Notes under the pieces: model-generated
The model's input: the letters and a program-made list of their open reading frames with translations, nothing else
Database searches by the model: none
Told to the model about the DNA's origin: nothing
Made by a program: the position numbers and the translations under genes
Shown here: positions 1-44,111 of the stretch, one piece after another
How positions within the stretch are numbered: the stretch's first letter is position 1
Layout: each line of letters opens with the position of its first letter
Sequence record: PZ379076.1
Source of the DNA: a phage
Length of the DNA stretch: 44,111 bases
Reading direction: 5' to 3' (one strand)

Positions 1-173
1 AGGCACTGCGTTCTGGTGACGTCACGACTCTGCGGGCTAAGCTGGCGCTGTTCATCAACCAGAACGGCAAACCGATACTTGGACTGCGTCGTCGTACCGC
101 CGGTCGTCTGGCGCTGTTCGACGGTAAACCGTGGCAGGAGGCTGAGGCTATCGGGCGCGCGGTGAAAGGTTGA
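1..173 (+). CDS. endolysin (lysozyme-like), C-terminal part; 5' end is at the window end (43796-44111)
   Basis: Open phase ends TGA 171-173; translation ...GKPILGLRRRTAGRLALFDGKPWQEAEAIG fits the C-terminal G-L-x-RR-x-E-x-LF pattern of phage lysozymes; frame is continuous with 43796-44111 across the junction. Confidence 0.6.
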   Translation, partial: ALRSGDVTTLRAKLALFINQNGKPILGLRRRTAGRLALFDGKPWQEAEAIGRAVKG

Positions 174-239
174 CACATAAGACTAATCCGACGATACTTA
201 AATCACCTCCTGCTCCATCCCTCTGCTCTCCAGTTTTAT

Positions 240-268
240 CCCGGCCCTGACCCAGCCGGGATTTTTTT
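240..268 (+). terminator. rho-independent terminator after the lysis genes
   Basis: Stem cccggc (240-245) / gccggg (255-260), 9-nt loop, then a run of 7 T (262-268). Confidence 0.75.
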
Positions 269-290
269 ATCTATTTTCTGTGATGACTAG

Positions 291-319
291 TTGACTATTA
301 TCCTCGACCCTATTATATT
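291..319 (+). promoter_or_regulatory. sigma70-like promoter for the 354-2492 small-gene operon
   Basis: TTGACT (291-296), 17-nt spacer, TATATT (314-319); ATG at 354 lies ~30 nt downstream behind an aacgagaacggag leader. Confidence 0.55.
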
Positions 320-353
320 TACTTCATCGACAACGAGAACGGAGTAGAGAGAA

Positions 354-554
354 ATGGGCAACGTATCGACGATAGAAATAACCGAAGAACTCGAAGTTAA
401 ATGTATCGCATCAGCTATAATAGGGAATGGTTCGGTGGAAAAACTACAGATGAGGGCTGCTGCGGGCTACATACGCAGGGCTAATAGCGCGCAGACTGAT
501 GTTTTACGTAAACGTTACCTCGTGAAAGCGTTAGAAATACTGGAGAATAACTAA
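354..554 (+). CDS. hypothetical protein; shares a ~45-aa segment (GYIRRANSA-x-TD-x-LR) with the 41733-42491 protein
   Basis: 66-aa ORF in track; purine-rich leader; internal paralogy seen by eye. Confidence 0.6.
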   Translation: MGNVSTIEITEELEVKCIASAIIGNGSVEKLQMRAAAGYIRRANSAQTDVLRKRYLVKALEILENN

Positions 555-703
555 TGAAAATCACAGATATCGAAGCATTCAAAGACGCGCAACTGATGGC
601 GCGCATCGCAGTTAGTAACCTGAGCAACAGCATTCCAGCGGACGCGTTCTGGTTCGCTGCGATGCAGACACTTAAAGCAGCTTATGCAGGAGAGAAGAAA
701 TGA
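554..703 (+). CDS. hypothetical small protein (49 aa)
   Basis: ATG overlaps upstream stop (TAATG) and its stop overlaps the next start (ATGA); below track size cut-off. Confidence 0.45.
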   Translation: MKITDIEAFKDAQLMARIAVSNLSNSIPADAFWFAAMQTLKAAYAGEKK

Positions 704-897
704 AAGTTAAAGCCGCTAAAATTCTCTGGTTAGCCGCCCTTGACTATGTGACAGAGGGTAAAGTGTACGATGTGTACAACCCGACAGCTACTGGTTTCGG
801 TTATATAGACTCCGACGACGACTGCTGTATTTTCATAGACTTTGGTAACGATGAAGGTGATGGCTTCCACGGCGTTAAATGGGAGATTGTAGAATGA
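700..897 (+). CDS. hypothetical protein
   Basis: 65-aa ORF in track, ATGA-coupled on both sides. Confidence 0.55.
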   Translation: MKVKAAKILWLAALDYVTEGKVYDVYNPTATGFGYIDSDDDCCIFIDFGNDEGDGFHGVKWEIVE

Positions 898-1052
898 GCG
901 AACAAGGTCAAGTAAGCCAACCACTACGGGTAGGCCGTAAAGTCAGCCACACCCCGTTCCCGACACGCGAGGAACTGATGAAACGTAACAGTTTCCCTGG
1001 GCCGGACAAGAACAAGTATCTCAATCGCATGTGGGGAGAGCGTAAAGTATGA
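894..1052 (+). CDS. hypothetical small protein (52 aa)
   Basis: ATG 894 overlaps previous stop; stop overlaps ATG 1049; fills a gap in a tightly coupled operon. Confidence 0.45.
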   Translation: MSEQGQVSQPLRVGRKVSHTPFPTREELMKRNSFPGPDKNKYLNRMWGERKV

Positions 1053-1273
1053 CTAATAACGAATATGAAAAAGCATGCGTCGAATCCGCGACCGGTGAAT
1101 CTGAAATAGCGTGGATTGACACCCACATCGAACACCACTTACGGCAGGTGGATAATCTTATGGAACGCCGCCGTGAGCTGATTATCCGCTTCAACATGAA
1201 CAAGGGGCGCGCTATTTCTGACGATTTCGATGGGGATTACCGAAATGGCGATTTTTATGAGGGAGCCGAATAA
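1049..1273 (+). CDS. hypothetical protein
   Basis: 74-aa ORF in track, start/stop coupling. Confidence 0.55.
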   Translation: MTNNEYEKACVESATGESEIAWIDTHIEHHLRQVDNLMERRRELIIRFNMNKGRAISDDFDGDYRNGDFYEGAE

Positions 1274-1563
1274 TGCCTAAAATCACAATCGCGTCACTTG
1301 AGCGTCGTATTCTGGTCCTTGAGTCAGAGAAACAGACGTTAGGCGGGCAACTGTCAATTAACGGTGAGTTTCAACTGGAGGCGTTTAAGGAGTTACTGGC
1401 TATTAAGACGCAAGAACCGAACGTGTACGCGGGGTTGTTCGTCGGTGAAGACAGTTCTTCGCTGGCTTATTACAACACGGCAACCGCAGCTTCAAAGGAT
1501 GGGGCTGATGTGATAATCCCGCTGTACGACAATGTTGTCGGACCAGAAGATGAAAGCGCCTGA
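1273..1563 (+). CDS. hypothetical protein
   Basis: 96-aa ORF in track; TAATG overlap with upstream gene. Confidence 0.6.
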   Translation: MPKITIASLERRILVLESEKQTLGGQLSINGEFQLEAFKELLAIKTQEPNVYAGLFVGEDSSSLAYYNTATAASKDGADVIIPLYDNVVGPEDESA

Positions 1564-1732
1564 ACCGGTAGTTATTGATGGCGTCCTGTGGAAACCATAC
1601 TCGGTTAACCACATCGACGCCGACGGGAAGAAGTTCAGCTTCTACATTTTTGCAATTAGCCGTGAGCATGCTGCCTGTGTGGTCGATGATATACGAGAAA
1701 CGGCGTGGCTCGGTGATGAGATAGTGGGGTAA
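1532..1732 (+). CDS. hypothetical protein (alternative start ATG 1550)
   Basis: 66-aa ORF in track overlapping the end of the previous gene. Confidence 0.5.
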   Translation: MLSDQKMKAPEPVVIDGVLWKPYSVNHIDADGKKFSFYIFAISREHAACVVDDIRETAWLGDEIVG

Positions 1733-1736
1733 GAGT

Positions 1737-1820
1737 ATGAGTCTTGAGGTTGTTATTGGCCTGGTCGGTCTTAGTTACTTCATCGGACTATTGGTTGGGT
1801 TTCTGTGGGGCAGATACTAA
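1737..1820 (+). CDS. hypothetical 27-aa hydrophobic peptide
   Basis: ATG 1737, translation MSLEVVIGLVGLSYFIGLLVGFLWGRY is one predicted transmembrane helix; stop overlaps next ATG. Confidence 0.35.
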   Translation: MSLEVVIGLVGLSYFIGLLVGFLWGRY

Positions 1821-1990
1821 TGTTCAGTGACATCAACGCAGCAATCGAAGAGGCAATCTGGCGACGCTACAACGGCGAGCAGCAACGGCACTTCTGCCTG
1901 GTGCAACGCGGCAACATGGTCGCCGTAGTGCAGGACCGCGATAACAAATATCCGAATGCGATGTGGACGACGAGGAATTTCTTAGGATGA
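1820..1990 (+). CDS. hypothetical protein
   Basis: ATG 1820 within track ORF 1805-1990 (which opens on GTG); coupled to neighbours. Confidence 0.5.
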   Translation: MFSDINAAIEEAIWRRYNGEQQRHFCLVQRGNMVAVVQDRDNKYPNAMWTTRNFLG

Positions 1991-2223
1991 TTACCAGCAT
2001 TCCTAACCTTATTAAAGAATTTGGCACGATGGCGGAGACGTGCCGACAAACAGGCCTCAACGAAATGACGATTGCGAAGTACAGCAAAGACGTGAAATGC
2101 GAGCGCCATGTAATTTATAATAACCGCCTTATGACGCACGTTAAGACAAGCCCGGTGTTATTCACGCGCCGTGGTATCACTAAAACAGAGCAACGCATTG
2201 CGCGAGAGGAGAGCGGGGAATGA
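1987..2223 (+). CDS. hypothetical protein
   Basis: ATG 1987 (ATGA overlap) inside track ORF 1963-2223. Confidence 0.5.
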   Translation: MITSIPNLIKEFGTMAETCRQTGLNEMTIAKYSKDVKCERHVIYNNRLMTHVKTSPVLFTRRGITKTEQRIAREESGE

Positions 2224-2492
2224 TTGAATATGATAACTACCACATAAACCGGTGTGAGGCACTTGAATTTTTGTCCAGAAACTTCCACGATTTCCCAGAA
2301 CACATGCCTAATGTACGCGAAGTTGCGGAGGGTATTTCCGAGAACATATTCAAAGGCTGGCGATTCGTCGTTATTGATTCTGGTGAGTTGGTTTTCGCTG
2401 ATTGCCTTTCACCATGTATTCGTAAAATAGACCTTGAGGAATTTAATGCAACTTTTAGTCTTTCCGAATGCCTGGGTTATAGCGGTAGCTAA
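2220..2492 (+). CDS. hypothetical protein
   Basis: 90-aa ORF in track, ATGA overlap with upstream gene, last gene before a terminator. Confidence 0.6.
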   Translation: MIEYDNYHINRCEALEFLSRNFHDFPEHMPNVREVAEGISENIFKGWRFVVIDSGELVFADCLSPCIRKIDLEEFNATFSLSECLGYSGS

Positions 2493-2550
2493 CGACCATT
2501 ACGGCGGCGACGGTAAACGCGCGCCACGCCACGGCCTATATAACTGATAC

Positions 2551-2574
2551 AAGCCCTCTACGGAGGGCTTTTCT
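2551..2574 (+). terminator. rho-independent terminator
   Basis: Stem aagccctc (2551-2558) / gagggctt (2563-2570), loop tacg, then TTCT. Confidence 0.6.
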
Positions 2575-2609
2575 GTACATCCCGCCCAATCCCCTTATAT
2601 AATCCCTTT

Positions 2610-2651
2610 AGACGCGTAGGGCGCGTCTGGTGCGCTCTGATGGTCAGACGC
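2610..2651 (+). promoter_or_regulatory. inverted-repeat cluster at the 5' edge of terS (candidate packaging recognition site)
   Basis: AGACGCG (2610-2616) / CGCGTCT (2622-2628) perfect inverted repeat, plus a third CAGACGC at 2645-2651. Confidence 0.3.
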
Positions 2652-2668
2652 ATATGCAAGGGGATTCT

Positions 2669-3178
2669 ATGAAGCTGAAACTTAAGCAGCCATCGCCAGA
2701 GGTGGTACAAGCTGCACATGAAGAAGCTGTTAGCGCAAACCGTCGCCGTAAACGACCGCGCGGTAAACAGAGCCTTTATCAATCATCCCGTAATTCCGCC
2801 GCGTTGTGGGACCCGGGCTATTGCGATGCACTAATCGAGTTCTTCGACCGCACGTCGTGGGAGCTTGTGCCTACGTCTAAGGGTGACGAACGCCCGCTGA
2901 TTCAGGATAAACCACCGTCACTGGCCCGCTTCGCCTTACACATCGGAGTCACTATCCCGATTATTAAGCTTTGGCTGCGTGAGATTCCCGCATTTGCAGA
3001 AGCCTGGGAGACAGCACAGGCGCTGGAAGAGGCATACTTCACTGAAACGGGGGCCGCGGGCATCTCTGCTACGTTTGCTGCCGCGAAACTGGGCCTGAAT
3101 AAAACAGTTGTCGCCGAAGAAGTACGCGACGAGCCAATCAGCGAAGTAACAATTAAGGTGGTGTCCGGTGAACGTTAA
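2669..3178 (+). CDS. terminase small subunit (putative)
   Basis: ATG 2669 with AAGGGGA SD, inside track ORF 2630-3178; basic N-terminus, immediately upstream of and overlapping the large terminase gene. Confidence 0.6.
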   Translation: MKLKLKQPSPEVVQAAHEEAVSANRRRKRPRGKQSLYQSSRNSAALWDPGYCDALIEFFDRTSWELVPTSKGDERPLIQDKPPSLARFALHIGVTIPIIKLWLREIPAFAEAWETAQALEEAYFTETGAAGISATFAAAKLGLNKTVVAEEVRDEPISEVTIKVVSGER

Positions 3179-4439
3179 TATCACGGCAACGGAGCCGCAA
3201 GGCGCGTTTCTCGGTATGCATTGCAAGTTTCCGGCATTCGTAGCTGGCTTCGGTACGGGTAAATCCGAAGTTATGTGCAACTCTGCACTACTCGACAGCA
3301 TGGAAGGTGGTAGCGATTCTATCATCGCCATGTATGAGCCGACTTATGACCTGGTGCGCCTCATCCTTGCACCGCGTATGGAAGAAAAGCTCACCGACTG
3401 GGGTATCCGGTACAAATACAACAAGTCTGACAACATAATCTATACGTCTTCCGGACAATTTGGGGATTTTGTTCTGCGTACACTTGATAATCCAGCACGA
3501 ATCGTTGGCTACGAATCGTTTCGTGCGAAAATCGACGAGTTGGACACCCTTAACATGGAGCACGCCGAGCACGCGTGGAACAAAGTCATCGCCCGTAACC
3601 GCCAGTTGCCGCGGACATATAAACCTATTACACCGAAACCTGCTAATACCGTTTCCGTGTTCACTACCCCGGAAGGATTCCGTTTCGTACATGACCGCTG
3701 GGTAGTCAAAAAGAATCCAGGCTACGAGATGATTCAGGCGTCCACCCTGTCTAACCCGTTCCTGCCAGAAGATTATGTGCAGTCGTTACGCGACACATAC
3801 CCAGGTCAGTTGATTGACGCCTACATCAACGGCGAGTTCGTCAACCTGACGGCGGGGACTGTCTATTACGCCTATGACCGCAGGAAAAACAGCAGCCGCG
3901 AAACAATAAAACCAGGCGAGACTCTGTATATCGGGCAGGACTTTAACGTAGGCCACATGGCTAGTACAGTTTACGTGCAACGTGGCAAAGTCTGGCATGC
4001 AGTCGCCGAGTTGGTGGATATGTTCGATACGCCCGATGTGGTGAGAGCCGTAACAGAGCGCTGGAAAAGTAAGGGCCACTATATCGTTATGTACCCCGAC
4101 GCAAGCGGTAAAAACCGTAAAAGTAACAACGCCAGCACATCTGATATTGCCCAGTTACAGCAGGCCGGCTTCGAAGTGCGCGCTAAATCGACAAACCCAC
4201 CGGTTAAAGACCGCGTAGCGGCGATGAATAAGGCGCTTGAATCTGGTATGGTCATGATTAATGAACAGGCTTGCCCTGTTACCGCACGATGCCTGGAGCA
4301 ACAGGCTTACGACAAGAACGGCGAACCGGATAAATCAGGCGGTGTGGACCACCAGAATGATGGAACCACATACCCTATCGCGTATGAAATGCCGATTCGC
4401 AAACCAGTTATTAACGTCCCGGTGACTTTCGCACTTTAA
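3168..4439 (+). CDS. terminase large subunit
   Basis: 423 aa; Walker A-like GFGTGKS near the N-terminus; position between terS and portal. Confidence 0.85.
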   Translation: MNVNITATEPQGAFLGMHCKFPAFVAGFGTGKSEVMCNSALLDSMEGGSDSIIAMYEPTYDLVRLILAPRMEEKLTDWGIRYKYNKSDNIIYTSSGQFGDFVLRTLDNPARIVGYESFRAKIDELDTLNMEHAEHAWNKVIARNRQLPRTYKPITPKPANTVSVFTTPEGFRFVHDRWVVKKNPGYEMIQASTLSNPFLPEDYVQSLRDTYPGQLIDAYINGEFVNLTAGTVYYAYDRRKNSSRETIKPGETLYIGQDFNVGHMASTVYVQRGKVWHAVAELVDMFDTPDVVRAVTERWKSKGHYIVMYPDASGKNRKSNNASTSDIAQLQQAGFEVRAKSTNPPVKDRVAAMNKALESGMVMINEQACPVTARCLEQQAYDKNGEPDKSGGVDHQNDGTTYPIAYEMPIRKPVINVPVTFAL

Positions 4440-4451
4440 GAGGATTATTCA

Positions 4452-5933
4452 ATGTTAACTATGAACGGTCAGAATCAGGGTGTTAAGACAAAACACCGGG
4501 AATGGCTGCATCACTTCGATAAATGGCAGAAGGTACGCCACGCTCTTGAAGGCGACCTTATCCGCTATCTGCGCAACGTCGGGAAGAACGAGCCTGACCA
4601 GACCTACGCAGCACAGCGACAGGAAGAATACGAGAACGGCGCTATCTGCTACAATTTCACCAAACGCACGCTGGCGGGGATGACGGGGTCAGTGATGCGC
4701 AAAGACCCTGAGCAGATTATCCCGCCTGAACTTGAGTACCTGTTGCACAACGCTGACGGTTCAGGTGTCGGGCTGTGGCAGCACGCGCAGGATACGCTGA
4801 TGGAGATTAACTCGATAGGCCGTGGCGGGTTGCTGGTGGACGCCCCGGAAACAGCCGCAGCAACGGCGGCAGAGCAGAACGCGGGATTATTAAACCCGGT
4901 AATCGCATTCTATACCGCGGAGAACATTATCAACTGGAGACTCACCCGCATCGGTTCAGTGAACCGCGTGACGATGGTTGTATTGCGTGAGGCATGGGAA
5001 TACTCGGAACCAGGCGCTGAGTTTGAAACAAAATTCGGCGAGCAATACCGCGTCCTTGACCTGATTGACGGTCGCTACCGCCAGCGCATCTACCGCTTCG
5101 ATGCCGAAGGTGGCGCACAGGATGAAGTAATCGAAATCTTCCCGGAACTCGGCGAACAGTTGCGCGGTAAAATCCCGTTCACGTTCATTGGCGCAAGCAA
5201 CAACGACGCCACTATAGACGATGCGCCTTTACTGCCGTTAGCTGAGCTAAATATAGGACACTTCAGAAATTCGGCCGATGTGGAAGAGGCCAGCTTTATA
5301 GTAGGTCAACCGACACTGTTCATTGCCCCCGGCGAGAACATGAGCATGGAGCAGTGGAAAGAAGCCAACCCACACGGCATACGCATGGGGTCGCGTTCAG
5401 GCCACAACATCGGCTCCGGCGGAAATGCGTTTCTGGTTCAGGCGGCGGAAACTAACCTCGCCAAACAGAATATGCTGGATAAAGAGAATCAGGCCATCCA
5501 GATTGGCGCGCAGCTTATCACCCCGACGCAGCAAATCACCGCGGAATCGGCCCGCCTGCAACGCGGCGCCGACACGTCAGTCATGGCAACAATAGCACGT
5601 AATGTAAGCATGGCGTATACCGATGCGTTGCGCTGGGTTGCGGGTATGCTTGGGCTTAGTGAAGATACTGAGATTGAGTTCAAGCTGAATATGGAATTCT
5701 TCCTGCAACCTATGACAGCTCAGGACCGCGCTCAGTGGATGGCGGATATTAACGCTGGCCTGCTACCCGCCACCGCTTACTATGCTGCGTTGCGCAAGGC
5801 AGGTGTGACTGACTGGACAGATGAGGACATTCAGAACGCTATTGAAGACGCACCTCTGCCGTTGGGTTCTGTTGCTCAGGTAGCGGGAGAGATTCCGCAG
5901 TCGGCGCAGCAACAGGACACCACTCAGCAGTAA
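4452..5933 (+). CDS. portal protein (putative)
   Basis: 493 aa, directly after terL and before the head morphogenesis gene; assignment by size and position. Confidence 0.65.
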   Translation: MLTMNGQNQGVKTKHREWLHHFDKWQKVRHALEGDLIRYLRNVGKNEPDQTYAAQRQEEYENGAICYNFTKRTLAGMTGSVMRKDPEQIIPPELEYLLHNADGSGVGLWQHAQDTLMEINSIGRGGLLVDAPETAAATAAEQNAGLLNPVIAFYTAENIINWRLTRIGSVNRVTMVVLREAWEYSEPGAEFETKFGEQYRVLDLIDGRYRQRIYRFDAEGGAQDEVIEIFPELGEQLRGKIPFTFIGASNNDATIDDAPLLPLAELNIGHFRNSADVEEASFIVGQPTLFIAPGENMSMEQWKEANPHGIRMGSRSGHNIGSGGNAFLVQAAETNLAKQNMLDKENQAIQIGAQLITPTQQITAESARLQRGADTSVMATIARNVSMAYTDALRWVAGMLGLSEDTEIEFKLNMEFFLQPMTAQDRAQWMADINAGLLPATAYYAALRKAGVTDWTDEDIQNAIEDAPLPLGSVAQVAGEIPQSAQQQDTTQQ

Positions 5934-5943
5934 GTTCACCTAT

Positions 5944-5966
5944 AGCCCCGAAAGGGGCTTTCTTAT
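5944..5966 (+). terminator. stem-loop / weak terminator after portal
   Basis: agcccc (5944-5949) gaaa ggggct (5954-5959) followed by TTCTTAT. Confidence 0.4.
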
Positions 5967-5969
5967 AGT

Positions 5970-7046
5970 ATGCTATTAACTTTAGCGCCACAGGGTTTAT
6001 CTATGAGCTTACTTACATCCCTAATCAGCCATCAGATATGGCTGCAACGCACCGCATCCGGTGAGGTGAAAGACCTCACGCCGTTCATTCAGGAGATAAG
6101 GGATGAAATCAAACGGCAGGTGCTGTTATTCGGTGACGACGGTCGCAGCACTGCGCGACTGAATAAACTGTTACGCGACCTGGAAGAAGCACTAACCGGT
6201 ATTACGGGTGACTGGCAAACAAAGCTAACAGACGACCTTAAGGAACTGGCGGCGTACGAGGCTGAGTGGAACGTAAAGACACTGACCGCCAACGTAGACG
6301 CGGAATTTGTTACGCCTACCGCTGAGCAGGTATGGGCCGCTGCCGAGTTTCAACCATTATCATTGAGCGACAAGCCCGTTGATTTCACCAAGCTGATGTC
6401 TGGATGGGGCGAAACGGAAGTAGCACGTCTTGTAACTGGAGTTAAGATGGGCTTTGTGCAAGGTCAAACCACACGGCAGATTGTTAAGAATGTTGTTGGC
6501 GCTGGTGGACTAGCCGACATCTCAGAACGTAACGCGACTACGGTAATCCGCACCGCGCTGTCCCACGTATCCAACGAGGCCCGTAACGAGACGTACCGCC
6601 AGAACGACGACATCATCGAGAAGTACGAGTGGGTGTCAACGCTTGACAGCCGCACCAGTACGATTTGCAGGGTCAGAGACGGGATGACGTGGGAAATTGG
6701 TAAGGGGCCGATGCCCCCAGCCCATCCGAACTGCCGGTCGTGCACGGCTCCGGTAATCAGTTCCGAGTTCGACTTCCTCGATAAAGGCGCAAAACGCGCG
6801 GCTAAAGGCGCGGAAGGTGGCACTCAGGTAAGCGCAGACACCACTTACTACGAGTTCCTTAAACAACAACCGGCGTGGTTTCAGGACCAGGCGCTCGGCC
6901 CGGTGCGAGGTAAGATTTTCCGTAACAGCGGTATATCGCCGGAAGAGTTTCGCGTAATATCTGTAGATGGTTTCGGGAATCCGCTCACGCTTAAGCAGAT
7001 GGCGGAACTCGATAAACGTGTTGCTGATTATCTGAAAGGGGAATAA
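5970..7046 (+). CDS. head morphogenesis protein (Mu F / SPP1 gp7-like)
   Basis: 358 aa; motif VSTLDSRTSTICRVRDG...HPNCRSC typical of Mu-F-like minor head proteins; follows portal. Confidence 0.8.
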   Translation: MLLTLAPQGLSMSLLTSLISHQIWLQRTASGEVKDLTPFIQEIRDEIKRQVLLFGDDGRSTARLNKLLRDLEEALTGITGDWQTKLTDDLKELAAYEAEWNVKTLTANVDAEFVTPTAEQVWAAAEFQPLSLSDKPVDFTKLMSGWGETEVARLVTGVKMGFVQGQTTRQIVKNVVGAGGLADISERNATTVIRTALSHVSNEARNETYRQNDDIIEKYEWVSTLDSRTSTICRVRDGMTWEIGKGPMPPAHPNCRSCTAPVISSEFDFLDKGAKRAAKGAEGGTQVSADTTYYEFLKQQPAWFQDQALGPVRGKIFRNSGISPEEFRVISVDGFGNPLTLKQMAELDKRVADYLKGE

Positions 7047-7507
7047 TGATGGGCTTTTTCAAAGTAACTGACGTACCGTCTCGTCGCGTAGTCCAGTACG
7101 CCCGCGTGTCTGGCTCTGGCGAGAACGTGGTATTTATTGAGGACGAAAGTGTACTCGGTACACCGGTAGATGATATGCCGTTTGCAGATAAAACCGGTAT
7201 TGCGTTGCCCGCCGCTGGTATGCTTTATGAAATTCCGTATCTGGCGGACGCTGGTGACGTGTATTTCTCTGTGCAACCGAAAGACACTGAACTTACAGAT
7301 GGCAGCGCAACTATCACTGTCGAAGTTAAGGCGGGTAAAGCACCGTATGCTCTGACCTGGTACAAAGACGGTAAGGAAGTGGTAAACGCCCCGGAAGAGG
7401 CCTTGTCTCTGACGGTTAATGCAGTTGGTGAATACTTCGTTAAAGTTACCGATGCCGGTGGCGTAGAGGCCGTCAGTAAAGCGGCGAAGGTCGCTAAACC
7501 AGAATGA
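7046..7507 (+). CDS. Ig-like domain protein (possible capsid decoration)
   Basis: 153 aa; ...ALTWYKDGKEV...VKVTDAGG segment resembles bacterial Ig-like domains. Confidence 0.55.
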   Translation: MMGFFKVTDVPSRRVVQYARVSGSGENVVFIEDESVLGTPVDDMPFADKTGIALPAAGMLYEIPYLADAGDVYFSVQPKDTELTDGSATITVEVKAGKAPYALTWYKDGKEVVNAPEEALSLTVNAVGEYFVKVTDAGGVEAVSKAAKVAKPE

Positions 7508-7510
7508 TAA

Positions 7511-7537
7511 AAGGCCCCATTAAGGGGCCTTAGTTTT
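7511..7537. terminator. bidirectional rho-independent terminator
   Basis: Stem aaggcccc (7511-7518) / ggggcctt (7524-7531); T-run follows on plus strand and A-run precedes it (T-run on minus). Confidence 0.75.
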
Positions 7538-7740
7538 CAACGGAATCTTGTGTTTAAATCCTGCTCGTGGACGACCCTCAGAACAGTGTCATAATCCCCG
7601 TATCTTCCAGGTTCAAATATATCTAATGCCCTGTAAGCAGACATTGCGTCAGGGAAAACCTGCAGAACCTTTTTAACACGGCACAAGTCACCGTCGAACT
7701 CTTCATCGAACTCTTGAACTACTTCGCAAATTGCATACAT
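7537..7740 (-). CDS. hypothetical protein (lone minus-strand gene in the head region)
   Basis: 67-aa ORF in track; AGGAGG SD 6 nt before ATG; own promoter upstream and terminator downstream. Confidence 0.6.
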   Translation of the reverse strand: MYAICEVVQEFDEEFDGDLCRVKKVLQVFPDAMSAYRALDIFEPGRYGDYDTVLRVVHEQDLNTRFR

Positions 7741-7767
7741 TTTTCACCTCCTGCTTAAGTTAACTGA

Positions 7768-7796
7768 ATAGTACCCTATTATATTGGGGTGTGCAA
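7768..7796 (-). promoter_or_regulatory. promoter, TTGCAC-N17-TACTAT family
   Basis: Minus strand reads TTGCAC (7796-7791), 17-nt spacer with AATAG-N4-CTATT palindrome, TACTAT (7773-7768). Confidence 0.5.
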
Positions 7797-7862
7797 ACTA
7801 TTTATTTAATTATTCCAGTTATTCCGCTCAATTGTAAATGTTGGAATAAACTATTCGAATAG

Positions 7863-7891
7863 TTGACTTTTCACTAAAAATATGATAAGCT
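7863..7891 (+). promoter_or_regulatory. promoter of conserved element copy 1
   Basis: TTGACT (7863-7868), 17-nt spacer, TAAGCT (7886-7891); same arrangement at 39678-39706. Confidence 0.45.
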
Positions 7892-8000
7892 CCACCTGAG
7901 CTTGTGAAGTATGAACAAGCGACCGCGGCGCGGGCAGGTAACGGAGCGGGACGTAAGTCCTGAGTGTAGTTACGCTGACGCGTTCGGAAGGGCCATACTC
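7886..8000 (+). repeat. conserved ~115-nt element, copy 1 (candidate structured RNA or leader)
   Basis: First 43 nt identical to 39701-39743, then matching with two offsetting 1-nt indels through ...TTCGGAAGGGCCATA(C/A)TCTATTG; GCTTGT/ACAAGC stem 7900-7920. Confidence 0.85.
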
Positions 8001-8070
8001 TATTGCTTGTGTAAAAAGTAACGGGTTTACTGAGATTACGCCGTTTCTATGTTTAAATGATAAGGACTAG

Positions 8071-8099
8071 CGCCCCGCTTTAAGGCGGGGCTTTACTTA
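8071..8099 (+). terminator. hairpin plus U-rich tract (terminator or attenuator) before Rz
   Basis: Stem gccccgc (8072-8078) / gcggggc (8085-8091), then TTTACTTA; Rz ATG at 8116. Confidence 0.4.
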
Positions 8100-8115
8100 T
8101 CGAGAAAGGAGAAAC

Positions 8116-8502
8116 ATGAATCTTAAAGCAACCGTCGTAGCAGGAGCATGTTTCATCATCCTGGCTTACACACACGGCATTTATCAGTACCGCAGCGGCT
8201 GGCACGAAGGCCGCGCTAATCTCGTTTCGCAGCAACAGCAAAAAGCACAGGCTGAGTTAGCTAAGAAAACACAACGGCAGCAGCAGGACGAATCTAAGGC
8301 CGCCGCCGCCGATTCCAAAGGCAAGACGAAATCAGAGGTGATTACCCGTGAAGTCGTTAAGTACATTAAAACGCCTGGTCGCAGCGGGTGCGCTTTTGAC
8401 CCTGAGCGCGTGCAGCTCAAGTCCCGCGCCGTCGCAAACGCTAATTCCATTACCGGATACGACGATGATGCAGCCTCCGTGCAAACTGGCAGCGCCAAGT
8501 AG
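8116..8502 (+). CDS. Rz-like inner-membrane spanin
   Basis: 128 aa; N-terminal hydrophobic helix, Q/K-rich coiled-coil-like middle, and an overlapping lipoprotein gene in another frame. Confidence 0.65.
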   Translation: MNLKATVVAGACFIILAYTHGIYQYRSGWHEGRANLVSQQQQKAQAELAKKTQRQQQDESKAAAADSKGKTKSEVITREVVKYIKTPGRSGCAFDPERVQLKSRAVANANSITGYDDDAASVQTGSAK

Positions 8503-8611
8503 CGATGCTGACGAGGATTTGGCTATAGACGTTCAGAACGCCGAATGCGTGCGGCAACTGCGTCTGAAAGTATTCCAGTTGCAGGATTATGTGAGGAATA
8601 TTCTGGAATAG
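8348..8611 (+). CDS. Rz1-like outer-membrane lipoprotein spanin
   Basis: GTG start with GAGGTGA SD; signal peptide with lipobox LSAC, proline-rich mature part; starts inside Rz in another frame and runs past its stop. Confidence 0.65.
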   Translation: MKSLSTLKRLVAAGALLTLSACSSSPAPSQTLIPLPDTTMMQPPCKLAAPSSDADEDLAIDVQNAECVRQLRLKVFQLQDYVRNILE

Positions 8612-8693
8612 TTGCCTTGCATGTTGGAATAATTTATTCTTGACATGTAAATCCGGGTGGCCCGGGTTCCAACGTCCAGGGGACATACTGACT

Positions 8694-9398
8694 ATGAATC
8701 GTTTTTTACGTTATCCGTTCCAGGAAGAAGCTGGGGCAGAAGATAAAGCTGGTGGCGGTGACGCTCCTAAAATGTTCACCGCTGAAGAAGTTCAGGCGCT
8801 GATTGAGAAAGAAGTTGCCGGGCTTAAGGCTAATCAGGAAGCATTGTTGGCGGAGAAGAAAGAAGCCGCTCGCAAAGCAAAAGAGGCCGAAGAAGAACGG
8901 CAGCGCGCGCACCAGGAGGCGTTAAAAGCCGCTGGTAAGATGGATGAGTTCGAAAAGACGATTCGTAGCCAGTATGACCCGGTGTTAGCCGAGAAAGACG
9001 GTCGCATCTCCAGAATGGCAGAGCGTATCCTCGGCAGCGAACGTAAAGCGGTGCTAGGCTCTTTCGCGGGTGACTTTATTACCCCAGAAGCAGTGGACAT
9101 TCTTGCGCCGTTCGTTAAGACTGAGTTCGAAGGCGATGATGTGGTTACTAAGTTTGTTGGCGCAGACGGCAACGTAATCACGACTGACCCGGAACAGTTC
9201 CGCAAATACTTGCGAGAACACAAAGCGTTTTCACATTTGATTAAAGCAAATGCAGCTTCCGGCGGCGGGGCTTCCGGTAGCAAAGGCGGCGGGGCCGCAC
9301 CAGCGTTTAAAGACATGAGTGAAGCGGAGCGTATCGCTCTGTACGAATCGAACCCTGCCGAATTTGAACGGCAACTTAAAGCCCTGAGGAAAAAATAA
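8694..9398 (+). CDS. scaffolding protein (putative)
   Basis: ATG 8694 inside track ORF 8640-9398; charged helical composition; immediately upstream of the capsid gene. Confidence 0.55.
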   Translation: MNRFLRYPFQEEAGAEDKAGGGDAPKMFTAEEVQALIEKEVAGLKANQEALLAEKKEAARKAKEAEEERQRAHQEALKAAGKMDEFEKTIRSQYDPVLAEKDGRISRMAERILGSERKAVLGSFAGDFITPEAVDILAPFVKTEFEGDDVVTKFVGADGNVITTDPEQFRKYLREHKAFSHLIKANAASGGGASGSKGGGAAPAFKDMSEAERIALYESNPAEFERQLKALRKK

Positions 9399-10447
9399 TG
9401 GCAATTACTACTATCGGCGACATCGTAACTGGTAAAGAATCGGTAATCCTGTCCTACATGACAGAGGACCCGGTAGAGAAAACCGCGTTCTTCCAGTCCG
9501 GTATCCTTACCTCGACTCCGTATGCCGCCGCTATCGCAAACGGCCCGTCCAACAAAGCGGTCCTGCCGTACTGGAAAGCTATTGATACCTCTATCGAGCC
9601 GAACTACTCGAACGACGTATATCAGGACGTCGCCACCCCGCGTAACGTGCAAACCGGTGAGATGGATGTTCGCGTAGCTTACCTGAACGAAGGTTTTGGT
9701 CAGGCTGACCTGACGGTAGAACTGACCAGCCAGAATCCGCTGCAATCCGTGGCTTCCCGTCTGGATAACTTCTGGCAGCGTCAGGCACAACGCCGTCTTA
9801 TTGCTACCGCGCTCGGTCTGTACAATGATAACGTAGCGGCTACCGATGCGTACCACGAGCAGAACGACATGGTTATTGACGTGTCCGCTACTCTGGGCTT
9901 CGACTCCGGCGCGTTCATCGATGCTACCCAGACTATGGGCGATGCGCTGATGGGTAACGGTGGTGAAGTGCTTGGCGCTATCGCGATGCACAGCTTCGTT
10001 TATGCGCAGGCGCGTAAGCAGCAGCTTATCGACTTCATTCGCGACGCGGACAACAACACCATGTTCGCCACCTACCAGGGCTATCGTGTGATTGTTGACG
10101 ACAGCATGACCGTAGTCGGAACTGGCAACAGCCGTAAGTTCATCTCCATCATCTTCGGCAACGGTGCTATCGGTTACGGCGAAGGTTCTCCGTCAAACCC
10201 GCTGGAATACGAGCGCGAAGCGTCTCGCGGTAACGGTGGTGGTGTCGAAACCCTGTGGACCCGTAAGACCTGGTTGCTGCATCCGTTTGGTTACAGTTTC
10301 ACCAGCACTGTAATCACCGGCAACGGCACCGAGACTATCGCCCGCTCTGCTTCCTGGCAGGACCTGGCGAACGCTTCCAACTGGAACCGTGTGGTTGACC
10401 GTAAGCATGTACCGATTGCCTTCCTGGTAACTGGTGTCGGGGCTTAA
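9398..10447 (+). CDS. major capsid protein (HK97-fold type, putative)
   Basis: 349 aa after scaffold gene, followed by a strong terminator; assignment from size and synteny. Confidence 0.7.
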   Translation: MAITTIGDIVTGKESVILSYMTEDPVEKTAFFQSGILTSTPYAAAIANGPSNKAVLPYWKAIDTSIEPNYSNDVYQDVATPRNVQTGEMDVRVAYLNEGFGQADLTVELTSQNPLQSVASRLDNFWQRQAQRRLIATALGLYNDNVAATDAYHEQNDMVIDVSATLGFDSGAFIDATQTMGDALMGNGGEVLGAIAMHSFVYAQARKQQLIDFIRDADNNTMFATYQGYRVIVDDSMTVVGTGNSRKFISIIFGNGAIGYGEGSPSNPLEYEREASRGNGGGVETLWTRKTWLLHPFGYSFTSTVITGNGTETIARSASWQDLANASNWNRVVDRKHVPIAFLVTGVGA

Positions 10448-10463
10448 GGTTAAGATATAATCG

Positions 10464-10491
10464 AGAGGGACTTCGGTCCCTCTTTTCATTT
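10464..10491 (+). terminator. rho-independent terminator after the capsid gene
   Basis: Stem agagggac (10464-10471) / gtccctct (10476-10483), loop ttcg, then TTTCATTT. Confidence 0.7.
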
Positions 10492-10506
10492 ACTAAGAGG
10501 TAAATT

Positions 10507-10806
10507 ATGGCTAAGACCGGAAAAGGCTTGCCTCGCAGCCTTCAGAATGTCGACTTCGGCGACTTTGACATCCCAGTAACGCCGGCTACTACCAGCGTAG
10601 TTGGTGGGGTTAAAAAGTCAGCTACTGTAGCCGCCCCCGCGGCCATTACCGCTGCCGCCGGGTCGCAGTCCGCTGCGGACCCGACTAAGACCGAGTTCGA
10701 TGCCCTTGTAGCCGAGTACAACAAACTTCGAACTGATGTAACCGCGCTGCGCACTACCGTAGCAAATCTGTTGACTGCGCTTAAAAATGCAGGAACTGTA
10801 AGCTAA
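10507..10806 (+). CDS. hypothetical structural protein
   Basis: 99 aa; Ala/Thr-rich with C-terminal heptad-like segment; within head module. Confidence 0.55.
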   Translation: MAKTGKGLPRSLQNVDFGDFDIPVTPATTSVVGGVKKSATVAAPAAITAAAGSQSAADPTKTEFDALVAEYNKLRTDVTALRTTVANLLTALKNAGTVS

Positions 10807-10818
10807 AGGAGCTTAAAA

Positions 10819-11169
10819 ATGGTTGATGTAATCAAACGTCGTATTACTGGTGTTTCTGATGATTCTCCTGCCGATGGTCAGGTTGAAATCGATATGGCGA
10901 ATATCTCGCCCGCATCTTTTTCTACCGCACTTGCCGCTACCACTACCAAGTCTACGGGGCAGACGATGACTCTTACCGTAGCCGTAACTGGCGGTCTGGC
11001 CCCGTACACATACCAGTGGTACAAAGATAACAACGCTATCCCAGGCGCTACCGCCGCCACCTACGAGAAAACTTCGCTCGCTACTACCGATTCCGGTACG
11101 TATAAAGTGGTTGTCCACGATGTATATGGTAATATTATCTCCAGCAGCACCGTAGCAACTGTATCTTAA
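10819..11169 (+). CDS. Ig-like domain protein (Hoc-like decoration candidate)
   Basis: 116 aa; ...LTVAVTGGLAPYTYQWYKDNNAIPGATAATYEKTS...DSGTYKVVVHD resembles an Ig-like domain. Confidence 0.6.
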   Translation: MVDVIKRRITGVSDDSPADGQVEIDMANISPASFSTALAATTTKSTGQTMTLTVAVTGGLAPYTYQWYKDNNAIPGATAATYEKTSLATTDSGTYKVVVHDVYGNIISSSTVATVS

Positions 11170-11205
11170 TACCGCGGCCCTTCGGGGCCGTAATAAGGAA
11201 AGGTC

Positions 11206-11385
11206 ATGGCAGATAATTATGTAATCCGCGAAAAGTACACCCACGTTGATGTTGTTGACGGTCAGGTTATGCCCGTTCGCGGTGTTGTAGAAGCGGATGA
11301 ACTGGTAGCGGTTCAACCGGACAACGAAGAAGCGCACAACAACGGCGGTGGCACTAAGCGTCGCCGCCGTAAGTCAGAGGAATAA
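11206..11385 (+). CDS. hypothetical small protein (59 aa)
   Basis: ATG 11206 with GGAAAGG SD; basic tail GGGTKRRRRKSEE; below track size cut-off. Confidence 0.4.
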   Translation: MADNYVIREKYTHVDVVDGQVMPVRGVVEADELVAVQPDNEEAHNNGGGTKRRRRKSEE

Positions 11386-11388
11386 TTT

Positions 11389-11901
11389 ATGCCGCTAATC
11401 GTGGAAACTGGGGCAATCGTCCCGAATGCCGACAGTTACGTTAGTCTGGCTGACGCCCGCGCGTTAGCGGCTAATTATGGCCTGGAGCTACCGGAAGACG
11501 ATACTGCCACCGAAGTAGCCTTGCGCAACGGCGCTACTTATGTCGGGCTTGCAGAACCGCAGATGTGCGGCCGCCGTGTGTCCGCCGAGCAGTCCCTGGC
11601 GTACCCACGTACGGGAACAACACTAAACGGCTTCACCGTAGCTGATAATGTTATCCCACCGCAGTTAATCCGGGCGCAGGTAATCGCCGCTGTTACGTAT
11701 GGAGCGGGCACTGATGTTCGGGCTAACTCCGATGGACGTTCCGTGCAGACCGAGCGTGTAGAGGGTGCGGTAACAGTTACCTACTTCAACAACGGCAACA
11801 GCGGGGCCACAACCGCGATTACCGCCGCTGACGACGCCTTACGCCCGTTACTGTGTGGTGGTCTTAACAACGGCTTCTCATTTAATGTGTACCGGGGTTA
11901 A
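11389..11901 (+). CDS. hypothetical head-tail connector region protein
   Basis: 170-aa ORF in track between head and tail modules. Confidence 0.5.
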   Translation: MPLIVETGAIVPNADSYVSLADARALAANYGLELPEDDTATEVALRNGATYVGLAEPQMCGRRVSAEQSLAYPRTGTTLNGFTVADNVIPPQLIRAQVIAAVTYGAGTDVRANSDGRSVQTERVEGAVTVTYFNNGNSGATTAITAADDALRPLLCGGLNNGFSFNVYRG

Positions 11902-11903
11902 AA

Positions 11904-12518
11904 ATGGCGAAGACTAAATCAGAGATGTTTACTCTTATCGGCGCAAACCTCCCCGATAACACTACCGGGCTTATTACCCCAGCAGCGTTGCGCGAGGTAA
12001 TGACACAGATGGCTGACTCACCTATTTACGCCACTCCAGGTGTTAAAGAGGTTGAAGTTCTCCGTGCCGCGTCTACGGTAACCCAAGCGCCTACCGCGGT
12101 AGATACGGCATTGCAGTTAACTTTCGGTGCAGCTCAGGGTAGTGCATCCGACCCGGTAATGATTAATGCTGCGGGGCTGGTTACATTCAACACCGCCGGT
12201 AACTACGCCGTTCGCATCAAGTTACAGGCAGGCCGCACAGGTGCCAGCGGAACGTCAATCCTGCTATCACGTATTTTAGTAAACGGCGCTCAGTACGGCT
12301 CACCAGCCGCCACGAAACTGGTAAGCGCGGACACCACAATCCCGATTGAATCTCGCGTTGTTATTAACCCAACAGCAGGCCAGACTTTTGCCGTTCAGAT
12401 TATGCGGGATAGCGCCGGAAGCAACTTCGGCGGCGTATACCCGCAAGCGGCTACCGTAACCGCATGGGGTACAGCACCATCCGCGCTACTGGTTATCTCG
12501 AGACTGGAGGCCGCCTGA
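11904..12518 (+). CDS. hypothetical structural protein
   Basis: 204-aa ORF in track; stop overlaps next ATG. Confidence 0.55.
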   Translation: MAKTKSEMFTLIGANLPDNTTGLITPAALREVMTQMADSPIYATPGVKEVEVLRAASTVTQAPTAVDTALQLTFGAAQGSASDPVMINAAGLVTFNTAGNYAVRIKLQAGRTGASGTSILLSRILVNGAQYGSPAATKLVSADTTIPIESRVVINPTAGQTFAVQIMRDSAGSNFGGVYPQAATVTAWGTAPSALLVISRLEAA

Positions 12519-12877
12519 TGAGCACAGCTTTCAGTAAACGTATGCAAGGCGTAGGTACACGCCTGTTAACCAAATTCGGTAGCACGGTATCTCTGATTCG
12601 CGCTGGCTCGAAAGTGTGGGATGAAGTTCTCGGTGAGTACGTCTGGTCTGCGGATGAAGTGTTGCCGTTGAAGGCCGTTCCGGTTCCTGTTAATGCGGGT
12701 CTGGTGAACGGTACGACGATTCAGGCTGGTGACATGATTGTTAAAGCCGATTACAGCGTCGTTCCTAAGATGGAAGACAAAGTGCAATTCGGCGGCGAGC
12801 AATGGTCCGTCGTAGCCATTGAGAAGAAGGTGGTTAACGATGATGTTGTGTCCTACTTTATTCAGGTGAGAAAATGA
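12518..12877 (+). CDS. head-tail joining protein (putative)
   Basis: ATG 12518 (TGATG overlap) inside track ORF 12464-12877; neck-gene position. Confidence 0.45.
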   Translation: MSTAFSKRMQGVGTRLLTKFGSTVSLIRAGSKVWDEVLGEYVWSADEVLPLKAVPVPVNAGLVNGTTIQAGDMIVKADYSVVPKMEDKVQFGGEQWSVVAIEKKVVNDDVVSYFIQVRK

Positions 12878-13269
12878 GTTTCGCGCTGGACGTCTCTAAG
12901 TTCGTGGAAAAGGCGAAGAAGAACCCTGAGAAGGTGATGCGTCAGGTGTCTATCAAGCTGTTTTCCGCTATTATAAAGGCGAGTCCGGTAGATACTGGTC
13001 GGTTTCGCATGAACTGGATGGTATCTGGCGGTACTCCTGCTTCCGGGATTACGGATGCTACGGATAAATCAGGAAACACAGCAACCGGAAACGCTACAAG
13101 TTTCGTGCTGAAAGCCACCGACTGGCATGAGTTCACGCTGACAAATAACCTGCCGTATGCACAACGGCTGGAGTATGGCTGGTCGCAACAGGCCCCGCAA
13201 GGATTCGTCAGGACTAACGTGTCCCGCTTCCAGCAACTCATTAACGAAGAAGCTAGCAAGGTGAGATGA
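12874..13269 (+). CDS. neck / tail completion protein (HK97 gp10-like, putative)
   Basis: 131 aa; segment ...DTGRFRMNW...YAQRLEYGWSQQAPQGFV resembles the gp10 family pattern. Confidence 0.45.
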   Translation: MSFALDVSKFVEKAKKNPEKVMRQVSIKLFSAIIKASPVDTGRFRMNWMVSGGTPASGITDATDKSGNTATGNATSFVLKATDWHEFTLTNNLPYAQRLEYGWSQQAPQGFVRTNVSRFQQLINEEASKVR

Positions 13270-13682
13270 TGGGCTACTTTGAGGACTTAACAAAAGCGTT
13301 TGATGTGCCGCTGGTAGCCTTCGGAACCACCAACGGCATCAAGGTAGCGCTTGAAAACATCGACGCGCCGACGTCAACAGATACGCCGTATCTGGCAAGT
13401 TACATGTTGCTGGCGGATACCGAGCAGGCTGACTTATTCTTCACGGAACAACGCGCCGGTGTCTATCAGATAGACATTAACTACGCATCGGTGAAAGGTA
13501 GCGCGCCAATCAATAAAATGGCAGACTTACTTAACACGGCGTTTAAATCAGGTAAGGCATTTTCGCGTAACGACATCTGCGCCGAGGTTCAATCGGTTAG
13601 CCTGGGGCCGCTGATTGTAGAAAACGGATGGGCCAAACGACCATTGTCAATTAACTTTATTGCATTCACCAAGAGGCTGTGA
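13266..13682 (+). CDS. hypothetical tail protein (tail terminator position)
   Basis: 138-aa ORF in track, ATGA overlap, directly before the major tail gene. Confidence 0.45.
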   Translation: MMGYFEDLTKAFDVPLVAFGTTNGIKVALENIDAPTSTDTPYLASYMLLADTEQADLFFTEQRAGVYQIDINYASVKGSAPINKMADLLNTAFKSGKAFSRNDICAEVQSVSLGPLIVENGWAKRPLSINFIAFTKRL

Positions 13683-13684
13683 AT

Positions 13685-14851
13685 ATGGCTACAACTCCTT
13701 TTAAGGGCGCGAATACCGCGCAATTCTATGTGGCGGAAACTACCCCGGGCGTAACACCGGCTAACCCTGTCTGGTCGCCGTTGCGTAACACTGGCGGTGT
13801 TCCTGCCGTAACCCGCGATGCGCTGACTTCCAACGAACTAGACGGCAGCCGTGAAACTACATCCATCCGAACCGGTAACAAACAGGTTAGCGGGGAGTAC
13901 GCCATCGAACTTAGCTCTCGTAGCCAGGATGATTTCCTTGCGGGAGCGATGACTTCTACGTGGCAAGCTGGGGTAGAGATTACTGGCGCCGAAATTACGG
14001 TCGCCCCAGCAGGTAAAACATTCACCCGCGCTGCCGGTAGCTTCATTACTGACGGTGTAGAAGTTGGCGACCTTATTGCGTTCACCGACTTAACCGGCGA
14101 CAACGCAAAACCGTTTATCGTGACCGCGGTTTCCGCTCTGGTAGTTACGGGCGCAGGTATTCAGCACACGCTGACAGCAGAGACAGTAACCACTGACGCA
14201 AAAACTGGCGACAAGCTGGAAACCGGTAACGCGTGTAAGACGTTCTCCATCCTGACGTGGTTCAAGGGCCAGTGTGGTAACCCGGACGCGTACATGCTGA
14301 CCAAAGGTGTGGAAATCTCTGGCTTTACCGTAGAGCAGGCGGTTAACGCCATGGTCACCGGCAGCTTCCCGTTCATCGGCCTGAGTCAGGAGATTCTTAC
14401 CGCGCCGCCGTCTGGCTCTGATTTCTCTCAGGTTACGTTCACCGATGAGCCGTTCTCGTCGGTAGATGTGTCGGTGTTCGATGGCTCCACGCCGTTGCGT
14501 TGCGATACTCTCACCATCACCAACGACAACGGAGCTTCCGCGCAGTTCGAACTCGGTAACAGTAGCGTGGCGTTCGTCGAACGTGGACGCGCAGCTAACA
14601 CATTCTCTATCTCTGGCAAGCTGTACGACATGGCGATGATTCAGAAGTTTATCAACGAGCAGCAGGTAGAGATTAACTCTATTCTGGCAGGGGTAAACGG
14701 GGCTATGTCTTTCAGTTTGAAACGTGCAGAGCTTACGGCGGTTACACCTGAGATTGGTGGGCCTGAGTCAATCACTCAGTCCATTGAAGGCCAGGCTACC
14801 GGCAATCAGTACCAGTCGTCTATCGTAATTCAACGTATCACCTACGCATAA
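13685..14851 (+). CDS. major tail protein (putative)
   Basis: ATG 13685 with AAGAGG SD inside track ORF 13679-14851; large Thr/Gly-rich protein upstream of chaperones and tape measure; followed by strong terminator. Confidence 0.6.
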   Translation: MATTPFKGANTAQFYVAETTPGVTPANPVWSPLRNTGGVPAVTRDALTSNELDGSRETTSIRTGNKQVSGEYAIELSSRSQDDFLAGAMTSTWQAGVEITGAEITVAPAGKTFTRAAGSFITDGVEVGDLIAFTDLTGDNAKPFIVTAVSALVVTGAGIQHTLTAETVTTDAKTGDKLETGNACKTFSILTWFKGQCGNPDAYMLTKGVEISGFTVEQAVNAMVTGSFPFIGLSQEILTAPPSGSDFSQVTFTDEPFSSVDVSVFDGSTPLRCDTLTITNDNGASAQFELGNSSVAFVERGRAANTFSISGKLYDMAMIQKFINEQQVEINSILAGVNGAMSFSLKRAELTAVTPEIGGPESITQSIEGQATGNQYQSSIVIQRITYA

Positions 14852-14856
14852 AACTA

Positions 14857-14880
14857 AGGCCCCTTTCGGGGCCTTTTTCT
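14857..14880. terminator. bidirectional rho-independent terminator
   Basis: Stem aggcccc (14857-14863) / ggggcct (14868-14874), loop tttc, T-run after it; sits between convergent genes. Confidence 0.75.
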
Positions 14881-15434
14881 TACAAACCTAATTTTAAAGC
14901 AATGTCTATAACGTTCGATTTAACGTCACCCGGTATGATGTAGGTGTCGTAATCTTTTACACCACTAACATCGTACAGATAGCCACGGCTATCGCAGATG
15001 AACGTATAGCCGTCACGATGGAGGCGGACGATTCGCACGTCATGCCCCGCGGCGACGATAGGGGCAACTTCACTGGCGAATCCACCATCGGACACTACAA
15101 AAACTTCGTCGCCGTCAGGCAAGTTTTCAGCAAGATACTTACCGAAATAATCATCGCCGAATACCGGTTTAATGAATTGCTCAGAAATGGCAATCATTAA
15201 CCGGCGGCGGGACAACCCATTAAGAAAACCCTCGGGTTTTTCTTTCCGCGCCCGGTCGTCGTAGCCGTCGAGAAATTCGTGGTAAGCATCCTGGCCTAAC
15301 GCTGCCAAAGCAATATTGAACATTGGGTTCTTGAAACTGGTAGTTCCTTTCGCAAAGCCCATTTCTACCAGCGCCATAGCAAGCGTGTCTTTCCCGCAAC
15401 CCGCAGGGCCATTAAGAATAATTACCTTAGCCAT
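14880..15434 (-). CDS. P-loop nucleotide kinase (dNMP-kinase-like)
   Basis: 184 aa; Walker A GPAGCGKDT, a GKDT-type P-loop as in T4 gp1-type dNMP kinases. Confidence 0.65.
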   Translation of the reverse strand: MAKVIILNGPAGCGKDTLAMALVEMGFAKGTTSFKNPMFNIALAALGQDAYHEFLDGYDDRARKEKPEGFLNGLSRRRLMIAISEQFIKPVFGDDYFGKYLAENLPDGDEVFVVSDGGFASEVAPIVAAGHDVRIVRLHRDGYTFICDSRGYLYDVSGVKDYDTYIIPGDVKSNVIDIALKLGL

Positions 15435-15922
15435 TATTTATCGCTCCCGTGTGGTTTTAAGTGTGTAGAGTTCCCGTTACAGTCGTATTCGGTAACTGCG
15501 TGTGCGGTTATGCCGAGGTCACGGAAATGCTTTATTACCGCTGGGGAGTCGTCGAACGCACACAAGATTCTTTCCAGTCCGAAAGCACGCAACACCTCTT
15601 CTTTAATTACGATGTCTTTTCTGTTGTCGTGTTTGCTGCGCATGATTAGCGTGTCAAACCTAACGTTATTCTCTCGTAACCATTCGCGAGTCTCCTCCTC
15701 AGCGTCATCACTTCGCCCGGTAAGGATAATTATAGTAAGTCCGGAATGCCACAGTACGCTACACAAATGGATATTGTCGTATATCGGAGCGTCATCTTTG
15801 CAGGCCATGTTAAATGGCTTCCACGCCCACGTTTCTCCGTAGTTATCTTTTGGTAACAGGTGTAAGCGATGGGTACCGTCGGCCAATGTCCCGTCTAAAT
15901 CGAAAATTACAATATCTTTCAT
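15434..15922 (-). CDS. HAD-superfamily phosphatase (nucleotidase or 3'-phosphatase-like)
   Basis: 162 aa; N-terminal IFDLDGTLADG is HAD motif I. Confidence 0.7.
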   Translation of the reverse strand: MKDIVIFDLDGTLADGTHRLHLLPKDNYGETWAWKPFNMACKDDAPIYDNIHLCSVLWHSGLTIIILTGRSDDAEEETREWLRENNVRFDTLIMRSKHDNRKDIVIKEEVLRAFGLERILCAFDDSPAVIKHFRDLGITAHAVTEYDCNGNSTHLKPHGSDK

Positions 15923-17049
15923 CCCAGCATCTCCGGTGAAATAGTTAAACGTGCGACCTCGCCATATTCGGCGCTATAAGTAATTACATTTGCACTGCGG
16001 CCCGACATCCATCCGCCGCGAGAGGCGTAGGCGTCTTTAGCCGCTAAGGTGCGGTGTTGCTCAACAATCATGTTACGGCTTTCTACAATCTTCTGGTGGT
16101 GCAGATGGCCTACGTGGGCGTAGCTGTAAACACTCTCGCCGAACGCTTTACGGAACTTGGCAATCATAACCGGTTCGATAGCGTCGAATCGTGCTTTATG
16201 CCCGTGATGGAAGAACAGCGTCGTTTTGCCGTGTTGCACCATCTTGTAAACATCCGGCGACGTATCGACGAACACGCGCGGCTCATTGTCGTACAGCGTA
16301 CTGAACATCTCAGCCAACCAAATCATACCCGATTCGTCGTGATTCCCTTGCACGATAAGCAAGCGAACATTTTTATGCTTAACCAACGCCATATCAACGA
16401 CACGGCGGACCATACGAATCATGTAACGGACCAGTTTCTGATAGCGCGTGTCAGCGTCAAGGACATGACCGCTTGCGGGCGTAACGGCATCAAGACTATC
16501 GAAGTGCGCTAAGTCGCCAAGAAGATTGATAACCCCAGTACCGGCATCCGGTGCTTTCTGGAATGCTGCATCGAACCAACGAGAGAACAGGTCTTCCGCA
16601 ATCTTCATGTCCCAGTCGTCGCCACTCTCGTCGGCCCAGGCCAGCATACCGAGATGGAAATCGGATACAGTGTAAAGATTGAGCAGCTTATCGTCCCGTT
16701 TGGCACGAACGGCTTTAACAGGTGCAACGGGCGTAATCTCCGATTTCATGCCTTCGATCACGGCTTTCATCAATTCAACCTGACGTTCGGCGTCAGTGTC
16801 GGTCTTAACCCATTGCAACTTAGTGTTGCCGAACTCATCCACCAGTGACGACGTACCTTTAATCTTATAGCCGTCCGGGACAAGGTGGCTAACATCACGT
16901 CCGTGACCTACACCTTTCTTAGCCAGCTTCGCTTTACGGATACGAATTACGCGGTCTGAGATGCCGTATTTACGGGCGATGTCTACATTCTTCATTCCGG
17001 CGTTCAATTCTTCCTGTAACTGTTCGTCGGTTATTTTCTTCCGGGCCAT
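15919..17049 (-). CDS. calcineurin-like metallophosphoesterase with N-terminal HTH-like segment
   Basis: 376 aa; metal-binding motifs VSDFHLG, GDLAHFD, GNHDE, GHLHH in canonical order; N-terminal ~45 aa basic helix-turn-helix-like. Confidence 0.7.
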   Translation of the reverse strand: MARKKITDEQLQEELNAGMKNVDIARKYGISDRVIRIRKAKLAKKGVGHGRDVSHLVPDGYKIKGTSSLVDEFGNTKLQWVKTDTDAERQVELMKAVIEGMKSEITPVAPVKAVRAKRDDKLLNLYTVSDFHLGMLAWADESGDDWDMKIAEDLFSRWFDAAFQKAPDAGTGVINLLGDLAHFDSLDAVTPASGHVLDADTRYQKLVRYMIRMVRRVVDMALVKHKNVRLLIVQGNHDESGMIWLAEMFSTLYDNEPRVFVDTSPDVYKMVQHGKTTLFFHHGHKARFDAIEPVMIAKFRKAFGESVYSYAHVGHLHHQKIVESRNMIVEQHRTLAAKDAYASRGGWMSGRSANVITYSAEYGEVARLTISPEMLG

Positions 17050-17087
17050 GCTTACTTCCTCGTGTTTAGGATTTGTCTTATAGTAGC

Positions 17088-17279
17088 CTACTTCTCTTTC
17101 ACGTTCGAGTTACAAGCCCAGATTAAAATGAATACCCACGGCAACAGAACCCACCCGAGAAATAAGTTAGCCATGAATATCGCTAGCTTTGCTTTATGGT
17201 TTCGCATATGGGCCACAAAAAACGGGATAAAATAAACGCCTACAACAATAATTAAAAAGAACATAGCGATACCGGTCAT
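17088..17279 (-). CDS. small two-helix membrane protein (superinfection-immunity-like, putative)
   Basis: ATG 17279 with AGGAG SD (track ORF opens at 17306); two hydrophobic helices around HMRNHKAKLAIFMANLFLGW. Confidence 0.4.
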   Translation of the reverse strand: MTGIAMFFLIIVVGVYFIPFFVAHMRNHKAKLAIFMANLFLGWVLLPWVFILIWACNSNVKEK

Positions 17280-17321
17280 AACATAACTCCTGATTTGAGA
17301 TAACATCGTTGGTGTAAGTGA

Positions 17322-17350
17322 ATAGTACGCTATTATATCAGGGTGTGCAA
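17322..17350 (-). promoter_or_regulatory. promoter, TTGCAC-N17-TACTAT family (drives the minus-strand cassette)
   Basis: TTGCAC (17350-17345), 17-nt spacer with AATAG-N4-CTATT, TACTAT (17327-17322) on minus strand. Confidence 0.5.
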
Positions 17351-17457
17351 GTAGTATGTTAGAATAATTTTGCGCCTAGTGTCGCACACGAAAAGCGGGT
17401 GGTTCCCGTCTGGCGCATTTCCTTTAACCAGTAACCTCTTAACCAAAGGATTAAAGA

Positions 17458-17874
17458 ATGAAACTTTCTGATTTTTATTACGAAGCTGAAGCTGAAAAGG
17501 GTGCACGTATGCCGATACCATTAAAAGACGGTACCGATTCCGGGGAATGGCTTAATGTTGTTTCTCCTGAGGCAGACGTTGCCGTTAAGGCTATGCGCGC
17601 GTTCACCCTTGCATACCGGGCAGTGTTAGGGAAATTAAAACCGCTTCGTGATAAGTGCGAAGAGATGAAAGATTTCTCTGAATACAACCTGAAGATGGAA
17701 GACGCGGCGACGGACCTTAACCGTCAGTTAGCGGTTGAATTGGTTAACGGGTGGAGCCTTGACGACGAATTCAATAAAGAGAATCTGAACACACTCCTGA
17801 CGCAATATAAACGACTCGCGGAACTTGTTGTTGTGTTTCATAACGAACAACTGCACCAGCTACAGGAAAAGTAG
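17458..17874 (+). CDS. tail assembly chaperone (putative, G-like)
   Basis: 138 aa immediately upstream of the tape measure gene; AAAGGA SD. Confidence 0.5.
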   Translation: MKLSDFYYEAEAEKGARMPIPLKDGTDSGEWLNVVSPEADVAVKAMRAFTLAYRAVLGKLKPLRDKCEEMKDFSEYNLKMEDAATDLNRQLAVELVNGWSLDDEFNKENLNTLLTQYKRLAELVVVFHNEQLHQLQEK

Positions 17875-17879
17875 ACGCG

Positions 17880-18239
17880 TTGCTCCAGTTCGCCCGTTGG
17901 AACTTCATAACCCGCCACAAACGGCGGGAATTTGACAGTATCGCCGATGGGCATAAAGCCGCGCTAATTGCTATGGGGGTTATGCAAGACGCGCCGGACG
18001 CAACGCAGGCCACTGGGCCGGAATGCCCCCCTGAACTACTAACCACATTTGAGAAGTACAGGGAAATTAAATTCACCCGCCGAGTGGACGACGACGGCAT
18101 CAAGATGTACCCGCGCGAGCAATTACGATGGTCAGATTTAGTGGCGTACAGCACCGTTTCAGGCCAGAATATAGGGATGTTCGAATCTGACATCATCATG
18201 AGCTTAGACGCTATTTTCGAGGGTAGAAACGATGGCTGA
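17880..18239 (+). CDS. possible -1 frameshift extension of the tail assembly chaperone (T-like)
   Basis: -1 frame open from 17844, overlapping the last 10 codons of 17458-17874 which end ...CAG GAA AAG TAG; track ORF opens on TTG. Confidence 0.3.
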   Translation: MLQFARWNFITRHKRREFDSIADGHKAALIAMGVMQDAPDATQATGPECPPELLTTFEKYREIKFTRRVDDDGIKMYPREQLRWSDLVAYSTVSGQNIGMFESDIIMSLDAIFEGRNDG

Positions 18240-19647
18240 TGTAGCTAGTTTAGTCGTAAAAGTATCAGAGCAAGGCGCGAAAGCCACATCAGACCGTCTT
18301 GATAATCTTTCAAAGTCCGCAAAAGTAGCGGGGGCCGCCGTAGCAGGCCTCGCTTCTATCGTAGCGGCTACCGCGTATAAAGCCGCCCAAGAACTAGTTG
18401 ACTCACAGCGGCAACTGGACAAGATGTCCGCCAGTTTGAAGACCTTAACCGGAAGTACCCAAGGTGCTAAACAGGCGCTAAGTATCCTGCAAGATTTTGC
18501 ACGCGACACCCCATACGGACTGGAGCAGGCGGTGGAAGGCTTCCGTAAGCTGGTGGCCCTTGGCCTTACCCCATCCGAGGAGGCGTTGCGGTCCTACGGC
18601 AATACCGCATCGGCTATGGGTAAGGACCTTAATCAGATGATTGAGGCGGTAGCCGACGCCAGTACGTTTGAGTTCGAACGCCTCAAAGAATTCGGCATCA
18701 AAGCCAAGCAGAACAAAACCGACGTAGAGTTTACGTTCCAGGGAACGACAACCGTAGTTAAGAAAAGCGCTGCCGATATTGAGCAGTATTTACTTAACAT
18801 TGGTAACGTAAATTTTGCGGGGGCTATGGCTGACCAGGCCAACACCCTTAACGGCGCTATCGCGAGTGCCAGTGACTCATGGTCGCAGCTAAAAATGACG
18901 CTTGCCACCAGTCTTGATGTTGGCGCACTTGCTGAACCTATCAGGTATATCGATGACTTGATTCAGGAATTAAACGCGTCTGTTGCTTCCGGTGAATTAG
19001 CCGCTGAAATGCAGATGTGGGGGAACATCGCGTCGGAAGTAGGAAGCGCTATCGAGATGTCATTCGACGCTGCGTTTGGCTTTGTTGGCGATGCCATCAA
19101 CGGGCTTAATGAACTGTGGGATTTCAGCAGCAAGAGTATTACGGATAGCGGAGAACAAACGGCTACTACCATCGCTGAATCCGCCGCCGATGCGCTTGAC
19201 TTCATCGCGGAAGAGTTCACCGCGATGGAGAGATTCTTTGAAGATATGGTTAAAGGCGCGCAGGACGCGGGCCGTCTTGTACGAGCCGCTTTTACCCCCG
19301 GGGAATCAGTAGACGTAGCTAAAAATATCAACTTCCAGCTTGGCCTGGCTTTGGATACCCAGCGCGATGTCGCCGACGTTACGCGTAAAAGTTTCCGCGA
19401 ACAGGTAGAAGCTCAACAGGATATTGTAGCGTTAAAACGCGCGGCGTATGACATCGATAAGGAGTCCGCAAAAGCTGAGGGGTTAAACAAATTTAAGGTA
19501 ACCGGAACTGGCGGCGGTTCTGACGATGACGGGTCAGCCGCAAAAGCCGCTAAGAAAGCGGCGGACGCGTTCGAGCGCCAGAAAAAGCGGCGGAAGACTT
19601 CTACTATCAGTCAATCCATCTTAATGATGACGTATTTCAGAAAATAG
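18232..19647 (+). CDS. tail tape measure protein, N-terminal ~470 codons (frame broken near 19580)
   Basis: Long Ala/Gln/Glu-rich helical ORF after chaperone genes; ends 20 codons after an A5 run. Confidence 0.7.
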   Translation: MADVASLVVKVSEQGAKATSDRLDNLSKSAKVAGAAVAGLASIVAATAYKAAQELVDSQRQLDKMSASLKTLTGSTQGAKQALSILQDFARDTPYGLEQAVEGFRKLVALGLTPSEEALRSYGNTASAMGKDLNQMIEAVADASTFEFERLKEFGIKAKQNKTDVEFTFQGTTTVVKKSAADIEQYLLNIGNVNFAGAMADQANTLNGAIASASDSWSQLKMTLATSLDVGALAEPIRYIDDLIQELNASVASGELAAEMQMWGNIASEVGSAIEMSFDAAFGFVGDAINGLNELWDFSSKSITDSGEQTATTIAESAADALDFIAEEFTAMERFFEDMVKGAQDAGRLVRAAFTPGESVDVAKNINFQLGLALDTQRDVADVTRKSFREQVEAQQDIVALKRAAYDIDKESAKAEGLNKFKVTGTGGGSDDDGSAAKAAKKAADAFERQKKRRKTSTISQSILMMTYFRK

Positions 19648-20570
19648 AAGCTAACCAGGAAGAGCAACTGTCTAAGTTGCAGGACTTCTATAGCAATAAG
19701 CTTCTTAGCGACCAACAGTACGAAAACGCCAAGACGCAGATTATGTTATCCGCGGAACAGGCCCGCCAGGAAGAACTGGATAAGAAAAGGAAGGAGGCCC
19801 AGGAGAATCGGCAGAAAGGCGAGGATTTCATGGCTCAGATTATGGGTCAGAACGCCACCGAGCTTGAGCTTCTGGATATTCAGGAACAGCAGAAACTGGC
19901 AGTAGCCGATAAGTACCGTGAACAGGGTCTTATTAGCGAGAAGCAGTATCAGGCCACGCTTAACGCCATCAACGAGCAGTACGCAACCAAGCGAGCCGAT
20001 GCAACGGCAACCGCTTTCGGCAACATGGCGTCCAATATTGGGTCCGCGTTAGGGGAGGCATCCGGGGCTTATAAGGCGTTCGCTATTGTACAGGCCACGA
20101 TAGCCACGTACACCGCAGCTATTGAGGCGTACAAGTCAACGGCTGCTATCCCTGTTGTTGGCCCGTTCCTGGCCCCTGTAGCCGCTGCCGCTGCCGTTGG
20201 GGCTGGTATGGCGCAGATTTCCGCTATCAGGTCCGCGCGTGAACAGGGCGGTCAGTTATCAGCCGGGCAGGCTTCTACCATCGCTGAACGCGGTAAACCA
20301 GAAGTTATCATGCCCGCTGGCGCGTCGCGTGTACGCACAGCACAGCAGATGAAAGAAATTATGGGGCAAAACGGGTCTTCTTCCGGCCCGTCTAATGTTA
20401 CCATCGTAAACAACACGAGTTCTCAAATCGGCAACGTATCCACTGAGCAAGATGATGAAGGCCGTTTGCGAATCATCATCGAGGAGCAGGTGGCTGCCTC
20501 TTTGCAGAACAGCAACAGCAAGATTAGCAAGGCCCGCAAAGCCACAAGAAATGCGCCGGGGTTTAAATAA
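19554..20570 (+). CDS. tail tape measure protein, C-terminal part in the -1 frame
   Basis: -1 frame opens at 19554 and continues with the same composition to 20570 (track ORF 19677-20570); one extra A in the run at 19582-19586 would fuse both parts. Confidence 0.6.
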   Translation, partial: ESGGRVRAPEKAAEDFYYQSIHLNDDVFQKIEANQEEQLSKLQDFYSNKLLSDQQYENAKTQIMLSAEQARQEELDKKRKEAQENRQKGEDFMAQIMGQNATELELLDIQEQQKLAVADKYREQGLISEKQYQATLNAINEQYATKRADATATAFGNMASNIGSALGEASGAYKAFAIVQATIATYTAAIEAYKSTAAIPVVGPFLAPVAAAAAVGAGMAQISAIRSAREQGGQLSAGQASTIAERGKPEVIMPAGASRVRTAQQMKEIMGQNGSSSGPSNVTIVNNTSSQIGNVSTEQDDEGRLRIIIEEQVAASLQNSNSKISKARKATRNAPGFK

Positions 20571-21973
20571 TGAGCGACTTATATTTCCCACGTAGCCTTA
20601 AGCCAATTGTATCGAAAGGCTACTCAATGACCAGACGTAACAACGTCTGGAGTGTAGATTTAGCTGGTGGCGGTGTACGTCAGGGGCGCGACACGTATTA
20701 CGACGTGTTCCCTGTTAGCGTAACCCTGATTACATCCGCAATGGGGCGACAGGCGTTTCTGTCGTTCCTTGAGAAAGTCAATGGTGGTGCGTCAAGTTTC
20801 TGGATGGCGCACGACTTCGGCATGGGTATTGAGGACTATCAGGTATCCATTACGTCCACCATCGCAGAATCCACCGAAGACGGGATTAACTGGACAATTA
20901 CCTTCACGGCAACCGCCGAGAAATCGCCGTTCCAGAACCTTGAGAACCAGTGCCTGATTAACAATCTGCCGGATTTGTACGGTTGCTACGGGGATTGTCT
21001 GGGTAGTTTCCTAAAAATATACGCCAACTATGAGACGACGTTCCCGCGCATCTGGAGCAATGAAGGCCCCGCTGGGTATCCACCGATTAACCTTCTGGCG
21101 TCGACCCTTGATAGCCGCATTGTGTATGACGGGCCACAGGTCTATTACATCAACCGCAATGGTAATCTTGTACAGTCCGCCGCCAATGAATGGCCCCTTA
21201 CGTTTATTGACGGGGTTGCTGTTGGGCGTGTGCCGCCGGAAGACTCTACAACTAACCTCATAGCCTACTCGTCTGAATTTAGTAATTCTGCTTGGAGTAA
21301 GACGAGAGTTACCGTTTTGGCGTCTTCTACCGTAGCTCCTGACAATGGCACCGCCGATAAATTGGTAGCAACACCGGTAAACGGAGCGCACGTATTGACT
21401 CAACCAATAATACCAATTGGTGCGAGTGACTACTCTGTTAGCTTTTTCATTAAAACTGGTGGTCTGGGAAAATCTATTGTGCAAATAGGTACATTTTCAA
21501 GCCAGACCAACCCTAACCCAGTGAAGATTGACCTTGTCAGCGGAGTTATAACGTCGGCCAATGATTTAACAAGATGCGGGATACTACCTCTCTCAGATGA
21601 TTGGTATTTCGTCTGGACTTCATCAACAACAACTTCATCCCCGAGCAATATACTGGCGACGTGTCTTCTTGCAGACCAGTCCGGTAACACTACATTTACA
21701 GGAAATGATGTGGATGGCGTATACCTGTGGGGTGCAAAATTAGAAAAGTCAGCATATGCTACGTCGCCAATAATCACCAATTCGTCACCTGTAGCCCGGC
21801 CATCAGCATCCGCGAAAGTAACCATGAATAGGGCCGCAAGTATTGACATCACCTATTCCGATGGCACTGTGGTAAACGTTCCGTCTGTAGATGATTACGC
21901 GACTATCCCGCAGGCCAATTCTGCGTGGGGTAGTAAATATATCACTCGTATTGATTTTAATGTGGACGGTTAA
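20570..21973 (+). CDS. distal tail protein (lambda gpM-like N-terminus with long C-terminal extension)
   Basis: 467 aa; N-terminal ...DTYYDVFPVSVTL...FLSFLEKVNGGASSFWM resembles the minor tail protein M pattern. Confidence 0.5.
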   Translation: MSDLYFPRSLKPIVSKGYSMTRRNNVWSVDLAGGGVRQGRDTYYDVFPVSVTLITSAMGRQAFLSFLEKVNGGASSFWMAHDFGMGIEDYQVSITSTIAESTEDGINWTITFTATAEKSPFQNLENQCLINNLPDLYGCYGDCLGSFLKIYANYETTFPRIWSNEGPAGYPPINLLASTLDSRIVYDGPQVYYINRNGNLVQSAANEWPLTFIDGVAVGRVPPEDSTTNLIAYSSEFSNSAWSKTRVTVLASSTVAPDNGTADKLVATPVNGAHVLTQPIIPIGASDYSVSFFIKTGGLGKSIVQIGTFSSQTNPNPVKIDLVSGVITSANDLTRCGILPLSDDWYFVWTSSTTTSSPSNILATCLLADQSGNTTFTGNDVDGVYLWGAKLEKSAYATSPIITNSSPVARPSASAKVTMNRAASIDITYSDGTVVNVPSVDDYATIPQANSAWGSKYITRIDFNVDG

Positions 21974-21976
21974 CTT

Positions 21977-22492
21977 ATGAGCCAGGAATCAGTAGAAGCA
22001 GCCTATCGCCGTAAGCTGGCGTCTAACCCGGACGGCGAGATGGACTATATAACGTTGCAAATCAGTCACCCGTTGCTGTCAAAGACGTACTATCTTGTGC
22101 GCGGGCTACAGGAACTTACGGCAACGCTGGAGACGGGAGAAACAATCACGTTCGAACCTACTCCTATGGAAGCGTCGGGTGCGGCTAACAACAGTGATAT
22201 GGACCAGACGACGACATTTACTTTACCGGATATTCTCAATCAACTTGACGATGAGATGGATAAAATCCCGATGAGCAATACCGAGTTGCCGAAGTTCGTC
22301 TTCCGCCGTTACGTCAGCACCGACCTGTCTTACCCGGCGGATGGCCCTGTCGTGTACGAGTTACAGGCCATCAACCAGGAGAAGGGCGAGTTCTCTGCGG
22401 ATGTCGGTACACCTATGCTGAACCAACGAAGCACTGGTATACTGATGACACCTAAAGAGATACCGTTATTACGCGGCCTGTTGACTACATGA
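21977..22492 (+). CDS. minor tail protein (gpL position)
   Basis: 171-aa ORF in the M-L-K-I order typical of lambda-like tail tips. Confidence 0.45.
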   Translation: MSQESVEAAYRRKLASNPDGEMDYITLQISHPLLSKTYYLVRGLQELTATLETGETITFEPTPMEASGAANNSDMDQTTTFTLPDILNQLDDEMDKIPMSNTELPKFVFRRYVSTDLSYPADGPVVYELQAINQEKGEFSADVGTPMLNQRSTGILMTPKEIPLLRGLLTT

Positions 22493-22854
22493 ATATTAAC
22501 GACTACACGGGAATACCTTACGACTTTCGCAAACGTAATTGCTGGCATCACGTGCGCATTGTCCGCGCGGATGCCGGGTTAGAAACCCCAGCGTTCGACG
22601 TTGCAAGTCCAACGGCGATTAACGAAGCGTTCGACGAAGGACATCGCAACACGAAGGGACTTACAAAAATTGATAAGCCTGAAAACTTCTGTGCGGTGCT
22701 TATGGGGTATCGCCGCGGCGGTCGTATCGTGTGGCACGCAGGAGTTTACTTCGACGGGATGGTGAGCCATTGCGAGCTTGCTTCCCGTCAGGTACGGCTT
22801 GACAGGCTGGCGGATCTCAGAGACACGTACACGGAGATTGAATTTTGGCGATAA
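22489..22854 (+). CDS. tail assembly protein (gpK position, possible Cys/His peptidase)
   Basis: 121 aa; conserved Cys-His (NCWHH) near the N-terminus and His-Cys (SHCE) near the C-terminus; ATGA overlap. Confidence 0.4.
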   Translation: MNINDYTGIPYDFRKRNCWHHVRIVRADAGLETPAFDVASPTAINEAFDEGHRNTKGLTKIDKPENFCAVLMGYRRGGRIVWHAGVYFDGMVSHCELASRQVRLDRLADLRDTYTEIEFWR

Positions 22855-24332
22855 TCCTGCACTACACGCGAAACGCTGATGGCGCTTTCAACCGTACAAA
22901 ACACGTCGGGATGCCGATGGAGTTTGTCGTTAACCGTATCCCGGACGGCGTTCCGGTACGCGTCTATCTTGGCGAGATTGGTGATGATACTGATGTTACA
23001 GACGACTTCGACGCGCTCAAAGACGAGGACGCCGTGTACCACATTATTGAGGGCGCTGGCGGCGGCATTGGCGACGCCATCGGGAGTGTATTCAGTTTCA
23101 TCCTTAAGCCAATCGCCAAATTGTTCGGGCTAAACACAGCGGCTAACGCTAATTATTCCGCTACCAACAATCAGGCTACGTCGCCTAACAACAGTCTCAC
23201 CGACCGCTCAAACAAGCCACGACCTTATGAGCGTTCCTATGATATCTGCGGGACAGTGCAGACCATCCCCAATGACCTGATGCAGACATATAAGGTGTTT
23301 AATGCCGCGGGTGCGCTTATTGAATATGCGTACTATGACGCCGGTCGAGGGTATCTGCATATTGAGGAAGACGGTGTAACGGAGGCGGATACCCGAATCA
23401 GCGAGATAACTGGCTCGTCGGTGACGGTGTATCCCCCTTATACTTCGCCAAATAATACCAGCACCCCACAATTGCATATCGGCGACCCTATAGACCAGAA
23501 ATTGTACGTTACATTTAAAAACGCCGATGTCGATGGCGCTGTTCTTCCCGCACCTAATGACATCGCTATAGACGTGCAGGACTACACTGTCCAGCGGCAG
23601 GGAACAACAGGTGTTGTAATAGGCGATGACGCTGGTTTCGATGAGTTTTTGGCTGTCGGGGACCTGGCATATTTCGATAACGTATATGCGGACACAACTC
23701 CTGGGTCTTTAGGTAATGAGGTTAACTTAGACGGGAGGTACACTGTTCTTTCGGTTAGTGAAACCACCATTATTGTGGACGTCAGTACAAATCAATCAGT
23801 ATGGAACCAGCTAGGGGCGTCTGTGTGGTTTATAGGTGAAGAGGGTAACCATCTTATAGGCCCGGCGGACACTTACGCGGCTTCTCTCTCTGAATGGGCG
23901 TACATCACCCGCGGTACTGTCGACCGTGTTGTAGCCAATGTCGCCGCCAGCAACGGCATGTACAAATACAACGGCGACTATAACCGCGCTTCAGTGACAG
24001 TCGAACTGCAATACCAGATGGTAGATGAATTGAAACAGCCTGTAGGTGACATATTTACCGTACGAGGAACCGTAACAGGCCGGAACACGGATTACACAGG
24101 GATTACTCTTTACGGAAGTTTACCAACTGCTTCCAGATTCCGCGCCCGTATGCGTCGTGTTTCGGACACCGATAAAGATTTTGAAGGTACTGTTAGCGAC
24201 GAGGTTACTTTCACTAATCTGTATGGGCAGTCGCTGGACACAACCCCCACTACGGCAACCGTACTACCGTACACTGCGCCCGTAAACAAACCCCACGTGC
24301 AGCCGAGGTGTCCGAACCGGAACTGCGCATGA
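22845..24332 (+). CDS. tail tip protein with gpI-like N-terminal region
   Basis: 495 aa (TTG start in track); glycine-rich hydrophobic segment GAGGGIGDAIGSVFSFILKPIAKLFG as in lambda I-type proteins. Confidence 0.5.
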   Translation: MAIILHYTRNADGAFNRTKHVGMPMEFVVNRIPDGVPVRVYLGEIGDDTDVTDDFDALKDEDAVYHIIEGAGGGIGDAIGSVFSFILKPIAKLFGLNTAANANYSATNNQATSPNNSLTDRSNKPRPYERSYDICGTVQTIPNDLMQTYKVFNAAGALIEYAYYDAGRGYLHIEEDGVTEADTRISEITGSSVTVYPPYTSPNNTSTPQLHIGDPIDQKLYVTFKNADVDGAVLPAPNDIAIDVQDYTVQRQGTTGVVIGDDAGFDEFLAVGDLAYFDNVYADTTPGSLGNEVNLDGRYTVLSVSETTIIVDVSTNQSVWNQLGASVWFIGEEGNHLIGPADTYAASLSEWAYITRGTVDRVVANVAASNGMYKYNGDYNRASVTVELQYQMVDELKQPVGDIFTVRGTVTGRNTDYTGITLYGSLPTASRFRARMRRVSDTDKDFEGTVSDEVTFTNLYGQSLDTTPTTATVLPYTAPVNKPHVQPRCPNRNCA

Positions 24333-25411
24333 TTGCAACCGAGATGTGCTACAAATACTTAGGTAACGGCGTATTCGATACGGTAATGACACCGAACACT
24401 CAGGCCGTGCAGTCGCTAATCAGGCTGGCGCGTGACCCTGTGGTGGGTAATCTGGAACTGACAACGGCAAATATGGACAAGTTACTTGCCGTGCAGGAAG
24501 AAATTGAGTCGTATTTTGACAGTGAATTAGCCGGGCAGTTCTGCTACACATTCGACGACTACGACACAACCATGCAAGACATCGTTCAGACCATCGCGGA
24601 AGCCGTGTTTTGTACGGCATACCGTAAAGGTGCTGATATTATGCTGCGATTCGACCGTCCTGTTGCGGGGCCTGAGATGGTTTTCACCCACCGCAGCAAA
24701 ACGACCGGTACGGAGAAATGGACGCGCACGTTCAACGATTCGACAACCTACGATAGCCTGTCGTTCTCGTACATTGACCCGGATACAAACGTACAGGAGA
24801 CGATTTATATCCCGGAAGAACTCGGCGCGAACACCGAGGAGTACGAATCGAAGGGTGTACGTAACTATCAGCAAGCGTACTGGCTGGCGTGGCGTCGCTA
24901 CCAGCGCAACACGTTAAGTAAAGTTGTCGTAGAGTTCGAAGCTACCGAAGAAGGCGCTCTCGCTACTCCCGGCGGCGTAATCAGTGTGGTTAAAGGCTCG
25001 CGTATCGCGCCGCAGGATGGTTATGTTGTTGCCGTCAATGGCCTTACGCTGACGCTGTCTCAGCCTGTTACGTTTACTCCTGGTGATGACCATTCCATCA
25101 TCCTCAAGAAGCGCGACGGCTCTGTGCAGAGTATTTCTGTTATCAAAGGAAGCCACGACCGCGAAGTGATTATGCTCTCCGCGCCGGAGGAGGCAATCTA
25201 CACGGGGAATAGCGCACTAAAAACTGAGTTTTCATTCGGCAACGAAGCAAGGCATAATGCTCAGAAGATAGTTGTTTCTTCAATCGACCCCGGCGACGAC
25301 CGCACGGTCAAGATTACTGGTTACAACTATGACGACGGATTCTATAAATACGACGGCGTCGCGCCATACGGCAGCAGCTTCTCCGACGGATTCAGCAATG
25401 GTTTTAATTAA
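24329..25411 (+). CDS. tail tip / host specificity region protein (hypothetical)
   Basis: ATG 24329 overlaps the upstream TGA (ATGA); track ORF 24308-25411 opens on GTG. Confidence 0.5.
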   Translation: MIATEMCYKYLGNGVFDTVMTPNTQAVQSLIRLARDPVVGNLELTTANMDKLLAVQEEIESYFDSELAGQFCYTFDDYDTTMQDIVQTIAEAVFCTAYRKGADIMLRFDRPVAGPEMVFTHRSKTTGTEKWTRTFNDSTTYDSLSFSYIDPDTNVQETIYIPEELGANTEEYESKGVRNYQQAYWLAWRRYQRNTLSKVVVEFEATEEGALATPGGVISVVKGSRIAPQDGYVVAVNGLTLTLSQPVTFTPGDDHSIILKKRDGSVQSISVIKGSHDREVIMLSAPEEAIYTGNSALKTEFSFGNEARHNAQKIVVSSIDPGDDRTVKITGYNYDDGFYKYDGVAPYGSSFSDGFSNGFN

Positions 25412-25423
25412 AGAGGACTCTAT

Positions 25424-27409
25424 ATGTCAAGCGGATGCGGTGACGTTTTAAGCCTGGCGGATTTACAGACCGCCAAGAAACATCAGATTTTCGAGGCCGA
25501 GGTTATCACTGGCAAATCCCGCGGTGTAGCTACGGGTGCAGACATTGATTACGCAACAAATCAGGTTACCGGGCAGACGCAGAAGACGCTTCCTGCCGTG
25601 TTGCGCGACGCGGGTTTTTCTCCGGTGTCATGGGATTTCTCCACAGGCGGCACGTTAACCGTTAACGACCGGGACAAGGTGGTGTATGACCCTGTTAGCA
25701 AAACATGGTACTCGTACGCAGGTACGTTACCAGTTGTTGTCCCTGCATCGTTTAATCCAGTCGGTAACGCTAACTGGAAGCCGCAGACAGACCCAAATTT
25801 GCGTAATGATTTGGCGTCAAGTACCGCCGGTTTAGGGGCTTCACTGGTGTCTTTTTCCAACGGTAACACCGTTGAAACATTATCTGACGCGGAAGGTGCC
25901 AAGAACATAGGCAGTGGCGAAAGGAGTTTGCTTGCACGTAACAATGATATTAAGCATTCTGGCGACTTTTCTACCCTTCAAGCCGCGGTAGATGCGTCGT
26001 TAACTAAAAACGACTTAATTGTTTCTCCGGGTGAGTATACAGAAGCAATCACTCTGGGTAGTAAGCAGATAAAAGGTGTAGGTGGTGCTGCAATATTAAA
26101 ACCATCGGCAAACTATGCAAATACTGTACAGGTTAATTTATCCACCCCGCACTGGCAGTTTCGACACAGCGGTGGTTTTGCCGTAGATGGTACAGGTACA
26201 ACTGGGGCCGTAGGTATTAGTTTTGACCCGTCAGACCAATATTCCGGACGTCATAATTTTAGTGATTTATACATCCACAACATCAACAAGGCCATTCAGA
26301 AGCCTTCCGGGAACATCGGTAATACATGGAGAAATATTGGGGTATCTACGTGTGATTGGGGGTATTACGCGATTAGTGGCTCAGAGATGCATTGCGGGGC
26401 CGATACCCTCTACAATATCCACTTCGACGGCATCTCCACCTATGCCGTCTACCTAAACGGCACTGTCGATAACGGCGGGATAGGCGGATGGTGGCTTAAA
26501 GACTCCATTATTGAGGCTTCCGGAGGCGGCGGGATATATTTAAAAAGCAAATCAGGTGACTGCCCTACATCTCCATGCGGGGTATCCAATGTATGGACGG
26601 AAGCGATTGCAACATCATCGGCTGTTCAGGTAGACGGCGTGGCGCAAAAACCGCGAGTTCTCAAGTTGGTAGACACCGCGATATTCTTTGCTGAGTATTC
26701 TTATCTCAACAACATCGAGCTATCCAACTCCAACTTAGTAACTTATGGTTGCCGTTTTGACAACGCCGATGGTAATCAGGATATTGTAGTGGATGCACAA
26801 AGCACCATCGTAGCCCACGACGTGTATTTAAACGGCAGCTCTGGAAAGGACGTTATTGTAGAGTCTGTCGCGTCGCAATCCGCAACGATAGCCACTACAA
26901 ACTTGTCTCTACGAGGAAATTTAACAAGGGGACGAGTGTTTAATACGCCGACGGGGAATAAGTTAAAAGCTATCACATTTGACTCAGGTAGCCATAATTT
27001 TTCTGGTAGCGGTACCGTTAACGGTTCGACTGTATCTGACGGACTTCACGCCGCTACATGTACCGAATTTTCATTCCCTGGGTCCGGTTTATATGAAATG
27101 GTAGCGTCAAGAACGACACTTACATCCGGTAGATGGTACGTGTGGGGCGTCAACTCTCGCCTCCAATCAGGAACAGCAGATGTGAGTATAACGTTAGGTA
27201 TTACTATGGGTAGCGTTTATACTAAGTCTGGTGAGTGGATTAGCACATTTGGGGTGGGTAAAGCTTCCGCTAACGGTACTGTAGGTCTGTACGTCTCTAC
27301 TGGGGGAGGTTCAGGTGCTGTTATCAGATTTAGTGACTTCTTCATCGCTGAGTTTACGACGCAGGCTCAGGCTTTAGCTTTCGCTAACTCCCGAATGTCG
27401 TTGGCTTAA
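25424..27409 (+). CDS. tailspike / tail fibre with probable beta-helix (depolymerase-like) domain
   Basis: 661 aa; last tail gene; Gly/Asn/Ser/Thr-rich repeats typical of beta-helix receptor-binding proteins. Confidence 0.65.
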   Translation: MSSGCGDVLSLADLQTAKKHQIFEAEVITGKSRGVATGADIDYATNQVTGQTQKTLPAVLRDAGFSPVSWDFSTGGTLTVNDRDKVVYDPVSKTWYSYAGTLPVVVPASFNPVGNANWKPQTDPNLRNDLASSTAGLGASLVSFSNGNTVETLSDAEGAKNIGSGERSLLARNNDIKHSGDFSTLQAAVDASLTKNDLIVSPGEYTEAITLGSKQIKGVGGAAILKPSANYANTVQVNLSTPHWQFRHSGGFAVDGTGTTGAVGISFDPSDQYSGRHNFSDLYIHNINKAIQKPSGNIGNTWRNIGVSTCDWGYYAISGSEMHCGADTLYNIHFDGISTYAVYLNGTVDNGGIGGWWLKDSIIEASGGGGIYLKSKSGDCPTSPCGVSNVWTEAIATSSAVQVDGVAQKPRVLKLVDTAIFFAEYSYLNNIELSNSNLVTYGCRFDNADGNQDIVVDAQSTIVAHDVYLNGSSGKDVIVESVASQSATIATTNLSLRGNLTRGRVFNTPTGNKLKAITFDSGSHNFSGSGTVNGSTVSDGLHAATCTEFSFPGSGLYEMVASRTTLTSGRWYVWGVNSRLQSGTADVSITLGITMGSVYTKSGEWISTFGVGKASANGTVGLYVSTGGGSGAVIRFSDFFIAEFTTQAQALAFANSRMSLA

Positions 27410-27414
27410 AACTA

Positions 27415-27436
27415 AGGCCCCAAACGGGGCCTTTTC
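27415..27436. terminator. bidirectional rho-independent terminator
   Basis: Stem aggcccc (27415-27421) / ggggcct (27426-27432), loop aaac; T-rich on both sides; between convergent genes. Confidence 0.7.
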
Positions 27437-27437
27437 T

Positions 27438-27575
27438 CTACTCTTCTGATAACTTCTCCAGTACAAACGCCAGTTGCGCATTAGCGGCGTCTCTTTGCTG
27501 ACGTAGCCGCAGAACCTCTTCTTCGAGTTCCTTGATACGTTTTTGCAATGCCGGAATTGGGGCTATGATGTTCAT
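27438..27575 (-). CDS. hypothetical small coiled-coil protein (45 aa)
   Basis: ATG 27575 overlaps upstream stop (ATGA); translation MNIIAPIPALQKRIKELEEEVLRLRQQRDAANAQL...; below track cut-off. Confidence 0.4.
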   Translation of the reverse strand: MNIIAPIPALQKRIKELEEEVLRLRQQRDAANAQLAFVLEKLSEE

Positions 27576-28087
27576 CTGGTAAATTTCCTCGCAAGATACG
27601 TTATTTCTTCTTCACAAAGTTCATCAAGGTCGTTAGATACAAATCCTCTGGTGAATGTTTTGCTGAACTTTAATCCAGCTTTATCATTGTCGCCAGCGCA
27701 CACCCAGTCATACGGCAAAAGTGACATTTGCTGCCGTAGGTCTGTTGATATATTTGACCCCAGTGCGCTTACAGCATTGAACCCGCAATTCATCAAGGCT
27801 ACGGCTTTGAATATGCTTTCGGTAACAAATACCACCCCGCTTTCCGGCAAATACTCAAGCCCCCATAAACACGGCCTTGTTGTTCTGGTAAAGTACCGCG
27901 CGTCTTTAGGGTTTTTACAGTTCTTTTCGGCATGTGGTTTGTAATGCTGGTATCCGCGAAGCCTACCGTCAAACCCCCACAGGTAAAACGTAGCTACTCC
28001 AGGGGCTAAGACTACCTGGAGACGGTCAGCGTCAAACCCACGCGCCAGCAGATGAGCTTTAAGTAGAAACTCTTCGAAATCCATCAT
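27572..28087 (-). CDS. Toprim-domain protein (primase-like)
   Basis: 171 aa; ...VFVTESIFKAVALMNCGF...WVCAGDNDKAG gives the conserved Glu and DxD of the Toprim fold. Confidence 0.55.
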   Translation of the reverse strand: MMDFEEFLLKAHLLARGFDADRLQVVLAPGVATFYLWGFDGRLRGYQHYKPHAEKNCKNPKDARYFTRTTRPCLWGLEYLPESGVVFVTESIFKAVALMNCGFNAVSALGSNISTDLRQQMSLLPYDWVCAGDNDKAGLKFSKTFTRGFVSNDLDELCEEEITYLARKFTR

Positions 28088-29430
28088 TTCTTACCTCGTC
28101 TCTTCATGTAATTAAGCAACTCTTCCTGTACCGATTTCTTCTCGTCGGTACGCGCGGCGACAACCTCGTCCAGAGTGTCTTTAGCAACGATGTGATAAAG
28201 GAACACCGGGCGCTCGTGTCCTGCTTGCTTCTGGCGTACCGGGCCTATACGCTCGACAACCTGCAAATAGTGCTCAAGGTTCCAGCCTTGCGAGATGAAC
28301 GCCAGATGATGTCCGCCGTCCTGTAAATTCAAACCATGACCGGCTGACGCAGGATGTACGCATAGGATTTCGATTTCACCGCGGTTCCACGCTTCCATCT
28401 GCTTATTACCCTTAGCGCCTTTTGCAAACGCCTGGGCCTGCGGGAATCGCTTAAGGATGCGCTCCAGTTCGTGCTTAAACTGATAGGCCACCAGTAGCGG
28501 CGCTCCCTGTAACTCCTCCACAATGGACTCGAGCGCATCCAGTTTCGTGTCGTGCACTTTCTCCCAGTCTTTGGTCGCTTCGCCATCCGGCCCTGACACA
28601 TACACGGCACCAGATGCAATCTGCAAGCACTTTGAGGTCTTCGCCGCAGCGTTAGCCGCTTCAACTTCCCCGCTCTCCAGTTCTGCGAATAACTTCTCCT
28701 CCATATCTATGTACGCCTGACGCGCTTTCTTCGGCAGGTCTATTTCCACCGGTACGATAACAGGCGCTTCACAACCAAACCACTCGGCAGGGTCTATGGT
28801 CAGGCTGATGTCTTTCATCTTCTGATGAATCTCATTATCCGCACCCGGTCGTGCATGATACTCGCGGGCCATAGCCGATTTACCTTTCTGTACCGAGTTA
28901 AACCAGCGGTCGGTGAATGCTGTGTACGAAGAGCCGAGGCGCTCGCCAGCGTCGATAAACCAGTTCTGACCCCACAAGTCTTTGAGGCCGTTTGGTGACG
29001 GTGTGCCTGTCAGGTTGATGAAACGCTTAACCTTTCCGAACGCAACCTTGCTGAGCGCCTTTGCCCGCTTGCTACCACCCGAACGGCTGCGGAACGATTT
29101 AAGCTTCGTGCTTTCATCGGCAACGATAACCGTAAAAGGCCAGTCGTCTTTGCCGTAGTAGTCAATTAGCCACTCGATAACTTCGTAGTTAGTGCACACC
29201 ACGTTAGCATCTGACTCCAGCGCTGCGATGCGGCGCTTCTCCGAACCAGTTGCATCTACGACACGCAGACAAGGGAATTGCCATTTCTCTTGTTCAGCGG
29301 GCCACGTACCGGACGCAACACGTAACGGGGCAAGGATTAACACGCGGTCCTCTTCCGTAAGCTGCCCGTTGCGGAACAGGCGGTTGAGCACCCACATAGT
29401 GGAGGAGGTTTTACCTCCCCCATTCCGCAC
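28084..29430 (-). CDS. SNF2/SF2-family helicase, as called in this frame (N-terminus displaced by a frameshift)
   Basis: 448 aa; GGGKTS (motif I), VIVADESTKLK (DExx), LTGTPSPN (motif III), late HPASAGHGLNLQ; track ORF starts on GTG just downstream of a C5/G5 run. Confidence 0.8.
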   Translation of the reverse strand: MRNGGGKTSSTMWVLNRLFRNGQLTEEDRVLILAPLRVASGTWPAEQEKWQFPCLRVVDATGSEKRRIAALESDANVVCTNYEVIEWLIDYYGKDDWPFTVIVADESTKLKSFRSRSGGSKRAKALSKVAFGKVKRFINLTGTPSPNGLKDLWGQNWFIDAGERLGSSYTAFTDRWFNSVQKGKSAMAREYHARPGADNEIHQKMKDISLTIDPAEWFGCEAPVIVPVEIDLPKKARQAYIDMEEKLFAELESGEVEAANAAAKTSKCLQIASGAVYVSGPDGEATKDWEKVHDTKLDALESIVEELQGAPLLVAYQFKHELERILKRFPQAQAFAKGAKGNKQMEAWNRGEIEILCVHPASAGHGLNLQDGGHHLAFISQGWNLEHYLQVVERIGPVRQKQAGHERPVFLYHIVAKDTLDEVVAARTDEKKSVQEELLNYMKRRGKK

Positions 29431-29507
29431 CAGATATTACAGCGCGGGTGTTGCAGCATGAACGAAGTCATGAGCTTCTGGTACTCTCGACGGATAAATT
29501 TAGACAT
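29337..29507 (-). pseudogene. N-terminal fragment of the same helicase in the other frame
   Basis: ATG 29507, translation MSKFIRREYQKLMTSFMLQHPRCNIWCGMG... carries the Q-motif (REYQ) and the start of the P-loop; frames swap at the run 29417-29421. Confidence 0.55.
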
Positions 29508-29509
29508 GT

Positions 29510-29704
29510 TCAATCCTTAACGTAGAGTACCAGCTCTTTACGCCCGAACGCGGTAACGTTGCCTGTTACATCTTCGATAACCAGTTTACCGTTTGACTCG
29601 ACGAACACAGTATCAACGGCAACAGGCTGGCGGGTCTTAACGTTGAAAATCATGTCGCCAGGTACGATGTCACGTGCTGGTTTGCGGTCGTATTCGTGTT
29701 TCAT
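29510..29704 (-). CDS. hypothetical protein
   Basis: 64-aa ORF in track, first gene behind the promoter at 29738-29766. Confidence 0.55.
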   Translation of the reverse strand: MKHEYDRKPARDIVPGDMIFNVKTRQPVAVDTVFVESNGKLVIEDVTGNVTAFGRKELVLYVKD

Positions 29705-29734
29705 TTCTCAATTCCTTATATTGTTGGTGTAAGG

Positions 29735-30019
29735 CTAACTATAATAGTTCGCTATTAGGGTGTCAACCTGTTTGAACGAACCAACTACAAAAACATTTGC
29801 ACCACGCTTACGCATCCGCTCGTGCTCTCGTAACTGGTGCGGGTCAGGCTTCGTGCTTTCGTCTTTCTTCACCTCGACGAACCAGACGATGCCGCCAGGG
29901 AGAATTACCAGCAGGTCGGGAGCGCCGGAACGCCCCTCGTAGGAAAGTTTACGAACGAGGCCCCCAAGGGCCTCAAATCGCTCTTTTGCGTATTTCTGGA
30001 TGCGGCCCTCTTTAGTCAT
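29735..30019 (-). CDS. VRR-NUC-like PD-(D/E)xK nuclease
   Basis: ATG 30019 inside track ORF 29735-30199; ...GAPDLLVILPGGIVWFVEVKKDES...QLREHERM fits the D...E-V-K nuclease core. Confidence 0.55.
   Translation of the reverse strand: MTKEGRIQKYAKERFEALGGLVRKLSYEGRSGAPDLLVILPGGIVWFVEVKKDESTKPDPHQLREHERMRKRGANVFVVGSFKQVDTLIANYYS
29738..29766 (-). promoter_or_regulatory. strong sigma70-type promoter, TTGACA-N17-TATAGT family
   Basis: Minus strand TTGACA (29766-29761), 17-nt spacer with AATAG-N4-CTATT, TATAGT (29743-29738). Confidence 0.65.
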
Positions 30020-30168
30020 GACCGCAGCATCCAGGTAAGGAAAGCCCCGCCTAGAAGGGCAACACCGGCAAACTGAAAGAACAGGCCGTAACAGAACATA
30101 GCAGCTATTCCCGCACCGAGTAACAGTGCGAGCATGGTTACTATCGACCCGAATACAAACATTCTCAT
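30016..30168 (-). CDS. hypothetical 50-aa membrane peptide
   Basis: ATG 30168, translation MRMFVFGSIVTMLALLLGAGIAAMFCYGLFF...; GAGGGG SD; stop overlaps next start (ATGA). Confidence 0.35.
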   Translation of the reverse strand: MRMFVFGSIVTMLALLLGAGIAAMFCYGLFFQFAGVALLGGAFLTWMLRS

Positions 30169-30254
30169 AACACGCACCCCTCACGTTTGGTATGCTCAAT
30201 ACCGCAGCGCGGGCAGATTCGACAGTCTTCTTCGTAGAACCGGTAAATTTTCAT
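30165..30254 (-). CDS. hypothetical 29-aa Cys-rich peptide
   Basis: ATG 30254, translation MKIYRFYEEDCRICPRCGIEHTKREGCVL; ATGA-coupled on both sides. Confidence 0.3.
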   Translation of the reverse strand: MKIYRFYEEDCRICPRCGIEHTKREGCVL

Positions 30255-30382
30255 TCCAGCACCCACAGATAAATTGCGATGAACATACCCAATATGGCAA
30301 CCATCATGCCGTATTGACCCTCGTGACAGTAGACACCTGCGGCAAATCCCGCCAGTACCGCGATAATCAGTTTACTTAACAT
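30251..30382 (-). CDS. hypothetical 43-aa membrane peptide
   Basis: ATG 30382 with AGGAG SD, overlapping the last codons of the polymerase gene; translation MLSKLIIAVLAGFAAGVYCHEGQYGMMVAILGMFIAIYLWVLE. Confidence 0.35.
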   Translation of the reverse strand: MLSKLIIAVLAGFAAGVYCHEGQYGMMVAILGMFIAIYLWVLE

Positions 30383-32552
30383 AGCGTTTTAACTCCTGAC
30401 CTTCCGCTACAAGAGGGAACCCCTCCGCCCATTCTGGTAATTCGCACATCAATCGCTCAAGCTCTGCGACATTGTATTCCGGCGTATCTGGAGTTTCGCA
30501 GATAATCTCATCGTGGACATGAAGTACAATTGGATAACCGTTTGCTTCTACGTTCAGCAGCGCGTTGGCCAGCAAATCACGGCACAACGCCTGAGTGCAG
30601 TTTTCCACCAGTTTACCAGAGTAGGTGTACTGGAAGCCCCACTGCCGGGTTAACTGGTTTTCGCCCTGGTACTTGATGCGCACGTTAGTAGACACCTTTC
30701 CATCTTCGTCTGTCTCTTTCGACACACTTAATCCGACGCCCGGGTATGACATAACGCGACCCGACGGCAACGTCATGCGCAACCACCAGCCCGCGACTTT
30801 GTCGCCGTTGTTGTCTGTCTCTATGTTACGCGAAAACTTAACGCCTCGCGGTCCTGCGGTGAACTCTTTACCTGGATTGCGGATAGCGGCCATAGCTGCG
30901 TCTTCAATATCTCGCCAGAAAGCTACTGTTTCAGGGTGTGACTCTCGCCACATACGCTTGATAGCGTCACAGGTACGCCACACTTTCTTATCAAGAATAT
31001 ACGATGGTCGGTCATCCTTCTCCCCGGGTCGCGGCGGTCGCTTGGCTTCCTGAATACGTGCCCATTCATAGCCGCGTGCAGTAGCCGCCCAGATGTGGTC
31101 CGGGAAAGTACCGTCCATTGTTTTTGACATATCAACAAGGTCAAGTCCGAGGTTCTTAGCAAACTGAACGAAAGCGCCAACACCACCAGCGTAGCCGAGG
31201 CCAAGCTCGCAGGCTTTACCAATCTGGCGCAAGTCTTTGCGTTCCTTCTTAATGTAATCCGGCTCCATGCCGAACATCTTACCCGCGGTTACACAGTAAA
31301 TGTCCAGCCCGGCGCGGAACGTATCTAGCGCGGTTTCTTCGCCTGCCAGCCACGCAAGCCCCCGACCTTCAACGTTAGAGTAATCGGCAACGACAAACTT
31401 ATGCCCTGCTTCCGGTATGATGCAGCTACGAACGGTCGATGCCGTTAGCTTGGCCACATCGAAACGGCGATGGGCGCGACCCTTAAGTAACGCCGAAATG
31501 CCTTTATCCAGCTCATCATCGTGATAGTAACCGCGTGCCAGGTTCTGCGGCTGGAAGCCTTTACCGGCCCATCGCAGAGTACGCTTTGCCCCACCGTACT
31601 GGATACAACCGCGGCGTCGGTCGTCCGACGAGCGGCCTAACAGCAGCGGGTTATATTTCGTGGACGCTGTTGACGCGGCCCCGAGGCGCATTTCGATAAT
31701 CATCCGGGCGTCGTCCGGTAAATCATCATCTGCCAACAGGTCGTTAAGCGTCGACTTCTGTGCATTGTGTATGTGGTGCGCGGGCGCAAGTTCACGCAGA
31801 ATCGGAAGGAAGTCTTTACCGGTAAGCGAGCCGCCGTATTTACGTTGAGCTTCTTCCTGTAACTGTGCCTTGTGCTTCTCTACGGCTTCAATCGCGGCTT
31901 CCGCCAGTGCGACGTCAACCTTAAATCCGCGGTCGTTGATTAACTGGTCAAGTTCCAGTACACGGTCTTCGAACTCGGAGTTACCCCAACGCGGCAGCTT
32001 ATGGAAGACTTCACGCATCGCAGTGATGTCGCTCACGGCGTACCTGATGAACATCGCCCACTCGTCAGGGTGAGTTTCTGCGGTGTAGCGGCGGATTTTG
32101 TAGTTCTTCGGCGTCGGTTTAGAGAAACGCTTAATCAGAGCCTTGCCGCGTTTATCTTTCGCGTTGTCTGCAGACACGCCCAGCACTTCGCACAGCGCAT
32201 CAAGAGAACCCGGCAGCGCGTGACGGAACGCCCAAATCATAGTATCAATGGTGTTACTTACCGGAATATCAAAGTCCCAGCAGTGTTTCATGATTAGGCG
32301 ATCGAAAAGTCCACCGTTGTGCCACACCATCTTGATGCGGCTGTTGGGCTTAACAAGGCGGCGCAGTGCGCGGTGTAAATCCCCCGGCATGTCGCTGCCG
32401 TCGGTGCAATCCCATACCCGCACAGGTTCGTCGTCAAAAGCATATGTACAGATAAGCACTTCGGTTGACGGGTGTTCGGCGTAAGCGTAAGAACCGACTT
32501 TCTTCAAATCGGCTTCTGAGAATGTTTCAAAGTCTAAGAACAGGTAACTCAT
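30372..32552 (-). CDS. DNA polymerase, family A, with 3'-5' exonuclease domain
   Basis: 726 aa; Exo I FLDFETFS; polymerase motif A DYSNVEGR, motif B-like K...LGLGYAGG, motif C VHDE. Confidence 0.9.
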   Translation of the reverse strand: MSYLFLDFETFSEADLKKVGSYAYAEHPSTEVLICTYAFDDEPVRVWDCTDGSDMPGDLHRALRRLVKPNSRIKMVWHNGGLFDRLIMKHCWDFDIPVSNTIDTMIWAFRHALPGSLDALCEVLGVSADNAKDKRGKALIKRFSKPTPKNYKIRRYTAETHPDEWAMFIRYAVSDITAMREVFHKLPRWGNSEFEDRVLELDQLINDRGFKVDVALAEAAIEAVEKHKAQLQEEAQRKYGGSLTGKDFLPILRELAPAHHIHNAQKSTLNDLLADDDLPDDARMIIEMRLGAASTASTKYNPLLLGRSSDDRRRGCIQYGGAKRTLRWAGKGFQPQNLARGYYHDDELDKGISALLKGRAHRRFDVAKLTASTVRSCIIPEAGHKFVVADYSNVEGRGLAWLAGEETALDTFRAGLDIYCVTAGKMFGMEPDYIKKERKDLRQIGKACELGLGYAGGVGAFVQFAKNLGLDLVDMSKTMDGTFPDHIWAATARGYEWARIQEAKRPPRPGEKDDRPSYILDKKVWRTCDAIKRMWRESHPETVAFWRDIEDAAMAAIRNPGKEFTAGPRGVKFSRNIETDNNGDKVAGWWLRMTLPSGRVMSYPGVGLSVSKETDEDGKVSTNVRIKYQGENQLTRQWGFQYTYSGKLVENCTQALCRDLLANALLNVEANGYPIVLHVHDEIICETPDTPEYNVAELERLMCELPEWAEGFPLVAEGQELKRYVK

Positions 32553-32572
32553 TATTTTTGACCCCTAGTAAA

Positions 32573-32592
32573 AAGGCCCAATGAAGGGCCTT
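32573..32592 (-). terminator. rho-independent terminator between the SSB-like gene and the polymerase gene
   Basis: Stem aaggccc (32573-32579) / gggcctt (32586-32592); on the minus strand the stem is followed by TTTTAC; polymerase ATG only ~20 nt further. Confidence 0.55.
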
Positions 32593-32611
32593 AGTTAAAT
32601 TGATTCAGATA

Positions 32612-33238
32612 TTAGCGGCGGCGACGTTCGCGGCGCGGTGCTTCATCTTCTTCGTCGTCTTCCAGGTCATTGACGCTCGCAGCGACTTTAGAACCGCCGA
32701 ACGCTTTGCCTTCGCCAACGTATTTAATCGCCAGCAGGTTAACGCCGAGGACTTTGTATTTCTGGCTGAACCAGATTTCAACGCTTACGTTAGCTAAGCA
32801 TCCGCTGTAAACCTGTTCACCTTCAATCTGTTCACCGTCTACATTGAAGTCCTGTTCTACCTGAGTCTCACCTTTTTTAGAGGTTACAATCAGCGGCTGC
32901 TTCTGTGCCTTCGCTTTGAAGTAGAAGCCTTCCGGGAAGTCTTCAAACGGATTGTCACGCTCGGCAATGTCTTTAATCGCACATTTATCCATGTGCTTAC
33001 CTTCGCCGTAGTTGGACTTCATCCACTTCTCGGCGGCGGCTGCACCTAACGCTTCTTCAACTACAGCGTAAACGGTGTCGTAGAGCGCGTCGATTTGCGC
33101 GTGGTCGGACGGCAGGATAATAGTCGCGCTGTACTGACCTTTAGTGATTGAACCATCATCATTTTCACGGTCTTTTTCGCGTTCGAATACGTTAACCCAA
33201 GCAGTGTTTACTTTACGCAGATTTAATTTCAGTCCCAT
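32612..33238 (-). CDS. ssDNA-binding protein (DUF2815 / gp2.5-like, putative)
   Basis: 208 aa; acidic C-terminal tail DLEDDEEDE; sits between a DUF2800-like nuclease and a family A polymerase. Confidence 0.45.
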   Translation of the reverse strand: MGLKLNLRKVNTAWVNVFEREKDRENDDGSITKGQYSATIILPSDHAQIDALYDTVYAVVEEALGAAAAEKWMKSNYGEGKHMDKCAIKDIAERDNPFEDFPEGFYFKAKAQKQPLIVTSKKGETQVEQDFNVDGEQIEGEQVYSGCLANVSVEIWFSQKYKVLGVNLLAIKYVGEGKAFGGSKVAASVNDLEDDEEDEAPRRERRRR

Positions 33239-33293
33239 TTCTCGATTCCTCAGTTTTCAGTTTACTCCGGGAGCTGCCCGGCCAGTGATTAGA

Positions 33294-33322
33294 ACTATAA
33301 TAGCTAACTATTCAGGTGTCAA
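33294..33322 (-). promoter_or_regulatory. strong sigma70-type promoter, TTGACA-N17-TATAGT family
   Basis: Minus strand TTGACA (33322-33317), 17-nt spacer with AATAG-N4-CTATT, TATAGT (33299-33294). Confidence 0.65.
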
Positions 33323-33511
33323 ATAAAATTTCGCAATACGGACTATGTTCTCGAAATCATTCATATCAACGGGTTCGAATTCATCCTCCACATGGTTGTA
33401 TCGCACCATCGTGCCGTTCAGGAACGTAAACGATTCCGAATGGATATAACCGCCCCAGCGCCATATCATCACAAAATCTTTATCTGTGGGCATTTCATTT
33501 ACTTGAATCAT
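33308..33511 (-). CDS. hypothetical protein
   Basis: 67-aa ORF in track, coupled to the upstream nuclease gene. Confidence 0.5.
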   Translation of the reverse strand: MIQVNEMPTDKDFVMIWRWGGYIHSESFTFLNGTMVRYNHVEDEFEPVDMNDFENIVRIAKFYLTPE

Positions 33512-34749
33512 TATAAATCCTCCTCTGTTACCCTATTCCACTCAGGACGTTTGTCGTCTGCCGTTGCAACACATGGTGCGCCTGGCTTACGGGTAATGAA
33601 GTCTTTCAGTTCTTCTTCCGGTATGACTTTAACCGCTTCGGTTGGCGTCATGAGCACTTGCTTCATTAGCGCTATGCCATACTCGCCAGCCACTTTCTCT
33701 GCATCTTTCCACGCACGATTACCCGGGCGGCCTTCAACCAGCTTGTACCCCGGAACTTTCTTACCGGAATGCAACGCGGCAGCCATCGCTTTCTCAACCT
33801 TGTCGATGTGCTGGCGCAACAACGGCAACTTCTCATACTCAGCTACGAGTTGCTCCGGCGTAAGTTCCAGGGCAAAGTCGTCCTCCAGTTCTTCCGCCAG
33901 CACAGAGTTAACCGTCTTTGTACGCGCGGCGCACTGTTCAGAGAACCGGCACCACTGACAACCATCAACCGACGGCTTGAAGTCTGACGCTTTCAGGTTC
34001 TTCTTGCCACGGTGATAAGCATCAAGCGCTAACAGTGCGCGTTTCTGTGCGAACTTAGCGAACAGCTCCATACCTTCAACCGAGATGTCCCACTCCGACG
34101 CGCCGCCAGTGTACGGCTGGAAGATTACCAGACGAACAACTGTTATGTTATAACGTCTCTTGAGTCGGCGATAAACACCGAGAGCGTAAAGCATAAGCTG
34201 CTTGTTTTCTTTCGCTTCGACGCGATGCCGCCCGGTTTTCAGGTCGCCGATAATGAGCATGTGCTCGTCGGTGTTTGCCAGTTCCTGGACAGCAACGAGG
34301 TCAGCGGTTCCGAACGTCTCAACGCCTTCATACCCCGGATGCAATACCTCAGTAAGATTGACACGCATTTCCAGCTTGGCGTAAGTCGCTACGTCTATAA
34401 TCGCTTTGCAGTAGTCGGTGTACTTGCGCACCTGCTCAATCATGTCCGCCGTAATCAGTACCGCGCCTTTCATCGGGCTGATTAGCGCCTTAATCTGACC
34501 TTTGCCTTCATCCAGTACGTAAGCGCCGACTTCACGCTCCAACGGCAACGCAGTGCCGCGTATATAGGCGTTGAGATGGACCTCAGCTATGGTGTGCATG
34601 GCGGTTCCTAATACAGCGGCTTTACCCGACGTGTTAGGGGTATCTTTTTCACACGCCAGCGACGCAGCGCATGACAGCCACTTTTTAGCGCCTGACGGTG
34701 ACAGTAAGGCGTGTACATCATTATTGCCGCCTCGTTCTTTTAGAATCAT
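33511..34749 (-). CDS. PD-(D/E)xK nuclease (DUF2800 / Cas4-like, putative)
   Basis: 412 aa; ...TADLVAV...IIGDLKTGR...QLMLYA core plus Cys cluster (CQWCRF...C); GGAGGAGG SD. Confidence 0.6.
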   Translation of the reverse strand: MILKERGGNNDVHALLSPSGAKKWLSCAASLACEKDTPNTSGKAAVLGTAMHTIAEVHLNAYIRGTALPLEREVGAYVLDEGKGQIKALISPMKGAVLITADMIEQVRKYTDYCKAIIDVATYAKLEMRVNLTEVLHPGYEGVETFGTADLVAVQELANTDEHMLIIGDLKTGRHRVEAKENKQLMLYALGVYRRLKRRYNITVVRLVIFQPYTGGASEWDISVEGMELFAKFAQKRALLALDAYHRGKKNLKASDFKPSVDGCQWCRFSEQCAARTKTVNSVLAEELEDDFALELTPEQLVAEYEKLPLLRQHIDKVEKAMAAALHSGKKVPGYKLVEGRPGNRAWKDAEKVAGEYGIALMKQVLMTPTEAVKVIPEEELKDFITRKPGAPCVATADDKRPEWNRVTEEDL

Positions 34750-35006
34750 TATTTAGCCTCCTCCGGTAGTTCTGGTAAATACATCCAGTGTGTTATACCC
34801 ATCTCGATATACCGTTTCGTATATAACTGATTTCCGTTTTCATCCAGCCCAGCAGTAATGTCGTCGAAATAGTCCTGTATATGCACAAAATCAATTCCGC
34901 CTTCCGGGAACCCATTATCGTCACATTTACTTCCGTCTACTGAGCAAACTAAAACAGAATCATCTTTTTACTCTGGTAGTGCTTCGTTTACGCTAACCCA
35001 ATTCAT
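34749..35006 (-). pseudogene. DUF551-like gene interrupted by an in-frame TAA
   Basis: One frame reads MNWVSVNEALPE-TAA(34970-34968)-KDDSVLVCSVDG...GITHWMYLPELPEEAK; both halves match the intact paralog at 40745-40930. Confidence 0.5.
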
Positions 35007-35275
35007 ACCCTGTTATCCCACTGGTCAATTAAATGTCGTGTCTTATGGTCGCAGTGCATGGCCCACCCATACATCGACTCGAAGACATAAAAGTCAGGCT
35101 TGGCGAAAGTTGTGCGCTTAATCTGTGACACGTGACGGCCTATATCTTTAGGCCGTGGTACTTTTCCTAAGTACGCCATCTCTTCCATCTGGTGCGCACC
35201 GGACGGAGCACGCAATAGCCATAGCGCCTCTGTGTTATCCCGCCTGTCGACGGCTCGGTAGAGTTGGTAAATCAT
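35003..35275 (-). CDS. hypothetical protein
   Basis: 90-aa ORF in track; stop overlaps next start. Confidence 0.55.
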   Translation of the reverse strand: MIYQLYRAVDRRDNTEALWLLRAPSGAHQMEEMAYLGKVPRPKDIGRHVSQIKRTTFAKPDFYVFESMYGWAMHCDHKTRHLIDQWDNRV

Positions 35276-35318
35276 AATTCCGACCCTCAGTTAAAGCGGC
35301 CCGAAGGCCGCGAGATAG

Positions 35319-35819
35319 TTATTCTTCTTCGAAATACTTGTTCTTGATTGCTGTCAGGCGTTCCAGGTACTCAACCAGGTCTTCGTCTTTAATCGCGGCA
35401 ATCTTCATCTTCTTACCTGTGAACTCTTCCAGCAGTTCATCAGAATCATCGCACGCGGCATCGATAGGACCTTCATTAATTGCATCGTCGATGGCCTGAA
35501 TCTGGTCACGCAGAGACTTGTAATCGACTTCTTCTTTCTCTTCTTCCGGTTCTGGCGCAGGTTCCTCTACTTTAGCTTTACGCGGCTTGCGTTTTGGCTT
35601 CTCTTCCTCCGCCGGTTTAGTGTCAACTACGTCTTCACCTTCAACCGGGATTTCTTTTGTTGCTTCTTCAGCGCACTCAGCTACCGCTTCTTTGGTGTAC
35701 GATACCGTCTCTACTTCCAGCGGCGTGGCAACCTGAACAACTTGTTTCGCACTGTTCGCGGCAATCAGTTCGTGCGCAACTACGAAACGTTCCAGTAATA
35801 CTAAGAATTTCTCTAACAT
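35319..35819 (-). CDS. highly acidic hypothetical protein
   Basis: 166 aa with very high Glu/Asp content, e.g. PEPEEEKEEVDYKS and DDSDELLEE; early-region position. Confidence 0.6.
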   Translation of the reverse strand: MLEKFLVLLERFVVAHELIAANSAKQVVQVATPLEVETVSYTKEAVAECAEEATKEIPVEGEDVVDTKPAEEEKPKRKPRKAKVEEPAPEPEEEKEEVDYKSLRDQIQAIDDAINEGPIDAACDDSDELLEEFTGKKMKIAAIKDEDLVEYLERLTAIKNKYFEEE

Positions 35820-35843
35820 TATTTATTCTCCTGTTTATTTGAG

Positions 35844-36071
35844 TTACTCGCCGTCGCCTTCTGTAAGGCTATCGTCTATTAATTCAAATTTACCGTTTGG
35901 GTGTTGAATAGCTTCTTGCCCGCAATGGTCGCAGACAACAAGTTTATCGAACCCATCAAACTCGTCCCCGACTACGCAAGAAAGTACAAATTTATGTTTT
36001 GTGCACACTTCCTGCGATTCTCCGAAAATTGCTAGAAAACCTTTAGCTATGGCTCCCGTTATTGTGTTCAT
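35844..36071 (-). CDS. small Cys/His zinc-ribbon-like protein
   Basis: 75 aa; VCTKHKF...VVCDHCGQE, same C-x-H ... C-x2-C-G pattern as repeats in the 41733-42491 protein; first gene behind the 36100 promoter. Confidence 0.55.
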   Translation of the reverse strand: MNTITGAIAKGFLAIFGESQEVCTKHKFVLSCVVGDEFDGFDKLVVCDHCGQEAIQHPNGKFELIDDSLTEGDGE

Positions 36072-36099
36072 ATCCGCCCCTCTCGTTTGGTATGGGCTA

Positions 36100-36128
36100 A
36101 CTATAATAGCGAACTATTCACATGTCAA
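36100..36128 (-). promoter_or_regulatory. strong sigma70-type promoter, TTGACA-N17-TATAGT family
   Basis: Minus strand TTGACA (36128-36123), 17-nt spacer with AATAG-N4-CTATT, TATAGT (36105-36100). Confidence 0.65.
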
Positions 36129-36192
36129 TGGGCTTTTCTAAAATAATTAATATGGTACTATTCACATATCAACTGACTAAGGAGTAATTGAC

Positions 36193-36408
36193 ATGCAACC
36201 ATCTGAACTAGGTATCCGTGTAGAACAACGCCGTAAAGAACTCGGCATCTCCCAGCGCCGTTTGGCGGCCCTGACCGGCGTTTCCCAGGGCGCGATTAAC
36301 CAACTGGCACTTGGAGTAACTCAGGACGTCCGCCCGGCAACGCTGTTCAAACTGGCGGAAGTTCTGGAAGTAGACGCCAAGTGGCTGGCGTTAGGTGAAG
36401 GGGCTTAA
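36193..36408 (+). CDS. HTH transcriptional regulator (XRE / Cro-CI-like)
   Basis: 71 aa; ISQRRLAALTGVSQGAINQL is a helix-turn-helix signature; AAGGAG SD; only plus-strand gene in the minus-strand region. Confidence 0.7.
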   Translation: MQPSELGIRVEQRRKELGISQRRLAALTGVSQGAINQLALGVTQDVRPATLFKLAEVLEVDAKWLALGEGA

Positions 36409-36423
36409 AGCCCCTTTCTTTTT
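36398..36423 (+). terminator. rho-independent terminator after the HTH gene
   Basis: Near-palindrome aaggggctt / aagcccctt around the stop codon, then TTCTTTTTAT. Confidence 0.6.
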
Positions 36424-36736
36424 ATAGCAACTTATCGAGTTCTTCCAAATTCTTAATAGTGTGTTGCACGTTCAGGTACTGAATCCAGGCGAGAAACCAC
36501 GCACTTACAGGAAAACTTATAACAATAGTTATCGATATAATTAATTTGAAAAGGCACTTTATAATCTCTGCCAGCGTCATGTCTAAAATGTCTTTAAACT
36601 CCGCAAAAATCCCCGCTGCATACACACAAAAAGTCCACCAGTTGTTGCTTACAGCGGAAACACATGTCAGGTATGACGGGCGGTATCCTGCCTTCACTGC
36701 TTTAAACGGGTTATCTATAAAATCGTAAATATTCAT
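36422..36736 (-). CDS. hypothetical membrane protein
   Basis: 104 aa with two or three hydrophobic helices; ATGA overlap with upstream gene. Confidence 0.55.
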   Translation of the reverse strand: MNIYDFIDNPFKAVKAGYRPSYLTCVSAVSNNWWTFCVYAAGIFAEFKDILDMTLAEIIKCLFKLIISITIVISFPVSAWFLAWIQYLNVQHTIKNLEELDKLL

Positions 36737-38985
36737 TCCAAATCCTCCTCGGTCACTGTCAGCATTTCATTCGGCTCGTATATTGTCTTCGGAATCTTGT
36801 TATCTGTTATCATGGTGTTCAGTCTGTAACGGCCTGGGATTATCTGATTGTTTTCGTCAGTACCCGGAACAAGATACCCAGCCTCAACCATTTTCTTAAT
36901 CTTCCCGCGTTCTATGGCTTCTTTGGAGTTAAACGCCTTTGCGTTGGGGTCAGACTGCGCGAGCTTATTCGCTGCGGATACCGTGATGCCCTCGTTGCCG
37001 TTGTAGGTCCCCTCCGCCAGTTCAAACGCCGCGAGTATCGTGGCCTCGGAACTGTTGACGGCGTTCTCTATGGTTTTACGTACATTTTGTTTACCTTCGT
37101 TAGTTAACCCTTCTTCCCTCTCTTTCTCCTCGTCGGTCTTGAATGGCTCGAAGCCCCACGGCATCAATACAAGCGCCTTGTGCGGCTCAGGCAGGTCGAG
37201 GTTTACTATTGTGCCGTATTCCTCTGTGCTACCGAGGAACTCAACCGCGCGGTACTCTTTCGGCGGCGGTGCTTCACGGAACTGTACAGACTCCAGTACC
37301 ATGCCAACCGTCTTCTGTTGCGGACCGTGCTTAAATTTAGAGTGGTATACGTTTATCTGACGGTCGGTAGCGCGTTCGATTGTCAGTTCCACGTCGACAC
37401 CCGCATACAATGCTCCACTGCCGCGGGCTTTCTTTCCGCCCTTCGGAGTATGGTGAACGACACCGACAGCGGCTTTAGTTGCATCGCGCACTTCTTTCAG
37501 GATGGCGATAACTTTACCCATACCGATTGCCGTTGATGAACTGTTCTCGTCGAACTTATCAATCGTCAGGGCCAGCGTCTGGTTAAGGGTGTCGAAGGCA
37601 ACCATGCCAATAGGTTCATCCCCTGCGGTTTCGCGCATCCTGCGGATTAGAGCTGGAATTTTTTTATCACCATGCGTAGCGAGTATTTCGCCCATATCGA
37701 TGACATGTACATAATCTTTACCTTCCTCGCCATATTTAGCCGCGAGTGCATCAATACGTGTTCGTGTAGCTGCACCACCCTCGCCGTCAATATAGAAATG
37801 GTGGCAACGTTGGGTGTCAGCCCCCGCAAACCGGTACCCGGCGGCGCTCAGGTGCATCATCCCCAGCGTATAGAATGATTTGTACGTGCCGGATTCCCCG
37901 ACAATATCCCAGATACAATCCGACGGCATGTACCCCTCAACGACGAAATCAGCCTTTACCGGTTCTGGTAACTCGTCCTCTTCTTCAAGGTCTTCCAGCG
38001 TGCAAGTTACAGGCTCCTCGTTCTCTGTGCGGTGCAGTTCTTCAATCTCTTCATCCGGTAAATCAGGCAGAGCCGCACGAATGCTGTTAATACTGATAGG
38101 TTGCTTGTCTACGTTAAGCTCGTCTGGCAGGCCGCACATACGCAGGGCCAAATGCTGTCGGCGGTTAAGCTCGGTGCAAGCGCCGTTGTTTGTATGCTGG
38201 CACACAAAGCGCACTTCTTTACCATCAAGCATGATGCTTGTGGAGCCTTTGCCTGTATGCAGATGTTCGTTAGGGCATGGGACTTCGTACCCGCGCCCGG
38301 AAGATAAAGCGTCAAGGCCAAGCTCGGCTTCGCAGAAATGCGCTATATCAGCATTAAGCCCATACTCATCGGCGGCAAGTGTCTTAACTTCACGTTTACT
38401 CAACCCCATCTCTTCGGCTTTCTTGATGTACCGCTCGGCACGGATAACACGCCCTTCTGTAACCGTTATCTTTGACTCTCTATGTGGCAGATAGATAAGG
38501 CGGTTGCCGTCTTCCGTGCAGTGGTCACGCAAGGCTTCATCTATTTCTAACTCTGCACAAATAGCCCGTTGGACCATCCACGCGTCGTTAGAGTTAAACG
38601 GCGTGCGAGCCGGAACCAGAACGCGGAAGGCGTAATCACCGTTTTTACACACATGCTGATGCGATGCCGTTGTATGCAGAATATTGAAGAACGGTGCGTT
38701 CTTGAATTTGCGGGTAAGGTCGCGGTACTGAGTACGGTTGAGATGGTCAAAATCGAACTTAACCACACTGTCTTCCAGGATAGCGTTTTTACGGCGACCC
38801 CCAACAGGCGCAATAGCTTTCTGCTTAATCTTGGCAGCGTCGTACTCTTCCTTAGACCACGACGGATCCACGGATAAACGCTTCGATGTATCGCAGACAT
38901 ACTCCACAAACTGCTCGAGCGGCATCTCACGCGCTACAGGGTTTTTATCGAATGTGTTGCGCAGCGTTGCAAAAACAATATTCAT
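36733..38985 (-). CDS. primase / replicative helicase (RecA-like ATPase domain)
   Basis: 750 aa; Walker A GESGTYKS in the C-terminal half, Cys/His-rich N-terminal half; largest ORF of the replication region. Confidence 0.55.
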   Translation of the reverse strand: MNIVFATLRNTFDKNPVAREMPLEQFVEYVCDTSKRLSVDPSWSKEEYDAAKIKQKAIAPVGGRRKNAILEDSVVKFDFDHLNRTQYRDLTRKFKNAPFFNILHTTASHQHVCKNGDYAFRVLVPARTPFNSNDAWMVQRAICAELEIDEALRDHCTEDGNRLIYLPHRESKITVTEGRVIRAERYIKKAEEMGLSKREVKTLAADEYGLNADIAHFCEAELGLDALSSGRGYEVPCPNEHLHTGKGSTSIMLDGKEVRFVCQHTNNGACTELNRRQHLALRMCGLPDELNVDKQPISINSIRAALPDLPDEEIEELHRTENEEPVTCTLEDLEEEDELPEPVKADFVVEGYMPSDCIWDIVGESGTYKSFYTLGMMHLSAAGYRFAGADTQRCHHFYIDGEGGAATRTRIDALAAKYGEEGKDYVHVIDMGEILATHGDKKIPALIRRMRETAGDEPIGMVAFDTLNQTLALTIDKFDENSSSTAIGMGKVIAILKEVRDATKAAVGVVHHTPKGGKKARGSGALYAGVDVELTIERATDRQINVYHSKFKHGPQQKTVGMVLESVQFREAPPPKEYRAVEFLGSTEEYGTIVNLDLPEPHKALVLMPWGFEPFKTDEEKEREEGLTNEGKQNVRKTIENAVNSSEATILAAFELAEGTYNGNEGITVSAANKLAQSDPNAKAFNSKEAIERGKIKKMVEAGYLVPGTDENNQIIPGRYRLNTMITDNKIPKTIYEPNEMLTVTEEDLE

Positions 38986-39110
38986 TTCTTTTTCTCCGCA
39001 CGTTCTAAGGCTTCCTGCATACGGCGCATTGCGCGGTTCATCTTTACCGGTGCGAAGAAGTCAGCGCCGTGTTTCTGGCGGCGTAGCTGTGGAACTATTA
39101 ACTTTGTCAT
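38982..39110 (-). CDS. hypothetical small basic protein (42 aa)
   Basis: ATG 39110 with AAGGA SD; stop overlaps the primase/helicase ATG; below track cut-off. Confidence 0.4.
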   Translation of the reverse strand: MTKLIVPQLRRQKHGADFFAPVKMNRAMRRMQEALERAEKKK

Positions 39111-39150
39111 TGTATAATCCTTATGCTTACTTTGATGATTTGTACTTTAG

Positions 39151-39180
39151 CCCCGACGTTCTGGCGTTGGGGTTTCTTTT
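39151..39180 (+). terminator. plus-strand hairpin with T-run (orphan terminator)
   Basis: Stem ccccgacg (39151-39158) / cgttgggg (39165-39172) incl. one G-U pair, then TTTCTTTT; no plus-strand gene upstream. Confidence 0.35.
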
Positions 39181-39391
39181 ACTTAACGCCCGCAATCCAC
39201 GCACGCTCCGAAGCGTAGAAACGACACTTACTTAAAGCCTCGATTGGCATCTTAATAATGCGTGTCGGTTCCAACAAATGATTAGGCTTACATATTTCCG
39301 CATAGAATCCGCTGTCAGTAATTTCCGACGCAAACTTAAACCAGTATTTAACTTTACAGTTTTCAAAGTAACAACCCATACGCCCAATCAT
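39179..39391 (-). CDS. hypothetical protein
   Basis: 70-aa ORF in track, ATGA-coupled to the upstream HTH gene. Confidence 0.5.
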   Translation of the reverse strand: MIGRMGCYFENCKVKYWFKFASEITDSGFYAEICKPNHLLEPTRIIKMPIEALSKCRFYASERAWIAGVK

Positions 39392-39570
39392 TTCACGTTC
39401 TCCTTAATCCATGCTTCAACTTTATTACGGTCAAATGTTCCTGGTAAACGGCGACCCATAACCTTAATACAGCAATCAGGGAATTTACCGCTGCGCAACC
39501 AGTTATTAATTGTTTGACGTGTCACCCCGATACGTTCAGCCACTTCATTCTGTGTCATGTAATGCTGCAT
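39388..39570 (-). CDS. AlpA / excisionase-like HTH DNA-binding protein
   Basis: ATG 39570 with AGGAGA SD inside track ORF 39388-39642; MTQNEVAERIGVTRQTINNWLRSGKFP ... VEAWI matches the AlpA-type pattern. Confidence 0.6.
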   Translation of the reverse strand: MQHYMTQNEVAERIGVTRQTINNWLRSGKFPDCCIKVMGRRLPGTFDRNKVEAWIKENVK

Positions 39571-39677
39571 TTTTATATCTCCTGTTTGTTTGGTGAAAAC
39601 GAGTATAGGATAGCGTGAATGTAAAAGCAACCAAAACACCACACAAAGTTACTAATATACAAAAGATGCTAATGGTA

Positions 39678-39706
39678 TTGACTTTTACTAAGAAATGTGC
39701 TAAGCT
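39678..39706 (+). promoter_or_regulatory. promoter of conserved element copy 2
   Basis: TTGACT (39678-39683), 17-nt spacer, TAAGCT (39701-39706). Confidence 0.45.
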
Positions 39707-39815
39707 CCACCTGAGCTTGTGAAGTATGAACAAGCGACCGCGGTGCGGCAGGAAACGGAGCGGTGCGTCAGCACTGAGTGTAGTGTCGCTGCCTGCATTC
39801 GGAAGGGCCATAATC
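39701..39815 (+). repeat. conserved ~115-nt element, copy 2
   Basis: Matches 7886-8000; stem-loop GGUGC-gtca-GCACU at 39762-39775 replaces GGGAC-gtaa-GUCCU of copy 1. Confidence 0.85.
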
Positions 39816-39907
39816 TATTGTAAATCCCGTCTAAATAACCCAAGTCACTAATAATTAAAAGTTTCTATAGTTGCCGTAAGCAAGGTAGAGAGTACTTCAC
39901 TCCGCTG

Positions 39908-39927
39908 GGGTGGGCTAAAGCCCACCC
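39908..39927 (+). other. GC-rich hairpin downstream of copy 2
   Basis: gggtgggc (39908-39915) taaa gcccaccc (39920-39927); weak T-rich tract ~13 nt later. Confidence 0.4.
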
Positions 39928-39986
39928 GCTGCGTTGCGTACTCTTTAAAGAAACAAAAGAATCACAACGGCAACGTAACTATTATC

Positions 39987-40015
39987 TTGCACACCCCAAC
40001 ATAATAGGATACTAT
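39987..40015 (+). promoter_or_regulatory. promoter, TTGCAC-N17-TACTAT family
   Basis: TTGCAC (39987-39992), 17-nt spacer with AATAG-N4-CTATT, TACTAT (40010-40015); acgagacagaggag leader before ATG. Confidence 0.5.
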
Positions 40016-40043
40016 TCACTTATCGGAACGAGACAGAGGAGTG

Positions 40044-40235
40044 ATGGTTATGTTTAAGAAGGGTCAGTTGGTTAAAACAAAACGCGGCGGACAGTACGTA
40101 ATAGTTACCCAGAATGAGGATGAATACAGTACCGCTGTAGACGTATGGGGTCTTGTACGAAAGAAACATGGTTACGCTTTCAGAGATAATTTAACACTCA
40201 TCGGCAACAATTTTAAATTCAAAGGGGTGAAGTGA
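40044..40235 (+). CDS. hypothetical protein
   Basis: ATG 40044 inside track ORF 40041-40235; AGAGGAG SD. Confidence 0.55.
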   Translation: MVMFKKGQLVKTKRGGQYVIVTQNEDEYSTAVDVWGLVRKKHGYAFRDNLTLIGNNFKFKGVK

Positions 40236-40438
40236 TGGAAGAATTATTTGAAGAACTGAAACACCATAGACTAGAGAAGGTGCATTTCCAGGTAAACAGA
40301 TACGAGGTTGTTTTATTAGACAGCCCGACTATTTCTTCCGGGACATATGAGCTCTTGCTAAAAGTTTTACGTGCGCTAAGGACGGCATCGAATCATGATG
40401 CCCGTGCCTACGACTCCGAGGGAGGTTGCCGCAAATGA
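40235..40438 (+). CDS. hypothetical protein
   Basis: ATG 40235 (TGATG overlap) inside track ORF 40232-40438. Confidence 0.5.
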   Translation: MEELFEELKHHRLEKVHFQVNRYEVVLLDSPTISSGTYELLLKVLRALRTASNHDARAYDSEGGCRK

Positions 40439-40590
40439 AAATTCGAATAACTGACCGCAGGCTTATAGATTTCGGTATCTCGGTAGGTGATGTTTTTCTG
40501 GCGTTCAGCAGCAACCATTATGGTTTTATGATTGAGTACAAAGGGTCATTATTGTTCGTGTATCGGGATGAATGCGAGGTTCTGGTATGA
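40435..40590 (+). CDS. hypothetical small protein (51 aa)
   Basis: ATGA overlaps on both sides; below track cut-off. Confidence 0.4.
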   Translation: MKIRITDRRLIDFGISVGDVFLAFSSNHYGFMIEYKGSLLFVYRDECEVLV

Positions 40591-40748
40591 GAGAAGCATT
40601 CGAACGGTGGGCCATCGTCGAGGGTCTGCCGGTTAATAAGGGTTCGAAGAAAGAGTACCTGAACGTTAAGACGCGTCTCGCGTGGCGGGCGTGGAAAGCT
40701 GGTGCGAATGTAATGGCTGGCGCATTTGAGAAGAGAGGCGATTTATGA
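40587..40748 (+). CDS. hypothetical small protein (53 aa)
   Basis: ATGA overlaps on both sides; translation MREAFERWAIVEGLPVNKGSKKEYLNVKTRLAWRAWKAG... Confidence 0.4.
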   Translation: MREAFERWAIVEGLPVNKGSKKEYLNVKTRLAWRAWKAGANVMAGAFEKRGDL

Positions 40749-40930
40749 GCAAGTGGATTAAGTGTAGTGAGCGGATGCCGGAGCCTTATGAATACGTTCT
40801 TGTAACTGATTGTTTTGTTGGCTGTGAGGTTATGCGTGTTAATTCAGATGGCTACTGGGGGCCCGCAAAGAGTTTATATCACGGAGATATAACGCACTGG
40901 ATGCCGTTACCTGAGCCGCCGGAGGTGTGA
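40745..40930 (+). CDS. DUF551-like small protein
   Basis: 61 aa; MSKWIKCSERMPEP...VLV...THWMPLPEPPEV shows the W-x3-(K/N)-x3-(M/L)PE start and THWM-x-LPE-x-P end. Confidence 0.6.
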   Translation: MSKWIKCSERMPEPYEYVLVTDCFVGCEVMRVNSDGYWGPAKSLYHGDITHWMPLPEPPEV

Positions 40931-40962
40931 TGTTCAATAGTTTGGGATTTTACTGAGTGACT

Positions 40963-40996
40963 TACGCTGCTACACAGCAGCGTACAACTTTAACTT
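40963..40996 (+). terminator. stem-loop / putative terminator after the DUF551 gene
   Basis: Perfect 9-bp stem tacgctgct (40963-40971) / agcagcgta (40976-40984), loop acac, then caacTTTaacTT; second 7-bp hairpin at 40997-41018. Confidence 0.4.
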
Positions 40997-41242
40997 AGTG
41001 TCGTCAAAAAGCGACACTTTCACCAAACGCAACAATCGAAGCGACTATTGCAGGAGATGCAACAATGAAACTGAACGACATCGTAACCTGGGCCGGTAGA
41101 AACGGAGAAAAGCGATTCTGACTTATTGTCGCATCAAACGGCAACAAGTATCGGGTTATGCGATGGCGTCAGTGGGCACGACGGCCGAGGTACTACTGGA
41201 TTCGCGGTGAACGATTATCTTTAAAACACCAATAAAATTTAC

Positions 41243-41271
41243 TTGCACACTAAGATAGAATAGGCTACTAT
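41243..41271 (+). promoter_or_regulatory. promoter, TTGCAC-N17-TACTAT family
   Basis: TTGCAC (41243-41248), 17-nt spacer with AATAG-N4-CTATT, TACTAT (41266-41271); aaacgagaggagaga leader. Confidence 0.5.
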
Positions 41272-41301
41272 TCATTTACACAAACGAGAGGAGAGACAGA
41301 G

Positions 41302-41451
41302 ATGGTTACTTTGATGATTATGGAGTTCGAAAACAGTACCGCGACTTATCGCGAGATGACTATGGCGCAGGCGTACCACCTGGCCTCAAACGGCAATTTC
41401 TACAAGGCTCAAATCATCAATGAGTTCGGGGTAATTGACTATGAATTTTAG
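41302..41451 (+). CDS. hypothetical small protein (49 aa)
   Basis: ATG 41302 after GAGGAGAGA leader; below track cut-off. Confidence 0.45.
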   Translation: MVTLMIMEFENSTATYREMTMAQAYHLASNGNFYKAQIINEFGVIDYEF

Positions 41452-41713
41452 AAGCTACACCGTGACCGTTGATTTTGAGGGGTTGGAGTTGCCCCTCCCT
41501 AACAACTACAGGTATATAACTCGTGACCGTTTCGGGTTTATTCAGGGGTGGCGTAACAAACCAACAGACACTGAGTTCGGGATGTCTGGTGGAGAAGAGT
41601 TGCCAATCACTTTCGGGCATCAGAGCGGCCTTGAAGAACTTAAAACGGTGATTCGTAAGTATCGCCGCCGCGGTAATACCGGCCTTATAGCAATAACAGG
41701 CGCTGTTGAATAA
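41441..41713 (+). CDS. hypothetical protein
   Basis: ATG 41441 inside track ORF 41435-41713, overlapping the upstream gene end. Confidence 0.5.
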   Translation: MNFRSYTVTVDFEGLELPLPNNYRYITRDRFGFIQGWRNKPTDTEFGMSGGEELPITFGHQSGLEELKTVIRKYRRRGNTGLIAITGAVE

Positions 41714-41732
41714 ACGAGAGGAGAGAAAGAAG

Positions 41733-42491
41733 ATGAACAACAAAAACGAAGTATTCGAGTACCTGATTGACCAACTACGGCAGCAGCTACCAGTTGTAGA
41801 TGTAATGGGTGAAATCAAACGGTGGAGTATTGACCGTAGTATTGCTGGCCGCGGTAACTATACAGACGAGGAAAATGCCGTAATAGATGCCTATATCGGC
41901 CTGGAGCACAGCCCGTACAAGCAACAGTGCGAAGACCTGGCACACGAGGTGCAGTCACTTAAAAACCAGTTACGCGATGCGTCGGCGCAGATTAAGGAAC
42001 TAACCTGTGCGCTGGATTGCGTTGAAAAGGAGGTTATGTGTCTTCGTTCAATCGTTAACCTGGGCCCTAAAGGCGCGATTGGGTACATCCGGCGGGCAAA
42101 TAGTGCAATGACTGACACCCTGCGCCGCCAATACCTTAGCAAAGCACTTGAGGAACTCGGATGTAAGGATGCGCCAGAACAATCCGGTTGCCGTAAAGAG
42201 GGTGCACAGGAGTGCGAGCACTCATGGATTATTATGCCTGGTAGCGAGCTTTGTTCTAAATGTGGTAAACGTGAGTGGGATGACGCGGAATATAAACCGA
42301 AAAACGATACACAGGAATGCGAGCACGATTGGGTTCTTGATGAAAAGGGTGACTACTTCGTTTGTTATAAGTGTGGAAGGCAGGAAGCGGAATTGAACGC
42401 TTGTCGGCACACCAATACCGTTGGTTTGCGTAAGGGCTTTGCACCTGGTTTTACTAAAAAGTGTCTTGATTGTGGGGCTAAACTTAAATGA
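41733..42491 (+). CDS. hypothetical protein with tandem Cys/His zinc-ribbon-like repeats
   Basis: ATG 41733 after aaacgagaggagaga leader (track ORF opens at 41706); repeats QECEHSWI...CSKCGKRE and QECEHDWV...CYKCGRQE; contains the GYIRRANSA segment shared with 354-554. Confidence 0.6.
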   Translation: MNNKNEVFEYLIDQLRQQLPVVDVMGEIKRWSIDRSIAGRGNYTDEENAVIDAYIGLEHSPYKQQCEDLAHEVQSLKNQLRDASAQIKELTCALDCVEKEVMCLRSIVNLGPKGAIGYIRRANSAMTDTLRRQYLSKALEELGCKDAPEQSGCRKEGAQECEHSWIIMPGSELCSKCGKREWDDAEYKPKNDTQECEHDWVLDEKGDYFVCYKCGRQEAELNACRHTNTVGLRKGFAPGFTKKCLDCGAKLK

Positions 42492-42691
42492 CCAGCATCT
42501 TATTTATCTGGGTATTGTCCGCAGGCCAGATGCAACTCGCAGCATCGGAAACGTTTTACTCGATGGAGGCGTGCCAGTCAGCGGCACGCGCTGCAGAGAA
42601 CGCGCACTTTCTGTTTCAGGGCGACAAGCCCAACGATTCAGAGGTACGCGCTATCTGCTCACCTAAGAGACTTGGTAAACAGGAGAAGTGA
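42488..42691 (+). CDS. hypothetical small protein with N-terminal signal-like segment
   Basis: 67 aa; N-terminal MTSILFIWVLSAGQMQLAAS is hydrophobic; ATGA overlap. Confidence 0.5.
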   Translation: MTSILFIWVLSAGQMQLAASETFYSMEACQSAARAAENAHFLFQGDKPNDSEVRAICSPKRLGKQEK

Positions 42692-42693
42692 TT

Positions 42694-42876
42694 ATGGTGC
42701 AGAGATATACCTACGACCAGATATTCGGGTTTACTCCTGATGTTGAGGGCGTGTTAGTGCTTTACGAAGATTACGCGAAACTTGAAGCTGAGTTACAGAA
42801 ATACAAAGACCAGTACCCTGATTACGTCGAGTGCGCGAACTGTGGGTCGGTTACACATGTGGAGGGGGTGGAGTGA
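42694..42876 (+). CDS. hypothetical protein
   Basis: ATG 42694 with AGGAGAAG SD inside track ORF 42688-42876; CANCGS motif. Confidence 0.5.
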   Translation: MVQRYTYDQIFGFTPDVEGVLVLYEDYAKLEAELQKYKDQYPDYVECANCGSVTHVEGVE

Positions 42877-43169
42877 TGTCGTTAGCAACTGACATCCTGA
42901 AACGAAGCGGCCTTGCGCCGCTGTCACCGAGAGCGAAGACACGTATACACAAGCGTCGCCGTAACGTGCTGTACCCAGAGATACAAGAACGGCGTAAAGC
43001 TATCCGCGCCTGTGGATTCCAGAACGGAAAGGCCGTGAATCTAGGAGAGTTTAAAACACAGGAACGCGCGGCAATCGCTAATCGGTTATTTAATTACTGG
43101 AAATCGTTGGGATACGATGATATTCCATCGAAACCGCAGAGACGACAATACATCTGGCGTCATAAATAA
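42876..43169 (+). CDS. hypothetical basic protein
   Basis: ATG 42876 (TGATG overlap) inside track ORF 42831-43169. Confidence 0.5.
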   Translation: MSLATDILKRSGLAPLSPRAKTRIHKRRRNVLYPEIQERRKAIRACGFQNGKAVNLGEFKTQERAAIANRLFNYWKSLGYDDIPSKPQRRQYIWRHK

Positions 43170-43199
43170 ACCGTTATTAAGATAATTCCTAACCGTGCT

Positions 43200-43239
43200 A
43201 TCCTCCAGTTACTGCATACTTAATACGCACCTGGAGGAT
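43200..43239 (+). promoter_or_regulatory. stem-loop sequestering the SD of the holin-like gene
   Basis: 9-bp stem atcctccag (43200-43208) / ctggaggat (43231-43239), 22-nt loop; 3' arm contains GGAGGA, 6 nt before the TTG start at 43245. Confidence 0.45.
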
Positions 43240-43244
43240 TCATC

Positions 43245-43553
43245 TTGGATAAATTTACTGAAACAGTGACGGGGTGGCTTCTCGCTGCCGCACTGGTCGG
43301 TGGATTGGTCGGACTAAGACAACATAAAAAGTCTATATCCGGGCCGATTGACGGACTGGTATTTCTTCTCACCGGCTTCGCGTGCGCCATTTTCGGCGCA
43401 CCTCTTGCCGCTCAATGGTTTGGTATTACTGGCGAGCGCGAGATAGCTGGCCTCGGATTCATCATTGCCATTCTCTGGATGCCAATTTATTCCCGTCTCT
43501 CTGGCATTGTCGCCGGAGAATACATCGCACGTCGCGGAGGTGGTAATGAATGA
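43245..43553 (+). CDS. holin-like membrane protein (three predicted TM helices)
   Basis: 102 aa, TTG start; three hydrophobic helices and charged C-terminus; two genes upstream of the lysozyme. Confidence 0.55.
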   Translation: MDKFTETVTGWLLAAALVGGLVGLRQHKKSISGPIDGLVFLLTGFACAIFGAPLAAQWFGITGEREIAGLGFIIAILWMPIYSRLSGIVAGEYIARRGGGNE

Positions 43554-43818
43554 GTTATTCTGGTTTGGTGGTATGCTCGCAATCGGGAGCACATCGCTGT
43601 TTAACGTATACCACCCCAGCGTAGATGATGGCCTGTTCGGGCGTGTGCTTTATATTCTGACTGCTATTGTCTGCGCCGCCGGATGTATCCACCTGTTACA
43701 GGGCAGCATGTCACCTACGTTGCCTGAGACATTAATCACTTTAGTTGCGCTGCGCCAGATTCGTCAGGCGTGGCTGTCGTACGGAGGACATAAGCGTGTC
43801 TCGAAACATTTCAGATAA
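43546..43818 (+). CDS. second small membrane protein of the lysis cassette (holin/antiholin candidate)
   Basis: ATG 43546 inside track ORF 43465-43818; two hydrophobic helices; overlaps neighbours. Confidence 0.45.
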   Translation: MNELFWFGGMLAIGSTSLFNVYHPSVDDGLFGRVLYILTAIVCAAGCIHLLQGSMSPTLPETLITLVALRQIRQAWLSYGGHKRVSKHFR

Positions 43819-44111
43819 TGGGTTGCATTTCACCGCAGCGTTTGAGGGGTTCCGCGGAACTGCGTATCGTGCTACGCCAAATGAGAAGTACCTGACTATT
43901 GGGTACGGTCATTATGGGCCAGACGTAACGCCAGGCAAGACCATCACCCCGGGACAAGGCCTCCTGTTACTGAATCGTGATATGGCTAAGGCCGTAGCTG
44001 CGGTTGACGCAGCAGCACACCATTCATTGACACAGGCACAGTTCGACGCAGTGTGCGACCTGGTGTATAACGCGGGTGCCGGTGTGATTGCGGCTACTAC
44101 TGGCACAGGTA
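43796..44111 (+). CDS. endolysin (lysozyme-like), N-terminal part; 3' end at window positions 1-173
   Basis: GTG 43796 with GGAGGA SD; translation ...AAFEGFRGTAYRATPNEKYLTIGYGHYG... resembles the catalytic E...TIGYGH region of phage lysozymes; runs off the window end in frame with 1-173. Confidence 0.7.
   Translation, partial: MSRNISDNGLHFTAAFEGFRGTAYRATPNEKYLTIGYGHYGPDVTPGKTITPGQGLLLLNRDMAKAVAAVDAAAHHSLTQAQFDAVCDLVYNAGAGVIAATTGTG

What the first reader, a model, noticed from the sequence alone, without database searches (positions are those of the whole stretch)
34749..35006. DUF551-like gene with an in-frame TAA after codon 12, next to an intact paralog elsewhere
One minus-strand frame reads the family start (MNWVSVNEALPE), then TAA at 34970-34968, then the rest of the family including the ...THWMYLPELPEE end. 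The intact paralog at 40745-40930 shows the same start and end motifs. This is a nonsense-interrupted gene: pseudogene, sequencing error, or stop-codon readthrough.
Basis: seen in the sequence. Interest (0 to 1): 0.55.

Follow-up and report, generated by a model that had tools for sequence, protein, structure and literature searches.

The report
One-base stop in phage DUF551 gene
A small phage gene of unknown function carries a premature stop caused by a single base change seen in no other copy; it is either a sequencing error or a very recent knockout, not a recoding signal, and is ordinary.

Summary
Minus-strand frame 35006..34749 encodes an 85-codon DUF551 protein with TAA at codon 13 (34970-34968). 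The paralog at 40745-40930 is real but lies on the plus strand and is only distantly related. The window is a complete, circularly permuted Kagunavirus-like (Guernseyvirinae) coliphage genome.

All 18 close homologues (GenBank phages, IMG/VR, ENA/JGI/Logan contigs) have TCA (Ser) at codon 13. Within the 258-nt gene the window differs from the allele shared by five independent assemblies only by this C>A change. Scans of three large collections found no other TAA copy. The N-terminal W..LPE motif upstream of the stop is nearly invariant, and dN/dS is 0.014-0.12, so the full-length gene is the functional unit.

Recoding is not supported: no tRNA genes, TAA ends 28 of 46 conserved genes including this one, and there is no unusual downstream RNA structure.

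The same window also has three private one-base homopolymer deletions that break the tape measure, a large tail protein and the SNF2 helicase. A viable phage should not carry these, so the record probably contains base-calling errors. I put sequencing error at about 0.5, a genuine recent ochre knockout of a dispensable gene at about 0.43, and functional readthrough at about 0.03. Interest is low.

The parts
34749..35006 (-). DUF551 gene slot: 85 codons plus stop, interrupted at codon 13
   Evidence: Translation. Pfam PF04448 at 36.2 bits. Relatives annotate an intact 258-nt CDS at the same position.
34968..34970 (-). Premature TAA (ochre) codon 13. The private change is at 34969: T on the plus strand where relatives have G, i.e. 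C>A on the coding strand, TCA(Ser)>TAA. It extends an A4 run to A5.
34971..35006 (-). The 12 codons upstream of the stop (MNWVSVNEALPE) carry the conserved W..LPE motif of the family. The ATG overlaps the stop of the upstream ORF (ATGA).
   Evidence: W3, L10, P11, E12 invariant or nearly invariant.
34749..34886 (-). Only sizeable in-frame restart ORF after the stop (GTG at codon 41, 45 aa). It has no well-placed SD and would lack the N-terminal half of the domain.
35003..35275 (-). Upstream 90-aa ORF of unknown function, translationally coupled to the DUF551 gene. It is identical in many independent assemblies.
33511..34749 (-). Downstream DUF2800 / PD-(D/E)XK (Cas4-like) exonuclease gene. It has its own strong SD (GGAGGAGG, 7-nt spacer), so its translation need not depend on the DUF551 gene.
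36100..36128 (-). Near-consensus sigma-70-like promoter (TTGACA-17-TATAGT, 11 of 12 matches) at the head of the minus-strand early/replication operon that contains the gene.
   Evidence: consensus match only.
40745..40930 (+). Intact, distantly related DUF551 paralog (61 aa).

Best explanation
The TAA is a single-base miscall in this sequence record. The phage's real gene most likely reads TCA (Ser) at codon 13 and encodes the normal 85-aa DUF551 protein. The change TCAAAAG>TAAAAAG extends an A-run. The same record has three (possibly four) private one-base homopolymer contractions, and three of them would inactivate large conserved genes (tape measure, tail protein, SNF2 helicase) that are presumed essential. 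That marks the record as error-bearing. Shown here: the change is one base, it is private to this record, the rest of the gene is identical to an intact allele, and the record has frameshifts that should be lethal. Inferred: the same error process produced this substitution.
For: (1) Codon 13 is TCA in all 18 close homologues checked: 7 GenBank phages, 3 IMG/VR contigs, 7 ENA/JGI/Logan contigs and 1 metagenome contig. (2) The TAA allele was found in none of IMG/VR, JGI metagenome contigs or GTDB genomes. (3) Inside the 258 nt, the window differs only at 34969 from the allele shared by 22664BS2 and L013, L014, L018 and L019. (4) There are three private 1-nt deletions: tape measure near 19583, the 831-aa tail protein near 24243 (C6>C5), and the SNF2 helicase Walker-A segment near 29416 (G6>G5). 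All 4, 11 and 7 alignable relatives respectively carry the extra base, and all 10 loci fetched have these genes intact. T8>T7 at 261 is a fourth candidate. (5) The gene is under strong purifying selection (dN/dS 0.014-0.12), so a natural null allele is not expected to be common.
Against: The demonstrable errors are deletions, while this is a substitution. The other five private substitutions in the 6.3-kb block are not next to homopolymers. Private missense changes are just as common in relatives, so the substitution spectrum does not single out the window as error-rich. The gene is dispensable: it is absent from this slot in L012 and in most Kagunavirus records, so a real knockout would be tolerated. 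No reads are available, so the error is not shown directly.
Confidence: 0.5

Rival explanations
1. It is a genuine, very recent ochre (TCA>TAA) null mutation in a dispensable accessory early gene. Translation stops after 12 residues and no functional DUF551 protein is made from this copy. The phage tolerates the loss, possibly helped by the second DUF551 gene at 40745-40930. The downstream exonuclease is still made from its own ribosome-binding site.
For: The gene is absent from the same slot in L012 and in most related Kagunavirus genomes, where matches cover only 72% of the query and skip the gene. The window has about one private substitution per kb and 5.4% of substitutions in this gene give a stop, so one real nonsense hit per genome is plausible. 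C>A (G>T) transversions are common spontaneous mutations (established knowledge). The exonuclease has GGAGGAGG 7 nt upstream of its ATG. A distant paralog is intact.
Against: None of 18 close homologues, and no contig in three large collections, shares the allele. The family is under strong purifying selection where present. The record demonstrably contains other gene-breaking lesions that cannot all be real in a viable phage.
Confidence: 0.43
2. It is a functional stop-codon readthrough or recoding site. The TAA would be decoded at useful frequency, by a suppressor tRNA or a leaky context, to give the full 85-aa protein at a regulated low level.
For: The frame is perfectly preserved after the stop. 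The base after the stop is A, which by published E. coli context studies recalled from memory (not checked here) is not the strongest termination context.
Against: The stop is not conserved in any homologue. The window has no tRNA gene. TAA is the normal terminator of 28 of 46 conserved genes, including this one. The 100 nt downstream fold no better than shuffles (z = -0.67) and are identical to relatives that have Ser there. UAA is read by both release factors and is the least leaky stop in E. coli (established knowledge).
Confidence: 0.03
3. The real gene is shorter and starts downstream of the stop (for example GTG at 34886, 45 aa), and the upstream 12 codons are not part of it.
For: An in-frame GTG exists at codon 41.
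Against: The Pfam profile match begins at residue 3. W3, L10, P11 and E12 are invariant or nearly invariant across distant phages. All relatives annotate the 258-nt CDS. The GTG has no well-placed Shine-Dalgarno sequence. The ATGA and TAATG overlaps frame the full-length gene.
Confidence: 0.01

Closest known systems
DUF551 (Pfam PF04448 / InterPro IPR007539) small phage and prophage proteins, e.g. E. coli CPS-53 YfdS, Ea22 variant V2 C-terminal domain, LSPA1_42, IME207 gp52, MyoSmar gp019
   Same: It has the same domain over its full length, with the same N-terminal W..LPE and C-terminal ITHWMxLPELP motifs. It sits in an early/replication gene cluster and is about 60-90 aa long. The literature gives no biochemical function. 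YfdS loss is linked to H2O2 sensitivity, and the domain behaves as a portable module (PMC10834534, PMC4776307).
   Different: In this record the reading frame is cut by TAA at codon 13. No other member examined has that.
Ordinary nonsense (ochre) null alleles or sequencing-error 'pseudogenes' in phage genome records
   Same: A single base change gives a premature stop, the frame is otherwise intact, and the allele is private to one record.
   Different: Nothing distinguishes it. Its only particular feature is that it occurs alongside three frameshifts in presumed-essential genes of the same record.
Programmed stop-codon readthrough or stop-codon reassignment in phages (e.g. Qbeta A1 UGA readthrough; TAG/TGA-recoded gut phages)
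   Same: There is an in-frame stop with an open frame continuing behind it.
   Different: Known cases use UGA or UAG. In those cases the stop is conserved among relatives or occurs in many genes, and recoded phages often carry suppressor tRNAs (established knowledge). Here the stop is UAA, unique to one record and one gene, no tRNA is present, and UAA is the main terminator.

Membership tests
DUF551 (PF04448) | Profile HMM score above the Pfam gathering threshold (22 bits) over most of the profile | tested here: met
   36.2 bits, residues 3-82 against profile positions 2-68 of 68, with X at codon 13. The paralog scores 58.4 bits.
DUF551 (PF04448) | Conserved N-terminal W..(L/M)PE and C-terminal (I)THWMxLPxxP motifs | tested here: met
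   Alignment A2: W3, L10, P11, E12, T72, H73, W74, M75 and P78 are invariant or nearly invariant.
DUF551 (PF04448) | Uninterrupted open reading frame encoding the domain | tested here: not met
   TAA at codon 13 in the window. The frame is intact in all 18 close homologues.
Programmed readthrough / stop-codon reassignment | The in-frame stop is conserved in homologues, or recurs in many genes of the genome | tested here: not met
   0 of 18 close homologues and 0 of 5 distant ones have a stop there. No other well-conserved gene of the window has an in-frame stop.
Programmed readthrough / stop-codon reassignment | A decoding agent (suppressor tRNA), or evidence that the codon is not used as a terminator | tested here: not met
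   ARAGORN finds no tRNA. TAA terminates 28 of 46 conserved genes, including this one.
Programmed readthrough / stop-codon reassignment | A stimulatory RNA structure or context downstream of the stop | tested here: not met
   The 101 nt from the stop fold at -20.7 kcal/mol, z = -0.67 against shuffles. The sequence is identical to relatives without the stop.
Programmed readthrough / stop-codon reassignment | A full-length protein product is detected | not testable with these tools
   This needs mass spectrometry or tagging.
Decaying pseudogene | Multiple disabling lesions or relaxed constraint (raised dN/dS) in the interrupted copy | tested here: not met
   Apart from 34969, the 258 nt are identical to the intact allele of five independent assemblies. 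If the stop is real, it has essentially zero evolutionary age.
Sequencing / consensus error | Other demonstrable errors in the same record | tested here: met
   Three private 1-nt homopolymer deletions break the tape measure, the 831-aa tail protein and the SNF2 helicase. T8>T7 at 261 is a fourth candidate.
Sequencing / consensus error | Reads or independent resequencing disagree with the consensus base | not testable with these tools
   No reads are available, and the source record was not found in the contig index.

The most novel reading that the evidence does not exclude
The TAA is real and the phage still makes a low, useful amount of full-length DUF551 protein by UAA readthrough (context GAG-UAA-A). 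That would be natural dosage tuning of an early accessory protein. Alternatively, the allele is maintained because the second DUF551 gene makes this copy redundant.
Probability: 0.03. Interest if true: 0.35.

Novelty: already known. Interest (0 to 1): 0.07.

Why it matters
It matters little for biology. At most it is a natural knockout showing that this DUF551 copy is dispensable in a Kagunavirus, which the many relatives lacking the gene already imply. It matters for curation. The record carries a premature stop and three frameshifts in large conserved genes. These should be checked against reads before annotation, and automatic gene callers will mis-split four genes. It is also a useful negative control: an in-frame stop with a preserved frame is not evidence of recoding unless it is conserved.

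Tried and rejected
(1) TAA reassignment or a suppressor tRNA. Rejected: no tRNA, and TAA is the main terminator.

(2) A shorter gene starting after the stop. Rejected by the conserved N-terminal motif and the Pfam coverage.

(3) Restart close to the stop. The only nearby ATG is out of frame and gives MILF*.

(4) Frameshifting at the A-run. Rejected by inference: the sequences before and after the stop are in the same frame, so a shift would lose the domain.

(5) Tracing the source record through its unique truncated or variant proteins. Four exact look-ups found nothing.

(6) Looking for a near-identical whole-genome reference to get a complete error spectrum. No GenBank genome exceeds about 95.7% identity over 6000-30000.

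(7) Using the missense-to-synonymous ratio of private substitutions as an error signature. Relatives show the same pattern, so it does not discriminate.

(8) Homopolymer adjacency of private substitutions. Only the TAA change shows it.

(9) A solved structure for the domain. No PDB sequence match at E <= 1.

(10) Structure prediction was not run.

Full report
WHAT IS THERE. On the minus strand, 35006..34749 reads MNWVSVNEALPE-TAA-KDDSVLVCSVDGSKCDDNGFPEGGIDFVHIQDYFDDITAGLDENGNQLYTKRYIEMGITHWMYLPELPEEAK-TAA. The premature stop is at 34970-34968. With X at codon 13 the product matches Pfam DUF551 (PF04448) from residue 3 to 82, covering profile positions 2-68 of 68, at 36.2 bits against a cut-off of 22. 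The ATG overlaps the stop codon of an upstream 90-aa ORF (ATGA). The terminal TAA overlaps the ATG of the downstream DUF2800/PD-(D/E)XK exonuclease gene (TAATG). The interrupted frame therefore fills exactly one gene slot in a tightly packed minus-strand operon. That operon begins behind a near-consensus promoter at 36128>36100 (consensus match only). It lies on the plus strand and shares only the terminal motifs with the interrupted gene; BLASTP aligns 12 C-terminal residues.

WHAT GENOME THIS IS. The window is a Guernseyvirinae (Kagunavirus-like) siphophage. The best GenBank relative for this region is Escherichia phage vB_EcoS-22664BS2, which is 99.4% identical over 32001-36810 but only 89-97% identical elsewhere. 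No GenBank genome exceeds about 95.7% identity over 6000-30000. The lysin gene of 22664BS2 matches the window's last 315 and first 170 bases seamlessly. The window is therefore a complete circular assembly opened inside the lysin gene.

WHAT HOMOLOGUES HAVE AT CODON 13. Seven GenBank phages annotate an uninterrupted 258-nt CDS at the same position: 22664BS2, LSPA1, TU03, fTaEco01, fTaEco03, Schulenburg and Snoke. All have TCA (Ser) at codon 13. The same holds for three IMG/VR contigs, seven ENA/JGI/Logan contigs that encode the identical upstream neighbour, and one further metagenome contig. Four more distant homologues also have Ser there: Klebsiella phage IME207, Serratia phages MyoSmar and WR01, and a T4-like Yersinia phage. 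An Acinetobacter phage has Ile. A wobble-tolerant pattern fixed on TAA found nothing in the JGI metagenome contigs or the GTDB genomes, and the open-codon scan of IMG/VR found only TCA. Inside the 258 nt, the window differs at a single base from the allele shared by 22664BS2 and four independent metagenome assemblies. That base is 34969: T on the plus strand where the others have G, which is C>A on the coding strand.

IS THE FULL-LENGTH GENE THE FUNCTIONAL UNIT? Yes. W3, L10, P11 and E12, all upstream of the stop, are invariant or nearly invariant across the subfamily and the paralog. Pairwise dN/dS among relatives is 0.014-0.12. The first in-frame start after the stop is GTG at codon 41. It has no well-placed Shine-Dalgarno sequence, and its product would lack half the domain. 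The nearest ATG is out of frame and encodes MILF*.

IS IT RECODING OR READTHROUGH? Nothing supports it. The stop is not conserved. No tRNA gene is present. TAA terminates 28 of 46 conserved genes in the window, including this gene. No other well-conserved gene contains an in-frame stop. The RNA downstream of the stop folds no better than shuffled sequence (z = -0.67) and is identical to relatives that encode Ser. By established knowledge, UAA is recognised by both RF1 and RF2 and is the least leaky stop in E. coli.

ERROR OR REAL MUTATION? The key side observation is that the window carries three other private gene-breaking lesions.
- The tape measure gene is split into 18232..19647 and 19677..20570 by the loss of one base near 19583. 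Relatives read CCAGAAGAAAGC or CCAGAAAAAGGC; the window reads CCAGAAAAAGC.
- The 831-aa tail protein gene is split into 22845..24332 and 24308..25411 by C6>C5 near 24243.
- The SNF2 helicase loses frame by G6>G5 near 29416, inside the segment coding for the Walker A motif.
Every alignable relative has the extra base: 4 of 4, 11 of 11 and 7 of 7 respectively. All ten loci fetched have these genes intact. A fourth contraction, T8>T7, lies in an intergenic region at 261. A phage cannot plausibly carry all three frameshifts and be viable, so the record very probably contains homopolymer base-calling errors. The DUF551 change (TCAAAAG>TAAAAAG) also lengthens an A-run, which fits that error class, although it is a substitution rather than a deletion.

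Several points weigh against error.
- The gene is dispensable. It is missing from this slot in L012 and in most Kagunavirus records, whose matches skip it.
- The window has about one private substitution per kb. In the 6.3-kb block they are one nonsense, three missense, one synonymous and one intergenic.
- 5.4% of random substitutions in this gene give a stop.
- Relatives' private changes are equally missense-rich.
- The other private substitutions are not next to homopolymers.
I therefore cannot separate the two with the tools at hand. I put sequencing error at about 0.5 and a genuine zero-age ochre null allele at about 0.43.

CONSEQUENCE IF REAL. Translation would end after 12 residues and this DUF551 copy would be null. 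The downstream exonuclease has its own strong ribosome-binding site (GGAGGAGG, 7-nt spacer), so its translation should not depend on coupling (inference). The distant paralog may or may not compensate; this was not tested.

COMPARISON WITH WHAT IS KNOWN. DUF551 is a small portable domain of phages and prophages with no known biochemical function. It occurs in CPS-53 YfdS, whose loss is linked to H2O2 sensitivity, and in the C-terminal domain of Ea22 variant V2 (PMC10834534, PMC4776307). No PDB entry matches the protein by sequence. The gene is a member of that family by profile score and motifs, but its frame is broken in this record. It is not a member of any programmed-readthrough or recoding class, since each testable defining feature was tested and not met.

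VERDICT. The cause is ordinary: a private single-base change, either a base-calling error in a record that demonstrably has others, or a very recent knockout of a dispensable accessory gene. Interest is low. The practical value lies in flagging the record's four broken genes for read-level checking.

Noticed in passing
window 18232-20570 (lesion near 19583): The tape measure gene is split into two ORFs (471 aa + 297 aa) by a private 1-nt deletion (relatives CCAGAAGAAAGC, window CCAGAAAAAGC). The homologous 779-aa version is intact in all four relatives that align at this site.
   Followed up: yes
window 22845-25411 (lesion near 24243-24248): The 831-aa tail protein gene is split into 495-aa and 367-aa ORFs by a private C6>C5 contraction. 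All 11 relatives carry one more base.
   Followed up: yes
window 28084-29513 (lesion near 29416-29421): The SNF2-family helicase loses its N-terminal ~30 codons to another frame through a private G6>G5 contraction (minus strand), inside the Walker-A-coding segment (CGMGGGKTSS in relatives).
   Followed up: yes
window 261: An intergenic T8 run in 22664BS2 is T7 in the window. This may be a fourth homopolymer undercall or natural variation.
   Followed up: partly
window 43796-44111 joined to 1-170: The endolysin gene runs across the window ends without a gap (residues 1-105 at the 3' end, 107-162 at the 5' end). The window is therefore a complete circular or circularly permuted genome opened inside a gene.
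   Followed up: partly
window 34749-35006 slot; L012 3273-3425; hits H10-H40: The slot between the 90-aa ORF and the exonuclease is mosaic across Kagunavirus and Jerseyvirus genomes. Only 9 of 435 matching GenBank records carry this DUF551 gene. Others have a short spacer, a NinX-annotated gene or an HNH endonuclease there.
   Followed up: partly
window 36100-36172 and 36193-36408: A divergent control region: promoter-like sites on both strands lie between a 71-aa HTH (HTH_3/HTH_19/HTH_31) gene on the plus strand and the minus-strand early operon.
   Followed up: no
window 36733-38985 and 20570-21973: The 750-aa AAA_25 primase/helicase-like protein and the 467-aa tail protein are only about 60% and 68% identical to those of 22664BS2, although the flanks are 96-99% identical. 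These look like modular gene replacements.
   Followed up: no
L022 15782-18199; hit H68 (fEg-Eco06): Some relatives carry inteins or homing-endonuclease insertions: the helicase in L022 has Hom_end_hint and LAGLIDADG domains, and fEg-Eco06 is annotated with an intein in its minor head protein. HNH genes are also scattered in relatives. None was seen at those sites in the window.
   Followed up: no

What the first reader, a model, noticed from the sequence alone, without database searches (positions are those of the whole stretch)
36100..36173. Two promoter families built around one palindrome, AATAG-N4-CTATT(CA)
Three minus-strand promoters are near-consensus TTGACA-N17-TATAGT (29738-29766, 33294-33322, 36100-36128) and four others are TTGCAC-N17-TACTAT (7768-7796 and 17322-17350 on minus; 39987-40015 and 41243-41271 on plus). 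All seven carry AATAG-N4-CTATT in the spacer overlapping the -10. A degenerate copy (AATAT-ggta-CTATTCAC, 36148-36167) sits just upstream of the XRE-like HTH gene, and a 12-bp perfect palindrome CTATTCGAATAG (7851-7862) abuts the copy-1 promoter. This looks like a common operator for one phage-encoded regulator.
Basis: seen in the sequence. Interest (0 to 1): 0.65.

Follow-up and report, generated by a model that had tools for sequence, protein, structure and literature searches.

The report
Shared operator palindrome in phage promoters
A 14-base inverted repeat sits inside the core of nearly every strong host-type promoter of this lytic E. coli phage (a Kagunavirus); it is most likely the binding site of one small phage repressor that turns the promoters down together, an ordinary kind of control that the literature has mislabelled as a "phage RNA polymerase promoter".

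Summary
AATAG-N4-CTATT occurs 7 times exactly (0.02 expected), always inside the seven claimed promoters: three TTGACA-N17-TATAGT and four TTGCAC-N17-TACTAT. Three more conserved one-mismatch copies also overlap promoters, at 286, 7858 and 36149.

The window is a complete Kagunavirus genome (Guernseyvirinae). The palindrome occupies three registers: over the -35, in the spacer, and over the -10.

In Kaguna/Jersey relatives, 30 of 31 unique promoters chosen only by their hexamers carry it. The arms are nearly invariant and the central 4 bp are free. Outgroup phages keep the hexamers but have lost the palindrome.

This fits a dimer-binding operator that occludes RNA polymerase. It does not fit a promoter element or an activator site.

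The regulator could not be assigned. The 434-Cro-like XRE protein (36193-36408) fits by fold, site geometry and adjacency. The MerR/excisionase-like HTH_17 protein (39388-39570) fits by strict co-occurrence. Each has contrary comparative evidence.

The same 20-mers were already published for phage fBC-Eco01 as "phage RNAP promoters", although no RNA polymerase gene exists. Verdict: real, a new member of a known kind, of modest interest.

The parts
36105..36118 (.). Exact palindrome AATAGCGAACTATT in the spacer of family-A promoter 36100-36128 (minus; TTGACA-N17-TATAGT). This promoter drives the leftward 75-aa, 166-aa, 90-aa and exonuclease genes.
33299..33312 (.). Exact palindrome in family-A promoter 33294-33322 (minus), upstream of the SSB-like gene and DNA polymerase.
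   Evidence: The orthologous site is conserved in Jersey, SZH-1 and LM02P1.
29743..29756 (.). Exact palindrome in family-A promoter 29738-29766 (minus), upstream of the 64-aa gene and DNA helicase. It lies in the last codons of the upstream VRR-NUC gene.
7767..7780 (.). Exact palindrome over the -10 of family-B promoter 7768-7796 (minus; TTGCAC-N17-TACTAT), upstream of the 67-aa gene 7537-7740.
17321..17334 (.). Exact palindrome over the -10 of family-B promoter 17322-17350 (minus), upstream of the Imm-like, exonuclease, PNK and dNMP-kinase genes.
40003..40016 (.). Exact palindrome over the -10 of family-B promoter 39987-40015 (plus), upstream of the small early-type genes from 40041.
41259..41272 (.). 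Exact palindrome over the -10 of family-B promoter 41243-41271 (plus).
36149..36162 (.). One-mismatch copy AATATGGTACTATT. On the minus strand it is a weaker tandem family-A promoter (TTGATA-N18-AATTAT, 36143-36172). On the plus strand it supplies a family-B-like -10 (TACTAT, 36156-36161), about 30 nt before the XRE start codon.
   Evidence: Conserved in SHAK7858, SZH-1 and LM02P1.
286..299 (.). One-mismatch copy ACTAGTTGACTATT. Its centre plus right arm form the -35 TTGACT of promoter 291-319 (plus; TTGACT-N17-TATATT).
   Evidence: Jersey has AATAGTTGACTAGT at the orthologous annotated promoter.
7851..7871 (.). Everted 12-bp palindrome CTATTCGAATAG (7851-7862) fused to the one-mismatch copy AATAGTTGACTTTT (7858-7871). 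The -35 TTGACT (7863-7868) belongs to an extended -10 promoter (TGaTAAGCT, -10 at 7886-7891) reading rightward.
36193..36408 (+). XRE/HTH_3 protein of 71 aa, 434-Cro-like. It is the leading candidate regulator.
   Evidence: PF01381, E 3.9e-13; 434 Cro 1zug, E 8.5e-6
39388..39570 (-). HTH_17 protein of 56-60 aa, a MerR/excisionase-like winged helix. It is the rival candidate regulator. It is the first gene of the helicase-primase operon, whose promoter carries no palindrome.
   Evidence: PF12728, E 1.6e-8; promoter read

Best explanation
AATAG-N4-CTATT is the operator of a phage-encoded dimeric helix-turn-helix repressor. It is embedded in the core of the phage's sigma-70-type promoters.

A bound dimer would cover the spacer (three family-A promoters in front of the replication genes), the -10 (four family-B promoters in front of early or accessory genes) or the -35 (two weaker, imperfect sites in front of rightward operons). 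In each case it would exclude host RNA polymerase, so these transcription units would be turned down together as the regulator accumulates. Perfect sites would be filled first. Imperfect ones (286, 7858, 36149) would be filled last.

The most likely regulator is the 71-aa 434-Cro-like XRE protein (36193-36408). Its gene lies within 90 bp of one perfect and one degenerate copy, and its own probable -10 lies in the degenerate copy, which suggests autoregulation.

Shown: the motif, its statistics, its placement, and its conservation and loss pattern. Inferred: protein binding, repression, the temporal order and the identity of the regulator.
For: Motif statistics:
- 7 exact sites against 0.02 expected, all in promoters.
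- 3 further conserved one-mismatch sites also lie in promoters.

Placement and conservation:
- There are three different registers relative to the -35 and -10. This is incompatible with a fixed activator position or a sigma element.
- Choosing promoters by hexamers alone, 30 of 31 unique Kaguna/Jersey promoters carry the site. The arms have about 2 bits of information and the centre about 0, with 26 different central tetramers.
- The core is identical in Jerseyvirus, where DNA polymerase is about 80% identical, and sits at orthologous promoters.
- Outgroups SE1 and TS6 keep TTGACA/TTGCAT and TATAGT/TATATT at the orthologous promoters, but the arms have decayed.
- The composite promoter plus palindrome is found in IMG/VR only in this clade.

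For XRE specifically:
- It has 434-Cro-like sequence and size.
- The 5-4-5, 14-bp layout equals that of 434 operators (established knowledge).
- Two copies lie within 90 bp upstream of its gene.
- It is 94-100% conserved within Kagunavirus.
- The base flanking each arm is T in 30 of 30 cases with the Jersey-type XRE. With the Kaguna-type XRE it is a T/G mix, whichever HTH_17 helix variant is present.
- Serratia phage Smarc3 has XRE but no HTH_17, and keeps one exact and two one-mismatch sites in promoters.
Against: - There is no binding or transcription data.
- XRE homologues (40-43% identical) persist in SE1, TS6 and VLCpiS11a. These have no such palindrome and no other repeated palindrome.
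- Residues aligned to the 434 base-contact positions are Q,G,A,N,Q in Kagunavirus and Q,S,L,T,H in Jersey, yet the 14-bp core is identical.
- The flank covariation is confounded with a single genus split.
- A repressor of near-consensus replication promoters needs a timing mechanism, which is not shown.
- The one available RNA-seq study (K1B4, PMC12645636) has too low a resolution to test shut-off.
Confidence: 0.4

Rival explanations
1. Same operator and same occlusion mechanism, but the binder is the 56-60-aa HTH_17 winged-helix protein (39388-39570). It is made from the only strong leftward promoter that lacks the palindrome, so it would accumulate unchecked and progressively shut the other promoters.
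For: - Co-occurrence is strict. The gene is present (69-100% identical) in all 5 whole genomes that have 4-8 exact sites. It is absent from all 5 genomes with 0-1 sites.
- Only three genes have that profile, and this is the only one with a DNA-binding fold.
- It is 80-86% identical between Kagunavirus and Jerseyvirus, which parallels the invariant core.
- The predicted fold (pLDDT 82) resembles BldC, RacA, NmlR and excisionases, with TM 0.6-0.68.
- RacA's domain of this fold binds a 14-bp inverted repeat (established knowledge, recalled).
- Its own promoter TTGCTT-N17-TATACT has no site.
Against: - The LM02P1/K1H-type variant changes the recognition helix (RQTINNW to PMTLNRW), yet those genomes keep 8 identical exact sites.
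- Smarc3 lacks the gene but retains near-perfect sites at the same registers.
- The co-occurrence may reflect one clade-defining rearrangement, the inversion of the XRE/helicase-primase block.
- Small proteins of this fold (BldC, Xis) usually bind direct repeats.
- There is no site near its own gene.
- Foldseek E-values are only 0.01-0.1.
Confidence: 0.25
2. The palindrome is bound by something else. This could be an unrecognised small phage protein (for example a ribbon-helix-helix protein) or a host DNA-binding protein that the phage exploits.
For: - Neither HTH candidate passes all comparative tests.
- Many small conserved ORFs have no Pfam match.
- The hosts of motif-bearing phages (Escherichia, Salmonella and partly Serratia) are related enterobacteria.
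Against: - SE1 and TS6 also infect Salmonella but lack the motif.
- The only other genes with the right presence/absence profile encode 43 aa (hydrophobic) and 62 aa (weak Lar-like hit).
- No known enterobacterial regulator site that I can recall matches. TrpR's ACTAG-TTAA-CTAGT differs at the critical C of CTAG. This rests on memory and was not tested.
Confidence: 0.12
3. No trans-factor is involved. The repeat reflects common descent or duplication of promoter cassettes, or an intrinsic contribution of the A/T-rich sequence to promoter strength.
For: - The right arm overlaps the -10 in family B (TACTAT) and touches it in family A.
- Promoters within a family share more than the hexamers, for example TTGCACACCCCAAYAT.
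- Outgroups have related A/T-rich spacers.
Against: - The left arm lies at -25..-21 (family A) or -19..-15 (family B), where sigma-70 has no sequence requirement.
- Two-fold symmetry is kept while the centre and flanks drift.
- The same 14-mer appears at three registers, including over the -35.
- Outgroups keep functional-looking hexamers without the symmetry.
Confidence: 0.1
4. It is a positive-control site. One version is a phage-specific promoter read by a phage RNA polymerase or sigma factor, which is the published PHIRE reading. The other is a loading site for a Q/AlpA-type antiterminator.
For: - fBC-Eco01 Table S2 lists these 20-mers as 'Phage RNAP promoter PP1-PP7'.
- Q and AlpA binding elements lie inside promoters (established knowledge).
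- HTH_17 belongs to the same broad excisionase/AlpA-like superfamily.
- The genome does have promoter, structured RNA, terminator and operon arrangements.
Against: - There is no RNA polymerase or sigma gene. The largest ORFs are 750, 726 and 661 aa and are helicase-primase, DNA polymerase and tail fibre.
- A palindrome cannot set direction, and good sigma-70 hexamers flank every site.
- The sites lie at three registers.
- The seven promoters are followed within about 25-40 nt by a ribosome-binding site and a gene, not by a terminator.
- The HTH_17 protein has no N-terminal extension before its HTH. The recalled AlpA architecture has an N-terminal segment followed by a C-terminal HTH.
Confidence: 0.06

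Closest known systems
Phage 434 (lambdoid) Cro/repressor with its 14-bp operators ACAA-N6-TTGT
   Same: - A small XRE-fold protein of 71 aa, the same length as 434 Cro, with a sequence match at E 8.5e-6.
- 14-bp two-fold symmetric sites with conserved outer bases and a free centre.
- Sites overlapping core promoter elements.
- The regulator gene next to sites in a divergent promoter region.
- The expected role is turning down early transcription during lytic growth.
   Different: - 434 has six operators in two clusters within one immunity region. Here there are 7-10 single sites scattered over the whole 44-kb genome, at three registers.
- There is no CI partner, integrase or lysogeny module.
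- Binding is untested, and the recognition residues are not conserved between genera.
Minimal MerR-like or excisionase-like winged-helix DNA binders (BldC, RacA DNA-binding domain, Xis/RdfS)
   Same: - The HTH_17 protein has this predicted fold.
- MerR-type proteins bind palindromes in the -35/-10 spacer, as in family A.
- RacA binds a 14-bp inverted repeat (recalled).
   Different: - The spacers here are the optimal 17 bp, so MerR-type activation by DNA distortion is not needed.
- There is no coiled-coil dimerisation helix.
- BldC and Xis bind direct repeats.
- Structural matches are weak (E 0.01-0.1).
PHIRE-predicted 'phage RNAP promoters' of Kagunaviruses (fBC-Eco01, PMC9825357; Golestan, PMC7203180)
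   Same: It is the same sequence element. PP1-PP7 are TGAATAGTACCCTATTATAT and variants, and there are seven per genome.
   Different: - Those papers treat it as a promoter for a phage-encoded polymerase, but no such gene exists.
- The element is palindromic and nested inside sigma-70 hexamers.
- The family-A copies and the copies over the -35 were mostly not listed.

Membership tests
Sigma-70-type bacterial promoter | -35 TTGACA-like and -10 TATAAT-like hexamers separated by 16-18 bp | tested here: met
   Family A matches 11 of 12 consensus bases with a 17-bp spacer, three times. Family B, TTGCAC-N17-TACTAT, matches only 7 of 12 but recurs four times and is conserved.
Sigma-70-type bacterial promoter | Transcription start about 7 nt downstream of the -10, with activity using host holoenzyme | not testable with these tools
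   No start-site data exist for this group. The K1B4 RNA-seq study (PMC12645636) reports gene-level time classes only.
Operator of a dimeric HTH repressor (434/lambda Cro type) | Two-fold symmetric site of about 14-17 bp with conserved arms and a non-conserved centre | tested here: met
   Arms have about 2 bits and the centre about 0. There are 26 different central tetramers in 67 unique family-A-type sites. 30 of 31 promoters chosen by hexamers alone carry the site.
Operator of a dimeric HTH repressor (434/lambda Cro type) | Site overlaps core promoter elements so that binding excludes RNA polymerase | tested here: met
   Site centres lie at about -18.5 (family A) and -12.5 (family B), and over the -35 at 286 and 7858.
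Operator of a dimeric HTH repressor (434/lambda Cro type) | Regulator gene adjacent to at least one site (autoregulation) | tested here: met
   XRE starts at 36193. Sites lie at 36105-36118 and 36149-36162. This is not met for HTH_17, whose promoter has no site.
Operator of a dimeric HTH repressor (434/lambda Cro type) | Regulator and site co-vary or co-occur across relatives | tested here: inconclusive
   - XRE is present in the motif-less SE1, TS6 and VLCpiS11a, and its contact residues differ between Kagunavirus and Jerseyvirus.
- The flank base does track the XRE type.
- HTH_17 co-occurs in 10 of 10 genomes, but a helix variant keeps the same site and Smarc3 keeps sites without the gene.
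Operator of a dimeric HTH repressor (434/lambda Cro type) | Specific binding of the protein to the site and repression in vivo | not testable with these tools
   Needs EMSA or footprinting and reporter or mutant-phage assays.
Phage-RNA-polymerase-specific promoter (published PHIRE reading) | The phage encodes its own RNA polymerase or sigma factor | tested here: not met
   The closest annotated genome has no such gene among its 83 CDS. No ORF exceeds 750 aa, and the three largest are helicase-primase, DNA polymerase and tail fibre.
Q/AlpA-type antiterminator loading site | Binding element in a promoter that is followed by a terminator which must be read through | tested here: not met
   The seven exact-site promoters are followed within about 25-40 nt by a Shine-Dalgarno sequence and a start codon, with no terminator. 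Only the imperfect site at 7858 precedes an RNA element and a terminator.
MerR-type spacer operator | Palindrome in an over-long (19-20 bp) spacer, and a regulator with a coiled-coil dimerisation helix | tested here: not met
   Spacers are 17 bp. The HTH_17 model has only a winged helix plus one short C-terminal helix, 60 aa in all.

The most novel reading that the evidence does not exclude
One small repressor with sites in essentially every strong sigma-70 promoter acts as a genome-wide brake in phages regarded as strictly lytic and widely used for therapy and biocontrol.

The rightward late operons would escape the brake in two ways. Their promoters carry only imperfect sites or none. They also begin with structured leader RNAs: a new ~120-nt duplicated element and an int-alpA-like RNA, each followed by a terminator. 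These RNAs would act like put RNAs and make RNA polymerase resistant to termination.

The whole temporal programme would then run on host polymerase with one repressor plus cis-acting RNAs. The brake could also allow a reversible dormant or carrier state.
Probability: 0.12. Interest if true: 0.65.

Novelty: new member of a known kind. Interest (0 to 1): 0.35.

Why it matters
Kagunaviruses and Jerseyviruses are among the phages most often isolated and proposed against E. coli and Salmonella, yet how they time their gene expression is unknown.

- **Candidate master switch.** Recognising that the recurrent 20-mer is an operator nested in host-type promoters, not a "phage polymerase promoter", corrects published annotations. 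It also gives a simple, testable model with one regulator, about ten sites and two candidate proteins.
- **Practical uses.** It supplies portable, repressible promoter parts and a handle for engineering these phages.
- **Limits.** In kind it is a Cro-and-operator arrangement, so a specialist would not be much surprised.

Tried and rejected
- **Covariation of recognition helix and site.** Neither candidate behaves cleanly.
- **Distant HTH_17 homologues.** The large protein database returned only 16 proteins at 68% identity or more. IMG/VR returned in-clade loci plus three unrelated weak hits with no motif. No independent lineages were available for testing.
- **In-clade genomes lacking one of the two genes.** Every locus long enough has both. 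L088 does not reach that region.
- **A replacement palindrome in the outgroups that might be an XRE operator.** Self-BLAST and dyad counts of SE1, TS6, Smarc3 and VLCpiS11a found none shared by several promoters. Only terminators and a few local repeats appeared.
- **Temporal data.** The K1B4 RNA-seq paper gives only coarse classes: an HTH gene is 'early', and a 'specific DNA binding' gene plus an AAA-domain gene are 'middle'. Its held supplements list host genes only, so the phage genes could not be mapped.
- **N-terminus of 15919-17049 as regulator.** Rejected on family assignment and presence/absence profile.
- **Phage RNA polymerase promoter.** Rejected because no such gene exists.
- **TrpR-operator resemblance** (ACTAG-TTAA-CTAGT, from memory). 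Noted but not pursued, because the exact sites lack CTAG.
- **RNA hairpin role.** Rejected because the arms are only 5 bp and lie upstream of the inferred start sites.
- **Rfam.** Nothing was found at the palindromes.

Full report
**What the window is.** The 44,111-bp window is a complete genome of a Kagunavirus (Guernseyvirinae), about 95% identical to Escherichia phage SHAK7858 and 91-93% identical to several BASEL phages. The gene order is:
- rightward packaging, head and tail operons;
- two short leftward cassettes, 7537-7740 and 14880-17306;
- a long leftward replication cluster, 27438-39570;
- one isolated rightward XRE gene, 36193-36408;
- rightward small early-type and lysis genes from 40041.

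**Checking the observation.** AATAGNNNNCTATT has 7 exact matches against 0.02 expected in shuffles.
- TTGACA-N17-TATAGT is at 29738-29766, 33294-33322 and 36100-36128, on the minus strand. It matches 11 of 12 consensus bases.
- TTGCAC-N17-TACTAT is at 7768-7796 and 17322-17350 (minus) and at 39987-40015 and 41243-41271 (plus).
- The 12-bp palindrome at 7851-7862 and the degenerate copy at 36149-36162 are also there.

With one mismatch allowed there are 12 sites against 1.09 expected. Three of the extra sites are conserved in relatives and overlap promoters.
- 286-299 is ACTAG-TTGA-CTATT. It lies inside TTGACT-N17-TATATT at 291-319.
- 7858-7871 is AATAG-TTGA-CTTTT. It lies inside TTGACT-N14-TGa-TAAGCT.
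- 36149-36162 is the third.

The fourth, 5964-5977, spans the start codon of the head-morphogenesis gene and is probably coincidental.

**Anatomy.**
- In family A the palindrome starts 4 nt after the -35 and ends on the first T of the -10. Its centre is at about -18.5.
- In family B it starts 10 nt after the -35, and its right arm supplies CTAT of the -10 TACTAT. Its centre is at about -12.5.
- At 286 and 7858 the centre plus the right arm form the -35 itself.
- In Kagunavirus the extended motif is asymmetric (TGAATAG-N4-CTATTAT) and is inverted between families A and B.
- The degenerate copy at 36149 can be read two ways. It can be a weaker tandem family-A promoter on the minus strand (TTGATA-tgtg-AATAGTACCATATT-AATTAT). 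It can also give a family-B-like -10 (TACTAT) on the plus strand, about 30 nt before the XRE start codon, with no good -35.

**Is the palindrome an element in its own right?**
- I selected promoters in 52 Kaguna/Jersey genomes and loci only on TTGAYA-N17-TAWADT. Of 31 unique sequences, 30 have the palindrome (at most one mismatch) at the same register. Arm positions carry about 2 bits and the four central positions about 0.
- Among 67 unique family-A-type sites there are 26 different central tetramers.
- Salmonella phage Jersey, whose DNA polymerase is about 80% identical, has the same core at the orthologous promoters. There it is extended to a 16-bp perfect palindrome, TAATAG-N4-CTATTA.
- More distant Guernseyvirinae keep the hexamers at orthologous promoters but not the symmetry. 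SE1 and TS6 read TTGACA-ctga-ATTATTAAACTATT-ATATT and TTGCAT-aacgg-ATTAGTTTAGTATT-ATAGTT. VLCpiS11a and the Dhillonvirus slur06 have nothing.
- Serratia phage Smarc3 is intermediate, with one exact, two one-mismatch and two two-mismatch copies, all in promoters.
- In IMG/VR (2.9 million contigs) the composite TTGACA-N4-AATAG-N4-CTATTATA occurs only in contigs of this clade.

The left arm lies where sigma-70 has no sequence preference. The symmetry is maintained while centre and flanks drift, and the same 14-mer is used at three registers. The best reading is therefore a binding site for a two-fold symmetric protein that competes with RNA polymerase, that is, a repressor operator.

**Which protein?** Two small HTH proteins are encoded. 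Neither can be confirmed or excluded.

*XRE, 36193-36408 (PF01381, E 3.9e-13).* It is 71 aa long and matches 434 Cro and repressor at E about 1e-5.
- For: 434 operators are 14 bp with conserved outer bases and a free centre (established knowledge), exactly the layout seen here.
- For: the gene sits within 90 bp of two copies of the site.
- For: it is 94-100% conserved within Kagunavirus.
- For: the base flanking the arms follows the XRE type. It is T in 30 of 30 cases with the Jersey-type XRE and a T/G mix with the Kaguna-type XRE, whichever HTH_17 helix variant is present.
- For: Smarc3 keeps sites with XRE alone.
- Against: XRE homologues persist in motif-less outgroups.
- Against: residues aligned to the 434 contact positions differ at four of five places between Kagunavirus (Q,G,A,N,Q) and Jersey (Q,S,L,T,H), although the core is the same.

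*HTH_17, 39388-39570 (PF12728, E 1.6e-8).* It is predicted (pLDDT 82) to be a minimal MerR/excisionase-like winged helix. The nearest structures are BldC, RacA, NmlR and Xis, with TM 0.6-0.68.
- For: it is present in all five motif-bearing whole genomes and absent from all five motif-poor ones.
- For: only three genes have that profile, and it is the only DNA binder among them.
- For: it heads the helicase-primase operon, whose promoter (TTGCTT-N17-TATACT) has no site.
- Against: the LM02P1/K1H-type variant changes three recognition-helix residues (RQTINNW to PMTLNRW) while eight exact sites stay unchanged.
- Against: Smarc3 has sites without the gene.
- Against: the co-occurrence may be a by-product of one rearrangement. 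In SE1 and TS6, XRE itself heads the helicase-primase operon. In Kagunavirus and Jersey that block is inverted and HTH_17 has taken the first position.

I weigh this as roughly 0.40 for XRE, 0.25 for HTH_17 and 0.12 for another factor.

**Alternatives.**
- *Phage-polymerase promoter.* This is how the fBC-Eco01 paper labels these same 20-mers: PP1-PP7, consensus tgAATAGTa-ccTATTat-T. Golestan likewise reports seven PHIRE promoters. The reading is untenable because no polymerase or sigma gene exists, the element is palindromic, and it is nested in sigma-70 hexamers.
- *Q/AlpA-type loading site.* This is unlikely. The seven promoters run straight into genes with no terminator.
- *Cassette duplication alone.* This does not explain the maintained symmetry, the free centre or the three registers.

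**Model.**
- The operator-free promoter at about 39600-39630 expresses the HTH_17 and helicase-primase operon.
- The seven perfect-operator promoters drive small early genes, nucleotide-metabolism genes and the replication genes.
- As the repressor accumulates, these promoters are occluded together.
- Promoters with imperfect sites (291-319, 7863-7891 and the XRE promoter) are affected last.

All of this beyond the sequence facts is inference.

**Seen in passing: leader RNAs on the rightward operons.** All three long rightward operons start with an extended -10 promoter and a structured leader.
- A 121-nt element is duplicated at 7886-8005 and 39701-39820, with 88% identity.
- Each copy follows TTGACT-N14-TGn-TAAGCT and precedes an intrinsic terminator, at 8072-8091 and 39901-39932.
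- Twelve unique copies from Kagunavirus loci support a long stem with compensatory changes and a hypervariable apical hairpin that always pairs.
- Rfam has no match for it.
- The tail operon is preceded by a borderline Rfam int-alpA RNA hit at 17369-17433: 36.6 bits against a threshold of 35.8. The hit is not seen in Jersey, SE1, Smarc3, SZH-1, slur06 or VLCpiS11a.

These RNAs may be antitermination leaders or small RNAs. They were only partly followed up.

**Verdict.** The operator reading is well supported by comparative sequence evidence but is unproven, and the regulator is unassigned. The element itself is already in the literature under a wrong label. It is a new member of a known kind, a Cro-type repressor and operator regulon, unusual only in being spread over nearly all promoters of a lytic phage. 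Interest 0.35.

Noticed in passing
window 7886-8005 and 39701-39820 (+): A 121-nt direct repeat (88% identical). Each copy lies just downstream of a TTGACT-N14-TGn-TAAGCT extended -10 promoter and about 70-100 nt upstream of an intrinsic terminator (8072-8091; 39901-39932) and a long rightward operon. Twelve unique Kagunavirus copies show a conserved 5' hairpin, a long stem with compensatory pairs and a hypervariable apical hairpin that always pairs. There is no Rfam match, and it is absent from Jersey and the outgroups. It is a candidate new structured RNA, either a put-like antiterminator leader or a small RNA.
   Followed up: partly
window 17369-17433 (+): A borderline Rfam hit to int-alpA RNA (RF02996; 36.6 bits, threshold 35.8). 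It is preceded by an extended -10 (TGtTAGAAT) and lies directly upstream of the tail-chaperone and tape-measure operon, back to back with the family-B promoter at 17322-17350. It is not detected at threshold in Jersey, SE1, Smarc3, SZH-1, slur06 or VLCpiS11a.
   Followed up: partly
window, leaders downstream of 17322, 29738, 36100, 40015, 41271, 319 and about 39600: Most of these promoters share a short 5' leader resembling (T)TACACCAAACGAGAGGAG that ends in the ribosome-binding site. It could be a common translation-initiation region or a trace of cassette duplication.
   Followed up: no
window 36193-39570, compared with L003 (SE1) 4112-7002 and L007 (TS6) 1205-4095: In SE1 and TS6 the XRE gene is the first gene of the helicase-primase operon. 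In Kagunavirus and Jersey that block is inverted relative to XRE, the XRE gene stands alone behind a bidirectional terminator (36397-36417), and the HTH_17 gene heads the helicase-primase operon.
   Followed up: partly
L001 (OR594183.1, SHAK7858) 32743-32958: In the closest GenBank relative the XRE ORF, which is 100% identical, is not annotated. A 96-nt ORF on the opposite strand is annotated instead. The record is filed under Autographiviridae/Kayfunavirus and named vB_EcoM, although it is a Kagunavirus-like siphovirus genome.
   Followed up: no
window 5964-5977: The one-mismatch copy TATAGTATGCTATT spans the start codon of the head-morphogenesis gene, just after a terminator hairpin (5944-5959). 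It is conserved in SHAK7858 and LM02P1 but is probably held by coding and initiation constraints rather than being an operator.
   Followed up: no
L005 (Serratia phage Smarc3) 80-113, 3780-3812 and 27538-27572: A 33-35-nt repeat, TAGTAGAATACGATTAACCCATCGAAACGAGAC, at three family-B-like promoters. It appears to be a diverged, less symmetric version of the Kagunavirus element in a phage that has XRE but no HTH_17.
   Followed up: partly

What the first reader, a model, noticed from the sequence alone, without database searches (positions are those of the whole stretch)
39678..39927. Second copy of the conserved element, upstream of a plus-strand small-gene operon
Copy 2 lies between the AlpA-like gene (minus strand, ends 39570) and the promoter at 39987-40015, and is followed by the hairpin 39908-39927. 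Both copies therefore sit at switch points between divergently transcribed blocks (copy 1 precedes the Rz/Rz1 spanins), which suggests a regulatory role rather than a chance duplication.
Basis: seen in the sequence. Interest (0 to 1): 0.6.

Follow-up and report, generated by a model that had tools for sequence, protein, structure and literature searches.

The report
Promoter-linked structured leader RNA, two copies
The repeat is real: it is a promoter followed by a roughly 108-base folded non-coding RNA, found in hundreds of related E. coli and Salmonella phages at the head of their late genes and matching no catalogued RNA family, but what it does is still unknown.

Summary
The window is a Kagunavirus (Guernseyvirinae) phage genome. 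Copy 2 (39678-39820) matches copy 1 (7863-8005) at 87.6% identity over 145 columns (E 8e-44). The similarity stops at 39820, so the hairpin at 39907-39927 lies outside the shared element.

Homology begins exactly at a sigma-70-type promoter (TTGACT, 17 nt, TGnTAAGCT). It continues through a 5'-terminal hairpin (P1), a 65-nt irregular hairpin (P2) with a conserved internal loop, and a conserved tail (AAGGGCC-N5-CUAUUG).

A covariance model finds exactly these two sites in the window and 99 sites in related phage and metagenome loci. Across those, 96% of pair cells are standard pairs and 15 of 29 pairs show changes on both sides. Jerseyviruses carry a divergent version at the copy-1 locus, with P1 replaced by a different hairpin.

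The element matches no Rfam family, no E. coli genome and no HK022 put site. It is not a conserved reading frame.

Copy 1 is universal and leads the Rz/Rz1-scaffold-capsid operon. Copy 2 is an accessory cassette in a variable slot.

My best reading is a cis-acting leader RNA that controls elongation or termination into the late genes, like HK022 put. This is inferred, not shown. Rivals are an RNase III or stability element and a trans-acting small RNA.

The parts
39678..39706 (+). Copy 2 promoter: -35 TTGACT (39678-39683), 17-nt spacer, extended -10 TGC TAAGCT (39698-39706). The predicted start is near G39713.
   Evidence: Read from the sequence. Similarity to copy 1 begins exactly at the -35. 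TTGACT and TGnTA(A/C)GCT are kept in all variants. The simple scanner does not list it because TAAGCT matches only 3 of 6 consensus positions. An independent annotator placed a promoter at the equivalent spot in phage phi135.
39715..39735 (+). P1, a 5'-terminal hairpin: GCUUGU / loop GAAGUAUGA / ACAAGC.
   Evidence: Present in the MFE folds of nearly all variants. In Jerseyvirus versions it is replaced by a different hairpin (ACGCU-UUC-AGCGU), giving three fully compensated pairs; helix 1 is 100% paired.
39738..39802 (+). P2, a long irregular hairpin. It has a basal stem (CCG/CGG plus GGUGC/GCAUU), a middle stem (CAG.../...CUG), an internal loop (GGAG opposite UGAGUGUAG) and an apical stem GGUGC-GUCA-GCAC.
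   Evidence: RNAalifold and covariance-model alignment. Pair counts show several pair types at key positions, for example C-G/U-A/A-U at columns 35-122 and five types at columns 61-97. Apical loops vary freely.
39803..39820 (+). Conserved tail AAGGGCC-AUAAU-CUAUUG. Its flanks are the most conserved stretch between Kagunavirus and Jerseyvirus versions; the middle 5 nt vary.
   Evidence: It was the only part detectable by BLAST between the K and J types. Variation is listed.
39821..39985 (+). Copy-2-specific 3' region, not shared with copy 1. It is AT-rich and contains GUUGCCGU (39870-39877), complementary to ACGGCAAC (39967-39974), flanking an extended hairpin (39886-39947; apical stem 39907-39927). 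There is no U-tract.
   Evidence: No terminator is called here.
7863..7891 (+). Copy 1 promoter: TTGACT (7863-7868), 17-nt spacer, TGA TAAGCT (7883-7891). The palindromes GAATAAACTATTC (7844-7856) and ACTATTCGAATAGT (7850-7863) abut the -35.
   Evidence: GAATAnnnTATTC sits 6 nt upstream of the -35 in Jerseyvirus versions too.
7898..8005 (+). Copy 1 RNA core (P1, P2, tail).
   Evidence: Covariance-model hit of 132 bits.
8006..8115 (+). Copy 1 3' leader. It contains a second GCUUGUG that can pair with the 3' arm of P1, a conserved AGAUUACGCCGU, and a hairpin/terminator at 8072-8091 (GCCCCGC-UUUAAG-GCGGGGC plus UUUACUU). The Rz ribosome-binding site and start codon (8116) follow.
   Evidence: Top-scoring + strand terminator. 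The hairpin is kept with compensatory changes in K and J types. The alternative pairing is the MFE of the full leader.
39388..39570 (-). Neighbouring 60-aa HTH_17 gene. This is context only and not part of the element.
   Evidence: Pfam HTH_17 at 1.6e-8 and phrog_66 at 3.6e-11. The gene is conserved in 447 records whether or not copy 2 is present.
39987..40015 (+). Separate promoter of the small-gene operon (TTGCAC, 17 nt, TACTAT), with the operator-like palindrome AATAGGATACTATT. This is context only.

Best explanation
Each copy is a small transcription module. It consists of a host-RNA-polymerase promoter of the extended -10 type and the first ~108 nt of its transcript.

That transcript folds into a 5'-terminal hairpin (P1), a long irregular hairpin with a conserved internal loop (P2), and a conserved single-stranded tail. 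This much is shown, or follows directly from sequence and comparison.

Inferred mechanism: the RNA acts in cis on the transcript or elongation complex that carries it. It would let transcription and expression proceed through hairpins and terminators into the long downstream + strand operons.

For copy 1 that means the leader terminator at 8072-8091 and the Rz/Rz1, scaffold, capsid and tail genes, including the terminator after the capsid gene. For copy 2 it means the small-gene, lysis and packaging block.

This is the logic of the HK022 putL/putR leader RNAs. P1 probably also protects the 5' end from decay. Copy 2 is a diverged paralogue placed in a variable intergenic slot, so a second operon gets the same treatment.

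Confidence is about 0.85 that this is a promoter-linked structured non-coding RNA. The 0.35 given below is for the cis-acting elongation/termination mechanism.
For: 1. Homology between the copies starts exactly at the -35 hexamer. The promoter hexamers and the TG of the extended -10 are kept in all variants. An independent promoter annotation exists at the same place in phi135.

2. RNA structure is well supported. 96% of pair cells are standard pairs, 15 of 29 pairs change on both sides, 0 of 500 shuffles reach this, and slid controls give 28-40% paired. Individual variants fold the same way. P1 is replaced by another hairpin in the J type.

3. It is not coding. Variants differ by single-base indels, the B type has an in-frame stop, and the D and J types lack the ATG.

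4. Copy 1 sits at the same locus in about 180 K-type and 268 J-type genomes. It lies after a bidirectional terminator, and the only recognisable + strand promoter upstream of Rz is the element's own.

5. A good intrinsic terminator lies between the RNA core and Rz in the K type. Further terminators (5944-5959, 10463-10484) sit upstream of essential genes with no room for a promoter.

6. No antiterminator, sigma factor or RNA polymerase is annotated in the genome.

7. One phage carries a copy-2-type P2 core at the copy-1 locus, so the cores are interchangeable (e8/L010).

8. The architecture parallels put: two similar promoter-proximal two-hairpin RNAs heading two operons (PMC9378689).
Against: 1. 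There is no expression data and no mapped 5' or 3' ends.

2. The -10 (TAAGCT) is weak and the simple promoter scan does not list it.

3. In J-type phages the pre-Rz hairpin has no U-tract, so it is not an obvious terminator.

4. In the window, copy 2 has no terminator after it, and the operon downstream has its own promoter.

5. Relatives carry unrelated promoter-plus-RNA cassettes at the copy-2 slot. In 590B and Ent2 a proper terminator follows, which looks more like a stand-alone RNA gene.

6. There is no sequence or structure similarity to put. The model finds nothing at the HK022 early-promoter (PL/PR) region, where put lies.

7. The element (~108 nt) is larger than put (~70 nt).

8. The second GCUUGUG in the copy-1 leader suggests a switch (attenuator) rather than a constitutive antiterminator.
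Confidence: 0.35

Rival explanations
1. RNA processing and stability element. P2 would be an RNase III-type processing hairpin, and P1 a 5' protective hairpin. Together they would set the half-life of the late mRNAs, like the RNase III sites in the leaders and intergenic regions of T7 mRNAs. There would be no effect on RNA polymerase.
For: P2 is a ~65-nt imperfect duplex of roughly two helical turns, with an internal loop that is conserved while the stems co-vary. P1 lies within about 2 nt of the predicted 5' end, and only its structure, not its sequence, is conserved. The similarity to T7 RNase III sites is from general knowledge and was not tested here.
Against: This does not explain the strongly conserved single-stranded tail. 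It also does not explain why the element is always tied to its own promoter, or why the promoter and P1 are kept nearly identical between the two diverged copies.
Confidence: 0.2
2. Stand-alone trans-acting small RNA, acting as a regulator or decoy. It would be released by termination or processing and would act on host or phage targets through the conserved tail or internal loop.
For: The element has its own promoter, a compact conserved fold and an exposed conserved tail. Copy 1 in K-type phages ends in a terminator about 195 nt downstream. The copy-2 slot holds alternative promoter-RNA-terminator cassettes in other phages. A second copy would raise dosage.
Against: There is no canonical terminator after copy 2 in the window or after J-type copy 1. 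No convincing complementary target for the tail was found in the phage genome beyond what an extreme-value tail would give. There is no similarity to any host sequence that would suggest mimicry.
Confidence: 0.2
3. Ligand- or protein-sensing attenuator (riboswitch-like). P2 plus the tail would be the sensor. The P1 versus P1' alternative pairing, or a tiny UUG leader reading frame over the second GCUUGUG, would decide whether the pre-Rz hairpin/terminator acts.
For: The segment after the tail repeats the 5' half of P1 in both K (GCUUGUG) and J (GCUUUCAG) leaders, although the two sequences differ from each other. The full K leader's MFE uses the alternative pairing. An SD-like GGAAGGG lies 11 nt before a conserved UUG.
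Against: Copy 2 variants lack the repeated segment. No conserved antiterminator pairing with the hairpin was found, and only the hairpin itself is conserved in the 3' leader. One variant has UUA instead of UUG. No Rfam riboswitch matches.
Confidence: 0.12
4. DNA-level element. It could be a transcription-activated replication origin (a promoter plus a G-rich region that forms an R-loop) or a cluster of protein-binding sites.
For: Copy 2 lies at the minimum of cumulative GC skew, next to the replication genes. The transcript is G-rich.
Against: GC skew simply follows gene orientation here. Copy 2 is absent from most relatives, while copy 1 sits in the structural module. Hairpin covariation with free loops points to a folded single strand.
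Confidence: 0.04
5. A neutral recombination scar, or a small protein gene. Some records annotate reading frames of 35-41 aa over it.
For: Hypothetical proteins are annotated over the element in several GenBank records.
Against: The reading frame is broken by single-base indels, by a stop in the B type and by loss of the start codon in the D and J types, while base pairing is preserved. Copy 1 is 95-100% conserved across E. coli and Salmonella phages.
Confidence: 0.03

Closest known systems
HK022 putL / putR polymerase-utilisation RNAs
   Same: Both are two similar, promoter-proximal, two-hairpin leader RNAs on one phage genome, each heading a long operon that contains terminators. Differences between the two copies are largely compensatory. 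No dedicated protein antiterminator is recognisable.
   Different: There is no sequence or structure homology: the model finds nothing at the HK022 early-promoter (PL/PR) region, where put lies. The element is ~108 nt versus ~70 nt, and here the promoter itself is part of the duplicated unit. The host phage is a virulent siphovirus, and the second copy is dispensable in relatives. Function is untested.
Lambdoid late-promoter module (PR', short 6S-type leader RNA, tR', acted on by Q) and P. aeruginosa AlpA / PalpB
   Same: Both have a promoter, then a leader of about 200 nt, then an intrinsic terminator just before lysis and structural genes. J-type versions repeat the -10 hexamer TACGCT 3 nt downstream, resembling a sigma-dependent pause element.
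   Different: No Q-like protein is annotated. The adjacent HTH protein is 60 aa, whereas the AlpA antiterminator has functionally important residues up to position 142, with an N-terminal segment that forms a ring in the RNA exit channel. K-type copies lack the critical A in the repeated hexamer. Those systems do not need a folded leader RNA.
RNase III processing hairpins of T7-type phage mRNAs
   Same: Both are long imperfect hairpins with a conserved internal loop, located in a leader and repeated within one genome.
   Different: There is no sequence similarity known to me, and cleavage is untested. The conserved tail and the fixed link to a promoter are not features of those sites. The comparison rests on general knowledge.
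int-alpA RNA motif (Rfam RF02996), present in the same genome at 17369-17433
   Same: It is another structured element of unknown function in the leader of a + strand late operon (the tail genes) of this phage.
   Different: It has a different fold and sequence. It is a catalogued family; the element studied here is not.

Membership tests
Any Rfam 15 family | Covariance-model score at or above the family's gathering threshold | tested here: not met
   The whole window at gathering thresholds gives only int-alpA, elsewhere. The region 39600-40050 at E up to 10 gives only two chance-level hits, at 19 and 14 bits against thresholds of 50 and 83. Neither falls on the P1 or basal P2 part of the core.
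HK022 put RNA | Sequence and structure similarity to putL/putR (about 70 nt, two stems) | tested here: not met
   Model R1 with filters off on the HK022 genome gives no significant hit in the early-promoter (PL/PR) region. The only weak hit (16.9 bits) is a P1-like hairpin at the late promoter.
HK022 put RNA | Lies in the transcript just downstream of a host-polymerase promoter that heads a long operon with terminators | tested here: met
   The predicted promoter is immediately upstream, and operons with internal terminators lie downstream. The promoter is predicted, not mapped.
HK022 put RNA | Acts in cis without protein by binding the RNA polymerase beta' zinc-binding domain and suppresses termination | not testable with these tools
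   This needs in vitro transcription and rpoC mutants (PMC9378689).
Q / AlpA-type antitermination module | A cognate antiterminator protein (Q, or AlpA with its N-terminal ring-forming segment) | tested here: not met
   The neighbouring protein is 60 aa and HTH_17 only. No antiterminator is annotated in the near-identical genome. Important AlpA residues extend to position 142.
Q / AlpA-type antitermination module | A -10-like pause element in the initially transcribed region | tested here: inconclusive
   The J type has an exact second TACGCT 3 nt after the -10. The K type and copy 2 have TGAGCT, which lacks the key A.
Intrinsic-terminator-bounded small RNA gene | Promoter and Rho-independent terminator bracketing a short transcript | tested here: not met
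   For copy 2 in the window the hairpin at 39907-39927 has no T-run and is not called. The feature is met only for K-type copy 1.
Riboswitch / attenuator | A conserved sensor domain plus mutually exclusive terminator and antiterminator pairings | tested here: inconclusive
   An alternative P1/P1' pairing is predicted in copy-1 leaders. No conserved antiterminator was found, and copy 2 lacks the second segment.
Small protein-coding gene | A reading frame conserved across homologues | tested here: not met
   Frame-shifting indels, a stop in the B type, and no start codon in the D and J types.
RNase III processing site | An imperfect duplex of about 20 bp or more with an internal loop | tested here: met
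   P2 has about 23 pairs in three stacked stems. Cleavage itself cannot be tested here.

The most novel reading that the evidence does not exclude
The element is a second, evolutionarily independent class of RNA-only processive antiterminator (put-like). Virulent Guernseyvirinae would use it to drive host RNA polymerase through terminators into late genes without any phage protein.
Probability: 0.2. Interest if true: 0.75.

Novelty: new member of a known kind. Interest (0 to 1): 0.5.

Why it matters
Guernseyvirinae (Kagunavirus, Jerseyvirus) are among the most often isolated E. coli and Salmonella phages and are used in phage therapy and biocontrol. I found no study of how they time late transcription or of any RNA they encode.

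This element is their only recognisable promoter and leader for the spanin, scaffold, capsid and tail operon. Its fold is strongly supported by comparison, and it matches no catalogued RNA family.

If it modifies RNA polymerase as put does, it would be only the second phage RNA of that type that I know of, and a compact part for synthetic biology.

If it is a processing or stability signal, or a small RNA, it still gives a concrete handle on late-gene control. It also corrects the 'hypothetical protein' annotations laid over it in several of the GenBank records examined.

Tried and rejected
1. Rfam at gathering and permissive thresholds: no family. The alternative cassettes of 590B and Ent2 match none either.

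2. tRNA/tmRNA scan: none.

3. Host mimicry or prophage origin. There is no match in 5,426 complete E. coli genomes. The GTDB genome scan with the tail pattern gave 19 hits at about the chance rate. All score 24 bits or less with the model, except a 738-bp Jerseyvirus contaminant contig.

4. Coding potential: rejected.

5. Trans target search for the tail within the phage. The best non-self duplexes are antisense to coding regions and no better than the expected extreme tail.

6. Pseudoknot or extra covariation scan. Lineage-level co-changes swamp the signal, and no convincing extra helix emerged.

7. A weak P3 mini-hairpin in the tail appears in some folds but is not maintained.

8. CRISPR-repeat mimicry by the pre-Rz hairpin: rejected, because the stem sequence co-varies.

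9. A cognate regulator in the divergent gene next to copy 1: rejected. That slot holds unrelated genes in different phages, namely a 67-aa ORF, an endonuclease VII and a methyltransferase.

10. AlpA-type antiterminator identity for the HTH gene: rejected on size and domain content.

11. Literature searches for Kagunavirus or Jerseyvirus transcription or ncRNA found only in-silico promoter and terminator lists.

Full report
**What the window is**

The copy-2 element (39678-39830) is 100% identical to Escherichia phage vB_EcoM_SHAK7858. It is 82-94% identical to about 180 Kagunavirus and related genomes. The gene map of that near-identical genome is as follows.
- The + strand carries small genes, lysis genes, terminase, portal and head genes, then spanins, scaffold, capsid and tail genes.
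- There are two minus-strand blocks of nucleotide-metabolism and replication genes.
- No RNA polymerase, sigma factor or antiterminator is annotated.

**Checking the observation**

- The repeat finder reports one direct-repeat family of at least 40 nt in the window: 7863-7933 and 39678-39748, at 89%.
- blastn extends this to 39678-39820 against 7863-8005, at 87.6% over 145 columns, E 7.9e-44.
- Beyond 39820 the two loci are unrelated. The finding's end at 39927 therefore includes about 105 nt that are not part of the repeat.
- The hairpin GGGTGGGC-TAAA-GCCCACCC (39908-39927) is real and nested in a longer inverted repeat at 39886-39947. It has no T-run and the terminator scan does not call it.
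- The promoter at 39987-40015 is one of three close copies of a 32-nt promoter motif. It carries an operator-like palindrome, ATAATAGnnTACTATT, that occurs 11 times in the window against 0.27 expected.
- The 'AlpA-like' gene (39388-39570, minus strand) encodes a 60-aa HTH_17 / phrog_66 protein.

**Anatomy**

Similarity between the copies begins exactly at TTGACT. After a 17-nt spacer comes TGnTAAGCT, an extended -10 with the critical A2 and T6. The hexamers and the TG are kept in every variant recovered.

The simple promoter scan does not list the site, because TAAGCT matches only 3 of 6 consensus positions. The authors of phage phi135 independently annotated a promoter at the equivalent place.

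About 7 nt after the -10 the sequence folds as follows.
- **P1:** GCUUGU, a 9-nt loop, then ACAAGC, within about 2 nt of the predicted 5' end.
- **P2:** a 65-nt irregular hairpin. It has a basal stem, a middle stem, an internal loop (GGAG opposite UGAGUGUAG) and an apical 5-6-bp stem with a variable tetraloop.
- **Tail:** AAGGGCC, 5 variable nt, then CUAUUG.

**Comparative evidence**

Pattern scans of IMG/VR and metagenomes, plus GenBank phages, gave several lineages.
- **K type.** This is copy 1. It lies at the same locus upstream of Rz in Kagunaviruses and some Salmonella phages, and most copies are 95-100% identical to the window.
- **Copy-2 variants A (window), B, C and D.** Their P2 stems differ extensively.
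- **J type.** This sits at the copy-1 locus of about 268 Jerseyvirus records. P1 is a different hairpin (ACGCU-UUC-AGCGU) and the middle P2 stem is swapped (UCGCG/CGCGA). The tail and much of the internal loop are retained.

A covariance model (R1) gave these results.
- It finds exactly two sites in the window with filters off: 132 and 114 bits, with the next best at 10 bits.
- It finds 99 sites in 96 related loci.
- In 37 control loci that share only the tail pattern it finds nothing real. The one strong hit is a 738-bp Jerseyvirus contaminant contig in a Taishania assembly.

On the resulting alignment of 47 distinct sequences, the pair counts are strong.
- 96% of pair cells are standard pairs, against 85% in shuffles and 28-40% when partners are slid.
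- 15 of 29 pairs show changes on both sides.
- 0 of 500 shuffles reach the observed covariation score.
- Individual pairs show up to five pair types.

The caveat is that this alignment was fitted to the model. However, an independent MAFFT/RNAalifold run already gave 5 compensated pairs, and single-sequence folds agree.

**Not coding, and not known**

The 35-41-aa reading frames annotated over the element in some records are not conserved.
- Variants differ by single-base indels.
- The B type has an in-frame stop.
- The D and J types lack the start codon.

No Rfam family matches, and there is no tRNA or tmRNA. Nothing matches in 5,426 E. coli genomes. The GTDB scan gave only chance-level hits. 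Literature searches found only in-silico promoter and terminator lists for these phages.

**Context of copy 1**

Copy 1 follows the bidirectional terminator that ends the head-decoration gene (7511-7531). In K-type genomes it also follows a divergent accessory-gene slot, which holds a 67-aa ORF here, endonuclease VII in SETP13 and a methyltransferase in S102.

It is the only recognisable + strand promoter before Rz. Two palindromes, GAATAnnnTATTC and ACTATTCGAATAGT, abut the -35. The first keeps the same spacing in J-type phages.

Between the RNA core and Rz lies a hairpin, conserved with compensatory changes in both K and J types.
- In the K type it is followed by UUUACUU and is the best + strand terminator call in that third of the genome.
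- In the J type it has no U-tract.

The segment right after the tail repeats the 5' half of P1 in both K (GCUUGUG) and J (GCUUUCAG) leaders. The MFE of the full K leader uses the alternative pairing.

Other intrinsic terminators (5944-5959 and 10463-10484) precede essential genes with no room for a promoter.

**Context of copy 2**

The slot between the HTH gene and the small-gene operon is variable. Phage 590B and Salmonella phage Ent2 keep both flanks. In place of copy 2 they carry unrelated cassettes of a strong promoter and structured non-coding sequence, followed by a proper terminator. These cassettes match no Rfam family and the model does not hit them.

BLAST with copy 2 as the query finds 224 places in 181 records, so only a minority of genomes have two copies.

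Mosaics exist. One phage (L010) carries an A-type P2 core at the copy-1 locus, so the cores are interchangeable.

**Interpretation**

Shown:
- a duplicated and widely conserved unit that begins at a promoter-like sequence;
- a non-coding + strand sequence that maintains a specific secondary structure.

Inferred:
- it is transcribed from that promoter;
- the RNA is the functional part.

The mechanism is unknown. I favour a cis-acting leader that conditions elongation or termination into the late operons. My reasons are the fixed promoter-proximal position, the terminator in the K leader, the terminators inside the operons, the absence of any recognisable protein antiterminator, and the close parallel with HK022 putL/putR.

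Against this:
- J-type leaders lack a clear terminator;
- copy 2 is not followed by one;
- the copy-2 slot behaves like a stand-alone RNA-gene slot in relatives;
- there is no homology to put.

The one weak HK022 hit (16.9 bits) is a P1-like inverted repeat around the late promoter, with the whole of P2 deleted. I treat it as chance.

The neighbouring HTH protein cannot be an AlpA-type antiterminator. The P. aeruginosa protein has functionally important residues up to position 142 and uses an N-terminal segment to form a ring in the RNA exit channel, whereas this protein is a bare 60-aa helix-turn-helix.

The rivals cannot be excluded computationally. They are an RNase III or stability element, a trans-acting small RNA, an attenuator, and a DNA-level origin.

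**Verdict**

This is a real, conserved and previously uncatalogued structured RNA motif tied to its own promoter. Interest is moderate: a good candidate for experiments, with a modest chance of being a new RNA-only antiterminator.

Noticed in passing
window 17369-17433 (+): The only Rfam hit in the window is int-alpA RNA (RF02996, 36.6 bits against a threshold of 35.8). It lies in the leader of the tail-gene operon, just upstream of a tail assembly chaperone gene (17458-17874). It ends in a terminator-like stem followed by UUUCCUUU. A third + strand late operon therefore also starts with a structured leader.
   Followed up: partly
window 7767-7782, 17321-17336, 29741-29758, 33297-33312, 36103-36118, 40001-40016, 41257-41272 and others: The operator-like palindrome ATAATAGnnTACTATT overlaps the -10 of most strong promoters on both strands. 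It has 11 matches against 0.27 expected. It corresponds to the 'phage promoter' motif reported by PHIRE in published Kagunavirus genome papers.
   Followed up: partly
window 7844-7863: Two overlapping palindromes, GAATAAACTATTC and ACTATTCGAATAGT, abut the -35 of copy 1 but not of copy 2. GAATAnnnTATTC keeps the same 6-nt spacing in Jerseyvirus versions (L048, L049). This is a likely binding site for a dimeric regulator of the late promoter.
   Followed up: partly
L007 about 4390-4420; L013, L036, L041, L046; L011 (second copy): Downstream of B-type copy 2 there is a CTCA tetranucleotide repeat whose number varies (3 to 7 units). D- and A-type relatives have the complementary GTGA repeats. The repeats are complementary to the GGAGUGAG in the P2 internal loop of the B type.
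   Followed up: no
L065 (Salmonella phage Ent2) 971-1978: There is about 1 kb without annotated genes between the HTH gene and the small-gene operon. It includes a G+C-rich stretch of roughly 300 nt (about 1440-1750) that looks structured. It has no Rfam match and may be another uncatalogued phage RNA.
   Followed up: partly
L064 (Escherichia phage 590B) 590-840: An alternative cassette occupies the copy-2 slot. It has a consensus promoter (TTGACA...TATAAT), a hairpin-rich RNA of about 230 nt and a clean terminator (GGGCAGGCTTAAGGCCTGCCCTTT). It is unrelated in sequence to the element.
   Followed up: partly
L010 2220-2328; L024 1610-1718: Mosaic elements. L010 has the copy-1 flanks and promoter with a copy-2 (A-type) P2 core. 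L024 has a copy-2 locus with the copy-1-type promoter spacer. This is evidence of exchange between the two paralogues.
   Followed up: partly
public records OR594183.1, CP088689.1, NZ_JACVEL010000048.1 (L084): Three record-keeping problems. SHAK7858 is filed under Autographiviridae/Kayfunavirus and named vB_EcoM, although it is a Kagunavirus-type genome. A 44,086-bp E. coli 'plasmid' from blood (CP088689.1) matches the 308-nt copy-2 query at 99% and has the size of a Kagunavirus genome. A 738-bp contig of a Taishania pollutisoli assembly is a Jerseyvirus fragment.
   Followed up: no
L141 (HK022) 36892-36956: The model's only weak hit in HK022 (16.9 bits) falls on the late promoter PR' region, where an inverted repeat GTTGGG...CCCAAC brackets the -10. 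The -35 and spacer start (TTGACTTTTTGAATAAA) also loosely resemble the element's TTGACTTTTCACTAAAA. This is probably chance.
   Followed up: partly
window 39870-39877 and 39967-39974: GUUGCCGU and ACGGCAAC are perfectly complementary and bracket the 39886-39947 hairpin just upstream of the 39987 promoter. A UGCCGU...ACGGCA pair is also present in 590B and in B-type loci, and a related GCCGU motif recurs in copy-1 leaders.
   Followed up: no

Follow-up and report, generated by a model that had tools for sequence, protein, structure and literature searches.

The 252-residue protein encoded at 41733–42491 of a 44,111-nucleotide phage sequence (the whole stretch of DNA analyzed here, hereafter the window) is a hyper-mosaic, cassette-built member of an uncharacterized phage protein family, and is of the general kind of the mosaic coiled-coil accessory proteins of phages. 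Specifically, orthologues of its gene differ from one another by whole cassettes, and DNA homology between them breaks at three short joints, LRQQ, SAQIKEL and KEDxQEC-H. The reading that we favor as an explanation of the whole, to which we assign a probability of about 0.6, is that a conserved scaffold carries exchangeable cassettes, that these are exchanged at the joints, and, with low certainty for this last part, that the heads may act as protein binders in conflicts with the host. If the cassette reading is right, the family offers a compact, naturally occurring case of domains shuffled in frame at defined joints; from it one could learn how phages recombine binding modules of very small size, and it would supply a set of zinc-stabilized mini-domains of ~20–35 residues. 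The phages that carry it are small and easily engineered, and isolates Bas70-76 exist in the BASEL collection.

A conserved scaffold and its variable modules

The open reading frame (41733–42491, + strand, 252 codons plus stop) is a member of PHROG 6094 (E 2.1e-52). The match falls into two stretches, with residues 1–186 set against profile positions 1–113 of 142, because two inserts, Ia and M1, interrupt it. In a search of 5.8 billion proteins we found 862 homologous clusters of 140–291 aa, nearly all on contigs of ~44 kb, and tblastn detected the gene in 322 records of Guernseyvirinae whose hosts are Escherichia, Salmonella and a few others; no record holds at least 80% of the window's version in one piece. 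When eleven module queries were applied to the best 120 of the 862 family representatives, a list that is biased towards the query sequence, ~100 architecture strings were obtained, and the string of the window (N-Ia-CC-M1-L-Zs-Zd-Zt) was present once among the 120. One architecture is common to many Salmonella Jerseyvirus records. The N and CC modules that make up the scaffold have a pN/pS of 0.11 over 435 pairs; this is purifying selection, and it indicates a functional gene and not debris.

The family skeleton opens with an N-terminal helix, which may be followed by an insert (Ia or Ib), and continues with a coiled coil, a helical module that varies, the joint PEQSGCRKEDxQ and 0–4 mini-domains. 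In the window, the N module (41733–41786) is an amphipathic helix, MNNKNEVFEYLIDQLRQQ, predicted at residues 3–18 and nearly invariant across the family (MSNKNEVFEYLIDQLRQQ); it ends in LRQQ, a recombination joint, and the DNA homology block shared with relatives stops at 41789. Cassette Ia (LPVVDVMGEIKRWSIDRSIAGRGNYTDEENAVIDAYIGLEH; 41787–41909) follows as an optional insert of two predicted helices (residues 24–38 and 45–58), a position that is occupied in the family by either Ia (LPVVDVMGEIKRWS...IGLEH) or Ib. The CC module (41910–42002) carries the coiled-coil core QQCEDLAHEVQSLKNQLRDASAQIKEL, also nearly invariant across the family, and includes the SAQIKEL joint; in the AF2 model it lies within a long helix at residues 61–108 with a pLDDT of 84–94. 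The variable middle module of the family can be M1, M2 (HLALVRATGDAEAYKLIRK), M3 or others, and is here cassette M1 (TCALDC...GAIGYIRRANSAMTDTLRRQYLSKALEELGCKDAP; 42003–42176), whose first helix is modeled as continuous with the coiled coil, with further predicted helices at residues 112–124 and 128–141 after it. Joint L (EQSGCRKEGAQE; 42177–42212), a nearly invariant linker with conserved residues E149–K155, is predicted to be disordered (pLDDT <50 at residues 148–160) and precedes every C-terminal cassette array; its nucleotide core, CAATCYGGTTGCCG, is kept regardless of which cassette comes next. Most mini-domains of the arrays are CxH...CxxCG units of several subtypes; others are units of a CxC type or SH3-like W...W cassettes. 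Overall, the AF2 model, built from 120 sequences, has a mean pLDDT of 74 and lays the protein out as the helix at 3–18, the Ia helices, the helix at 61–108, the M1 helices, the disordered stretch at 148–160 and three small beta-hairpin units.

A previous sequence-only reading of the window had described three Cys/His units in this product, and they stand up well to examination. They comprise C161/H163/C174/C177, C196/H198/C211/C214 and C224/H226/C244/C247; the regular expression CxH-x(5-32)-CxxC selects only this ORF out of 986 ORF segments in the six frames of the window, and matches it three times, a number reached in 0 of 20,000 shuffles of the 252-aa protein. The first unit (42213–42317) is of type Zs (CEHSWIIMPGSELCSKCGKRE plus spacer), with a predicted beta-hairpin at residues 165–174, the second (42318–42398) is of type Zd (CEHDWVLDEKGDYFVCYKCGRQE) and the third (42399–42488) is a distinct, basic terminal cassette of type Zt (CRHTNTVGLRKGFAPGFTKKCLDCGAKLK). 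Among 214 units taken from 120 homologues, 183 form one large cluster, while the terminal type, CRHTNTVGLRKGFAPGFTKKCLDCG, forms a separate cluster of 26. A profile built from 155 non-redundant units of the relatives in the large cluster matches unit 1 with E 5.5e-9 and unit 2 with E 6e-15, and in unit 3 finds the CxxCG knuckle alone (E 1.9); applied to all other ORFs of the window, it gives nothing better than E 0.4. By these profile scores, units 1 and 2 are one repeat family, whereas unit 3 belongs to another type of cassette.

The pattern of conservation within the units is informative. Across 209 distinct units, the four ligand columns hold C in 204, H in 207, C in 196 and C in 198, counts that are partly circular since the profile was seeded with the ligand expression; outside the ligands, a W (184) and a G (194) are also kept, and the positions between them vary freely. 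Conserved ligands amid free variation are the signature of a metal-stabilized mini-domain, with the zinc ligands themselves putative. The units are ~20–35 residues long, and the model places short strands at residues 165–168/171–174, 200–202/209–211 and 229–233/240–244, with a pLDDT of only 58–78 and no significant fold match. Most Zs copies have 13 residues, LFLSEGNPNNVPG, flanked by PG dipeptides on both sides, and unit 1 lacks them; it is 92.7% identical at the nucleotide level to the copy in Salmonella phage S532, relative to which it has a 39-nt gap. Of the curated zinc-ribbon families, Pfam DZR (PF12773), Zn_ribbon_13 (PF09855) and DUF5817 reach 10.7–12.8 bits against cut-offs of 23–31 (E >0.1).

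Probable cassette exchange within and beyond the family

The window was aligned at the DNA level to five relatives, and homology blocks end exactly at module borders. The first block (41333–41789) runs through LRQQ, the second (41909/41925–41998) is the CC module and is conserved in all relatives aligned, the third (42174–42220) is joint L, the fourth (42300–42491) covers Zd and Zt and is common to the window, Bas72 and XY2, and the last, from 42488 onward, belongs to the next gene. The remaining cassettes are distributed unevenly: Ia (41790–41908) is absent from Bas72, SHAK7858 and S532, M1 (~42001–42176) is shared, among the aligned relatives, with EP-B-K_E2 and SHAK7858 only, and Zs (42221–42299) with Salmonella phage S532 only. 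Furthermore, inserted cassettes come with a duplicated joint, such that LRQQ...LRQQ flanks Ib, SAQIKEL...(E)S(A/V)QIKEL flanks an M3-type insert, and KEDxQEC(E)H stands ahead of each successive unit. In the window, this last joint is visible as a 39-nt repeat (42195–42233 and 42300–42338, 74% identity). An origin of units 1 and 2 by recent duplication in tandem was considered and is ruled out, the repeat being confined to the 39-nt joint at that identity.

We suggest that the diversity would be generated by in-frame homologous or microhomology recombination at the joints between co-infecting relatives. Two small events illustrate such a process. One is the missing 13-residue stretch of unit 1; the other is in an IMG/VR locus (L019), where a deletion of ~370 nt, with a 14-nt overlap, has joined the family gene to the final codons of the homologue of ORF 42688–42876; the fusion passes through two CxNCG-coding stretches, and this inter-gene deletion indicates that such short repeats do recombine. 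It is also worth bearing in mind that both 400-nt flanks could be aligned in only 7 of 351 locus pairs and that the neighboring genes are mosaic as well; hence the plasticity is partly regional, and selection on ORF 41733–42491 is not required to account for it. With the flanks themselves mosaic, a comparison of flank identity with architecture gave no readable signal.

Some of the cassettes also exist apart from this family. The clearest case is M1, the central segment of the protein, which had been said to recur in the product of ORF 354–554 (+ strand), and this is fully borne out. In BLASTP the two share 24 of 49 identities (47.8 bits, E 7e-13); a profile of the 66-aa family, run against the 986 window ORFs, finds the target at E 7e-14, the runner-up scoring E 3; and profile–profile alignment (hhalign) of M1-only segments with the 66-aa family reaches a probability of 98.7% (E 3e-16; 39 columns, 59% identical). 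The same comparison made with the mixed family alignment is weaker (83%), because non-homologous middle modules share columns there. In an all-against-all comparison of window ORFs, M1 and ORF 354–554 form the only significant protein pair involving these genes. At the DNA level no similarity between them is detectable, which points to an old relationship; a recent transfer between the two is ruled out on the same ground. The free-standing protein, of 66 aa, is predicted to be a three-helix bundle (AF2 pLDDT 81, helices at residues 6–23, 27–44 and 49–65), and Foldseek with this model returned generic three-helix bundles alone. Of the best 120 family representatives, 49 carry M1, yet as a cassette it appears in just two records of cultured phages, whereas the free-standing gene (65–66 aa) is found in 27–28 phage records, carried by Kagunavirus phages and by ~41-kb Salmonella phages (66% identity). 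SHAK7858 and the window hold both the cassette and the free gene.

For the other cassettes, an exhaustive phmmer search of 1.84 billion representatives yielded 81 proteins. The Ia module (37–50 aa) is also present in the protein pairs P0198/P0200, P0205/P0207 and P0212/P0216 (E 1e-11 to 1e-15). The first pair (PHROG 23836) is the counterpart gene in Salmonella phages of the St162 and TS6 types and follows the same CC-Ia-joint-Zn grammar; the other two pairs come from temperate enterobacterial phages and contain PHROG 60/660-type parts. Among the relatives of these two latter pairs, one is labeled 'Ea22' and another, a fragment, 'EaA'. Zn units of the form CEHEW...CSKCG are found in 3–5 tandem copies in three giant proteins of 2600–4200 aa (P0201, P0211 and P0217), with a whole-library E of 9e-9 for P0201; no Pfam domains were found in these three. 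The existence of M1 as a gene of its own, together with the presence of Ia and of the Zn units in proteins outside the family, leads us to regard the cassettes as probable independent folding units.

Not all of the similarities that had been proposed within this genome survive. The same Cys/His unit had been seen in the product of ORF 35844–36071, for which we obtain BLASTP E 0.4, a unit-profile E of 1.1 and a pattern that is CxxH and not CxH; this 75-aa protein is the product of a real gene and is of its own family (PHROG 32657), with invariant C23, H26, C32, C47 and C50, a conservation that makes it plausibly metal-binding. Likewise, the shorter Cys cluster in ORF 30165–30266 (33 aa), taken for another relative, shows no significant similarity (unit-profile E 1.5) and is a CxxCxxC protein of its own family, PHROG 38225. 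The proposed shuffling of small domains is therefore strongly supported among Guernseyvirinae orthologues (~100 architectures in 120) and in exchange with other proteins (Ia and the Zn units), but among the genes of this genome it holds for the M1/ORF 354–554 pair only, the ORFs at 35844 and 30165 belonging to unrelated families. A reading in which all of these similarities are chance or low-complexity matches of short, Cys-rich proteins is true of ORFs 35844–36071 and 30165–30266 (E 0.1–1.5; the looser pattern that fits the former also occurs in four other ORF segments), but as a general account it is highly improbable, being excluded for units 1 and 2, for M1 and for the three-fold CxH...CxxC pattern by the E-values, the hhalign probability and the shuffles given above. 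Two of four claimed similarities are corrected here, as is the label of 'early genes' that accompanied them.

Genome setting and possible functions

Going by nucleotide identities of ~86–91% to E. coli siphophages of the genus Kagunavirus (Guernseyvirinae), for example Bas72, Bas71 and SHAK7858, the window is essentially a near-complete genome of a phage of this genus. ORF 41733–42491, with a Shine-Dalgarno sequence (GAGAGGAGAG) ahead of its start, is one of a series of small +-strand ORFs that begin at ~40041 after a divergent region and reach the holins at 43245, 750 bp downstream of it. The genome ends are arbitrary, and so rightward transcription runs on into the start of the window, where ORF 354–554 sits in the same transcription unit. 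The neighbors of ORF 41733–42491 are small accessory ORFs of no assigned function, outside the structural module, for which scans of Pfam, NCBIfam and PHROGs gave coiled-coil noise or 'unknown function' alone.

The operon that holds this ORF and the lysis genes is headed by a 71-nt direct repeat (39678–39748, + strand) containing a promoter-like element, TTGACT-17-TAAGCT with a TGn, and a conserved leader. The promoter reading is our own; the element was not listed by a consensus promoter scan, and the fold of its leader is not significant. The sole other copy of the repeat in the window, 89% identical, is at 7863–7933, inside the head-morphogenesis module. In the leftward replication operons the repeated element is another one, TTGACA-17-TATAGT, which contains a palindrome, and ORF 35844–36071 is the first ORF of one of these. 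It is thus doubtful that these are 'early genes': ORF 41733–42491 and ORF 354–554 lie in a rightward operon that bears the holins, the 71-nt repeat of that operon recurs only in the head-morphogenesis module, and ORF 35844–36071 lies behind the other, leftward type of promoter. In the published transcriptome of the Kagunavirus K1B4, most genes fall into the 'middle' class, and its resolution does not allow this gene to be timed.

Searches of Pfam, NCBIfam, PHROGs, PDB and BFVD attached no function to any of the modules. The alternative cassettes of the family, scanned against Pfam, NCBIfam and PHROGs, gave only coiled-coil noise or 'unknown function', and a profile search of PDB sequences with the family gave coiled-coil hits alone. 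With the AF2 model of the 252-aa protein, Foldseek returned nothing significant from PDB and only uncharacterized members of the same family from BFVD, and we found no literature on this gene. We describe the product with low certainty as what may be a non-enzymatic coiled-coil oligomer with exchangeable, zinc-stabilized heads, encoded by an accessory gene.

In the model that we prefer, the scaffold would oligomerize through its coiled coil, the invariant N-terminal helix and CC module would bind a conserved partner, and the acidic, putatively zinc-stabilized heads would serve as interchangeable protein-binding modules. The combinatorial turnover of the heads would then reflect selection by variable host factors, for example defense or takeover targets. 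One can imagine a more ambitious version of this idea, a combinatorial 'cassette rack' in which nucleotide-conserved joints (LRQQ, SAQIKEL and CAATCYGGTTGCCG...CAGGARTG) are maintained for the in-frame exchange of heads between co-infecting phages, with each head (a Zn subtype, SH3-like, M1 or Ia) recognizing or neutralizing a different host factor. We hold this to be unlikely in so strong a form; nonetheless, were it true, a single coiled-coil protein would be a reprogrammable, multivalent adaptor for counter-defense or host takeover, and the free 66-aa M1 protein would represent one head in soluble form, or a partner of that head.

The alternative that fares best is a nucleic-acid-binding regulator, in which a coiled-coil dimer would place zinc ribbons on DNA or RNA, for example in the control of transcription or the protection of DNA ends. 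Zinc ribbons often bind nucleic acids, and the terminal unit, Zt, is indeed basic (pI 9.9); however, unit 1 (pI 4.9), unit 2 (pI 4.4) and the whole protein (pI 5.55) are acidic, and the acidity of units 1 and 2 favors protein binding over nucleic-acid binding. Furthermore, the best fold matches to the model, although they are the tandem zinc-ribbon proteins TFS4 and YfgJ, are weak and not significant (E 0.45 and 3.7), and it is hard to fit an array of 0–4 units that vary in type and are replaceable by non-zinc cassettes with a fixed DNA or RNA target. We regard such a regulator as a fairly improbable outcome.

A second alternative takes the product as a late-expressed accessory protein of assembly or lysis, for example a scaffold-like or chaperone coiled coil on which the C-terminal heads are dispensable decoration. 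This proposal draws on the genome setting, namely that the one other copy of the promoter-like element and leader of the operon is in the head-morphogenesis module, and that the gene is located 750 bp upstream of the holins. It also draws on a coiled-coil match to Pfam Phage_scaffold (E 0.023), but the Pfam matches are below cut-off and typical of coiled-coil noise. The position of the gene amid small accessory ORFs, outside the structural module, argues against such a role, and because structural partners are conserved it would leave the turnover of the heads unexplained; we think it improbable.

It is less probable still that the protein is an inhibitor of RecBCD or another nuclease, related to T7 gp5.9 through its coiled-coil core. 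The family profile does match T7 gp5.9 (8b1r_P and 9gmb_I) over 28 residues that include SLKNQL, but with a non-significant E of 0.11 in a list that otherwise consists of generic coiled coils, and the spacing from the N-terminal helix to SLKNQL differs. T7 gp5.9 is strongly acidic, as expected of a DNA mimic (pI ~4.1, calculated from an approximate sequence), whereas the CC module is near neutral (charge −1.5, pI 5.5). A relationship to T7 gp5.9 was rejected on the E-value and this difference in charge.

Comparison with known systems

It is informative to set the protein beside known systems. The closest described design is that of lambda Ea22 and the mosaic proteins of the 'ea' region of temperate enterobacterial phages. 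Lambda Ea22 is described as a tetramer in which a coiled coil joins a short N-terminal domain to a C-terminal one that varies; it differs widely from one related phage to another, and no partner is known for it (PMC10834534; PMC7093339). Judged by its AF2 secondary structure and the family comparison, the target protein has its parts in the same order, which is a resemblance of design and not membership. Moreover, its cassette Ia is shared with P0205/P0207, whose full-length relative in PhiR47_1 is labeled 'Ea22' by its depositors. Membership of the target in the Ea22 family was nonetheless rejected: Pfam Ead_Ea22 (PF13935) is not listed for it at E up to 1, whereas lambda Ea22 as a positive control gives E 1.1e-28, and there is no direct similarity of the target to lambda Ea22 or to the PhiR47_1 protein, nor a significant BLASTP match of Ea22 to the family. 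The PhiR47_1 protein itself also fails Pfam Ead_Ea22, its label notwithstanding. The two designs differ at the C-terminus, which is an array of putative zinc mini-domains in the target and one alpha/beta domain in lambda Ea22. They also differ in setting, as members of Kagunavirus have been isolated and characterized as lytic phages (PMC11990801), and a pro-lysogenic role is thus not obviously applicable to the target.

With T7 gp5.9, the likeness is limited to a short coiled coil with SLKNQL, at E 0.11 and with a different charge character. The C-terminal units, for their part, are like generic or tandem zinc ribbons such as archaeal TFS4 and E. coli YfgJ in that CxH and CxxC knuckles with four conserved ligands, which may sit on the predicted beta-hairpins, are repeated in tandem. 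They depart from the curated zinc-ribbon families, to which they have no significant match in sequence or fold, in a first knuckle of CxH with Trp after it.

The most specific likeness is to the arrays in the giant proteins, which have the same mini-domain down to the non-ligand residues (QEC-E-H-x-W-V...C-x-KCG). In contrast to the target, those arrays are N-terminal, directly after the signal peptide of proteins of 2600–4200 aa, and one of the giant proteins lies on a contig with CodY and TopA, which points to a Firmicutes-like source and a bacterial chromosome. Placement behind a signal peptide implies that these arrays are extracellular, and this bears on whether zinc or disulfides stabilize the whole family of units. 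The comparison thereby connects a mini-domain of a phage protein with tandem arrays at the N-termini of giant surface proteins from Firmicutes.

Deletion and fusion in the family gene

The family gene of L019, an IMG/VR phage (1501-2115), was compared with locus L017 and with the window ORF 42688-42876; it ends in CDNCGSVTHVEGVE, the C-terminal residues of that ORF's homologue. A deletion of ~370 nt in L019 has joined the family gene to the 42688-42876 homologue, with loss of the intervening gene. The deletion, with a 14-nt overlap, is between two CxNCG-coding stretches. Within the window, the first zinc unit of the 41733-42491 product (type Zs, 42228-42245) lacks 13 residues, LFLSEGNPNNVPG, that most other Zs copies have, and 39 nt are absent here relative to Salmonella phage S532. 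Direct repeats coding for PG seem to have flanked the lost stretch and to have given rise to the deletion.

The record of one relative, phage vB_EcoM_SHAK7858 (OR594183.1), places it in Autographiviridae/Kayfunavirus in its taxonomy line, and the "M" in its name denotes a myovirus. Contrary to both, its sequence is collinear with Kagunavirus siphophages, and the record is probably mislabelled.

Small ORFs and possible structural paralogues

The window ORF involved in the comparison above (42688-42876, plus strand, 62 aa) belongs to PHROG 29624 and contains only one CxxCG knuckle, which is C-terminal; its match to the Lar restriction-alleviation protein is weak (E 0.056, under the cut-off). The plus-strand ORF 40745-40930 is a free-standing DUF551 domain of 61 aa (Pfam E 1.3e-15) that also matches part of PHROG 60, a large mosaic PHROG to which P0207 and P0212, two database proteins bearing the two-helix insert Ia, give hits as well. 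It is a further small domain found both alone and within larger phage proteins. In the structural region, the plus-strand ORF segments 10807-11166 and 7028-7504 are 36% identical across 74 aa (E 7e-6) and may encode paralogous head or neck proteins.

Promoter-like repeats

Two plus-strand copies of a 71-nt direct repeat, 89% identical, contain both a promoter-like motif (TTGACT-17-TAAGCT, with TGn) and a conserved ~45-nt leader, for which fold prediction gave no significant structure (z -0.96). One copy (7863-7933) lies within the head-morphogenesis module, and the other (39678-39748) at the head of the rightward operon that comprises small ORFs, the 41733-42491 gene and the lysis genes. A 34-nt element occurs four times (4453-4486, 29733-29766, 33289-33322 and 36095-36128) and reads, on the minus strand, TTGACA-17-TATAGT; it contains a palindrome (AACTATAATAG...CTATT). 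All four copies are likely to be promoters for leftward transcription, combined with an operator. The last copy is directly upstream of the 75-aa ORF 35844-36071 and adjoins a Cro/CI-like HTH ORF (36193-36408).

Zinc-type units in giant secreted proteins

Three secreted database proteins of 2600-4200 aa (P0201, P0211 and P0217) each carry 3-5 tandem CEHEW...CSKCG units immediately after the signal peptide, and no Pfam domains were found in them. The gene for one lies at 6001-18216 of L008, a metagenomic contig whose source is Firmicutes-like, because it carries CodY, TopA and a GGDEF/EAL gene. Given the position of the units behind a signal peptide, the mini-domain of the phage protein therefore also occurs in an extracellular setting.

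What the first reader, a model, noticed from the sequence alone, without database searches (positions are those of the whole stretch)
43200..43247. Holin-like gene starts on TTG with its SD buried in a 9-bp hairpin
The only SD upstream of the first lysis gene (GGAGGA, 43233-43238) forms the 3' arm of a stem with 43200-43208, and the start codon is TTG. Weak start plus occluded SD is a plausible brake on holin translation, conceptually similar to RNA structures that tune holin/antiholin starts in other phages.
Basis: partly seen in the sequence, partly recalled or inferred. Interest (0 to 1): 0.45.

Follow-up and report, generated by a model that had tools for sequence, protein, structure and literature searches.

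The report
Hairpin locks holin ribosome-binding site
A conserved RNA hairpin hides the ribosome-binding site of this phage's first lysis gene, which also starts on a weak TTG codon. It most likely stops the cell-killing holin from being made from transcripts that read in from upstream genes, a known kind of control seen here in a phage group where it has not been described.

Summary
ATCCTCCAG (43200-43208) pairs perfectly with CTGGAGGAT (43231-43239), which holds the only SD (GGAGGA). A TTG start follows 6 nt later. The window is a Kagunavirus-type siphophage, and the gene is a 3-TMD holin (phrog_2359) followed by a second holin-like gene and an endolysin.

The TTG aligns with the ATG or GTG starts of homologues. 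Stem, SD and TTG are almost invariant in 46 Kagunavirus sequences plus 21 metagenome copies. Nucleotide diversity falls to 0.005-0.05 across 43175-43280, against 0.1-0.3 in the flanking genes. A hairpin with the SD in its 3' arm precedes the homologous holin in 11 of 17 compared lineages, each with different arm sequences.

In four lineages the hairpin scores as an intrinsic terminator. In the window it does not (22-nt loop, no U-tract). Folding leaves the SD unpaired with P about 0.001. Opening the site costs about 14 kcal/mol, against 3.6 kcal/mol for an RNA that starts at 43211.

A sigma70-like promoter (TTAAGA-16-TGcTATCCT) overlaps the 5' arm in the window, with orthologous sites in the relatives. 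Its transcripts would lack the anti-SD arm, as in T4 gene e.

Verdict: a real, conserved SD lock. A constant "brake" is less likely than insulation from read-through. New member of a known kind.

The parts
42876..43169 (+). Upstream co-directional gene (97 aa, phrog_9632, function unknown), stop TAA 43167-43169. It is the source of read-through transcripts. A ribosome stopping here ends about 30 nt before the 5' arm, so it is unlikely to melt the hairpin.
43175..43265 (.). Block of very low nucleotide diversity (pi 0.005-0.06) running from the -35-like hexamer to codon 7 of the holin gene. Relatives that carry a different upstream gene keep it too.
43177..43182 (+). -35-like hexamer TTAAGA (4/6; TTAGGA in many relatives), 16 nt upstream of the -10-like hexamer.
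43196..43204 (+). Extended -10-like element TGcTATCCT. TG and TATCCT are invariant in 46 sequences and the 'n' position (43198) is polymorphic C/G. It overlaps the 5' arm. The predicted transcription start is about 43211 (inferred, not measured).
43200..43208 (+). 5' arm of the hairpin (anti-SD), ATCCTCCAG.
43209..43230 (+). 22-nt A/U-rich loop. It contains the in-frame stop TAA 43221-43223. It would be the 5' end of the leader if transcription starts near 43211. It is replaced by an unrelated 9-nt loop in the divergent relative L157.
43231..43239 (+). 3' arm of the hairpin, CTGGAGGAT.
43233..43238 (+). Shine-Dalgarno GGAGGA. P(unpaired) is 0.001-0.002 in any RNA that contains 43200-43208, and 0.49 in an RNA starting at 43211.
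43245..43247 (+). TTG start codon, present in 46 of 46 Kagunavirus-type sequences. It aligns with the ATG/GTG starts of homologues (M-D-K...W).
43245..43553 (+). First lysis gene: 102-aa holin-family protein (phrog_2359) with three hydrophobic segments.
43546..43818 (+). Second holin-like gene (90 aa, phrog_2508). Its ATG overlaps the end of the first gene by 8 nt, and it has its own SD, GGAGGTGG.
43796..44111 (+). 5' part of the endolysin gene (PF00959). GTG start preceded by GGAGGA. The gene runs off the window.

Best explanation
The inverted repeat encodes an RNA hairpin that insulates the holin gene from transcripts arriving from the upstream co-directional genes.

Shown:
- The hairpin base-pairs the whole SD in every RNA that contains 43200-43208.
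- It is conserved, together with the TTG start.
- It is the local version of a hairpin found in front of the homologous holin in many related phage lineages. In several of those it is a full intrinsic terminator.
- The Kagunavirus version has lost the U-tract and has a 22-nt loop. It therefore acts mainly on translation rather than termination.

Inferred:
- Translatable holin mRNA comes from a sigma70-type promoter (TTAAGA-16-TGcTATCCT, 43177-43204) whose -10 and discriminator DNA encode the 5' arm.
- Its transcripts would start near 43211, lack the anti-SD arm and have an open, strong SD that offsets the weak TTG.
- Holin synthesis, and so the lysis clock, would depend on this dedicated promoter and not on upstream read-through. 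Bacteriophage T4 uses the same logic for its lysozyme gene e.
For: Structure and energetics:
- The hairpin is the MFE and centroid structure, z = -3.1.
- P(SD unpaired) is 0.001-0.002 in RNAs starting at 43100, 43170 or 43193, against 0.49 in an RNA starting at 43211.
- Opening 43230-43257 costs 14.3 kcal/mol in the long RNA and 3.6 kcal/mol in the short one.
- The holin initiation region ranks 4th most occluded of 67 SD+start sites in the window.

Conservation within the genus:
- TTG is present in 46 of 46 sequences. The stem is intact in 43, has a G.U pair in 2 and an A.C mismatch in 1. The same picture holds in 21 metagenome loci.
- Diversity has a minimum of 0.005-0.05 across 43175-43280.
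- LSPA1 changes 6 of 22 loop bases and none of the 18 stem bases. Two of those changes lengthen the stem to 13 bp.
- L157 (75% protein identity) has an unrelated loop but a 12-bp stem, the same SD and the same TTG.

Other lineages:
- Stable hairpins ending 4-11 nt before the holin start occur in Jerseyvirus, Cornellvirus, Serratia Tsm2, Klebsiella VLCpiS11a, two Dhillonvirus types, KW1E, L164 and L165. Their MFEs are -10.8 to -22.6 kcal/mol and z-scores -2.4 to -6.3. The arm sequences differ, including a compensatory T:A to C:G change between JL1 and Ioannina.

Promoter:
- The candidate scores 9.9 bits, rank 50 of 88,150 positions in the window, and is the best site in the intergenic region.
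- Orthologous sites rank 1st to 7th within their loci in 12 of 17 relatives.
- A start 7 nt after the hexamer would leave 0-4 nt of the 5' arm in the RNA in all 9 lineages tested.
- The polymorphic intergenic sites avoid the TG and TAnnnT positions. The conserved block begins at the -35-like hexamer.
- Natural control: in L162 the upstream gene is divergent, so no read-through is possible. The orthologous TTGCAA-18-TATACT site is the top-scoring site there, and no hairpin is present (MFE -3.5, z = +0.8).

Precedent: T4 gene e, where the structure lowers lysozyme synthesis 100-fold in long transcripts (PMC3014915).
Against: - No transcription start has been measured.
- The -10 hexamer TATCCT matches only 4 of 6 consensus positions. 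The standard promoter scan, which needs 9 of 12, reports nothing in this intergenic region.
- The published in-silico promoter and terminator lists for the relative fBC-Eco01 have no entry here.
- The promoter weight matrix uses consensus frequencies from my own memory.
- Rank 50 in a 44-kb genome is borderline.
- Two lineages with co-directional upstream genes (L159, L163) have no significant hairpin.
- One Kagunavirus contig (L158) carries a G-to-T change that weakens the stem to -9.3 kcal/mol.
- Within Kagunavirus the stem hardly varies, so true covariation within the genus is sparse.
- The lineages share ancestry, so their agreement does not amount to independent trials.
Confidence: 0.45

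Rival explanations
1. Constitutive translational brake. Every holin mRNA carries the hairpin. Occasional breathing of the stem, together with the weak TTG, gives a low, steady rate of holin synthesis that sets lysis time.
For: SD occlusion and the TTG start are real and conserved. No promoter passes the standard scan in the intergenic region. A strong SD (GGAGGA) could help ribosomes capture the transiently open state. GATAAT at 43181-43186 could be a -10 whose transcripts include the whole hairpin, but it scores poorly: 4.3 bits, rank 1269.
Against: An opening cost of 14 kcal/mol, and -21.6 kcal/mol for the LSPA1 hairpin, would cut initiation by several orders of magnitude under the de Smit and van Duin relation (own knowledge). 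That is hard to reconcile with making enough holin within one latent period. The -35 region that a GATAAT promoter would need lies outside the conserved block. The orthologous promoter-like site persists without a hairpin in L162.
Confidence: 0.2
2. Transcription terminator or attenuator. The hairpin's job is to end or thin out the upstream operon, and its overlap with the SD is a by-product of tight spacing.
For: The homologous hairpins in JL1, Ioannina, KW1E and SETP3 carry T5-T8 runs and score as terminators, with d-scores of +4 to +28. The window's tail UUCAUCUU keeps 4-5 U in 8.
Against: In the window the loop is 22 nt and the d-score is -55 to -42. The terminator scan finds nothing. The hairpin is also kept in four other lineages with no U-tract that were scored (LSPA1, VSiA, Tsm2, Klebsiella VLCpiS11a), and L164 and L165 also lack a U-run. 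In all of these the SD still sits in the 3' arm, which termination alone does not require.
Confidence: 0.12
3. Activation by RNA processing. Long transcripts are cut in the A/U-rich 22-nt loop, for example by RNase E. The 5' fragment then decays and the SD is freed.
For: The loop is single-stranded, A/U-rich and unusually conserved within Kagunavirus.
Against: There is no direct evidence. The loop is replaced by unrelated sequence in L157 and is only 6-8 nt in most other lineages. A cleaved 9-bp duplex would still need to dissociate.
Confidence: 0.08
4. DNA-level palindrome bound by a protein, or a chance repeat with no function.
For: Perfect 9-bp inverted repeats are not rare in this window (2 observed, 5.4 expected). 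The genome does contain a separate recurring palindrome.
Against: The arms change sequence between lineages while staying complementary, including G.U pairs that work only in RNA. The element is unique in the genome. Half-sites 31 bp apart centre to centre would be unusual for an operator.
Confidence: 0.04

Closest known systems
Bacteriophage T4 gene e (lysozyme) initiation-region structure; also T4 soc, 49 and I-TevI (review PMC3014915)
   Same: This is also a lysis gene whose SD is sequestered in a helix in long read-through transcripts. A promoter in the DNA that encodes the 5' strand would give short, translatable transcripts. The purpose would be to prevent premature lysis.
   Different: Here the gene is the holin, not the endolysin. 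The candidate promoter is of the host sigma70 extended -10 type, not a T4 late promoter, and it is not experimentally shown. The hairpin appears to derive from an intrinsic terminator. The start codon is TTG.
Lambda S gene sdi stem-loop and dual-start motif (summarised in PMC3359269)
   Same: Both are RNA structures at the 5' end of a class I-type holin gene that influence translation initiation.
   Different: sdi partitions ribosomes between two start codons (Met1-Lys2-Met3) to set the holin:antiholin ratio. This gene has one start, no second Met and no Lys-Met motif. The hairpin hides the SD rather than choosing between starts.
Intrinsic terminators directly upstream of the homologous holin gene in Dhillonvirus (JL1, Ioannina), Jerseyvirus (SETP3, Jersey) and phage KW1E
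   Same: The position is homologous and the flanking sequence is homologous (GAT(T)AAT..CGTGnTAT). The 5' arm is C-rich and the 3' arm is G-rich and carries the SD. The stem ends 5-11 nt before the start codon.
   Different: Those have 6-8 nt loops and T5-T8 tracts (d-score above 0) and ATG or GTG starts. The window has a 22-nt loop, no U-tract, a stronger SD (GGAGGA) and a TTG start.
Lambda pR'-tR' arrangement upstream of the S-R-Rz lysis genes (own knowledge)
   Same: Both combine a promoter and a terminator immediately upstream of the lysis cassette, so that lysis gene expression is gated.
   Different: In lambda the terminator lies downstream of the start site and is overcome by the Q antiterminator. 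Here the predicted start lies inside the hairpin, so no antiterminator is needed, and none was looked for or found.

Membership tests
SD-sequestering initiation-region hairpin of the T4 gene e type | The SD and/or start codon is base-paired in a stable local helix | tested here: met
   All six SD bases are paired, with P(unpaired) 0.001-0.002. MFE -16.7 kcal/mol, z = -3.1.
SD-sequestering initiation-region hairpin of the T4 gene e type | The helix is maintained by selection (conserved or compensated in relatives) | tested here: met
   43 of 46 stems are intact and 2 more keep a G.U pair. LSPA1 and L157 keep or extend the stem while the loop diverges. Nine further lineages have the hairpin with different arm sequences. 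L159 and L163 have no significant hairpin, and the single-contig Kagunavirus variant L158 has a weakened one (-9.3 kcal/mol, z -0.3).
SD-sequestering initiation-region hairpin of the T4 gene e type | A promoter lies within the DNA encoding the 5' strand, so that its transcripts lack the inhibitory arm | tested here: inconclusive
   TTAAGA-16-TGcTATCCT scores in the top 0.06% of window positions. Orthologous sites are top-ranked in relatives, and the predicted start falls at the end of the arm in 9 of 9 lineages. It fails the 9-of-12 scan, and no start-site data exist.
SD-sequestering initiation-region hairpin of the T4 gene e type | Translation is low from long transcripts and high from short ones | not testable with these tools
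   Only the computed opening costs are available: 14.3 against 3.6 kcal/mol.
Rho-independent (intrinsic) terminator | A short G+C-rich stem with a 3-8 nt loop | tested here: not met
   The stem is 9 bp with 5 G:C pairs, but the loop is 22 nt. The scan finds no terminator here.
Rho-independent (intrinsic) terminator | A run of U immediately after the stem | tested here: not met
   The tail is UCAUCUUG, or UUCAUCUU if the stem is taken to end one base earlier. The d-score is -55 to -42, against +4 to +28 for the homologous elements of JL1, KW1E, SETP3 and Ioannina (formula from memory).
Lambda-type dual-start holin with sdi structure | Two in-frame start codons a few codons apart (Met-Lys-Met) giving holin and antiholin | tested here: not met
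   The N-terminus is M-D-K-F-T-E-T-V. The next in-frame candidate start is GTG at codon 8, which has no SD.
Holin (phrog_2359, class I-like topology) | Profile match to an annotated holin family | tested here: met
   phrog_2359, E = 9e-31, residues 1-96. No Pfam family matches.
Holin (phrog_2359, class I-like topology) | A small protein with transmembrane segments, encoded next to an endolysin | tested here: met
   102 aa with three hydrophobic stretches at about 6-24, 33-59 and 65-86. The endolysin (PF00959) starts 243 nt after the holin stop codon, beyond the second holin-like gene.
Holin (phrog_2359, class I-like topology) | Forms membrane lesions that release endolysin at a set time | not testable with these tools
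   No experimental study of this protein family was found.
Any curated RNA family (Rfam 15) | A match to a covariance model | tested here: not met
   Only three chance-level hits (E 1.9-5.3) in 42900-43600, and none over the hairpin.

The most novel reading that the evidence does not exclude
One compact stretch of DNA does two opposite jobs across Guernseyvirinae, Dhillonvirus and their relatives. As DNA, the 7-13 nt just upstream of the holin leader form the -10 and discriminator of a dedicated lysis promoter. As RNA in read-through transcripts, the same nucleotides form the anti-SD or terminator arm that silences the holin. Lineages have moved between full terminator, pure SD lock (Kagunavirus, with TTG) and no hairpin (where the upstream gene is divergent). 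Possibly there is also a leaderless holin mRNA in the L160/L161 lineage, where TATCCT sits exactly 6 nt before the ATG.
Probability: 0.4. Interest if true: 0.55.

Novelty: new member of a known kind. Interest (0 to 1): 0.4.

Why it matters
Lysis timing determines burst size and phage fitness. Kagunavirus, Jerseyvirus and Dhillonvirus phages are widely isolated for therapy and biocontrol, yet nothing is known about how they time lysis.

If the model holds, a 70-nt element explains how the holin stays silent while upstream genes are transcribed. It also gives a simple handle for engineering lysis time: stem, start codon and promoter mutations.

It also explains recurring annotation errors in these genomes. 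The TTG- or GTG-start holin is missed or wrongly extended in several GenBank records.

Finally, it is a clear natural example of a terminator evolving into a purely translational lock.

Tried and rejected
- RNAalifold on a MAFFT alignment of 12 lineages gave no consensus structure, because MAFFT misaligned arms with different loop lengths. I compared the arms by hand and by single-sequence folds instead.
- The built-in promoter and terminator scan found nothing in the intergenic region.
- Rfam gave no family.
- The 22-nt loop was examined for sigma70 hexamers. None has a usable -35 (read; top intergenic sites).
- The recurring PHIRE palindrome GAATAGT-N3-CTATTA is absent from this intergenic region.
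- The intergenic motifs AAGATAATTCCTAAC and TGnTATCCTCC do not recur in the genome beyond chance, so this is not a shared late-promoter motif.
- A scan of bacterial genomes found no relatives. The broad alignment A4 was too diverse for a locus search.
- Literature searches found no transcriptome or start-site data for these genera. The promoter and terminator lists of the fBC-Eco01 paper have no entry at this spot. The Golestan lists were seen only in part: none of its 7 PHIRE promoters, and none of the terminators T01-T08 that were visible, lie here.
- A second inverted repeat (43175-43181 / 43219-43225) that would make a pseudoknot was considered. It was left as inconclusive: one compensatory change and one breaking double change.

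Full report
OBSERVATION. ATCCTCCAG at 43200-43208 and CTGGAGGAT at 43231-43239 form a perfect 9-bp inverted repeat separated by 22 nt. GGAGGA (43233-43238) lies inside the 3' arm, and TTG (43245-43247) follows after a 6-nt spacer. The reading frame is closed by TAA at 43221-43223. No start codon and no other SD lies between that stop and the TTG. Folding 43190-43260 as RNA gives the hairpin as both the MFE and the centroid structure (-16.7 kcal/mol, z = -3.1, 0 of 200 shuffles as stable). A perfect 9-bp inverted repeat with a 3-30 nt loop is not rare in itself: the window has 2, and Markov shuffles give 5.4 +/- 2.6. The repeat alone therefore proves nothing. Its position and its conservation carry the argument.

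WHAT THE GENES ARE. The window is about 90% identical to Kagunavirus siphophages (Guernseyvirinae) such as BEU33, Golestan and K1G. ORF 43245-43553 encodes a 102-aa protein that matches phrog_2359 'holin' (E = 9e-31) and has three hydrophobic segments. It is followed by a second holin-like gene (43546-43818, phrog_2508) and an endolysin (GTG 43796, PF00959). Each gene overlaps the previous one. The upstream gene (42876-43169, function unknown) is co-directional, and no terminator-like site lies on the + strand between about 41300 and the hairpin.

THE START CODON. RefSeq K1G annotates the same TTG start. Homologues from ten lineages align from residue 1 (M-D-K/N...W), mostly with ATG starts, and with GTG starts in Jerseyvirus and Pantoea phage Nafs113. 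TTG is therefore the true, homologous start. Three GenBank records mishandle this gene for lack of an ATG. LSPA1 omits it. EcoPhCCP1 extends it upstream. Jersey UPWr_S1 starts it at an ATG that runs through the hairpin.

ENERGETICS. In RNAs starting at 43100, 43170 or 43193, the SD is unpaired with probability 0.001-0.002. Forcing 43230-43257 open costs 14.3 kcal/mol. An RNA starting at 43211 has P(unpaired) 0.49 and an opening cost of 3.6 kcal/mol. Among 67 SD-plus-start sites in the window, several of them spurious ORFs, the holin site ranks 4th most occluded. By the de Smit and van Duin relation between initiation-region stability and expression (own knowledge), -14 kcal/mol is closer to an off-switch than a dimmer.

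CONSERVATION WITHIN KAGUNAVIRUS. I compared 46 sequences from IMG/VR and GenBank, not all of them independent. All 46 have the TTG. Forty-three have the intact stem, two have A43207G (a G.U pair) and one has T43232C (an A.C mismatch that leaves 7 bp over the SD). Twenty-one metagenome copies look the same. Nucleotide diversity falls to 0.005-0.05 across 43175-43280. It is 0.1-0.27 in the rest of the holin gene and 0.25-0.3 in the endolysin gene. This holds even where the upstream gene has been replaced.

The two most divergent members are the most informative. LSPA1 changes 6 of the 22 loop bases and none of the 18 stem bases, and two of those changes extend the stem to 13 bp (-21.6 kcal/mol). 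L157 (75% protein identity) has an unrelated loop but a 12-bp stem, the same SD and again a TTG start. One contig (L158) carries a G-to-T change in the SD arm that weakens the stem.

OTHER LINEAGES. The same holin family (alignment A4) is preceded by a hairpin ending 4-11 nt before the start codon, with the SD-like G-run in the 3' arm, in the following lineages:
- Dhillonvirus JL1 (AGTCCCAGTGAG/CTTACTGGGACT, then T6-7, then ATG)
- Dhillonvirus Ioannina
- phage KW1E
- Jerseyvirus SETP3 and Jersey (13 bp, T-run, GTG)
- Cornellvirus VSiA and St162
- Serratia phage Tsm2
- Klebsiella phage VLCpiS11a
- metagenomic lineages L164 and L165 (GTG starts)

Their MFEs run from -10.8 to -22.6 kcal/mol and their z-scores from -2.4 to -6.3. 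The arm sequences differ while staying complementary. One example is a T:A to C:G replacement between JL1 and Ioannina. The flanking DNA is recognisably homologous. Two lineages (L159, L163) have only weak, non-significant structure.

TERMINATOR OR NOT. I scored each hairpin with the d'Aubenton-Carafa formula, recalled from memory. JL1, KW1E, SETP3 and Ioannina score as terminators (+4 to +28). The window (-55 to -42), LSPA1, VSiA, Tsm2 and the Klebsiella phage do not. The tool's terminator scan also finds nothing in the window. The hairpin is thus kept in lineages where it cannot terminate efficiently. The feature common to all the hairpin-bearing lineages is that the SD sits in the 3' arm. 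The Kagunavirus form looks like a terminator that lost its U-tract, gained a long loop, strengthened its SD to GGAGGA and weakened its start to TTG.

A PROMOTER OVER THE 5' ARM. TGcTATCCT (43196-43204) is an extended -10-like element that overlaps the 5' arm, and TTAAGA lies 16 nt upstream of it. With a simple sigma70 weight matrix (frequencies from memory) this site scores 9.9 bits, ranks 50th of 88,150 positions in the window and is by far the best site in the intergenic region. GATAAT at 43181 scores only 4.3 bits.

The three common polymorphisms in the intergenic region fall at 43180 (-35 position 4), 43192 (spacer) and 43198 (the 'n' of TGn). TG and TATCCT are invariant. The conserved block begins at the -35-like hexamer. 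Orthologous sites rank 1st to 7th within their loci in 12 of 17 relatives. Examples are TGATATAGT, TTGCAG-18-TATACT, TTGACC-17-TACTAT, TGtTAATCT and TGcTAACCT. Placing the start 7 nt after the hexamer (own knowledge) leaves only 0-4 nt of the 5' arm in the RNA in all nine lineages tested, although the arms range from 7 to 13 nt.

There is also a natural control. In L162 the upstream gene is divergent, so there is no read-through and a promoter must lie in the 115-nt gap. The orthologous TTGCAA-18-TATACT is the top-scoring site there, and no hairpin is present (MFE -3.5, z = +0.8).

Against the promoter: the standard 9-of-12 scan does not report it, the in-silico lists published for fBC-Eco01 have no entry here, and no start-site data exist for these genera.

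MECHANISM.
Shown:
- The SD is locked in every RNA that contains 43200-43208.
- The lock and the TTG are under purifying selection.
- The element is homologous to terminators in related phages.

Inferred:
- Read-through transcripts from the upstream genes cannot express the holin.
- The translatable mRNA starts near 43211 from the overlapping promoter and carries a free, strong SD that offsets the TTG.

I put this model at about 0.45. The rivals are:
- a constitutive brake on all transcripts (0.2)
- a mainly transcriptional terminator or attenuator (0.12)
- activation by cleavage in the loop (0.08)
- a DNA-binding palindrome or chance (0.04)

COMPARISON WITH KNOWN SYSTEMS. The closest system is T4 gene e. 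There, early read-through transcripts fold over the ribosome-binding site and lysozyme synthesis drops 100-fold, while late promoters located in the DNA for the 5' strand give translatable RNA (PMC3014915). This gene has a single start and no Met-Lys-Met motif. No Rfam family matches.

NOVELTY AND VERDICT. It is a new member of a known kind, in a phage group where it has not been described. It adds an evolutionary series from terminator to SD lock to no hairpin. Interest 0.4.

Noticed in passing
window 285, 5963, 7766, 7857, 17320, 29742, 33298, 36104, 36148, 40002, 41258 (16-nt sites): A recurring palindrome, GAATAGT-N3-CTATTA, gives 32 matches with up to 3 mismatches against 9.7 expected. 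It is the 'PHIRE phage promoter' motif reported for Golestan and fBC-Eco01, and it looks like an operator overlapping a TATTAT -10. The copy at 41258-41273 probably marks the start of the operon that runs into the lysis genes.
   Followed up: partly
window 43175-43181 / 43219-43225: A second perfect 7-nt inverted repeat, TATTAAG/CTTAATA, would pair the hairpin loop with the region upstream and form a pseudoknot. A43180G gives a G.U pair in 29 of 46 sequences, and LSPA1 adds T43220C to make G-C, which is compensatory. The L010/L108 lineage, however, has a C.A mismatch at the neighbouring pair. Inconclusive.
   Followed up: partly
L160 and L161 (metagenomic relatives), about 18 nt upstream of the MD(N/Y)KYFW start: In this lineage GGTATCCTCC lies directly before the holin ATG, with TATCCT exactly 6 nt upstream of the ATG and TTGACT or TGGACT 15 nt further up. 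No SD is present. This would fit a leaderless holin mRNA. Gene callers instead extend the ORF to an upstream ATG (MGYPPD/E...).
   Followed up: partly
L039 (LSPA1), L108 (EcoPhCCP1), L112 (Jersey UPWr_S1): GenBank annotation errors caused by the non-ATG start. LSPA1 lacks the holin gene altogether. EcoPhCCP1 extends it 41 codons upstream. Jersey UPWr_S1 starts it at an ATG upstream of the hairpin, whereas RefSeq SETP3 uses the GTG.
   Followed up: yes
window 43783-43798 and 43537-43548: The endolysin also uses a non-ATG start (GTG 43796) behind a perfect GGAGGA, and it overlaps the second holin-like gene by 23 nt. The second holin-like gene's ATG (43546) overlaps the first holin's stop by 8 nt. 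Translation of the cassette may therefore be partly coupled to initiation at the locked first site.
   Followed up: no
window 40963-40984: This is the only other perfect 9-bp inverted repeat with a short loop in the window: TACGCTGCT-N4-AGCAGCGTA. It was not examined further.
   Followed up: no
window ~43338-43373 (inside the holin gene): The fBC-Eco01 paper predicts a rho-independent terminator (T20) at the homologous place inside the holin coding sequence. In the window the stem is weaker (CCGGGCCG/CGGACTGG with mismatches), followed by TATTTCTTCT.
   Followed up: no
L157 (ERZ28594344 scaffold_189): This divergent Kagunavirus-type relative has the TTG holin followed directly by the endolysin, with no second holin-like gene called between them.
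   Followed up: no
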